The translations under genes were made by a program, and so were the position numbers. Under the pieces are notes generated by a model that saw only the letters and a list, made by a program, of their open reading frames with translations, was not told the origin of the DNA and made no database searches. This document shows, piece after piece, positions 1 through 64,000 of a DNA stretch of 64,000 nucleotides (position 1 is its first letter; every line of letters starts with the position of its first letter). Origin of the DNA: Spongospora subterranea f. sp. subterranea (taxonomy: Eukaryota); NCBI GenBank assembly GCA_049724395.1, contig JAUGWO010000007.1, positions 248,001 to 312,000 on the forward strand, in the 5' to 3' direction.

Positions 1-1343
1 TGACATGTAACAGCCGATAAACAAAGATGATCGAGCGATACCGAACAACGTATATAATAATTGACGGATAGGTTCTGCAAAAAGTTTCCGATATTTGAAG
101 AGCACCAACGGAATGAAGTACGCAGATGAGTATAAGGGAATTAAGCGCCATGAACCTCTTATTACTTCAAAGCTATATCGAAGAATTACTTTTAGAATCA
201 TGTGCGCGATTAGTGTCGAAACAGTGATGAAACAACGTACATGCTTGCTAATAAACAGCTTGCTGTATCTGGATGAAGAAGTGTGCATGTGTTTATTGTA
301 GAAAGCGACAGAGCAGGTTGTCGAAGATTGGATCTGACCAAGTTTAACGTTTCAAGTTGTAACGGTGAAATGGGAGCCTTCTCAATGCATTGGCGATAGC
401 ACTCGAAAACAATACGTTGATGGCCGCCTGGAAACTATGAGTAATTTTATTTTACGAACCTGGGTTATACCTTACTTGATTTATCTAGGAACTGCCTGAA
501 GGATGCCGTTAAGGTCGAGCGATTAAACATCCAATCATGTGTAATAATAGCCGATGATAGAGACATAATCAAGACATCAGCGTGAGGGAAGCCCGGTATG
601 GCCCCACGCTGAACTAGAAGATCGCACAGCAACGCCATGCTCCTCACCCCTAACGACATAGCAACAGCAATCCTAACTGATTTGGGAGCAAGAATCAACG
701 ATAATCCTGCAGCAGCTCCGCTTATTATAGTGCTACAGATTGTTGCTCAGTGCATACATGTCAAATGATACAGTACTGGAAATTACATAGTTTTGACAAT
801 TGAGTCTACATCCTCGCGTTGATCTGCCCGTAAAAAGGGTTGCTCTGCAAGCTTAGCTTGGCATATAGCCATTCCGGTTTCGTATATGCCCAAAAACGAC
901 CCCACAAAAAGTCCCATTCGAACCGCGTTAGTGGCACATTCCAGTTTATAGAAAGATTGGAAAAATGCTCGTAATGTTGGGCATCGTAATAATGATTGAG
1001 ACAAGGATAGCAACATTTGAACTGAGGCATTTGGTTATCAACCGCCGATATTTACTAGATCCTCATAGGTACCTGATGTTCCGAATGCGAATCCTTTAGC
1101 CGAGCGAATGGCTGCTCGTTTTAGGAGACGAGCGAAAAAACGCGGTCCAAAAATGTTCGGAATGATATTTTCATCATCGCTCGAACCTTCTTGTTCAGTA
1201 AGCAGCCTACAAAGAGAGGTAGTACCCGAAGAGACCGCGCCAATGGCAATTGGTTTTCACACTGACCTCGGACGTGAGGGCAACTTGGCGTGAACGCTGG
1301 TGTCTGAGGCGATGAGCGACTTGATAGGGTGAGTCATATCCAT
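1..1343 (-). CDS. TMEM135-like multi-pass membrane protein, multi-exon, 3' end probably beyond the window
   Basis: ATG at 1343 (MDMTHPIK). Spliced reading gives RAAIRSAKGFAFGTS|VQMLLSLSQSLLR...VRMGLFVGSFLGIYE and hydrophobic segments in the 465-698 ORF, resembling the TMEM135 N-terminal region. Confidence 0.55.
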
Positions 1344-1454
1344 AAATGATTTCAGATCATCATTGCGCCCCTGATAGATTGATAATTGCACACAAGTACT
1401 GTTTGGATTTGCAACGTTAAGTACAGTACTGTACACACACTGCCCATACACTGC

Positions 1455-1508
1455 GTTGCCGGACTGTTGCCGGACTGGTGCCGGACAGTTGCCCGGACAG
1501 TTGCCGGC
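1455..1508. repeat. Short tandem repeat, ~5 x 11-12 bp (GTTGCCGGACW)
   Basis: gttgccggact gttgccggact ggtgccggaca gttgcccggaca gttgccggc read directly from the sequence. Confidence 0.9.
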
Positions 1509-2677
1509 TTCCACTTCTCGCCCTGGGCTGGTGTACGGGTGTACAGTGTACACTCCGTACACATAAAGGGTGCAAAAAGGGCAACGACCGCATCACTGGC
1601 AAGATTTTTGTCCCTTGAAGACTTTGAAAAAAAAAATTTTGTCTGTCGAGTGAACACCAACAGTTCGCAATGTCGCTGGGGTGCCCCCATAATAGGATAA
1701 TGGGTAGTTCAGTCGAAGGCAAGGGGAAAATGGCAACTAATCCAGGTATGAAAACCTCGTGCAGAACCTACAGGCTGATTGGACGATGGTTCCTGCAGCC
1801 TTGCAGCCTTAGACACAGCGCCGTCAGATATGGACTCGAGCTCGGTAATAAGGTCCCGATCCGAGATTTTGACCCATGAGCGAGGTATTTCTTAAAGAAG
1901 GCGTGGCATGACATCTTTGACGGTCACATTGTGAGGGTTGCATATTCGACTTATGCTCCACAAAAGCCACACGACGCCGTCAAAGAAACCTCATTTAAGA
2001 AATCGCTTGTCGTCTTCGACATGATTTAGCTAAGAGTTCACGATGCTGCTATGCACATCCTAGACAAGGCTCCGCTGGCCGACTTTGAAATTTCGGTACC
2101 GTTCGCGGTCGAGTTCAATAGAACGAGGTGGTGGATGATTGATAGAATGTGATCATTCTTCCCGTAAGTGATAACAATACAGGTGACTTTTATATACAAT
2201 ATCGACTCAATTTGGATATCTAAGTCTGGCGTTATGTCCAAAGACCTGGAACAACGCCGAATATTGCTCAGGCACTGAGACAAAATTTTGCAACGATCGA
2301 ACATAAGCTCACGGTTCTCGCCGTTACTGGAGCGTTCGGGCCCAACTAGTTTGGCCGGCATATTATCCACACTCCTTTCCTCATTTGCTATGCCGTTGCT
2401 GGAAATGCCTGTCGGCGACCCCTTCTGATCGGTCTAGAAAATCCTGTGGCATCCGGAATACGTTTTTGCAGGTGTTGAATCACAGCACACAATTATGGCG
2501 CTGCGACTCTGTGACTACCTTCATCTGAACGACTGTGGCCCATAAACAACCGGTACTTGGCCCTTGGCAAAACCACTGCAACATCATTATGTTCCTCCAA
2601 CCAACACAGCTCTCGTGGACGGGTGAGTCGGTGACTCTGTGAACAGCACTTTACCTCTTCTCTATTTCTTGGCTTTT

Positions 2678-4521
2678 ATGCTGCGTTTTCTACGCCCAAC
2701 GAGTAATAATGGGATCGAAGCCAAGTCTGCATTGCAAAAAGCGTATGCAAAATCGTCACTGATTTCACGGATTGGAACGTTTTCCGCTGTACTGACGGCC
2801 CTGGTACTGGTAGTCACCCTGCTCCTAGTAGACTTCAAATCCTCTGCGAATGGGATGGCACAACCTGTAAAACAAGCTGGTGTATTATCAGAGGGACAGC
2901 AGGATGTGGACCACAAATTCACGAGAAATAGACGCAAAAACGCTCAACTAAAAAAGCGCCAACCTCGCTCGTCAATTCCTGATGTACCACGCAGAGTCGA
3001 AAAAAATCAACCCATGCAGGTCACCAATCAGGGAATCGCTGATAAAGTTCTGGGCATTGTCCCACCAGTTCCAAAGGATAGAGCAAATAATGCCAAGGAA
3101 GGCCTGGAGAAAATTCAGGGCAAAATAAAGAAACAAAAGAAGGCGGAACTGGGAAAGGTGCTCACAAGTGATGTTCATATGTATACGGGCCAGGATATTC
3201 CTCATTATACCGAAGATGTCGTGTCGTTCAAAAAGCGAATACTACACGCACTGAAGTCTCCTGCAGGCAAAGGAATGATATTTGTCTCACTCGCCAGTTT
3301 CCGGGATGATCTATGCCCAGCAACATTGGTGGAGCTGTTTAAAAAAGCGAAATATCCAGAGAATATCATCGTGGGGTTAGTTGATCAAGTGAAATTGGAA
3401 GAAGGCAGCGATGATGTCCCTTGCGACTCGATGCTTCCGGAAAAATATCGAAAACAGGTTCGGCACGTCCGATTGACATCGCGAGAAGGTCATGGTCCAA
3501 CGCATGCTCGATATATCGCATCAAAACTGTTAGAGGGAGAGGAGTATTACATGCAGATTGATTCGTAAGTCTTTGTTTGCCCTTTTAAAATGAGGCCATA
3601 GGTGATGATTCGGACGTAGGCACAGCCATTTCAGGAAGCATTGGGATACCAACATCATTGCACAGCTTAGTAAACTACCCAATCCCAGAAAGAATATCAT
3701 CACCCACTATCCACCAGGAGATGATGCTGAGTTTGAGGATATCAACCCACCATGGTAACCAACTAAAGATAACAAATAATTGTTTTCGGCGTATCATTCA
3801 TTTTCATTTATGAAGGATTTGTTCAACTCGACAACATGATGACGCTCCGCCTGGGTTATTCGTCCAAGAGAGCGACTGGTGCTATGAAGATAATCGATCT
3901 GAAGGCATAGCGGTCGCCGACGATGGCTCGTTAACAACATGTGTATCGCCTTTCATGGGAGGCGGATTTATTATCGGCCCATCCAGATGGGTTGTTGACG
4001 TCCCCTTTGACAAATATATCCCATACATATTTCACGGCGAGGAACTTCTGTACGTTTTCAAATAGCGACCATTGCCATACCTAAACTTCAGTATAGAATT
4101 GCATCACGTTTATGGACTTCAGGCTGGGACATGTTCACCCCTAGTAAGAATCTGATTGACCATAAATATGGAGGACGAGATAAGAATGTATACGCTGAAT
4201 CCAGTGATTGGCACAATGTAAGCAACATGGGATCATATTTCTTATTAATTGGCAGAATTGTGAAGTATTGGTGGGTTGCAGGCTGGGGAACTGTCAACGG
4301 CGCGAGCTCGCCATATTTTGGGAACATCGCTACCCGGCGACGAACTGATTGCGTTCGATCGATCGGAATTGGAGTTCTTGGGGATGGGGACCGAGCGAAC
4401 ATACGAGGAATATCTTGATTTTGCAGGCATTAAACTCGAGGGCAATTCTACGGGTCGCTGTGGACAGCGATATAATTGGAAGAAAAAAATATGGGAAGGG
4501 AAAATCAAACTAATGAAATAA
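2678..4521 (+). CDS. GT60-family alpha-N-acetylglucosaminyltransferase with N-terminal signal anchor (5 exons)
   Basis: IFVSLASFRD...NIIVGLVDQ; RYIASKLLEGEEYYMQIDS|HSHF (DSH motif spans an intron); THYPP; SPFMGGGF...DVPFDKYIPYIFHGEE...RLWTSGWDMFTP; GMGTERTYEEYLDFAGI. TM segment FSAVLTALVLVVTLLLV. Confidence 0.9.
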
Positions 4522-4627
4522 AACCAAAAATAGGAATTTCTTTTTTGAGTATCAGTGGGTCTACTCTAAAGTTATTAGTAATGCAGAGTTACAGTAGAAT
4601 TAGTATTAAAACAACTGAGTATGATGA

Positions 4628-5889
4628 TCAAAACGGTGCAGAATCAATATGTTTATCAAGATGAATGGAGCTGAACCAATCAAGGAATTTTAGCGATACA
4701 TCAAGCTTCTTATCGACCTCGTTTTGCAGACTCTTCAATTCTACAACTTGCCTTTTCAACGCTTCAATGCTCACAACAGTTGTAGCAAGCTTTTGATCCC
4801 CATTCATACTTGTTTCGTGAACTAATTGCTCACAATATGTTTTGTCAGCTTTCTTATCAAGCAAGCGTACGGTTGCCCTGCTTTTCACCTATATAAACAA
4901 TTCAGATAGTAAGATTACATGTTGCCAGCAATCCAAAACGGAAATTGTCATACCTGAAGGTCAAGCTGAGAGATCTGCTTCTGCATTGCTTCAAAGTCGT
5001 CCAAAATCTTTTTGATGTGCTTGCTCTGGCTTTGTAATACATCAGCAACGTTTTGAGGCTGAATCAAAGCAATGTCGCATTGCAGAATTTCGCATTTTTT
5101 TCGAAGTTCATCCAAAGGAAGCTCAAGAGTCTTCTCGATGACATCGCGATCGGGGCGTTTCTGGAATTCTTTGTATATAGCTTGCATTCGCTCGACAACA
5201 GCAGCGCGCTCCTCTTTCGCCTCTAGAGCCGATAATGCTTGACATAATTCGTCTTCAAGTTTATCCAGTCGGGGTCCAGCCTGGATTCTAAAATCATCTG
5301 AGGCCTTAACCCTTTCTCCTGCAGTCTGAATTAATGGAATTTCGATGCGGTCAACTTTGCATGAGAGCATATCTTGTAGCGCATTCATCTGTTTAGCCAG
5401 TTGTCGGTGGCCGTTCTCTAACCTGATAACAACATCACTATCTGATAATCGTTTCTCGATTGATGCTGATAAATCGTTCATGTCGCCAGTGAGTTGGACC
5501 CTCAGGTCTTGTAATGAGTTAAGATCAGCCTTTAATTTTAGGTCGCGAACAGCACTTTCCAGCAGGCACTCTGTTGCTTCCAGACGCGCCTGAATTGCTT
5601 CCTGGAAACGGAACTGCGATTCGATATGGGCCAACCTTCTGTCTGTGGACTCGATAACCCGATCAACACCATTCTTGATGATATCATATAGGGAGTCGTA
5701 TTTGGAATTCGTAGAAGTCAAGGCAGTAATACTAGCATCCTGTGCAGAAAGACGAGCAGAAAACGATTGCAAAATGGACTCGATCCTGTCGATGTCTATA
5801 ATCCCTCTAAGACTGATAGGCTGTTCCATTACATTTACCACCATTGTCGAATACAGAACTGGGGACTGGCTGGGACTGGGAACTGTCAA
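4628..5889 (-). CDS. Coiled-coil hypothetical protein (2 exons)
   Basis: 313-aa and 86-aa ORFs joined by a GT-AG intron near 4889-4953; heptad-rich in L/E/K/Q; ends KFLDWFSS...SAPF. Start codon uncertain. Confidence 0.7.
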
Positions 5890-6069
5890 AGACTCAAAGC
5901 ACAGCGGTTATGGTACTTTGTAACGTACTCACGTTGTGTACAGTGTATACTGTACAAAACAGTGGGAGTGCTATACATCAGTGTAAGCGCTGTCGTGGAC
6001 CTGACGATCTCTAGCAACCGTAGTCGCTCTTGTGAAGTTAGTCAATGAGGACTATCAGCTGGCTCCACA

Positions 6070-8180
6070 ATGTTGAAACTGGCGGTGCAAAAGAAGGTGA
6101 CTTCTTATTTCCGAGCTGTGGCTTGTTGTTTAACCCACTTGGCCATGCCTTCAGACGTCAATGTTGTGATTGCCATTGATATTGTCTCGTTGTCGAATGC
6201 CTCCAGCAAATGTTTCTCTTCACTTTGTTTGAAAAGCAAAGATTTGATGGCGGCGTGGCTCAACTGGTCTTCTAACGAAGACTTTTGAGCTTTGAGGGCT
6301 TCGACGACCTCTGGTTGATGAGCCTGTTTACGCTCTTCAGCAGCTTTGCTGCTGCTGTCTTTGACAGTAGCTTTGAAGTTCTCGCGGGAAGCGAGTACAA
6401 CATATTATTCGCGTCATGAAGTCGCGAAATTCGAAACACTACTCCTGGAGTTTCAGTCAGACAATCAGCTTCCAGAATCATTCATTGAATGGCAATCTAC
6501 TAAGAAATTATTTAACTTCGTTTGTCAATCCAGTTCTCAAAGCTTACCAAGTCGGTCAGCTTTAGGAACTAGAATACTTGACCAATATGCTGACAATATT
6601 AACCAACAACAACGTTCAAGGCTAATGGAAATGCAAACCGCAACGGGGGCTCGTCTGAATTTCCTTTCTGATGCATGGCAAAACGTATCCAAGCGGCATT
6701 TGCTTGGCTGCATGCTGGGTATGTTTGGTGTGACCGTCAAATTCAGAGAACGATACGTCAATGAGATTGCCTTCGATCCATTTGAACATATCTCCCCGGA
6801 GATTGCCATAATCATCATCAACTAGTCGACGATAGTAATAGATCGCGATGTCACAAATTCGATTAACAGCTGTAAGCATTGTTTCAGGTAATGATCTTGC
6901 TTCAGTTATATACTGTGGATGAAGAAACATCGTCAACATTATCAGTGGCTGTTCGCATACACTCCTGCAGGGTTGTTTTGCGTCACTGCTTCGTGTTCGC
7001 TCAGCCTTGGAGATGCTTGCTGCGAAATACCGAACGGATGCTGAGTTTCCGGCAGCTTGAAGGTTTTTGGAACATCAGAATTTTGGTTTAGTCTTTCCAG
7101 CGCTGAAGAGATTATTCGTCCATTATCCAGTGCGTCCTTCAAACTTCACCGCGACGAAAACACGATGGCTGATATTATAATTTTAATGAGGGAGATTTAT
7201 CAAGGCTTCGCTAACAGCGATCAGGAGTATCAGTTGGTCCCATTGATTGAAAGCCGCTGGAATGTATGCGAACAGCCATGATAATGTTGACGCTGTTTCT
7301 TCATCCACAGTATATAACTGAAGCAAGATCATTACCTGAAACAATGCTTATAGCTGTTAATCGAATTTGTGACATCGCGATCTATTACTATCGTCGACTA
7401 GTTGATGATGATTATGGCAATCTCCGGGGAGATATGTTCAAATGGATCGAAGGCAATCTCATTGACGTATCGTTCTCTGAATTTGACGGTCATGTCCAGT
7501 TTTGGCAATATGTAAAAAAGTCGATGAAAAACTGTAAAATTCCTGTTCTGGCCATGACTATTCTTTCTGTTGCGGTCAATACAGCCACATGCGAGAGGTT
7601 GTTTAGCGAACTTTCACTGATTCATACTGCAAAACGTAGTCGTCTATTACCTGAAAAAGTAAGAAAGACTGCCATCGTTCGAAAGAACGTTCGCGAACAA
7701 GATGATTCAGGATCAAAACAATCAAAAGCTGACCAAAACGATTTGATTTGCACGCATTGTTCAACCAGCAGAGCGTTGCAAGCAAAGAATGGGAGATGCA
7801 CATGAACTTCCTCCTTCCGACAATGTTCATGCCCAAACTGAATCTGAATCTATCAGTGTTGCCAGCGAATCTGAATCGAATAAAGATTGCTCATTGTCAA
7901 TCTGTAATTGAGACGGAGAATGATAGTGACTGGGAAGAATCTATCGAAAACGCTGGGGTGGTGCATTAGCGAACGTCCCAGGCACTGGAACCAATTCCAG
8001 CCTCTGACCGCCGCCCGTTTCCTGATTCAAATCAGGAGAACTTTCCCCAAGAAAGGATCCTCCAGGGTATCCGATCCTGGAAAACGTCGTTGGCAGAATT
8101 GTTCCACCATTTCGAAAGGGTTGAAATGTAGTAAAAACGGAAAAACGACATTTAAACGTTTTATGAATCGCAAACCCCTA
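6070..8180 (+). mobile_element. Degenerate hAT-superfamily DNA transposon (frameshifted transposase, 5' end not found)
   Basis: Fragments KFETLLLEFQSDNQLPESFIE...LPSRSALGTRIL...FLSDAWQNVSK; QGCFASLLRVRSALE; IESRW..CEQP(L)..LFLHPQY; hATC dimerisation motif NTATCERLFSELSLIHTAKRSRL. Possible right end ...GCAAACCCCTA at 8180. Confidence 0.85.
6731..7492. repeat. Inverted duplication: ~235-bp arms at 6731-6965 and 7259-7492, ~293-bp spacer
   Basis: The arms are reverse complements with about 3 substitutions and 1 indel. The same peptide (FLHPQYITEARSLPET...FSEFDGH) appears on both strands in the ORF track. Confidence 0.95.
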
Positions 8181-8360
8181 CACAGTAACCTGTTCAGTTC
8201 TCCTTTTTCATTGGGGTCTGTTGACGTTGTTTAACGGACGACTGTTTGATGTCAGAGGCAGGAGGGGCGACCTGAGTAGCGGGGCGGCGAGAGGCCCCGC
8301 CACCTTAACAGGACCCTGGTCCACCAAAAATGATTCAAACGGCGACCGGTTTGGATCAGG

Positions 8361-10784
8361 TCAATTTGGTAATAAAATCATAGTTTTATTCGGTTTTATT
8401 GTGTTTTGAAAAAAAAAAACGGAGGTCTTCGCGACTTTTTCAAAACTGCAAAAACTTCTTTGAACTCCATGTTGTAATGTGCAATTGATCCATTTGTGAA
8501 CGTCTTTGGCAAAGACGTTCAGGTATCGGTCAACTACTGTAGCGGTATCGGTCATGTCCGGAAAACAAATGGCGAAAGCACCACCCATTGCTGATTGTCG
8601 AACCCGAATTGCATATACTCGGACGTCTTTTATCGGCATCTCGGAACCAATTGATTTGACCATCCTGAATTTACCATAACCTTTCATGTATAATCCTAAC
8701 ACCATCCAATGGAAACTGTTATGATAAAAGATTCTGCCTCTGATTATATCATCTGCGCCTGGCGTCGTTAAGCGCTGTTCTCTGTGATACCAACGGCCTT
8801 GCAGAGACCGATGTTGCTGAAGATTGCGAGACAGTGAAATCGAACGATCCGGGAGGCATGCGATTGCACAACGAGCGATTTCGATAGGCTCAGATGGAAT
8901 CGCATTAAGAAATTCGAACAAGGTGGAAACCAATGTATGGGCATTAAAACCAGTTTGGACAGGGTCTCGAGCAAATTGCTGGTTCGAGCATGTATCCAAA
9001 CAAGGCTCTGGAAAACAAAATTAGAGTAATCATCACGCTTGGAAAGCGACCTTGTTTGGATACATGCTCGAACCAGCAATTTGCTCGAGACCCTGTCCAA
9101 ACTGGTTTTGATGCCCATACAATGATTTCCACCTTGTTCGAATTTCTTAATGCGACACCGTCGGTCGAATCAGAGACAAATTCGGATGAGACTTCACGAT
9201 ATTGGTGATGGTCTGATTAAATTCGGGATCTGAGTCGTTTTTTTTCTGTGGCAGAGCAGCTACGATAAACATCGGTGAGATGCCTTCCGGGGTTTTCTGT
9301 ACAGAAAGAACGGCAACCTGATACGGCGGCATCAACTTACAATCGAATTCGCGACAACCTTCGAGGGTACCTTTAATTCAGAGAACAAATCGTCAAACGC
9401 ATTGGAGCCTTCGGCGGTTATACTGGCAAACGATGTGCTTGACGGAGGAATTAGATAATTTGGATAGATTCGACCAACAATGCTTCCATATTTTGGCGAC
9501 GACAGCAAAGCCGGGACAGTTACTGTGGCGTCGAATGATAAAGATACATGAAAGACCGAAGATGTCGTTTTCGACCGTAATCCCTCCACGTAACGGGTGA
9601 TACGTCTGTAAATATTGTCGGCCTCTGTGTTGAGGACACAGAAGTCTATAAGATTACAAGTCAAAACCGGAACGCATTCATGGCGTTGGACAAAACCACT
9701 TACTAACAGCAGCCGCCGAAATCCGTTGTATATGACGCCAAGATGGTCCTGGCAAGTTCGTCGCGATGAGTGTAAATACTTTCCTTCCATAAGATGCAAG
9801 CATCAGATAGAAGTCCACCAACACCGATTCAAGTGGGGCGTTCATCTGGCCATTTGACCGGGAAACCATTGATCGGAGCATGCACATTAGCAGCGATTCA
9901 CGAATCTCAGTGTTCGTCGGATATAGATGAGCGAACTTATCCATAAATTCATTTACACCGATGACCTCCTGTCCTTTTCCCAAAGTCATATTTGCAGAAC
10001 CCAAACGATCTTTCAATCCCTTAACGGAACTGACATAAGCAAGCCATTGTTTAGCGCACAGCATCAGATGCTTTCGGGCATTGGAGTTGCTGTGTTCTCG
10101 GACGAATGCAAGAAATTTTTCACTGCTGTAACTTCAATGATCGATATTTTCTGCCGGTCAATTGCAAGTTCGACCGCTTCAAGTTTGGCCATTCGTTCAA
10201 ATCGGTTCCGACTCACACGCGAACCGAATGCCTCCTTGCAGGCTGCACTTATCGCAAACCGGGATCCTTTTAGAATTTTCCCATCGCAGCTCAGATGGTG
10301 AACATGCATGACGCCAGCGAAAGAGCGAAAACCCCAATCAGACTGAACACAGCCGTACTTTTCGTATAAACGGACAAGACCTAAACGGGACTGCATTCCG
10401 CCCAGGCAGGTGCGTTTCTTTTTCACAGCAGAGGGAGTGCTAACCACCAAAGCCTTATCTGCCTCTAGAACAGCATCGCTACTCCTCGCTGCTGTGATAT
10501 ACGAAGTAATTAGTCTTTAAGACCGACTGCCTTCTACAGCCCGCATGTGGGTCGCAGTTATAACAAAACATTGCGCTCAGAAAAATACTCTGAGAATATA
10601 ATTGGTTAAAAATCCACCGATTGTGTTCCTTGAGACGTCCAACAGTAAACGGATGCCTGCATAAAATCCGTGTATTATCGAGTTTGCATCGAATCCAGTG
10701 GCCATCTGGGTCAAGGGCGACATTTTCCTGGCTGAGCAGCATGGCATGCTCATCAACATTTCAGGTCTTCACACCCTCCGCCAT
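8361..10784 (-). pseudogene. P-like DDE transposase pseudogene
   Basis: ATG at 10784 followed by an in-frame TGA. Fragments: WIRCKLDNTRILCRHPF (Cys/His N-terminus); FYLMLASYGRKVFTLIATNLPGPSWRHIQR (P-type HTH); SLSFDATVTVPAL...YGSIVG (first catalytic D); VAVLSVQ...FIVAALPQ; DSTDGV. Multiple frameshifts. Confidence 0.65.
8900..9155. repeat. Fold-back inverted repeat: 106-bp arms at 8900-9005 and 9050-9155, 44-nt loop
   Basis: The arms are reverse complements with 3 mismatches. Confidence 0.95.
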
Positions 10785-11262
10785 ATTATAGGGACTATGG
10801 TCCGCTACATTTGAAGCCCGTGGCGGTCGGCGGTAGAGTCAGCCAAACCCTAGGCGGGACCCTGGTCCATGAAAAAATTGTGGGTGGCGTACCGGCGGGG
10901 GATCAGAGTCCGTGATAGGGATGTCGCCCCTCCTGTTTTCTCTTTCGTATGCAGTATCACTCATTTAGCTATAGTCTATGATGAGTGACTGCTCGTTCAC
11001 TGCCGTCTTGCTGTACTGACATCGAAGATGGCAGGAGCAGTGGGAGGCACTTTCAATCGATTTTCCCTCCGTTCAGGATTTCAAGTCGTTGTTAAAACAT
11101 ATTCGAACATGGATTTTCACATACTGTAGTCAAATTTGCATGGAGCTAGCCTATTGTGCTAATTTGGTTACCCACAACATGTCGAATTCAATCCGCTGCT
11201 TGTATAAGCAATTCTGCTCAAACCACATTAAGCTTTGACTCCAAGTTTCTTGACGCCAATGC

Positions 11263-12528
11263 TCATCCCATACGTGGAATTGGAAGAACTGGGGCATTTG
11301 ACAATATATCCTCGATGGATTTCGCAATCTGATCAGTTATTTTGGGCACGACGCTAAGAGCCTGCAAATTTTCTCTCACTTGTGATGGTCTGGTTGCCCC
11401 TATGGCCCGTAAATTCAGTCCTTATTAATCAGTAATAAATGGCATTACCTGTGATAACAGTCGATACATTAGGATTTTTCAGACACCACGCTAATGCAAG
11501 CTGTGCCAAGCTAACTCCCAGTTTTTCGGCGATAACCTTGAGCTGTTTAACTTTTTCGTTTCTCTGTTGTCCCTGTTCTGTTGTTAGATTCGCTCGAAGC
11601 TTTGCCATGATTGCATTATCCTGAAGAGCCAGGCGAGAACCACTCGGAATAGATCCATCGATATACTTTCCAGTCAGAACTCCTGACGCAAGTGGAGACC
11701 ATATCGTTGTTCCGAGACCTTGAGGGTGTCCGTATAAGACCAAATCGGGGACGATGCAATAATTTACCATGCTTTTTGTATAAAGGAAGATACTCCTTCT
11801 CAACACGTTCCCGATTGAACATATTGTATTCGGGTTGTTCCATTATTGGCGATATCAAATTGAGCTTCTCTGCAACACGGCAAGCATCTGTTATTTGTTC
11901 TGCGCTCCATTCACTAGTACCTTGGTAAATCCGTAAATAAACAGCCAACCAACTACCCTAGAATATTTACGCCAACTAACCCCAGTAAAAAGCTTTTCCT
12001 TGCTCAATCAGCCAATTGAAGGCCCGAACAATCTCTTCCATTGGGGTTAAATCGTCTGGGCGATGTGCAAATATTAAGTCCACGTAGTCCTTTAAAAGAG
12101 GTCAGTATCTAGGTTATAGCTAGTCCAGAACATCTTACAAGTTGTAGGCGCTTCAAAGATGCATTGGCACCCTCAATAATATGCTTTCGGGAAAGTCCAC
12201 GGTCATTAACACCATTTCCCCCCCAGTAAAGTTTTGTTGAAATTACTAATGAACTTCGTGGCCAGTTGAATTTTTTTAAGGCGTCCCCTAGAACTTTTTC
12301 CGATTCTCCGCTTGCATACACTTCAGCAGTATCAAAAAAGTTTACGCCGGCTTCGTAGGCAACTTTTACGCATTCCACAGCGGTACCTAATTTATGTGTT
12401 TAAGAGTCTGTACAGTTTTCAGACACTCTGAAGATACCATCGTCAATCTGTGCTCCTTGAGTTACCCAACCGCCCAAGGACAAAGCAGACACCTTGAGCC
12501 CTGTGTTTCCTAGGAAACGGTACTCCAT
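11263..12528 (-). CDS. Aldo-keto reductase, voltage-gated K+ channel beta-subunit family (multi-exon)
   Basis: [43 protein letters not shown]...[44 protein letters not shown]. Confidence 0.95.
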
Positions 12529-12852
12529 TTCGATTAAACTCGCGTCTCAAGGCGCAATAATCCTGAAGATTCAAATGAACTAGTGTGTTTTTCTCCGAGG
12601 GACGGACTCGCCACACATCGGTCGCAACTCACAACTGATAACGGCTACACCATGACTCGCCGCGGTCGGCTGGGTCGCCTTATTCCGCCCGTTTACGGTA
12701 AGTGTCTGCAGTCCCCAAACTTTCACAACTTGCCAACCACTCACTCACTCCGCGCCGCATCTCAATTTTAGCATAACAGGAGTAATTTATCCATACATTG
12801 TTTTCCTTCATCGTTTGCATTTACAATGATCGGCTTTAGAAAGGAACATGGA

Positions 12853-24803: not shown

Positions 24804-27365
24804 TTATAATTTCGATCGATGATCGCATTTTACACTGGAATCTCCTGGGACTCGGTCCTTAGTGTTTGCGGCCAGCCAATCATTTGCTATTGGAGCGTCA
24901 AGAAAATTTGGATGGATTTTGAACGCATCGATCAACTGAAGAGCGTTGGGTTGCAGCTCGGCGCATAATTCCTGAAGTAGTTGCCGCATTGATCCGGCGT
25001 CGTTACTATTAAAATATTGTTTCTCCAAATAAAATGCCATGTTCTGATTTACAACATCGACGGCACTCAAGAGACAGATTTTCGAAAGGATTGGGTTGTT
25101 ACCACCCTCAACTATTGCCTTGAATCGGACTAGTACTTCATGTTCCATATGCGCGATGCCTAATCCAAGCAGTATCGGTAAACACTTATTGAGAACCTTG
25201 AGCTTGTTTTGAGGATTTCTGGGTAATTTAGCTCCATCGCGAAATATTGAACCTGCCTCCATTAGCAATGTCTTCTGTCTAAATGCAAGGGCTGTGACAT
25301 AGAGATCAATAACTCTATATCCCGACAAACTGATGCTGTTCCGTCTAAAAAATCCATAGTATTCCATGAAAATCGCAAATGCAGATTTCGCCTTGAGAAG
25401 TTTTCCATAATCCTTAAGCAGCGCAAGCGAAACCTGTCTGAAAACAATGAACATAGAAGAAATGTCATAAATATGATTGATGCTAACTGCAGCAAAACTG
25501 AATTATCGCCTTCCCAGGTGACGTCAATTTCTGTGTCTGACATCAGATTTCCAATCAGATTAGCAGCTAACAGACCCTGGCCACCGCAGCATTCTCGACA
25601 AGTTTGCAAAACACGCTGTCTAAAGCATTGTGTGAGCAAGAAATGAGCGCCAGACGTCAGTTACCTGTGCCAAGTAGACAACGGTTTTATTCCGGAAGCT
25701 AACACATGAAGATCCTTGTTCATGGTTTCTAGGTACTGGCAGAGATTGATACCTTGTTTCTTCATCTCCATAAAAACTTCCTGAAGTTTAAGCTGAATTG
25801 CTGTTAGTGCAAGCAAGTCGTCAAATAGGAACCCGTGTTATATCATTTGTTGCTAGATTTATCGCGTAAGTTTTCGCTAGCAGCGGGATAAGCCGTATCT
25901 GATGGCTTGAGTATTCAATGATAGGGGTTTCAGGTTGCCCTGGAGAAATGGCAAACTGTTTTCGTGTAAACGCATAACGCAAGGCTATTGCCAATCCAAG
26001 TTTGGCAAAGCTAATGGCGGAAATAGCTACACCTAATGGAAGCGGTGAGTTTGTAGCCCAATAATTTGATAATACTGAATACCTATTCTGCCCAAAACCA
26101 GTTGCCCGATCATCTTGGCAAACCTTTCCGCAGGGGAGCTAATCTCAGATACGTATCGACCGTCTTCGCCAACGTGCGAATTGCGATCAACTAGAGCATC
26201 ACGAGGAATTCTTACATTGGTCAGCCATAACCTTCCGTTGTCCACCTGTGGCGAAACGGATTCTTAAACAACAAAAAAAGTTGTCGAAGTAATAACAGGT
26301 TTATACCCCGTTAAGCCCTGAATTTGATTTAAGGAATCACCACACGAAAATGAATATTTACAGACCGCTTTTCGCCCCACAATCCATGATGTGTACACCA
26401 GAGACCACATTATTGTTTTCATCGCGTAGCCTAACAAGGAACGCATGGACTCCTTCATTTACGCCATCAACGAAGAGTTGAGCGAACACAATTCCATGTG
26501 AGCAATGAAGTGCCAGACCACCTAGATAACAATATTAATTATGGCAACAAATTACCCTGTTGTTTAAGGTGACCGATAACATGATTTGAGTAACTGATAA
26601 AGGGAAGCGTAAGGAAAGAAATGCGAATTACAATCACCTATCCAGTATTTCTGAGCAGAATCAGACGGCGTATTTAGGATGAATTCTTTGGTTTCCGCAC
26701 ATAAGACAGCTACGGTTTCTATCGATCGGGCGTCGGATCCATGGCCTAATTCAGTAAGACAAAAACAACCACGCATCTTGAGTGTTTGCACGTCTTTCCC
26801 TGCTTGTGGGTCAGAACAATGATACCTTCATAGGAATAAAAAATCACATACATAACGATTCTCGGTGATAATCACTGCCAACTATTGCAAGCGTCGCTCC
26901 GAATCTGATAACATTACATTCATGAATCGCAACGTTAAAGTTTAAAATTGTTGAAGTGCTTACAAACTGAAAAGCACACCGCATTTGGTAAGCATGTTAT
27001 TGCCAACATATGCAACTGGTTCCAGTGTTGCTGCCCACCGAGCAGGATTCTAACAATGGAATCACTATTTCATTCCGAAAACAATCGGTTAGAACCCTTA
27101 CTTCCCAGTAATCTCTGAAGCAAAACAAACCGGATTCTTGTGTGAAAACGCGAACTTGCTCCATGACTAATGATCTTTGCTCTGAAACACTCATTCCCTA
27201 ATCAACAATCTGAGCAAAATATTCAGCGAAAGTAGAAAAGCGTACAGTAAAGTCTCTCTTCCGGAAAATCGGATGGGTTGCAAGGAACTCCATTACCGCA
27301 CGCCGATGGCTCCAGTAGTAAGGAGTGTCTAGCAGAAGGTTTATACCTGCGACGTCGACATCCAT
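24804..27365 (-). CDS. Peroxisomal acyl-CoA oxidase
   Basis: GCFCLTELGHGSD; AQKYWIG; DNGRLW; LQTCRECCGGQG; TWEGDNSVLLQ; ALQLIDAF; C-terminal PTS1 -SKL. Confidence 0.95.
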
Positions 27366-27525
27366 TCTTGAATAACGTTCGCGTGATAGAATAGAAATGG
27401 GCGGACTTAATAAGGTGAGTTTCGTAAGGTACATCATTGTACAGTACACAGTGTCGACGGAGGGCGAAACAGTTTATATTCGGCGATACGGCAGAGTCAT
27501 GACGCGCTGACTACAGTAGCAAACC

Positions 27526-30500
27526 ATGTCAACGGAAGTTGCCTTCCTGCCAGGGAGAATCGTCACATGGTTTAAACGCTCGGCATCGTTGAATGACACA
27601 CATATGGAATCATCGCTCCGATGGAAATAAACTGACGTTTATTTTGCTGAGATAGATGAACTGCGTCCATTCACAAACTTCGATACGAGAGCGGTGTAGG
27701 TTGCCATGGATGTTTTTTTCAAAGTAATGGTTCACTTATTTTGGTATCTGAACTCAGTTTAGCGGCTTCAAATCAATTCTGTCAAGTGCTTGATGTCGTG
27801 TTGTTCATACACAGTCAAAAGTTCCACTGGCATCTGACTCTGCATTTTCGATTCGTCGCTCTTCACCTTCAGTAAAATTGTACTGATTTTGGGTGACATC
27901 GTTGCAAGCAACGGGAGATGTGCAACGCTAACTGGATGATGCTAACCGCGATAATTGCCATAAAGAGCAGTTGGGCTTTCATAACGCTGCTTATCATATC
28001 TCAAGAAATGATTTAAAACCGACTACAACGATAGAGCTTTTGTCTAATGTACCCTTTAACGATAAAAAATCGATTGGCGATTTTTTTGGTGATAGATTGC
28101 GTCGATAGAATTTGCGAAACATTGATACAATATAGCATTACTGAGCTGAGGCTTTTCCGTAAGCCCCAACAAATACATCGGATGAAGATGCGTCTACACC
28201 AAACGTCACAGACGTTTGTTCTATCAAACTTCTTTTTCAATAATTCATGACTTTTTCAAAACTTAGCTATACTTGCATCAGGGTTGTCGATTGGGTCATC
28301 ATTGTCCTTGATCCCCGAGACCATCTGCGAGTACATATCAAAGAGCAGATTGACGACGCTGAACGAAAGCGGATTAACAACGATTGTGCGTGACACGTGT
28401 ACGGGTCCGTCCTCTGTAGCCCCATCATCACCAGTGACACTTCCCGCCCGCAGCGTCTTGGACCTGTTCACTCTTCGTTATCGGCCCGTTCTGCAAAGAT
28501 GAGGGCTGGTGATGCAGCATATCCATCGACCCAGGCGGGATCTCTCCCAAACTCCACTCCCGCTGCCCCCATTTTAGCTCGCGTTCTGTCAAACGAACCT
28601 GCAAATGAGCATGGTCCGAATTCTCTTGGAATCCGCTGCGTACCCGAATCGTATTCCAGGAACGCAGATCATGATGTTCAGGGAAATGCCCAAGCAGATG
28701 CGGCATCTGGGATGCATGTGCGAGATAAAAACACAATACCAAATTTTGATGACAAATCTTTTCTTAGGTTGAAAATCTTGTCAATTGCCCTGAATCATCG
28801 CATAAAAATGAAGTATTTCTCCCAAAAAAATTGATAAGTGTTCCAAGTGGCGTTTCCGAATTTGAAAAAGCAATTCCTCTTGACGCTACAGCTGCAATAC
28901 AGCAATCTTCCCTTGGCATCAATGAGGTTCTCCTATGTTGGATCCCTACTTTGCCAGTTCTGAATTGAACCTTCAAAGATTTTTTCAAATGTTCATTCGC
29001 TGAAGTTGGAGAAGCTTCATTACGCCGCCTCGTCCATGACCTCAAGTTCGATTGAGAAAGCGTCATTATCCATTGCTTCGAATTTAGTTATGCAGGCTGG
29101 TGCCGGAAGTTCCGCTCAGAACGTCAAAGATGATGTGTGGAGTTTGCTGTATTTTCACTACGTTCACTAATTGTCTGCTCAGTCCTCGACAAAGCCCAAT
29201 GCCGAAGGACTTTTAGCTTGCCGGCTCCCGCAACCACCAGATGGTAGATGGCTTGGATGTGGCCAAGGTGCTCACGCCCCAGTTCCATGTCTTGTGTGGA
29301 AACAGAAAGTCATAGGAATGCAAAAATATCGTTCTGAATTTTGATCATGTTGTTTTGTACTAGGGGTTGACCCATTCTAATCAAATTCACGATCAAATAT
29401 TTGCTTTCACGTCGACGCACTACTTCAATAACACAGCTTCGCTCAGATGCTCTATGCCTCAGCCTCCATTGCCTAGTCATGCTGGACCTTTAGTCGAAGG
29501 TTGTGGACAAGTAAGTGGGTTTTATTGTTGATATCACGCATACATTGATGGTTTGTAGTTGTCGCATCCAGATCGTGTTTGTGGTTCATGGATTTCAGCA
29601 GGCGTGTTAACTCATCTGGAAGCAAAACAAAAGCTTTTAGAGTGGAGACGGTCTGCTTCCTCATACGACAATAGCAAAACTGGGTATGTCACACAAAATT
29701 ATTTTAAGTCGACAGTTAAGAATTATGTAGAGTTCGCGTTGGCATGCGAAAACTGCCAGACAAAGATCGGTGCATAGTGCCGCAACCACCAGACGGCTCA
29801 AAGAGAGGATGTCTTGCAGTAAATCATCACCGCGATGCTGTATGCGAGTCATGGAAGGGGTTGGGCGTTACTTCTTTTCAGCGCAATCAGGCCGCGTCTT
29901 TTGGAGTGGCATAATATCCATCCTGATCCCGACAGAAAGCTCTGCTTTTTCTTTCAACCACCTGATGGAGCTCACCGTGGATGTGGTGCCCCTCATCACA
30001 AAGGGAAAATTTGCGCTTCATGGGCAGAGATCGACGTTCTAACTAGACAAGAGGTCAAAATGCGTCATTATTTGGTCTTGATCTTTTGCAAATTCGTTCC
30101 GTTAGGCAGTAAAAGCTGTACGTTTATCGCGAGCAGAAAATAAACCAAAAAAGGCTGTTAAACCGCGAAGTGATGCGGAAAAGTTATGTAATCTTCCTCA
30201 GCCTCCGGACGGTCGAGTAATTGGGTGCGGTGCTTCGTTTCATCGGATGGCAGTTTGCGACAGTTGGTCCGCTTTTGGAGTCCCTAACCGTGAAGGCGTC
30301 AAAGTATTTATAATTTACTCCTCTTGAGACGTTTTCACCATTAAGATTATATTTTTATTAGGCCTACATTGATAAGTATCGGGTTGATTACTGTATTACA
30401 GGCGCACAGGCTCGAGTCTGCCGTGCCTTGCAACCACCAGATGGCAGAGTTAAAGGCTGTGGTTTAGGCTGGCACAGAGGAGCATGTCCCTCATGGAAAG

Positions 30501-31565
30501 TATGTTTCGCTTCAGTTAATGGTTAATGTATGTTGAACCTTAATTAGGCTATCGGTTTGACTGACAGAAAAGCTATCATGGAGCACATTCAGTCTTCTGC
30601 TGAGGCCGGCATATCTGTCAAATCTGAAACTGATAACGGCGCTGGATTGATCAGCAGAAGGATAAGTTTCAGCGGCATCTCGCGTCGTCAGGAATTTCCA
30701 GAATCTGCTGACGACCCCGATACCAGCGTCCAATATTTTTTAGAAGGGGATTTTGATCGTTCTATTCAAGAGTTAACCAAACGGTGAACCCTTTTGTTTT
30801 CGATTGCCACCATACTCAGTTGTTTCAGGATTCAGCAACATCCAGACCGTGCATTGTTGTACAATAACAGAGGCGTCGTATACGCAGAAAGAGGTTGGAC
30901 TGACTTAGCCATAAGGGACTGGAGCAAGGTAGTCTGGCGACTCCCCTGTTCATCCAATCATTAATTCTTCCCGCCAAAAGTCTCTAGATTTGGATCCCAA
31001 TTATTCTGATGTGTTTGCGAATCGTGGTCTGGTCCGCGTCAGCGTTGCAAAACCGGTTCTGGCCAGCGATGATTGCCGAAAAGCAATCTCGTCCTCACAA
31101 GGTTTATGCAGCGAGTTAGTTAGGTTGTCTCTTGCCATGGCTTTGTACGAATCTGGAGATTTTGCTGGTTGCTGTGATGAATGTCGCCGGATCCTAGAAA
31201 TTTCATCCTCGAACTTCCGCGCCCGCTGTTTAATGGGTCTTGCTAATGGCGCATTACGGCAATTTGACAAGGCTGCTGAATGTTTTCAACAGTGCTTGCA
31301 CTCAAACATCGATAACGAGCGTATATCATCACTCCTTAACATTGCTAAAGATCAAATCGGAAGCGGTTGCCAATCTGCGTCTACCAAAAGAGTATCGGAT
31401 TCTACTACCGACGACAATGGAGATGAGACAATGACTATGGCGGATGAGAATGAGAATGAAAGCGATGCTCACGATGTCGACGTGGAAGATTCGTCAGACG
31501 ACGATGATGTTGATGGTCACGATGACGATACAGAATCAGATGACAATAGTGATGAAGACTCCTGA
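27526..31565 (+). CDS. Multi-exon protein with six tandem CCHC zinc-finger-like QPPDG modules, TPR domain and acidic tail (5' end uncertain)
   Basis: Modules begin at 29219, 29448, 29771, 29943, 30187 and 30419 and are linked by GT-AG introns (one frame break near 29875). TPRs: ALLYNNRGVVYAERG, DPNYSDVFANRG, ARCLMGLANGALRQFDKAAECF. D/E-rich tail. Confidence 0.75.
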
Positions 31566-31669
31566 TGTTCTCACTTAAGTATTTATATAAAGTTATCAAG
31601 TACATATTTGCTCGACATATTTAATACCGCCATTCAATAGCGATTCGATCCGTAAAAGCGGCGCTGATT

Positions 31670-32378
31670 ATGGTGAAGTTCTCTTCTTTACTGTGTGGTT
31701 CCTCCATAATCGTGCGGGGTCTAAAATAGAATCACAAATTTAAATAACACGGTTTATGTTGATTCTAAATGTTGACACTCTTCTTGCCTTGTTTTAGAGG
31801 AGGTTTTTCCAAAGCCCGTGGGGACGGAGCCACTCTCATTTCTTGCCCTCGCAAATGCAATCTTTATACAAGGTAGCTGCAACATTTGGAGGCCGTCGAA
31901 CGACGGCAACGTTAACGACAGCAAACAAAACCTTGCTTGAGGTTCATAAACAAGAGGCGCTCCGAATTGATCAACTTCGTGGATTTTCGCTGCCGCGCTT
32001 TTCTGCCGGAGACATGATCAAGTATATTTGCGCTCTTAGCATTTCGTAATCTGTTTTTTATTTTGACCTATGTCCTAGATTTGAAATGCCCCAAACTATG
32101 TCGCCAGATGAAACTCGCAAATGCGACGTCATCGAAGGCCTCGTCATTGCTCGACGGAACCGAGGGCATGATTCGACATTTACTGTTCGAAGCATCGTGG
32201 ATGGTCTCGGATGCGAACAGACAGTCCCGGTATACAGTCCCTGGATTCGTAATTTTCAGGTAAATCATCGCTGGTTCGCTGTTATAAGCCTAATTTTCTA
32301 CAGGTTACTAAAAGACAGCGTACACGCCGAGCAAAGCTGTATTATATGCGGCAAAGGCCTAACAGCTTGGAGATATAA
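31670..32378 (+). CDS. MRPL19: Nuclear-encoded mitochondrial ribosomal protein bL19
   Basis: LPRFSAGD; IEGLVIARRNRGHDSTFTVRSIVDGLGCEQTVPVYSP; RRAKLYYMR. Start uncertain. Confidence 0.88.
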
Positions 32379-32860
32379 CTGATAAGATTTATACTGTTAT
32401 GAATACATTCATTCAGCGGATCCCCCCTTAGATTGATATCCTGCTGTTTTCACTTTTTATTGACGGGAATCGATGGTGAGTTAATAATGATGCGCATTAC
32501 GATGGCTGTAGTCAAGTCGCTTGAATGCTTTTTCATGATGAGGCTCAAGATGTTCATGTTCTAGATCCGAGAGGCCCGTAAATTGCAGGCGTCTTGAGTC
32601 ATAATCGTGGACATGTGGAAACCTGTTCTCAGGCAACACCCCTCACATGCTGACTGGCCGCTCTTTATAGAAGGTCTAGTTAAACAAGTTGTTCTTGCGG
32701 ATCCATACTCGGCTTCAGATAAATTGGATTTCCAAACAAAGGCTCCGTTCCCGCAAATACCAGACGGGCAGTGGTGGTTTCCCGTTCTTTGTGGAGCAAA
32801 GTCAGAAGTCACTCTGTGTCGCTATTTCCCTGGATTCCTCACGGACTTACGTCTGTGATC

Positions 32861-34346
32861 ATGAAAATCTGTTTTTATGAAATTCTTGGCGTTTCTAGAG
32901 ATTGTTCGGATGTGGAGTTACGTAAAGCGTACCGGCAACAGGCGCTGAGATGGCATCCCGATAAAAACATCAATGACAAGGAGGTTGCAGAAGAGCGCTT
33001 CAAATTGGTGCAAGAAGCGTTTGAAACACTGAATGATCCAGATGAACGCGCGTTTTATGATGGCCATAGGACTCAGATCCTGAAGGAAGATGATATTACA
33101 CCTGATGAGCAGTCGGCTCATGATCCGTTTATAGATGTTCATTCGTTTTTTTCGTCGTATTATGATGGATTTTTTGACGAAACGCCAAATAACTTCTTTA
33201 CGGTATTCGGCCAGGCGTTCGAGGCTATAAACAAGCTAGAAGTGCTAGGGAAAACGAACGATCGCGATTATCCAGAGTTTGGGTCGTCGATCAGCGAATG
33301 GCTTGATGTTGACAAGTTTTACCGAGAATGGTCAAATTTTACTTCTGGTATTTTATGCAACCACGTCGCATCTGGAAGAAAATACTAAATATTGTTTAGG
33401 CAGAAGTTTTACTTGGGCAAGTCATTGGAGAGTTAACGACGCACCGGAGCGACGCGCGAAAAGATTTATGGAGAAGGAGAACCGCGTGTATCAAACCAAA
33501 GCGAAGAAAAAATACATCGACCTGGTCACATCTCTGGTCATGTTCGTTAGAAAAATTGATCCCAGAGTTAAAATTCATTTACAAAACGCTCGCAAAGCGC
33601 GAGAGGAACGGGAAAAGGCAATTGCTGCAAAAGAACTGAAACAAAAACATGTATATGCAGCGGAGCGTCAAGCCTGGCTTGCAAAAGAACAAGAACGGAT
33701 ACTAGCTGGTGAAGAACGTAGGCGTGAAGCATACGGTGATATAGACGATGCACCGGAGCTAGATTCCGAAGATGAACCTATCATTGAATGTGTAGCTTGT
33801 GGGAAGTTTTTCAAAAGCGACAAACAATATTCGAATCATGAACGATCCAAACGTCACCGTTCCATGGTGGCATCTCTTCGTGACGAATTGTCGCTCGAAG
33901 AGCAAGGTCTGGCTGATCTAAACATTGCTGATGATGACACTGCACCGCAAGCTCTTGCTGATATAAAGACGGTCGATGAAGACCCTGTTTGTCCTCTTGA
34001 TCAGCAGGCACCTTCGTTAGCTACTGATGAAGAAATTTTTTCGGTAAAACCTATACGAAAAAAGAACAAGAAGTTGCAAAAGACCGCAAACTTTGGCATC
34101 GAAATCGCTGAAGTAAAGTCGGAAGATGAATCAATCACACAAACTGATGAAGTTATACCTACTGAGACTAAGAAAAGTAGACGACGCGCAAAACTGAAAA
34201 GTAAATCGACGGAAATCAATCCACCCGAAGACGCGTCTCAGTCAACTGGTCAGTTCGCCTGTGGCAAATGCCGTTCAAAGTTTCCTTCGAAAACTCAACT
34301 GTTCAAACACTTGAATAACAATCCTTCACATCGGGCACTTAAATAA
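32861..34346 (+). CDS. DNAJC21: DnaJ co-chaperone with C2H2 zinc fingers (Jjj1/DNAJC21), 2 exons
   Basis: J-domain with HPD; FYREWSNFTS; RFMEKEN; FVRKIDPRV; CVACGKFFKS...NHERSKRH; C-terminal CGKC...FPSKTQLFKHL. Confidence 0.93.
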
Positions 34347-34549
34347 ATTCTTCTTTGCAATGCTACTTGAGCTGCGGCCGGCTCTAGAATTCGCATATGG
34401 ACAGATACAACCAATCACCTTGCTACATGTAAGTCCCATTTACAAGACGTAACTTCGCATTTCTATTGGGAACCTCTATCGGGCAAACATGATGACGCTA
34501 TGCGCCTTTGGGAAATTGCAATACACGCTCGAATCATCAAACGACGTCT

Positions 34550-36000
34550 TCATTTTTTCTTCTTTTTCCCCCCTTTTTTGCCGCCTTTCTTAGCCTTTTT
34601 GCCAGCTGTTAAATTAGGCATTTCCCAAGCATTCAAAACAACCATAAAATTATTAGGTGTCGGTGCTTTAGCGGGGTTCAACATTGTGGGGTGAGGAAGA
34701 TCTAAGCTGGGACAAAAATAAATATAAACAAACCAGTGCCATCTCTTCCACAAGCTTACTGTTTTGCTCGGCAACGAATTCTTTCAAGATTTTCAAGAAC
34801 CGTTACGCATATCGGATGCCATGATGGCAATACGTTCCTAACAGCCTGAAAAGCAGACGATAGGAACACAAAACCCTCATCAGGACGTCCTCCATTTGTT
34901 AAGCAAACAGCGACGTTGTTCATGGAGATTGCTTGGTCGATATTACGGTTCTTACCAGTTTTTGCATCTGCAAATTCCAGCCGCATTTCTAGTGCCGCAT
35001 AGTGACATTTAAGAGCCACATCATGCCACCCATAATGGTATGCTGAAGTTCCCATCATGCTATGGATTGTCGAATTGACTGGATGCGCTGTGTTGACTGT
35101 ATTGTAGGCTTCCAATAGAACAGAATTCAGAATTTCATTAGCTTTCCAGGCCGCTATCAACGAATCATCATCGCGTCCCAAACAGCTGTATAAATTTGAT
35201 TGACTCAGTAAGATAAACATCCGCTCATTCCTCCAGTCGATTTTACTTGTAACCGGTTCTGGCGAGAGCATGTTTTCCACCATGTCGTCCTTAATGTCTT
35301 TGATGAGTTCTCGACGTGTTTCATCGCTGACATCAACTTTCATAACCAAGTCGTCGGGGGGTCCCATCCCTAATTCATCCGATGTATTCGAACTCCATTG
35401 AGAGCAGTCTGGCTTCACTTCTCCAGCACAAGTTCCAATTTGCGGAGCTGATTTGGATTCCGGACCTTGATCTTGATCATTTATGAGCGTCCAAGCTTGT
35501 TCTAGCAGGCATAATGCAGAAAAGTACCGTCTATTTTGTTCGTCATACTTGCTTTTTTTCACAATAGATTGCAATGTGGGGCTCTGTTCAATACCAGCGG
35601 GCTGATGAAATACTTCTCGAAAAAAACATAGGGGCGACGAAAAGAGAATGGACCCTGCCGCATTCATTGTTTCCGATGATACGATCGTCTGAAGACCTAG
35701 TTGCAGTACTTTCATTTCTTCCGACACTTCAACATTATCGTCTTCACCATCCGATCCATCTGCAGTGTCGCATGAAATATCCAAATCACTTTTCCAAGTC
35801 CGTTTCAGCGCGCACGATTTCGAGCTCCAAAACCTCGGGACATAAGTGAAATCGGGAAGGGTTTTCAGCCGGGTCCTGATAAGATGCATTTCTGCAAATT
35901 TAGCTTCCATGTTTTCAGCGACATATGGCGATTCTTCATCAATATCGTACTCCGGCAAAGGTGTCTCATGATGTCCTACTTTGCACTGCAACGACGTCAT
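34550..36000 (-). CDS. TPR-containing protein with Lys-rich C-terminus (2 exons)
   Basis: 414-aa ORF with TPR-like GTSAYHYGWHDVALKCHYAALEMR and AISMNNVAVCL...HP; last exon ends KKAKKGGKKGGKKKKK. Confidence 0.7.
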
Positions 36001-36372
36001 TTCCCACGCTTTGTCATCTGATTTGTGGCACGCGCGACGCTACCTCTCCTCTGAAAACCTGATTTCCGTTATGGCGATGCGAATCTGATAATGAATGAAT
36101 CTGTAGAGGTAACGATTATCATAGTGAGTTCCAATCAGCGGGAACGAAAATTGTGGCTGTTGTGCGGTTTTAGATCAGTGTTGCGTTACGTCAATGTGGT
36201 GTGTCACTCAAGGGTCCCAACGATATCCAATATCAGTAACGTAGTTCGGCAACATAAACCACGTTACGTCTATGTGATCATCGGCCTTATTCGTTTATCG
36301 ATTTCTAATTCCTTTCACATTTTGAGACAAGTGTAGACCGAACACAGCCCGGGGACGACCATTTGAACCCTA

Positions 36373-38899
36373 ATGTTGACGCAGCATTCGCAATGGGTCA
36401 CTCGTTCGGCTCCACTGTTGAATGCGCTGTCGCAGAAGCAGCAAGGACAATCTGGCAGTTCTCCATTTCAGCGCCTTCGGACCAATGCCATATCGATGCA
36501 AAATAAACTATCTGAAGCGAGACGAAATATCTCTGTCAAGGTCAGAACCCAGGGATTGCAGGTTTTCATGATTCAACAAAGGGCTATAGGAAGAAGATTT
36601 GGCGAAACAGAAACGATCAAATGCAGTCGTGAAAGACAAGATTCAAGATTGCAAGCGAGATTTGACAAAGTTGAACTCAGAAGTTCGCAGGTGTGAGCAG
36701 TTACTAGAAGAGTTTTCGGGAAAGACTCGTGAGGCAACATCCTTACTAGCGGAGGCAGCTGGAAGCTTTAAAGCTAATGACTTGCGTTTGGAAAATTGTT
36801 ACCACGCCTTAAGCCTTGGCAAAAAGAATGTGGAAGAGACAAGAAGACGGATTCAAGTGCTAAATCACATGGAACAAAAAAGAAAAACCTCAGTGGAAGA
36901 AGACGAAAAACGCTACAGTTTTGGTAATGGTACCGTTGTCCGGGCAGGGATAAATTCAAAATTGTATTTTTTATAGCGCTAGATTTGCTGAATATTAATC
37001 GACAACTCTTGCATGAGCTCGATTTAACTCGTGAAAGCATCTCATCGTTGGGCAAGGAAGCCACTGCCGTCCGAAGTAGGTACTAAAAAGCCGTTGCTAT
37101 ATGTCATCATATTGTTTGCTTAGACGAACGTCATGCACGATTGAAATGTTTTTCTGCGATGCCTGGATTACAAAACAATGTAGAACGAGTCCATTTGGAA
37201 CTTTCTCGGTTGCAATCTGCTATGTCACTACGCTCTCTGGTCATCAGTTCGATTGATAATCGCATAAATTTCGTAAAAGTCACATCGGAGCAGGCGGTAT
37301 CAGATATAAACGGACTATCTGATCGATATCTGGTGACGTTAACCAATGGATCCATCCAAATCGCAAAACTGAAAGCTGCGTCTTTCAGTCTAAGGAGTGT
37401 GTCTCCTCTAAAGCATCCAAAGCCCTATCGGAGGCTGATATGTGTAATGCTACAATCCAAGAGGTGAATGATGAAGTTCACAAACTATGTTCTGAAGAAG
37501 CCACTGTTCGTGAAAGTGAATCTGCTATCCGTAACCAGATTTTGCACCTTTCGCGAAAGAAGTGCGAAGTTACTGACAGGTAAATCATACAAGGTGTTCT
37601 TTTCGTTGCGATGGAAATACACTTTTTGTTCAGAGCGATATTACTCCAACATAATTTGGTAGCGAAAACCGAAAAATTGAACCTGGATGACATTGCATTA
37701 TGCCACAAGCAAGTACAATTCAGTAAACAAACGGTAACTTACGGCGACACTAAAGCGAAGTGTCTGGAAACAAAAAACTCCTTGAAACAAAAAAGTTCAG
37801 AGAACAGATCGAAACTAGTGTTTTTGAATGATGTCCTTAAGGTATTGAGTCTACTGTTGCACTCCAATCGATAATGATGACTACAGAGGTTACTGAATAT
37901 TGCTGAGACAGCATTACTCCCAGTTGGATGCCACAACGTCGAGTTGCAACAGTTAGAAGGTGATGATCTAGTTTTTGATAACTCATCGATCTCAAAAACG
38001 GCTTTAGACAATTTGCAGGACCTAGTGAGGTTGATTAGCGATTTGAATTCCCAACATTGCGAATGGAGTTATACACTCTTTCAAACCAGGACAAAACTAG
38101 AGAGTTTGAAGATTAATTCTCTGGACAAATTTTGAACTGGTTCAAAAATCGTTTTCTGACAAAATTTGTCTAGTCATGGTACACCGCCTCGGCGGCAATA
38201 TGAATTCTGTTGACAATGCTGTCTGCAGGACTATAGAAAGAAACTCAGAAGATTTGAATCAATGAAGGATCGTTTAATCACGCTTAGTGAAGACAAGGTG
38301 TCCCTTGACAAACGCTATAATGATCTGTCCATGTTAGCAAGGAGCGATATGGAATTCTTGGATACTCTTGACAACAAAGTGAACGAGCTGCGGCGAAAGC
38401 TCCAAGAAGGATCAAAAAAGGTATTGCAGTAACCAATCAGGTGCATATGTCATGCTGTTAAGTGATGACGTTAGCGGGAATACATGCAGAAAGGAGCAGG
38501 AAAACCAAATTCTCGGAATTATGTCGAAGCACCAGGAAAATTTGAAATCCTATACAATTCAGGTAGCAACGCCCAATATTAATCTTTTGTAACCAACATT
38601 GCCCAGAACATGACGCGAAATTTTGGGGAAGAGCTCTATCGCCTGAAAGAGGACCATCAGTCACAAATGCGAAACAAGGTTTTGTTTGTCATTGTGATGT
38701 TACAAACAACTGACGAATTTAACATCACTCTCAGATTACAGAACTGCAGCTTTTGCAGACTATAGCCAATAAGCAAGGACCGGATTTGACCAAAGATTCC
38801 AAGGCCAAGATGAGGACACCTACCATCACACAGAGCCGCAATAAAGGACATGGTGAATGTGACTGGTCAATCAACAAATCGGTAACAGCTCAATATTAG
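36373..38899 (+). CDS. Multi-exon coiled-coil hypothetical protein
   Basis: Chain of helical K/E/L/S-rich ORFs separated by GT-AG introns; 3' end approximate. Confidence 0.55.
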
Positions 38900-39843
38900 T
38901 GATGGTAGTTTGATCATGATCTTGCATTGACTATTGCCGAAACAAAAAGGGGGCCGGGACGAGCCATAAACCTCGAAAAGCTTCTTCGCACAAACAAAAT
39001 TGTTCTGATGAAAAGAGTCTGACGGTAAGGCAAATACTGTCTGATATTCCGTGACGAGGGACGATGACGAGAATTCCTAGACGTCCGGCATCCCGCAGAC
39101 ATTCACAGCAGGTTCTAGGGTAGGCATCGATTTTCACGTAATGATAACGAACTGACTTGGTACTATAGGCAGCCGCCCGCAAAACCAAAAAAAAAACTCT
39201 GCTCAAACAGGTTAATGCGCTGTTGTCCGATGCGTTTTGTTGGAAATGGCAAACTCAGCATTGATTAGAATCCAGGAACTGCAAATCAACAAGTTGATCA
39301 CAGTACAAGAGCAACGTCGGACTGCCACGCCGATGGCAATCTTGGTCGGAGGCACAGGCGCCGATCGAAATCGGATTTTAGCGCATTTTTGAAGGGCGAC
39401 CTGTTAAAGGATAATGACCCTTTCAATGTACATTTTTGACAAATCTCATTGTTGAACCTTCAATAAATCTGCATGATGGAGAAACATGGGACATCCTTCT
39501 ACTTTCGAGAGTGGATATGCATTTGTGCTTAAAAATTCACGAAGGCGTATGTTGGAAGGTGGTTAGCATAAGAAACAGAACAACAGAACTAGAATGTCTT
39601 ATGTAACTTATTGAGTAAAGAGAGCCAATGGAGACTGTTGTGACTTCAGATAATTGTTAAATCCAAGGTATATATTATCAACGACATCTGTTAAACAGCA
39701 AACATGACCGTGAACAGATCATAACGTTTTGACAATGGCTCGACATTGATAGTGTATCCGGGAACGGGACACGCTCAAGCTTGAGAACCAGTAAGTGCGA
39801 CCTGACGAATGATAACCCGCGATAACTTCTATTTCCAAAACGA

Positions 39844-42438
39844 CTAATCTGATGACAAGTTACAGTGCATTCGAGATTCTTCAAATTGAGTTTTCATGCG
39901 TTCATATCGTTGCAATTCAGAGGGCGATATAGACGGAGATAGATGACGCAATGCAGTATGAAAATGTTGCTTCGTGACCATAATCCCCGGGCTGTCGTTG
40001 TACTGTTTGAAGAACTTGGAGAGTGTAACTGAGTCTCCACAGTTTGTACGATTAAATTCCTCAAAACTTTTGTTGATAGACTCAATGCGCGCTTTGATCG
40101 CCAACAGCATTGCATCAGCAGCCAGAGCGTAGAAATCCGCTCCTGTGAACGTGGAAGGGCAACTACTTGTGATATCAAGGAAATCAACATCCTCCGCTAA
40201 ATCAAACTTCCTTGTGAGAGCTGTAAGGATTTTGAGCTGGTCTGACTGATCTGAACTGACACCAAGATAGATGCAAACATCAAGCCGGCCTGGCCTCAAT
40301 AATGCAGAGTCGATAAGGTCGGGACGGTTAGTCGCGCCGATAACAAAAACATCGGCCACCCGGTTCATGCCATCCAGTTCTGCCAGCAGTTGCGAAACGA
40401 CCCTGTCCATAACACCGCCAGAATCTGAACCTTGTCCACGGCTCGGCGCAAGAGAATCGAGCTCATCAAAGAACAGAACGCATGGACGACATGCACGGGC
40501 ACGATCAAACACTGATCGAATGTTGGCCTCGCTTTCCCCAACGTACATATTGAGAAGTTCAGGGCCTTTGACGCTAATAAAGTTGAGGCCACATTCTGTT
40601 GCGATGGCTTTGGCGACCAGTGTCTTACCGGTCCCTGGTGGGCCAAACAAAAGAAGACCGGCTCTTTGCCGAAATCCACCCGAAATTAGCGAGGAATGCT
40701 GAAGAGGTAATTCGATTATGTCATAAATAGTTTTTTTGACGTCGGAGAGGCCACCAATATCATCCCATTTCACATTAGGTATTGATGACGTTGTGCCTGA
40801 TGCCCCTTTGATTAGCGAATTTCTTGCATTCAAAATCTTTGACGCACTGATCACGTCCTCAACCGTCAAATTGGCAGGCGTTTCAGAGTCAACAACTTGT
40901 AGTGCAGCATCTTCTTCAGCACCATACAAATCTCCCAAGTCGTCAAGACACAGTGTTTTGGTTTGAGGGATTGATTTGGGGTGCCGATCGTAAACTGCAG
41001 CATCGACCTGACCGCAGAAATCGAGAACATCCCCAAATGTTGCACCTGCTGTCATCGATACTGATGTTTTCAATATATCTGCACACGACATCGTGGAGTT
41101 TGCCGAAATGCACACCTCACGGCTTGCTGCGTCTAAAGGCTCCATGGATATCGCATGAGGAAAGCAAGACTGTAATGACGCTACAAAACCACCATCACCA
41201 TCGTCGCAGCTCCCGATGATGATGACGTACGGTGATTCGCAGGCGCTATGCAGGTTATGGAGTTCTTGGCGGAATCCAGCAATCAGCAAAGATGCGTCTG
41301 GACGGCCTTGAAAAGCGGAATGCTCTTGCAAGGCTGAAAGCCGCCGAATATGAACTATCAAAGGGTACGACGACGCTACTGATAATAAGACCTGTCGAAT
41401 TTTTAGCATCGTTTCGCGGTCAGTGGGTTGAAAGTAAATCAAAAAGGTTGACCTCAAGGAGGTGCATGCCCAATGAACGTGCTGCATGAGCAACTACAAT
41501 TCTCTTCCCAGACCGTCGTGGTCCAGAAATCAGAATATCTGGAAAAATTCGAAGACGATGGGATAATGGATGCAGAAAGGGAGATATCATACTTTGAACG
41601 ACACGATATTGAGCGTGGGACATAAACGATGACTGGTCGACTTGATCCAACGTGGCGATGTAGCGAGTCGACTCATAAGGGACAAACGCATTGATACATG
41701 TGGGACCAATCGAAAACTGTGTGTGCTCCTTGTCGATGGTGAAAAACGGTGTGTCCTCGCAGCAAACTTGATAAAACACGCAATCCACAGACCCGGGGTA
41801 ATGAATCTGATTCAGATCTGAGACGGCAGGGGCCGACACATTTGTTGAACATTTTTTGGAATCAACGAGCACTGTGGCGCTGGGATCCAGCGGTATCGGA
41901 ATAATCATACCATTCGTGAGAACATGAGGAACGTTGAAAACAAACTGGATTGTAGATGAGTCGACCTGAGGACAATTAGAGCGAACTTGGTGCAATGTAG
42001 CGCGTTCAGCAATGGGCACAGGGCATGATGGAGATGACGGCCATGTAAACGATGATGTATCAGTTAATCTGTCAATTGTCACGGGTAGCCGGCGTTGGCT
42101 GCGGGTTTCCAGCAGATGCGAACGTTCAAGATAGTGCATCAGAATGGGGCTTATCAAAACGCAATCGTCATCACAGGAACCGCATAACCCCGGATCGAAT
42201 ATGGCCTGACCGACCGCCGCTCTGGACTGATGTCGGATCAGTACCCAGTCTCCAGAGACCACATTGAGAGCCTGTTGTCGAGAAGATTATGGATTATATT
42301 GCACAGCACGTCATTGACACACACGAACCGAACCTTTTCTAACTGCGATCGCTGGCACACGATCTGGACCAACAGACCCGGCGAGCCGGCTTCGTGTAAT
42401 GTGCTGGGTGTTGATAGCGTCTGAGCGTGGAACTGCAT
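39844..42438 (-). CDS. PEX6: Peroxisomal AAA ATPase Pex6 (apparent +1 frame break near 41420-41435)
   Basis: Degenerate D1 (ISGPRRSGKR); D2 IPNVKWDDIGGL, GPPGTGKTLVAKAIATEC, SVKGPELLNMYVGESEAN, RGQGSDSGGVMDRVVSQLLAELDG, TGADFYALAADA. Confidence 0.95.
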
Positions 42439-42805
42439 GCTGCCCTTTCGCCGCTCAGCGTCAGGGTCGTTTCAACAATCGGATCGTGACAATTGACGGT
42501 CCGACAGTTTCTGCACAATAACGCGTTCCTTGACCGAGATGATCATGGCTTAACTCAAGTCTGTCGTGTGACCCCCGTCCCCTCCCGGCTGTAATTTATC
42601 GCCATCCGTGGAGTTGTGGAGAATCCAGCTGGTTTTCTCGACGCGGGATTTGATTCGCCGCGCGGTGGCACCTCAATAATTCATTTGTTGCCAAGTTGCC
42701 CCTTTCTCGCTTGACTATCTCATCAAGTTATTCTTGCCAAGTTACGCTTATGGCGGTGTGGTTGTCTCTAGAAAACACTTTTTCTTCATTCGATGTTCTA
42801 AACGA

Positions 42806-43460
42806 TTACGATGTTATAAAAGGATTACCAGTTCCTTCGGCGAGGATCATCATGCGCTGCAGATCAATGGTGAGGCCTTGGCCGATACTGTGGATCAGCG
42901 TCGACTGTGTCCAGTCAACGTCTCGCGCCAACAACCTAAAATCGCTCGAATATGTTCCAAGTTGGTCGTTGGCCATAACCAGAAGACGTAGAGCATCGGG
43001 CGCCTTATTCACGCGATCTGGGTCGTCAAATGCGGCGGTGATCGCCGGTGACAAATGTGTGAATTTCGGTGAGGTGGAAGAGTTCGTCCCGTACATCGGA
43101 GTGAGCCTGTTAAGTTGCTGTCGTCAGTTGGTTTTACGGAGGTGAATTGGTCATTCCCGACTACCTATATTTACGACCCGTCATGACGAATGGCGATCCT
43201 ATTACGACTGGCCAGACCACCTCAGAGGAACTTGCTGAGGTTATACGACAACTGGCAGAGTATAGCGAGCAAGTCTACCAATCTCAACGGTCAACAACGA
43301 AACGGTTTAATCACCTATCCGACCAACTCCCAGCATTTCTGGCGACAGCAAACTTCACCCCCCATCCCCGCTAATCGCCAATCCGTTTCCGAAGACACTC
43401 AGCCCCAACTTCTACTCCATCGCCGCGTGAACAAGTCGCCCGAAACCTGATTATTTCTGT
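42806..43460. mobile_element. Rearranged Ty3/Gypsy gag relic
   Basis: Minus strand 42806-43096: AAFDDPDRVNKAPDALRLL...YSSDFRLLARDVDWTQSTLIHSIGQGL (retrotransposon gag capsid pattern). Plus strand 43183-43460: helical N-terminus followed by KPDYF. Confidence 0.7.
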
Positions 43461-43914
43461 TAAAGCGTTGAATTCCTTTTTCAAGAACATCGGAAAGTGT
43501 CATCTAAGAAAGAGACGACGCAATACTGGATTCTTCGCTCGTGGATATAAATTACAACCGATCAGACCCTGGCAAGGGTATGCACCTGGGCAGGTCGCAG
43601 GTCTCCTTACCTCTGTCATCTGGGGATCTGTTCACTGTTGCTCCTTCTACACCATCATCGAGTGTTGCGCCACCTCGATCGCGCATCGTAGTTGCGTTGG
43701 CAGTTTCGATGTAATCCATCTGCGACGATCGCGGTCCAGGAAGTCAAACCCAACATTCGCGAAGCGAAAACAGGGGCGACACGAAGCCGACATCTGTGAC
43801 CGCGACGAATCTGAACGAGGAAACTGATACGGAATCGTGTATGGAAATCACTGGTGGCGCCTTCTGGCCTGTAGAGCATTGAGGTTAAAGGCGACTTCCG
43901 TGATTTTATTGGCA

Positions 43915-44553
43915 TCACGTCAACGCATTGAACAACCCATCATCATCAGAGACTTCCGCCGGTGAAAAGTTGACCTCATCTTCGATCTCGGTCTCTTGAC
44001 CGTCGTCGTCGTCCCAAATACTGGTTCCCGTCGGCTGAAATGTCTTTTGCACGTCGTACTGGAAATCGGCGTCGCCCGGCTGTTTTCGGTTCTGTTCGTA
44101 CGATTCGTTCATGGACCGTTTCGCTGCGATTAGAATTTCTGGGGCGACTTTGTTCAGATCTTCGTCGAGCGTTAATCCATCAGGGTCTGATTTCGTTGCG
44201 GATTTCTCAATCAGCTGCTCAATGATGGAATTGATTTGGCCAATCTCAACTCGGTCGAAATATTTGCGATATCGTTTTTGCAGCAGATTGGCAATACCGT
44301 CTCTCGTAAATATATCGGCCAACTCGGACGACGATATTTGTCGAATTTTACGCTTATGCGTGTTCATATCCATATACAGGAGAGCGATCGAAGGCGGTGA
44401 GAATCTGGCCGCAATCTGGAGGGGAGCGATTCGCGGGCGCGGGTCAGGTGCTGGGGCGGGCATTGGTTTAGGGGGCAATTTGCCCCGGTGCAGAGGGGGC
44501 AAAACCCCAACATGCCGACTGGCAATCGTCGGGAGCGTACCTAGTCCCGCCAT
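43915..44553 (-). CDS. CEP19: Centrosomal/ciliary protein CEP19
   Basis: AARFSPPSIALLY...KIRQI; EDLNKV...AKRSMNESYEQNRKQPGDADFQYDVQKTF...WDDD. Confidence 0.88.
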   Translation of the reverse strand: MAGLGTLPTIASRHVGVLPPLHRGKLPPKPMPAPAPDPRPRIAPLQIAARFSPPSIALLYMDMNTHKRKIRQISSSELADIFTRDGIANLLQKRYRKYFDRVEIGQINSIIEQLIEKSATKSDPDGLTLDEDLNKVAPEILIAAKRSMNESYEQNRKQPGDADFQYDVQKTFQPTGTSIWDDDDGQETEIEDEVNFSPAEVSDDDGLFNALT

Positions 44554-44907
44554 CGATTGATTGTTGTTGACGCCAAGACCAGTTTGTCCACAGTGTTTCT
44601 CGTCATAACTGTAAGCGATAACACCTGTTCATAACGGCGACCACCAGTCTCGACTTGTCCATTCGGCAGAATAATGATTCGCCATTTTCACATGGGCCGA
44701 ATCTGTCTGCGTTTTTCTGGGAGCCCCGATTTGTTTTTTGTGGGGCGACGATGGCGCAAGTCCGGACGGACTATCGCCAGGTCCGTATCGGTTGTCCGTG
44801 TGGGCCAATTTCAGTGGAGGATCTGACTGACGTCCGGGGGACAACGGGGCTCGGATATCTCAGCCTGTGTCGTCGCCGTTCGACAAGCGCGATCGGACTG
44901 AATCATC

Positions 44908-46491
44908 ATGGCCGCTGTCAACGCGTTCGGCGAGCATATCGGAAATATTCTCTGCTGTACCTGTGGAATATCGATCGCGCCCAATGGCGCCAACATGTGC
45001 TCGGACTGCTTGAAGCAGAATGTCGACCTGAGCTCTGGGCTTGGCAAACAGGCGACGGTGATCTTCTGCAAAGAATGCAACCGGTACCAGAAGGCGACAA
45101 CTTGGGCCCCGATGGAATTGGAATCGGCTGAATTGCTGTCGCTGTGCCTTAAACGAATCAAAGGACTTGAAAAGCTGAAGCTCGTTGACGCTGGATTTAT
45201 TTGGACCGAGCCGCATTCTCGTCGTCTGAAAGTGAAAATCACAGTTCAGAAAGAGGTGTCTGAACTGAATGGGGTTATCGTCCAGCAAGCGTTCACTATC
45301 GAGTTGGTCGTCACCACACAGCAATGTGAAGATTGCCAGCGATCGTATACGGAGCACATCTGGAATTCGTGCGTTCAGGTCAGGCAGAAGACGGATCACA
45401 AGCGCACGTTCATGCTGCTCGAACAGTTAATACTCAAACACGGCATGAACCAGATCATATTGTATGTGCAAAACGCCCCAGGTGGTCTCGATATCTTCTT
45501 CTCGAACAAAGCGCGAGCGCTGACGATGCTCGAATTCGTCACGTCGACTGTTCCGTCCCGCTCGAAACAGTCCAAACGACTGGTGTCGCAAGATTTCAAG
45601 AACAACGTCGCCAACTATAAGCACACCATCTTGGTCGACATTGTCCCTGTTTGCACGCTTGACCTCGTGTGTCTACCCAAGAAGGTGGCGCAAGCATCAG
45701 GTGGGATATCGCCGCTACTTCTGTGCACCAAGGTGTCGACCGCCCTCTACTTCATCGATCCAGAGACCATGAAAACATTGGACCTGTCGGCAAGCAAATT
45801 CTTTGCGACGCCGTTTCGCTCCATCTGCACATCGCGCCACCTTGTCGAATACACAATCCTGGACGTGGTCAAGACGGGTGTAGTCCATGGCAAGTTCGCC
45901 CAAGCTGAGATCACGTGCGCTCGATCCTCGGACCTGGGCGTCAACGACATTGTGTTCGAGACGATCTCGCATTTGGGGAACATCCTGAAGCCGGGCGACA
46001 TCGCGGCCGGATATGACCTGACCAGCGCGGTGTTCAACGATCTCGATCTGAAGCCTATCGACAACGCGCGATTGCCGGACGTGATGCTGGTCAAGAAGAC
46101 GTTCCAACGGAAGAACAGAGCGGGCCGAAGGAAGTTCAAGCTGAAGACGCTGAGCAAGGTCGAAAACCCTGATAACATGGACGTCAACCCGTCATCAGAT
46201 CGGGATGAGGAGATATTCCTTCGGGAACTGGAGGAAGACATGGAATTGCGATGTCGAATCAACCTGTACAAAAACGAGGATGTGCTGAGCAAGGACGCGG
46301 TACAAGCAGCGGACAGGGTGATTGACGATGACGATGACAACGATGACCCCGAATTTCCCGATGTCAGTCTCGATGAACTGATCAGTGATATGGATCAGAT
46401 GGCGCCGATATCGGCGGCGCTTCCCGATGATGGCCAGGCTGACGATGAATTGGTGAACGATATCGGCAAAAAGCGTCGGAATAATAATTAA
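44908..46491 (+). CDS. NMD3: 60S ribosomal export adaptor Nmd3 (intronless)
   Basis: CCTCG..I.PN.ANMC..C; ELESAELL..CL; IWTEPHSRRLKV; VQVRQK..HKRTF..LEQLILKH; FLRELEED.ELR..INLY. Confidence 0.98.
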   Translation: MAAVNAFGEHIGNILCCTCGISIAPNGANMCSDCLKQNVDLSSGLGKQATVIFCKECNRYQKATTWAPMELESAELLSLCLKRIKGLEKLKLVDAGFIWTEPHSRRLKVKITVQKEVSELNGVIVQQAFTIELVVTTQQCEDCQRSYTEHIWNSCVQVRQKTDHKRTFMLLEQLILKHGMNQIILYVQNAPGGLDIFFSNKARALTMLEFVTSTVPSRSKQSKRLVSQDFKNNVANYKHTILVDIVPVCTLDLVCLPKKVAQASGGISPLLLCTKVSTALYFIDPETMKTLDLSASKFFATPFRSICTSRHLVEYTILDVVKTGVVHGKFAQAEITCARSSDLGVNDIVFETISHLGNILKPGDIAAGYDLTSAVFNDLDLKPIDNARLPDVMLVKKTFQRKNRAGRRKFKLKTLSKVENPDNMDVNPSSDRDEEIFLRELEEDMELRCRINLYKNEDVLSKDAVQAADRVIDDDDDNDDPEFPDVSLDELISDMDQMAPISAALPDDGQADDELVNDIGKKRRNNN

Positions 46492-47299
46492 ACCAACTAA
46501 ACCTATGATGAACATGTCGTGTTTTATCTCAATGGATTGATGTGCAATCGATTCCTTGTCAGGATTGTTTATCTGTTCATACTGAGGGATGATCTCAATC
46601 ACTCGTTAGCCCTGTGAACCTCGTAGAAGTCATTGTGGACATTCAGTCCATGGATTCAAGCGCTGGGCAACAACTCTGATGTAGTCCGGCTCCATTCGGA
46701 TCAGCACGTTATTCATGAGTTATCTGACTGATACCTGGAATAAGGCTCAAGCATTGGCACTTTGATATTCGAAATTATGGGCAAGTACCTGCAAACACAT
46801 GAACCTGTTGATGATCAAACCCATCCCACTAAATCGCCCACAGATATTGACCATCTCCAAAGCGGCACCTGGTCAGGTAACCATGGCTAGCGCCACCTTT
46901 GCACGGCTTGCAGGTTTGATATGGACCTAACATGCTCAATACTCGTGATCAACGCCAACACGTTCGATAACTGGATCCGCCATAAGGTTTGTTACGAGAA
47001 ATGGTTCCATTACGGTGAGGCGTTCACTGTTTCTGACGTTTTATCATCTGTACCGGTGATCTGTACCGCCATCATATCGAGACAATCACGATTCTGTTCA
47101 TCATAATCTGTGTTGGCTCCATATACCCGCCCCAACATTTCAGACAATGCATATTATTCGGCGGCCTCGTCTGGTAGACGCCATTTGATAACGGAAGACG
47201 ACAGCCACTTCTTGACAGCATTCTATCTCCGAAAGAACACGAAAACCGCTGGGTCAGGAAGATACACAAAGGCAAAGAAAGGCGTTTATTCTGAATCAT

Positions 47300-48126
47300 G
47301 TTGTGGAGCGATGGGAAGACCGGGCGACCGCCAATCCACTGTTGATGATCTTGTGGCCCAGCACTTCGGAATAAATCAGGGAACTACGAACCGAATGGGA
47401 GCTGAAGATGGGAACTGCATTCTGGTGGTATTTACTGCAGCATTATCGCACACCCAATCCATCTTTGAGTAATGCGGCCCGAAATAATCCACTGTTCTAT
47501 CGGAAATAGCTAAAGCCGGCGTCGTAACCAGTCGAATAGTTGCCAAAGTAATGTGCCAACTCCATCTGCCTAAACGGTGCCTTACGGGTTCAGCCAGTAT
47601 TCTTCCTTAATCGCTGTTCGTCAAACCCATAAGTTACTGATCTCCATCGTTCGCCCCAATAGGGAATATAGTCATCCTCCATTTCTTGTCCCGCCATCAA
47701 CTCCTCCGTCATGTTCGATATAACCACAGCCATCATGACAGTCGTCTCCTTTTTCTGTCGATCATCACTCATGAACCACAAGACGACCTGGAACGATATG
47801 AAGGGCAGATTCGCTTGATCGGTTAGCTTAATTTGAATCACATCCGGTGTGTAGGTGTTGAAAATTTCATAAACAGAGCGCTCCAGCGATGTGTCAGAAA
47901 ATCCAACGTCTTCAGATTGAGGAAAACTATAATGGAGAACGTGTTTCGCCCCCGTCGGATTGGGTTTGGCGGAGCACCTTCCGCTCATGGCAAGACGTGG
48001 GCCCATTTTTTCAAACAGCGCCTTAATACTGAAACCTGTCTCGATGAAAGAAGAAGATTTGATCATGGAGGGAGGATCATGTATAGCATAACGTTCTTGT
48101 CTTGTCACGTCGCCCGCAAAGGTCAA
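47300..48126 (-). pseudogene. Unidentified decayed ORF
   Basis: 178-aa ORF whose frame continues with protein-like sequence through isolated stops (…KNTG*TRKAPFRQMELAHYFGNYSTGYDAGFSYFR*NSGLFRAALLKDG…). Confidence 0.3.
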
Positions 48127-48460
48127 GGTACTACGGTATCAAACGAGAATCGATGTCACTTTCCAGAGCCAACGGCTGTATGGGCGACACTTGTCGAATT
48201 TTAGACATAATTTTCGCCAATCCGCATATCTCGATGTACCATTTCTTCATATCTTTATGGCCCAGGGACGCGGCGTCGCCGGGACCGAACATCACGCGCC
48301 TTTCCGCCAGTGTAGCCACCGCACCGGGGCGGCATGGCAGTGAGTTGCGATCGGCCCTTGGCACTTGGCGTGTGGTTATGTTACGGGCTGGCAGTTGCCG
48401 CTCCACCAGACAGACGGTGTGTCGGCGTTGGTACAGCCCGATATGTGTAGTGGGAGAGTA

Positions 48461-48508
48461 ACACTGTATAGTGTACAGTACCTATAGTGTATAGTGTATA
48501 GTGTACAG
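48461..48508. promoter_or_regulatory. (TATAGTG)n/GTACAGT array upstream of metE, candidate promoter element
   Basis: acactgtatagtgtacagtacctatagtgtatagtgtatagtgtacag; related motifs lie upstream of other genes in the window. Confidence 0.35.
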
Positions 48509-48665
48509 ACTGCCTTTAGTGGCAGCGCACTTTACCCGTTTTGAGTTACACTCGACTTGCGCCGTTTCGGTCCTCAGACTCTCATCCCATATTCATTCGT
48601 TATTATTATAACACAATCACTAGTTCTCAGACAATCAATCCAAGTTTGATCCCGTTAATTTCGAC

Positions 48666-51600
48666 ATGGCATCGGTAGTTGAGACCACAGTGCTTGGTTT
48701 CCCGCGAATCGGGGCGAATCGCGAGCTTAAGAAACTTGTTGAGGGATTCTGGAAAGGGTATGGGACTTGTGGTTTTTCCAACTTTTGAGCAATAAGAGAA
48801 TTCAAATGCTCGTTTGTAGAACTGTTTCGGAACCGGAATTGGTTTCCGGCGCCAAGTCATTGCGACGTGCTTCATGGACAATGCAGAAAGAGTTGGGTCT
48901 TAGCTGCGTTCCATGCAATGATTTTTCGCTGTATGATCAGGTATCACTCCCGTTCATCTCATCTGGAATAATTATTTGACTTTATATTGTGTTCAGGTTC
49001 TTGATGCAACGTGTCTTGTCGGTGCGGTTCCCAACCGATACAAAGAGCTTCAGAATCCCGGGGAGAACGTATCGCTTCAAACGTATTTCGCCATGGCTCG
49101 TGGAATTCAGTCGCGCACGGCCAGCGTCGAAGTCGATCAACCTGCCATGGAAATGAAGAAGTTTTTCGACACCAACTGTAAGCGACTTAATTCCTTATTT
49201 GATTGCTCTGGACTTAGATCTCGCCAGATCATTACCTTGTCCCCGAGCTTGACGAGACTACCACATTCAAAGTCAGCACTTCCAAGGTTTTCGATGAATT
49301 CAATGAAACCAAAGAGCTAGGAATTTCGTCGCGCCCAGTTTTGATGGGACCTGTATCGTTCTTGATGCTTGCCAAGCCCTCGGTATTACAACCAAAACAG
49401 AACATTGTGAATTGCGGCTAACTGATTTTTTCATATATACATAGTCAGTCGCCCAAAAAGGGTTCAAAACGCTGTCGCTAATCAACAAGTTGGTCCCCGT
49501 TTATGTCGAAATCGTTCAGAAACTCGCCGCTCAAGGTGCCACACGCATTCAGTTTGATGAACCAATGGCGTGCATGGATCCTACAGAGACCAACTCGAAG
49601 GCGGAGATCTGCACCGCATTCACAAAAGCGTATGACACTATTTGCTCAGCAATTTCGGAAAGAGTCAACGTGTAAGTTTGGCTGAGGCTCTCTCGGAAAC
49701 TGTACTTAGTTCATAACAGGATGGTGGCGACCTATTTCCAGAGCCCACATCCCGAGCTCATGTCCATGATCACTAATCTTCCCATTAACATGGTTCACTT
49801 TGATGTCACTCGCTCTAGCCCGGAAACTTTCAGTCAATTTGTGGATTTGATGAGCCAAGTATGTTCCAGAAACACCTTTTTTCGTGCATCAGATGCAATA
49901 TTCTTAACCGTGCTTAGCGTGACGGCCGCCCTGGAGTCAGCTTAGGTGTCGTCGATGGCAGAAATATCTGGAAAGTTGATGCTGCGGATGCGGTTGCCAA
50001 GATTTCGACATATGCGCACAAGCTCTCAAGTGTTAAGGTTCAAATCTCATCGTCGTGCTCGCTACTTCATTCGCCATGGAGTGTTGAGGGTTTGTCCTGT
50101 TCTGTGGGTTCCTTTTGGCGCCCTAATTGACACCGCTACTCTAGGTGAGGATCGCCTCGATAGCGAAGTCCACGACTGGCTTGCGTTCGCAAAAGAGAAA
50201 GTTGTCGAAGTTGTTCAGATCGGCAACTTGGTGAACGCTGCGTTCACGGGGAATGAGGTTGATTCTTCTACCGCTGAATGGTTTGCGAGCAACAAAGCAT
50301 CCTGCCAGAACCGAAAAAACTCAGCGAAGACTTATGACCCATCTGTCCGTTCCCGTGTTGAACGAATTTCGCCTGAAATGTTCAAGCGAAAGAGCGATGC
50401 CCAGACTCGTTATTCTGTTCAACAAGATTCATTGCATTTGCCCATGTTTCCTACTACAACCATTGGCTCCTTCCCTCAAACCAGCCAAGTTCGTAAGGCC
50501 CGAGCTGACTTCAAGAAAGGAGCGATGTCTCACGAAGAGGTGCATAATTATCACACCTTATAGATGTTATATGCTTATCTGGAAAAATGCAGTATGCCAA
50601 ATTCATTCAGCAAGAAACCCAGAATTGCATCAAAGTCCAGGAAGAAATCGTATGTACCTTGTTGCCAAAACCTCCTGTTTTTCTCTTATTTTGATCCGAT
50701 TTGAAGGGCCTTGATGTCCTTGTTCATGGCGAATTCGAGCGTAATGATATGGTTGAATTCTTCGGCGAGCACCTGAACGGGATGTTGTTCACTCGTAATG
50801 GTTGGGTTCAAAGTTACGGTTCTCGATGTGTCAAGCCGCCTGTTATTTTTGGTGATGTGAGCCGCACCAAGCCAATGACGACCGATATGGCCACTTTGGC
50901 GCAATCCATGTCCAGCAAGCCAGTCAAAGGAATGCTTACTGGCCCTGTCACCATCCTGCAGGTCAGTTAGATTCCATAGGACGACATCTCTCTGTCTCTT
51001 GCTAACCCCGTCTCCAGTGGTCGTTCGTCCGTAATGACCAGCCACGCTCCGAAACTTGTCAGCAAATCGCGTTGGCGATTCGTGACGAAGTCCACGACTT
51101 ACAACAAGCAAATATCCAAGTCATCCAGGTTAGAAGGCGTATTATTTGTTGTAAACTCCCTCGTGCTGATCGTATCTAATAGGTCGATGAACCAGCAATT
51201 CGCGAAGGTTTGCCCATGCGCAAATCAGAGCAAGCGGCGTACCTTAAGTGGTCTGTGGACTCATATCTATTGTCCACCTGTGTCGCTGAAGATCGTACGC
51301 AAATCCATAGCCACATGTGCTATTCTGATTTTGTAGTTGACCACATCTCCCCGGCATTGCTGCATTTCTTCTAACTGTCTGTGCGGAATAGGAACAAATC
51401 ATGGACGCCATTCACCGTATGGATTCCGATGTGCTGAGCATTGAGAGTTCTCGTAGCGACCTCAAGCTGTTATCTGCGTTCGAGTCGAGCCAGTACCCCA
51501 ATCACTTGGGACCTGGTCTATATGACATTCACTCCCCTCGGGTTCCGGCTGTGAAAGAAATGACTGAACGTGCCCAGAAGATCCTCAAGTATCTGGCAGC

Positions 51601-51724
51601 TCACCAGTTCTGGATCAACCCAGACTGTGGCCTGAAGACCCGTGGCTGGACAGAAACCAAAGCTTCTTTGCAGAACCTGGTCGAAGTCGCTCGCGTCTTG
51701 CGCTCTCAGTACTCTAAAGCCTAA
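48666..51724 (+). CDS. metE: Cobalamin-independent methionine synthase
   Basis: [95 protein letters not shown]. Confidence 0.98.
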
Positions 51725-51816
51725 ATACTTCTCGGCCTGTTTCATTCTGGATTAACTGTTAAAGCACTCATTTAACTCTTATACTTTATTGCGAAGCTCT
51801 CAATCTCCCATTTGTT

Positions 51817-52807
51817 TTACGGTTGCAGCTGTGCTGGTACAGTAATATCGTGCCGGCAAAGGGCACAGAATCGTTTGACTCGCAACCAGGTTTCAATGCA
51901 ATCCTTGTCGAACTGTGAGATAGAGATAGGCCCGTTTAGCTCACTAGCTCTCCGAAAAACAACCTCAACAACACCTACCGAGTGGCCACAGGGCAGGGTC
52001 GTGATCTCATTGCCGATCACGAAGTCGTTCATGCAGATGGCGCATTGGGTCGTCACGGAACTGTTGGATTCATTGGCCGATGGAGGTCCTTGATATCTGC
52101 TGTGTTTCAATCTGGCGATCATTCGTTCCGAAGCCCTTTTCTGCCCGACACCGCACACGTGCACTGATAGAGCAAAACAAGTCAAAAACACAAATTGTTT
52201 CTGAATGACACGCGATGGTCAACTGACTGATGAACATGGCGACGGGAAAACATAGGCAGATGACAATGCAGATCAGCAAGGGAATGAAGATGTAAACGTA
52301 GACGATGGCGATTAAAGCAATGGCGTAGTAATAGGATATGGGGGCAGTTGTCCGGCAGGGCGATAACGACTTGGCGTAGAACCAAATATTGCCCAGGATC
52401 CAGGCGAATATCGTGTAGTATTGCGAGATGTTGCTCGCGACCTTGATCCAATTGGGCGGCTGCGATTGGCGGAAGACGGCGAAATCGACCAACGACACCA
52501 GTAATGGGATGCGGACGATGAGACGCGACGAGTAGAGAATGATCCACGGTTTGATCGGCTGTGGAGCACAATGTTCAGTGTTCCACGATATCGCCAATAC
52601 CACCGACGACATGATCAGCTCGATCAGCGAATAGATTATGATGAGCAGCTGCAATGGCGCCCGTCGCCAAACCAACCGCAGTCGGGTGAAGAGCGGCGGC
52701 GGCGGTTGCGGGCGGCGGCCGGTTCCCTGGCCAGCCCCGTCCATATCCTGTGGTTGACGATCGCCCGCTGACGTTGATAACGGCCCTCGTTCATAACCCG
52801 CGATCAT
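51817..52807 (-). CDS. Multi-pass membrane RING E3 ubiquitin ligase (3 exons)
   Basis: TM helices with WILGNIWFY...CRTTAPISYYY...LICIVICLCFP; RING CAICMNDF...LPCGHS|FDKDCIETWL...CALCR. Confidence 0.88.
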
Positions 52808-53135
52808 TCATCCCCAGAACCACAAACCGCATTACTGATTCTGTAAATGCCGGAGAGGGCAGGGCGGAATGTAGCGCCAGGAGAAAGCGCGACGGAACGA
52901 CCCCCCTTCCGGCACACACACACATCCGGTCACCGCGGGGCAACGGACCAAACACACACGCGATGGCCAACTCCGATGAACGGAATATCGGAGGGAACAT
53001 GAGGACGAAGCGGAACACGATTGAGGTGTGTGTTGGACGATCACGATGAAGTACCTGATGGGATATCGTGTACTGGGTGAGATATAAAGGGGGGAGTGTG
53101 TTCGACGACCGGACAACCACGTTCGAGAATATTCG

Positions 53136-56100
53136 GTGGCGGTGGTGGCGATGGGCGAACGGGCGACGGCCGATGATCTGGATAAACCACGAGCCGATGA
53201 CCAGGATGACGACGACGACCTCAAACAGCACGATCGCGTTCATCAGGAACACGCCCAGCGGTTGACGCTGGCGGCAACCGCCCGGGCCACGATCGTCGCC
53301 AGTCGTCTCATGCATCTATCGCAGCGACGATCGGGGAATGGGGAACGGTTCAGCGCCCAGAGCCAGACACCATCACAGGTGTTTCACGACGGCGACTTCA
53401 TGGACCGGGTGAAAAGCGATCCATCGGCGGCGGCGGCGGCGGCCGGTGCATTACACGCCGGTCATGTTGGCGTTCAACTCCCTGACCAGATCCCGACGAA
53501 CATTAAAGGGCCAGTCGAGGTGTCCATCGACCAGATCGAACGACACCGCCTTGGCGACCTTGATCGATCGGACGGTGAGTGAGCCATCGAACGGGTCGGA
53601 ATCCGATCGGAAGGGCGTGTTCCTGATGGCGGCGAGAGCCGTCCTGGGTCTGTGCCCGATCGGGTCGGCCGATAAAATGGAGGGCGATTGTGTTCGATTG
53701 GTGAAGGAGGCGCTGGTCCCCGATCAGTCGATCGACGACCTGGTGGCGATACTGGATCAGCCCGAACACGTTTATCGCCTGATGAAGGACGACCAGCGGA
53801 TACGCCGATCGAACATCAATCGATCCAAGACCGAGTTCCTGCAGTTCGACGCGTTCAGTTCGTGGAAGAAATCGGAGAAAGACGCGATCCGGTCGCTGCT
53901 GAAGGAGTCGGACGCGTTCATGAAGAATCAGGAGAAGTTCGTGGCCGATAAACGGAAGGCGATCGCGAATGCGATGGGGGATCGGAGGAATACAGCCGAG
54001 GGCAATAAGGCCGACGATGATCAATGCTGCTCGTGCTGTTTACCATCGTCGGGGGCGGCGACATCGCGAGCCGCCCCCGCCGACGGCGAACGAAGGCGGT
54101 CGTCGGTGGCGCGATCACAGGAACAGCGATCGGTGTCGACGAGCGAGGTGGTGGTGATGGAGGGCGGCCATCCAGAACGGCCCGTCTCGTTCGCCGTCGG
54201 CCTGAACTGGATCACGATCGCCCTCGTGCGATACGCCAACAGGAACAACCCGGAGGTGGTGGTGAAGGTCGGCGATGATGGTAAGGTGTGTGTTGGGGCG
54301 GGGGCGATCCGTCCGTCAATGGTTCGCGATCTGATCGATTGCCCCCGATAGTGATACAGAAACAGGCGATGAACATGGCCTGGCTGGACGACAACTCGCT
54401 GTTCGTCATCGACTGTTGGTGTCGTCGTTATGGGATCAGGGAATCGCATCGCGCCCTGGTCCTGTTGGAGCTGCTGTCGCGATATCCCCAGATCAGCGCC
54501 GCGTATTTCTGGGACGCCATCGACCTGTACGAGCCGCTGGATCTGGCCCAGACCGCCAACTCCCTCAAACTGATCGAACGATCGACCCTTCACCGCCTAT
54601 CGTCGTTATCGTCATCGTGGTGTCGCGCCTGTCTATCGTCGTATCACGATCACTTCAACGGCGACACCGCCGTCAAAGGACTTGGGGAGTGTGTTCGACT
54701 GGCGATCCTGTGCAGGAAACTGAACGGGACCGCCGACGATCTGGCCAACGAGACCGCCCCGCGATATATCGACCGGATCTGCGAGGCGGCGCTGGCCAGG
54801 CGCTACGAATACGTGGTGGAGGCGGGGCGGAAGATGAAGGACGACCAGGTCCGGCGGCAGTTGAACGGGAGCGGCGATCACGACCATCGTCAGCAGGGGC
54901 GGGGCGTGGTCACCGCCGACCCGCAACGGGACACGATCATCGGCGATTGCCGGATCGTCAGCTCGTTGCACCTGATCTATGTGATGCAGCTGCTGAAGAA
55001 GGAGATTGACGACGATATCCACAACTTCGGCCCAATCCTGCAATCGTCGGCCGGGTTCAACGCCGCCCAGGAGACGTCCAGTCTGTATTTCCCCCTGATC
55101 TGGACCGATTTCCAGCTGTTCCTTCGGGTGCAGAAATCGCTGATCGACCTGGACCGGGAGACGGTCGGGAACGCGCCCGAATCCCTCGACCCGTATATAT
55201 TCCAGCTCTATAGCGAGCTGCGATCGCTATACGAGTTCTTCGCGCCGCACGTCGATCTGCCCGATATCAACGTGGGCGAGCACTTCGCCCCGTTCGTGGA
55301 CCGGTGGTTGGAGATCCAGAAGGAGCAGTTCTCGTCGAGCCGGATCGAGGGCGCCATTCGCAGCGATAAGTGGATGGCGATCGGCGACACGATGTGCACC
55401 ACCAGCGTTATCGACGTGTTCGCCCTGTTATACCCGTTGGCCGACGCCTTCCAGCACGCCCCGTATTCGGCCGCCCAATCGATCAAGTTCGCCGACCTGC
55501 TGGCGTCGTCGGTCAGCTACTACGTGCGGCGTCTGGGGGAGATGATCGCCCACGATATCCATCAGTCCCATGGACGATTCACCGAGGTGATGGCGCTGCG
55601 CCTCAACGATATCCAGATCTGTAAAGTGAAGTTGGGCGATATGTTGAAGGACATCAACCTGGAACGGGCGTAGGGTTTTGTGATTCGCCATCGCCGTCGT
55701 CGTTCCTGATTCCGCCGAATTATTGATCAGGTATGGGCGACCACCGAAACTGACCGAATCCGAGGTCGACGACGACGACGAGTTCGAGCGGTTCATGGAC
55801 GGGGGAATATCGAACGAGGTGATGGACGAGCTCGGCTGTAAATCCACGTTCAAGTACATTCAGGAGGTATTGTGTCGTGGTGATGGCGATCACGATCCGA
55901 TCGTGGGTTGAACTGTGGGATTTGGGTGTCGACAGACGGTGGAGTCGTCGGCGTACGAGATCGCCACGTCGATGAGCACGTTGTGGGGCGCCCTGGTCAC
56001 CGACCTGATCCTGCACAGGCCGCTCGACCTGGCCATGGATATCGACACGGTCGAGCAGTTCCTGGGGCCGTTGTGGGAGGAGCTCAGCGCCACGATCGAG

Positions 56101-56608
56101 TCCATGATCAAGAGCGTGTTCCAGACCCAGGAGCTGTTCAGGTCGTTGCTCCATTGTGTCGTGATCGCCCTCGAGTATCACCTGATCCCCCAGTCGACCA
56201 AACTCACCATGAACATCTGCCAAGTCCATCGGGCGAAAACGGCGATCGAGGTCAGTTCGCGATCTGTTGTTGCGATTTGTGGTCGACACTGATTTTGGCG
56301 ATCGGCGACAGCTGATCAGCGAGTTGTTCAAGTATTATGGGCTGGAGACGGCGGCGATCGAGGGAGTGAAGGCGGTGGTCAGGGTTCGGTATATGATCGA
56401 GCTGGAGCTGGGCGATACGGCGGCGATCGCGGCGATCTGGGCGACGTGTCCCGACGAGAAGGCGAAGGTGTCGGAGGAGGAACGGGTGAGGTCGCCGCCC
56501 TATCTCACCCGACCCCATCTTCGTCGGATCCTGCTCCTGAGGAAGTCGTTGGGGGATCCCACCGCCACCGCCTTCCTCAAGGCCAATAAGAAACCGGGAT
56601 GGTTTTAG
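53136..56608 (+). CDS. Munc13/MUN-domain (MHD1) tethering-like protein, multi-exon
   Basis: EHFAPFVDRWL...AIRSDKW...CTTSVIDVF...ALRLNDIQ matches the MHD1 pattern. The 5' part has frame irregularities. Confidence 0.65.
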
Positions 56609-56775
56609 GCCCCGCCGCCCCCGATCCCCTCAATATCCGCCAACAGAATAAAACAACACATTGTCATTTTTCGGGTCCACGAGATCGGCGCCGGATCGGT
56701 TCGGTGTCGTCATCACGATATCACTAGGGTTAAAGGGAGGTCCAGAACAACCAAACACGATCGGGATTCCATTGA

Positions 56776-56836
56776 TCAATCAGGTCGTTTCCCGGTGATG
56801 GTGAAGGGGTTTCAGGTTCGAATCCTGTTTGATTGA
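56776..56836 (+). ncRNA. tRNA-like mini structure with a perfect B-box, no anticodon arm
   Basis: GGTTCGAATCC at 56815-56825 within a CAGG/CCTG stem; terminal stem TCAATCAGG/TTTGATTGA. Confidence 0.3.
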
Positions 56837-57406
56837 CGCGATCGTGACGATCGACACAGAATGGCAATTTCTCCATTGTATTGACTATATAGAACAGCTC
56901 TTTTACCGTTCTTCGTCAGATCGACTGTCGAACCGTCTCGGTAAACCCCGTTCCCCCAAAATCACACCGACCGTTCCGGCGCTATTGGATAGCATTGTGA
57001 GGTGCTGATCGACCCGACGATTCTGGTGTCTGGACCACAAGTTTCCCCCGAAACCGATCCGACAGGTCTCTGGAAATGTTGATCGGTGAATGGGTGTTAT
57101 TGTGGTCTGTTTTCGGCCACAAAACCACCTTTCCAATGCGATCTGGGGTCGATCAGATCATGTGACCACTGGTCTCCCGATCTCGTCCACCAATTCCGTT
57201 CGATCCGTACATCTGTACTTGTCGTGATCAAACGGTATTGGATTGTGTTCAGTGATCAATGTCGAATTATGGCGCTACAGTTCCGTACCCCAATCCCCTA
57301 GTTCGGTCAAAGGTACCAGACCGGTTCTATCGATCCATCGATCACCCCCCGGCCCCCAACAACCAACGCCGGTCATAATCCTAATCGGCCTGTGATCGTG
57401 TTGGAC

Positions 57407-60400
57407 ATGACGCCGCCCATGTTGTCGATCGTGCTCCCGATCGCCGTCCTTCTGTCGGGGGTGGCGCTAGCGGCCGGACCCGCCGTCGTCTCGACCAGCT
57501 GGCAGTTCAAGAACATCGTGGTCGACTCGATGGAGATCCGCGCCTTCATCGTCAAGGTCAAGTTCGACCAGCCGATCTACATCAATGGCCTACCGATCAC
57601 CCACGCCAACCAGACCTACATCGCTCCACAACACGATCAGGGCGGGTGTAATGGCGGTGGCGGTGGCGGTGGCGGTCCAACATGGCCAGCCCTGACCGTT
57701 AGTATGGCCGGCACCACTAATATCTCTTGCACCAACTTCCTGTTCCAATCGCGGTTCACCCAGTCCGATTTCCCCAACTACCTCATGGCGACGTTCCTGA
57801 CGCGCGACGTCGGGTCGACGTTCCTGGGCGCGATCGGGTCGTTCATGATGCCGGAATACGTGGACCCGAACGGGATCGCCTTCATCAAGCTGATGTCGGC
57901 CAAGCAAGGAGGGCAGGTGCAGATGTCGGAGGCGACCGATTCCGATATTCTCACGTGTGGCAACAAGGTCATCACCATCGTCCCGTCGGCGATCAAGAAC
58001 GCCCAAGGCCAGCCGATCACGTCGTCCACGATCACGATCACGTCGTCGCCGACCATGGCCACGTGCGATTACGATGGGATCTCGGCGTTCAAGGACGCGT
58101 TCACGTACGTGGCCGATATGGCCAAGAAGCTGGTCCTGGACGCGTCCCTGTTCGATCAGTTCAAGTTCCTTCAGGGGTCGTTGGAGAGTCGCGACGTCCT
58201 CGACGCCTGTAAACAGCTGGTCGCCCCGATGTTCAGCACCAAGGTGTTGACCAAGACCCTGTTGCCCACACAGCAGTGCCTGTTCCCTCAAGGCAGTCGG
58301 GAGTTCGCCGCCTCCCCCTGCTGTAATCGCACCCTGCAATACACCCAGTGCTGTGCCCCCGTTTCGGTCGTCGCCAATCTCACCGTCATCAAGGACATTC
58401 AGACGAGCGTGATCCAGTCGACCTGTTCCAATCCGGATAAGATCCTGCTCAGCCTGTACTCGTATATCAATTCGCTGAACCCATCGTTGACCTTGTTCGA
58501 CACCCAAGATGAGCTGTCGAACCGGTGGCAGAAGTTCACCACGACCTGTTCCAACCTGATCTACTCGCAGAAATGTGCTGTCGACGCCGACTGCCTCTAC
58601 TCGAAGAGCTGCGACAGCAATATGGGTTCGTGCAAGGTCCCATGGGGGTTGGACGCCGACCTCACACTGCAGTGCTATTACGACCAGTTCGACCCACAGC
58701 ACCGAACGGCGTTGGCTGGGTCGTGGGGGATCAGCGACGACAGCAAGACCGCCTTCGTCGCCAAGATGGGATCCCTTCTCCTCAAGGACGACTGTGTCGG
58801 CAATAACGCATTCAATCTGCAATCGCGGTCAGCGCCCTCGCCGTGATGTGTTCCGACGTCGATCGATCGCCGTCGTGTTTGTTGAGTCGCGCTGACCTGT
58901 GAATTTGATCAGGTGCCAGGGCGATAATAACGGCTGCACAACGTGCACGGAATCGAATCGGACCCTGTGTCTGGCCGAGAAATCCTGCAACTGGAACAAC
59001 CAGATCCAGAGCCAGCAGGAGTGTCTGGCCACGAATCCGGTCGACAGCTACACGTCGTTCTGTGGCCAGTGTTGGAACGGTGGCGCCAGTTGTTGGTCCC
59101 AAACATCACCCGATATGTGTGTCGCCGATTTCTACCGCACCAAGGCGGATTGCGATGGCGCCAATCTCAACCTGACCTGGTAAATCATCTCGTATATCGA
59201 TTATGACCCCCCCCGATCGCCTTCCTTAGAACTGGACGATTATAGGTATACACCGGCGTGGCAACAAGGGCAATGTGTTGACGCCTCCAAGAAGAACGCC
59301 TCGTCCTGTCTGCCATCGACGATCTGTAGCCAGGTCACCAGCGATGGACGAGGATGTGATTCGGTGAGAAATGATGGGTCGTTCGGGTTTTTTGGGGCGG
59401 TGGCGCTGATTGTGCTGTAATATTAGGGCAATACCCATATATGTTATGCACCGAATGTGAACCAGACCGTGTGTAATAGTGCCTCATCAGTCACCAGAAC
59501 ACACGATGGCCAACAATACAATCTGGTAATTGAGGACGGGGACTGACACTTCATTCGTATATAAACACTAACTGGTGATATCGTTTGTTTTCAGCAATGG
59601 CAATCGTGGTTGAACAATCAGACCGGTCTATGCGCCGTCTCCAAACAATGGCAATCGCAGCTCCCGTTCACCCCATCGTTCTGCTCCAGTTTCTCGTCGG
59701 CCGTGGGGAATAAACCGGTCCTGTTCTACCCCGGTCGAACCTGGACCGAAGGGCAGCTGAACACGCCCGAGAAATGCGCCATCGGGCGGTGCAATTGGAA
59801 CGACCCCCAGGGGCGCGAATCCGGCTGGAACTTCGGCAAAGCGCAATGCGAATCGCGATCGATGTGTAGCCAGAGCTGTCCACGATGCCGAACCTGGCAA
59901 TGGGGCGGTCCAGGGTTCTGCTACGCCACCGCCACCAATATCACCATGAACATCTGCTTTGAAAAACAGGGAAACTGGATGGACAACGTCGTGGGCCAGA
60001 CCGGACGCTGCTTCTTCATGCAGGATTCGGCGACCGGGTCGCAATCGGCCTGTGTCGCCGCCGGGGCCAAACAGGGATTGCAGACCAAGTTCGCGTCGTG
60101 CGAGGGCGAATCCATCGACACGTGCGCGGCGCCGTCGACCGCCAGCGTCGGCGAGCTGGGCGCGTTCCTCAAGTGCCAATGGGACATGAACGCGCCGTGT
60201 CGCACGCCCCAGGAGTGTGCCCAGGCCGGGCGATGCAGCGACGACGACAAGTCGGTGTGGACGAACGATGGCGTCTCGCGTGCCGGTGCATGTCGTGTCG
60301 ATAACCACCCCGATCAATATGGATGGCCGGCTGATTGCGGCAGTCAAAAGTCCAAGACGCTCCCACGTTCGAACACGACGTTAACCTGGTCCAGGTCCGA

Positions 60401-61657
60401 TTCGTCGAGTCGTTCCCCGTTTCGGGTATTGACCGGATTGTGTGTGTCGTTTGTGGCGATCACAGGTTCCCCCTGAAATGTATCGATCCGGTTCCGGCCA
60501 ACGCCAGCGCCTGCGCTGCGATCGGCGGTCAATGGGTGACCCGAGCGAAGACCAAGGAGGAGTGCCTGGCCGATAAAGCGTGTTTCAGCGAGGGATCGAA
60601 CTGGGCCAACGGGATGAGCTCAACGCAATGCAGTCGGTGTTCGGGGACGACGTCATCGCTGTACGACTGGTCCCCTGGAAAGTGGATCAACGGGTCGATG
60701 ATCCCGTTCCAATGGGCGCCCAAGCAGTACTCGTCGGTGAACGCCTGGGCGAAACGCGTCGACAATATGAAGCAGTGGGATGCGCTCATCAATCCGGCCA
60801 TCAACTTCTACCTGGGTTCGGCCCAATATGGCCAGCTCACGTCGAAGTACTCGCTGGTCGCCGACCTGTACAAACAGATTTCGTGCGCGTGTTCACCTGG
60901 TCATGAAACCCGACAGTGTTTCGGGTCGATCGAAGCGTCGCCGGTCGGATCCACGTACCTGCAGAAGGGGAAGCTGAACAAGCTCGAGACGCCGTTGGGT
61001 GTTGTGAAGGCCATGGTCGCCAGCGATAACAAGACGCACGCCAATCGTCGTCGGCTGCTCGCCGATGGGTCGGTGTCGATAACGGTGTCGCAGGTGACGG
61101 CTCAATCGTTGGCCGTCGTGGTGAACAATCAGCCGAACTATGAGGTGGTGCTGGCGGCGCCCAGCACCAGTAAGGTCGTTGGGGAATTGGCGGGCGATGG
61201 GAGCGACATCTCCGGGTTCTCCCCGTCCATCACGTCGGCGTCCGTCACGCTGAACTTTGCCCAAACGATAACGGTGAACAAGACGACGTACCCGGTCGGC
61301 TGGATCGGCAAGCTGGTCGTGAACAAGGTCGTGGCCATGAAAGGGATCTCGGTGGTCGTCGGTAATGGGTCGGTGACGACAACGAACATCACGACGGATG
61401 GCACGTATTTCCCCATATTCCTACAGCAGAACTGGAAGACGTTCGCGGTCACGACCAAGGCGCCAACATCGACGGCAACGGTTTACAATCTGCAGTCGTC
61501 CGGCGCGCCAACGACTGCGACCACGGCCGGACCAACAACAGCTGCTCCACACACGGCCGCCACCACAGCTCCGACATCGTCAGCGACACCATTCACGTCC
61601 TCATCTATGATCATCACATCTGTTCTCACCACGTTCCTCGTGGTGTTCCTGTTATGA
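57407..61657 (+). CDS. Large Cys-rich secreted, probably GPI-anchored cell-surface protein (multi-exon)
   Basis: Signal peptide MTPPMLSIVLPIAVLLSGVALA; dense Cys/Trp modules; RRRLL site; Thr/Ala/Pro stalk; terminal hydrophobic MIITSVLTTFLVVFLL with no cytosolic tail. Confidence 0.85.
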
Positions 61658-61820
61658 ACGATATCGCTCAACGGACGATATTGTGTTATAAAATCTCAGC
61701 CTAGCGCGTTGACGGTACCTAATAAATCCGTTGAAGTTGTTCGAATGGACAAACGACTCCGAAATATATTTGATCCGAATTAATATGGCGTTTCTAAAAC
61801 ACATCCCTGGGAGGACAATG

Positions 61821-64000
61821 TCATGATATTGTTCTAAACTGGCGAGATTTCTTGATAAACTTGTCGATGTCGTTCGCGATTCCTTGTTCCGCTGATTTCA
61901 GGTAGGATTCCAGGGCTGGTGTCCGGCCACGATGAAGCTGAAGAATCAAGCCGATGGCGGTTTGGGCTGGGATCATTACTGAATGGCTCCCCTCTGTCGC
62001 CATTGGGATTAGCGTTCTGATCACCTGATCCAATAGTATTGAACGGGAGAAGAACAGATCAGGATCGGCTTTCCCAATGACACCCAATTGCGTGGCCAAC
62101 TCCATTTGCACGTCGAGGTTGATGTCGCGGCTCATGCCGATCATGATCGAGACGACCATATCAACATCAGCGCCACATTTCGATAGAAGCAGAGCGGACG
62201 CCATGGTCAATCCCGTTGACCTGATGGTGGAATCAGTATCGCGTAGTGTCATCTGCATCATCATCATGCAATCGGCGAGATCAAGCTGGGAACCCGATCG
62301 CCGGATAACGGCAGCGGCAGCTAATGCCATTCCATGGCGTGTCTGACGAAACCCATCAGATACAAACCAAATCGGGATCGGTTCTTACCCACCTGCCAAT
62401 CAGCTGATACAGACGGCGATGATAACCGGTCGAACAGCTCGCGACAGTCACCGTCGTTCTGAAACAGTGCCGACAAAGTGCCAAAAGCAATGGCGGCTTC
62501 TACACGAAGTGCATCATTTGACATTGACAGGCACCTCAATAAGGTTGAGTCGATTGATGGAAAGAACTGTGGGGATATGGCAGAGCCCTGGATGAAGGAC
62601 GTTGTCGTCAGCGGCTGGACAAACACGGATCATGAACTGATTTGGAACCGACCACAGAGGACAGAAGACCAGCTATTGCTTTGGTCATGGATGCGATCAT
62701 GAGTTCATCATTACAGGAGCGAATGGCCGCCACAATTTCCTGTACTAGGATATCCGCTTTACGAGGAGCTAAGGTCAATAGGGACGCCAGCGCCATCGCT
62801 GCATTGTCCCGGACAGAGACGTCAGCGTCGCGTAAGTTCTTCGTGAACGTGGCCTGGAGTTGGGGGACAAACGGCTTCATGTGCGATCCGGCACGATCAA
62901 GAAGAAGGCCGAGGGTGCTCAGTATAGCCGCTTTAACAGGGGCCGGGAACCTATCCCCGACAATTCGAATCAGAGGTCCTGAATAGGCGATATACACGGT
63001 CAAGCCACCACGATGGGTATAGCCCCTAGCGATCAATACCGGTGATCTTGACAACATACGGGCGCAATGCATCGGGGCTGGTGAGGCTGACCAAATCCCC
63101 TAAAGCCGACGCCGCCTGCTGCCGTTGCTCGGCCGGGCCATTCAACAGGCCGAACTGGTAGATGGTCAACAGTGCAGTCAACCCGTTAGGAAGGCAGAAC
63201 CCTGGAACCGTGACCTAATATAAACCAACAAAACAGTTCATCAGATTGGCAATCGAAACGCAACTAAGCCAACGATTCTCAGACCGAGTCGAACTTAGAG
63301 CGACGGCCACATTCGCGGGCAAGCCTTTGAACTGCTTGACGAACAAACGATAGATGGGGAACTAATTGCTCCTACAAACACAGTTGAAACAATCAACCTG
63401 CACGCGCCATGACGAGGAATACCATACCTTTTCACTGGATTTGGAAAGTTGATTGAGACCTTCCAGCCCCGCTTGCTGCAACGCGACGTTCGCTGACGAT
63501 AATAACGACAAGAACGCACCAAGCACCGACCTAGTTCAAAACAAGCTCAGCCGAGGTTCAGGCAATGTAATGGTCACCTACTCATATTCGGAAGAAAAGT
63601 CAGAGCGGGTACCACCACAAAACGCCGCCAAGAGCACGGCAGAAACCAATTTCAAAGGTATCTGAGATTCGCGACGATCATCCAGAGCGGCACATAGACA
63701 TTGGACAACAGAATGCATTGCCTGAACACAAAACATATTAAAACCGTGGAGTAAGACGCCCGGCGTCAGATATTCACATCGGAGTGAACTTGAAGAACGA
63801 ATTCGGTAGCGGCGTCGGTAATGGCTTCTTGAATGAGAGGATCATCTGTATTGGCGACAGCGTTATGGTACCAGGGGATGATGGAATCGATGTGCATATC
63901 GATTGATGGACCATAGACGTCGGCGAGCGACGACAGCACACGAGCGGAAAACGGGGTGGCAGGGGACGAGACCTGAAAGAAAACATTAGCGACAAAGACC
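61821..64000 (-). CDS. GCN1: eIF2-alpha kinase activator Gcn1, C-terminal HEAT region (5' part beyond the window)
   Basis: GFCLPNG...GLLNGPAEQRQQAASALGDL...LRPYVVKITG|PLIRIVGDRF...VKAAILSTL...KPFVPQLQATFTKNLRD. Confidence 0.93.

What the first reader, a model, noticed from the sequence alone, without database searches (positions are those of the whole stretch)
29219..30496. Six tandem copies of an unrecognised CCHC zinc-finger-like module (QPPDG finger) fused to TPRs
Seen: splicing across small introns reveals CRLPQPPDGRWLGCGQGAHAPVPCLVW (29219), CSMPQPPLPSHAGPLVEGCGQ|LSHPDRVCGSW (29448), CIVPQPPDGSKRGCLAVNHHRDAVCESW (29771), CFFFQPPDGAHRGCGAPHHKGKICASW (29943), CNLPQPPDGRVIGCGASFHRMAVCDSW (30187) and CRALQPPDGRVKGCGLGWHRGACPSW (30419). 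Consensus is C-x3-QPP(DG)-x3-GC-x4-H-x3/5-C-x2-W, mostly followed by x3-G-[VL] and an amphipathic helix (e.g. WISAGVLTHLEAKQKLLEW). The DNA of the copies is highly diverged while C, QPP, GC, H, C and W are invariant, which suggests purifying selection. The C-x12-C-x4-H-x4-C spacing differs from the retroviral knuckle (C-x2-C-x4-H-x4-C) by a long QPPDG loop, and I do not recognise it as a named family. Inference: a nucleic-acid- or peptide-reading array coupled to a TPR scaffold and an acidic tail.
Basis: partly seen in the sequence, partly recalled or inferred. Interest (0 to 1): 0.88.

Follow-up and report, generated by a model that had tools for sequence, protein, structure and literature searches.

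The report
Undescribed zinc-finger repeat in root parasites
A spliced, expressed gene of a relative of the clubroot parasite carries six copies of a small, likely zinc-binding module that matches no catalogued family or solved fold we searched, and it likely reads RNA or DNA while its TPR end recruits a partner protein.

The parts
28499..31565 (+). Whole coding sequence, 12 exons (28499-28717, 28768-28926, 28979-29134, 29183-29308, 29364-29510, 29559-29683, 29731-30053, 30106-30303, 30362-30499, 30548-30783, 30829-30928, 30981-31565), 836 aa; introns 45-58 nt, all GT-AG
   Evidence: start codon inferred as first ATG after the 5'-most contig end at 28453
28499..29209 (+). N-terminal region (aa 1-187), poorly conserved, no module in this species; the P. 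brassicae orthologue has a seventh module at its aa 22-67
   Evidence: 17-30% identity per 30-aa bin; HMM finds no module here; no Pfam hit for exon 1
29219..29411 (+). Module 1 (aa 191-236), spans intron 29309-29363
29448..29648 (+). Module 2 (aa 249-299), five-residue insertion in the hairpin shared with the P. brassicae orthologue; spans intron 29511-29558
29771..29912 (+). Module 3 (aa 325-371)
29875..29875 (+). One base present in the window but absent from every RNA-type run that covers it; shifts the frame in the window as written; likely assembly error
   Evidence: 4 of 4 runs; 2 of 2 covering runs
29943..30132 (+). Module 4 (aa 382-427), spans intron 30054-30105
30187..30382 (+). Module 5 (aa 446-491), 86% identical to its P. 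brassicae counterpart, which was the module modelled; spans intron 30304-30361
30419..30601 (+). Module 6 (aa 504-548), 76% identical to its counterpart; spans intron 30500-30547
30722..31349 (+). TPR region (about aa 589-765, roughly five repeats by length)
   Evidence: Pfam TPR families above cut-off on the orthologue and on the last exon; PDB TPR matches over orthologue aa 592-765
31410..31562 (+). Acidic tail (aa 786-836; 27 of 51 residues Asp/Glu); an acidic tail is also present in the P. brassicae orthologue, not in P0007

Best explanation
This is an expressed single gene whose six repeated modules likely each fold round one zinc ion, and the basic array likely binds RNA or DNA at several points while the TPR repeats likely recruit a partner protein. 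Shown: gene structure, module count, conservation in P. brassicae, TPRs, charge pattern. Predicted (AlphaFold2): each module is a compact 46-51 aa domain in which the first two Cys flank a short hairpin that turns at the Pro-Asp-Gly, His and the third Cys follow as in the second half of a zinc knuckle, and a short helix carrying the invariant Trp and a long helix follow. Inferred: Cys3His zinc site; flexible beads-on-a-string array in which each position reads its own element (variable positions are kept between species but differ between positions); the acidic tail would act as a nucleic-acid mimic that damps binding or eases handover.
For: Three Cys and a His in every one of 17 modules from four proteins, with no degenerate copy found by the HMM in those proteins; no signal peptide or membrane segment by hydropathy (max 19-residue mean 0.88), so Cys/His in a reducing compartment favour metal over disulphides (established knowledge). 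Model pLDDT 90.4, pTM 0.71, three of five models above 88. Array aa 186-550 has net charge +19 (window) and +22 (P. brassicae), pI 9.3-9.5, against -27 and -23 for the tails. Positional orthologues 56-86% identical, paralogues in the window 24-43%; all six orthologue pairs group in the tree with bootstrap 85-98, only one starred. The best-known Cys-Cys-His-Cys fingers bind RNA or ssDNA (passages of PMC12787238). P0007 ends in a basic Pro-Lys-Arg cluster like a nuclear signal (label recalled).
Against: No invariant basic residue: the best columns have Lys/Arg in 9-10 of 17 modules. The three-module array of P0007 has net charge 0 and the extra N-terminal P. brassicae module is -4. Invariant residues look structural. 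Spacing between modules varies (57-76 aa), unlike fixed-linker DNA-reading fingers. The window protein has no match to the nuclear-signal patterns tried. The defining C-x2-C knuckle of RNA-binding CCHC fingers is absent. No binding data of any kind; zinc geometry not measured. The modules were collected with a pattern that requires the Cys, His and Trp, so their invariance is partly by construction.
Confidence: 0.45

Rival explanations
1. The modules are zinc-stabilised protein- or peptide-binding units (working like ubiquitin-binding or IBR-type structural fingers), and the whole protein is a multivalent scaffold or co-chaperone with no nucleic-acid ligand.
For: The tail Cys-x4-His-x3/5-Cys followed by a helix has the spacing of the second zinc site of the parkin IBR domain (C365, C368, H373, C377; passage in PMC3104551). 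No invariant basic residue; neutral array in P0007. TPRs are protein-binding repeats; nearest solved TPRs are OGT, SPINDLY, STIP1/HOP and RPAP3.
Against: Strongly basic array in both plasmodiophorids with a separate acidic tail; no IBR, RING or ubiquitin-binding family at Pfam E up to 10; no IBR chain among fold matches, which is weak for so small a domain.
Confidence: 0.33
2. The module is a diverged member of a family already described in a resource not available here (InterPro, AlphaFold DB clusters, CDD), and only looks new.
Confidence: 0.14
3. The Cys and His do not form one zinc site per module; they bind another metal or cluster, form sites shared between modules, or act as a redox or metal buffer.
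For: Several modules have two adjacent His; the first Cys-Cys gap is unusually long; metal was never measured.
Against: Exactly three Cys and at least one His are kept in order in each module; single modules occur apart from the array (P. brassicae N-terminal copy is 171 aa from the next); one module alone is modelled with high confidence.
Confidence: 0.08

Closest known systems
Gag-type zinc knuckle / ZCCHC finger (C-x2-C-x4-H-x4-C)
   Same: Ligand order Cys-Cys-His-Cys; x4-His-x4 spacing of the second half in 4 of 6 window modules; occurs in arrays
   Different: First gap is 11-17 residues (a hairpin), not 2; an invariant Trp and two helices follow; no zf-CCHC hit in Pfam
IBR domain, second zinc site (parkin C365-C368-H373-C377)
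   Same: Cys-x4-His-x3/4-Cys tail followed by helix; often an aromatic residue before the His
   Different: No first four-Cys site, no RING1/RING2, first gap 12 not 2; six or seven copies; no IBR hit
TPR scaffold proteins (OGT/SPINDLY N-terminus, STIP1/HOP, RPAP3)
   Same: About five TPR repeats with significant sequence matches
   Different: No catalytic domain; TPRs follow a zinc-module array; Hsp70/90 clamp residues not tested
Multi-finger nucleic-acid readers (C2H2 arrays, tandem CCCH and CCHC proteins)
   Same: Array of small Cys/His modules, basic overall, each position conserved separately
   Different: Different ligand spacing and predicted fold; long, variable linkers; binding not shown
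Plasmodiophora brassicae PBRA_006298 (CEO98184.1; SPQ95247.1)
   Same: Orthologue: 52.7% identity over 719 columns, same six modules in the same order, TPRs, acidic tail
   Different: Has a seventh, N-terminal module; annotated only as hypothetical or TPR protein

Membership tests
Zinc knuckle zf-CCHC / ZCCHC | C-x2-C-x4-H-x4-C motif (as given in PMC12787238) | tested here: not met
   First gap 12 in 14 of 17 modules, 17 in two, 11 in one
Zinc knuckle zf-CCHC / ZCCHC | Match to Pfam zf-CCHC families | tested here: not met
   No such family at E up to 10 for P0003, P0004, P0007, P0008 or the module exons; HMMER filters drop most matches above 0.1
Zinc knuckle zf-CCHC / ZCCHC | Knuckle fold by structural alignment | tested here: inconclusive
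Zinc knuckle zf-CCHC / ZCCHC | Binds RNA or ssDNA | not testable with these tools
   No nucleic-acid docking or assay available
IBR (C6HC) domain / RBR ligase | Two zinc sites, Cys4 then Cys3His, between RING1 and RING2 | tested here: not met
   Only three conserved Cys and one His per module; no RING or IBR family hit
Cys3His zinc finger (broad class) | Four conserved ligands in one small folded domain | tested here: met
   Cys, Cys, His, Cys in 17 of 17 modules (selected by that pattern; HMM adds no degenerate copy), confident single-domain model
Cys3His zinc finger (broad class) | Tetrahedral geometry and one zinc per module | not testable with these tools
TPR-containing protein | Tandem 34-aa TPR motifs above Pfam cut-off | tested here: met
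   TPR_1 48.7 bits, TPR_2 56.7 bits on P0003; TPR_1 29.3 bits on the window's last exon
Hsp70/Hsp90 co-chaperone TPR | Two-carboxylate clamp residues | not tested
   HOP, RPAP3 and SGTA are among PDB matches but their alignments were not shown (one search showed OGT and SPINDLY only)
Secreted effector | Signal peptide or membrane anchor | tested here: not met
   Hydropathy scan only: no hydrophobic N-terminal or membrane segment; no dedicated predictor run

The most novel reading that the evidence does not exclude
The module is a new zinc-finger fold (Cys-hairpin-Cys / His-Cys knuckle tail packed on a Trp-anchored helix pair) that forms a position-coded, multi-finger RNA or DNA reader so far seen only in Rhizaria-like protists: a lineage's own programmable nucleic-acid-binding repeat, tied to a TPR adaptor.
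Probability: 0.25. Interest if true: 0.82.

Novelty: new variant of a known kind. Interest (0 to 1): 0.55.

Why it matters
New zinc-finger families are rarely found now, and this one comes with a confident model, a natural series of 17 divergent copies and position-by-position conservation, so its ligand and any recognition code can be tested directly with small recombinant domains. Plasmodiophorids are obligate root parasites whose gene regulation is little known; a conserved, lineage-restricted regulator with no match in the searched libraries would be a handle on that biology. If it only scaffolds proteins, it is still a new Pfam-type domain, of more modest interest.

Full report
Observation. 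The six motifs are in the window at the coordinates given, on the + strand, in three different frames separated by short introns. The pattern is far beyond chance: 5 unspliced matches in the real window (module 2 is cut by an intron), 0 in 100 shuffles. An HMM built from the modules finds no other copy in the window (next best E 0.54). No whole genome was held, so other copies in this genome are untested.

Gene structure. Public runs hold the stretch (17 of 24 listed, five studies). I laid 8 runs; 6 cover the gene, 2 raw-read runs gave nothing. They show 11 introns of 45-58 nt, all resolvable to GT-AG; four runs show all 11, one 10, one 9. X13 seems to duplicate X5, and only X6 and X8 are recorded as RNA libraries, though the others are spliced. 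Every covering run lacks one base at 29875. With that base the frame stops after 371 aa; without it the frame runs 836 aa from 28499 to 31565. One 1872-nt contig spans all six modules. The extra base is likely an assembly error, but no DNA run was laid. Of nine strain differences in the coding sequence (two read from junction letters), seven are synonymous and two change residues in the N-terminal region and the tail; none changes a module.

Relatives. Three word-index searches of 5.8 billion proteins found four relatives. P0003/P0005 is Plasmodiophora brassicae PBRA_006298, 52.7% identical over 719 columns, with the same six modules plus a seventh at the N-terminus; P0004 is a fragment of the same gene. 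This places the window in a related plasmodiophorid (Rhizaria, Phytomyxea), by inference. P0007, an unnamed 444-aa protein, has three modules followed by weak TPRs whose first repeat aligns with that of P0003 (BLAST E 2e-21 over 255 columns). P0008 holds one module and looks like an unspliced fragment. Their organisms are unknown. Prokaryote, virus, phage and metagenome scans gave only chance matches. The sensitive HMMER search did not run, so absence elsewhere is not shown.

The module. Across 17 copies the first Cys, Gln-Pro, Gly-Cys, third Cys and Trp are invariant and a His lies 3-5 residues after the second Cys. The copies were collected with a pattern that needs these residues, but the HMM found no further, degenerate copies in the four proteins. 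Conservation continues past the Trp as x3-Gly-hydrophobic-x-Thr/Asn/Ser/Asp and an amphipathic helix, making the unit about 46-51 aa. AlphaFold2 on one P. brassicae module with a 10-row alignment gave pLDDT 90.4 and pTM 0.71 (five models 90, 89, 88, 74, 73): short strands at 11-12 and 18-19 round the Pro-Asp-Gly turn, between Cys8 and Cys21, then His26 and Cys31, a helix at 32-36 with the Trp and a helix at 42-56. That a hairpin brings the first two Cys together and that the four ligands hold one zinc is inference; coordinates could not be inspected.

How it likely works. Each window module is 56-86% identical to the module at the same position in P. brassicae and 24-43% to its neighbours; the six pairs group in a tree (bootstrap 85-98, one starred), and many positions that differ between neighbours are kept between species. 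So the array is old, not homogenised, and each position is kept for its own role. The two modules next to the TPRs are the most conserved (86%, 76%). The array is basic (+19, +22) and the tail acidic (-27, -23). There is no signal peptide or membrane segment by hydropathy. I therefore favour a multi-finger RNA or DNA reader whose TPRs bring in a partner and whose tail competes for the basic surface (0.45). Against it: no invariant basic residue, a neutral array and a basic rather than acidic tail in P0007, variable linkers, and no knuckle. A protein- or peptide-binding scaffold is nearly as likely (0.33). A described family missed here (0.14) and a non-zinc reading (0.08) remain.

Verdict. A real, expressed, conserved gene with an apparently undescribed Cys3His-type module in 6-7 copies: a new variant of the zinc-finger-array kind, not a member of zf-CCHC or IBR by the features tested. 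Interest 0.55.

Noticed in passing
window 6322-10516: Likely hAT transposon relic: hAT dimerisation domain at 7251-7802 (Pfam E 1.3e-06), with a 214-nt 99% inverted repeat (6731-6944 / 7279-7492) and a 113-nt 95% inverted repeat (8893-9005 / 9050-9162); could also be an assembly fold-back.
   Followed up: partly
window about 52000-64000: GC rises from 47-49% to 54-62% within about 2 kb and stays high; may be a compositional domain, a foreign insert or a chimeric join.
   Followed up: no
window 27245-28350: Contigs just upstream of the gene skip a GT-AG intron on the + strand (27696-27757) with no frame over 88 aa after splicing, next to a gene spliced on the - strand; possibly a non-coding or antisense transcript.
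   Followed up: partly
window 31780-34346: Downstream neighbours: ribosomal protein L19 family gene and a DnaJ + zuotin-homology + C2H2 protein; no sign that they are linked in function.
   Followed up: partly
window 57302-61657: Large Cys-rich, probably secreted or surface protein frames in the high-GC part; two pieces tested (59565-60473, 60335-61654) have no Pfam family.
   Followed up: partly
window 29650-29760: Read straight through intron 29684-29730, the frame resembles an integrase zinc-binding motif (recalled likeness); RNA contigs splice it out, so it is taken as chance.
   Followed up: partly
protein P0007: Compact relative with three modules, divergent TPRs and a basic tail, from an unnamed 9.6-kb contig; its lineage would show how old the module is.
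   Followed up: partly
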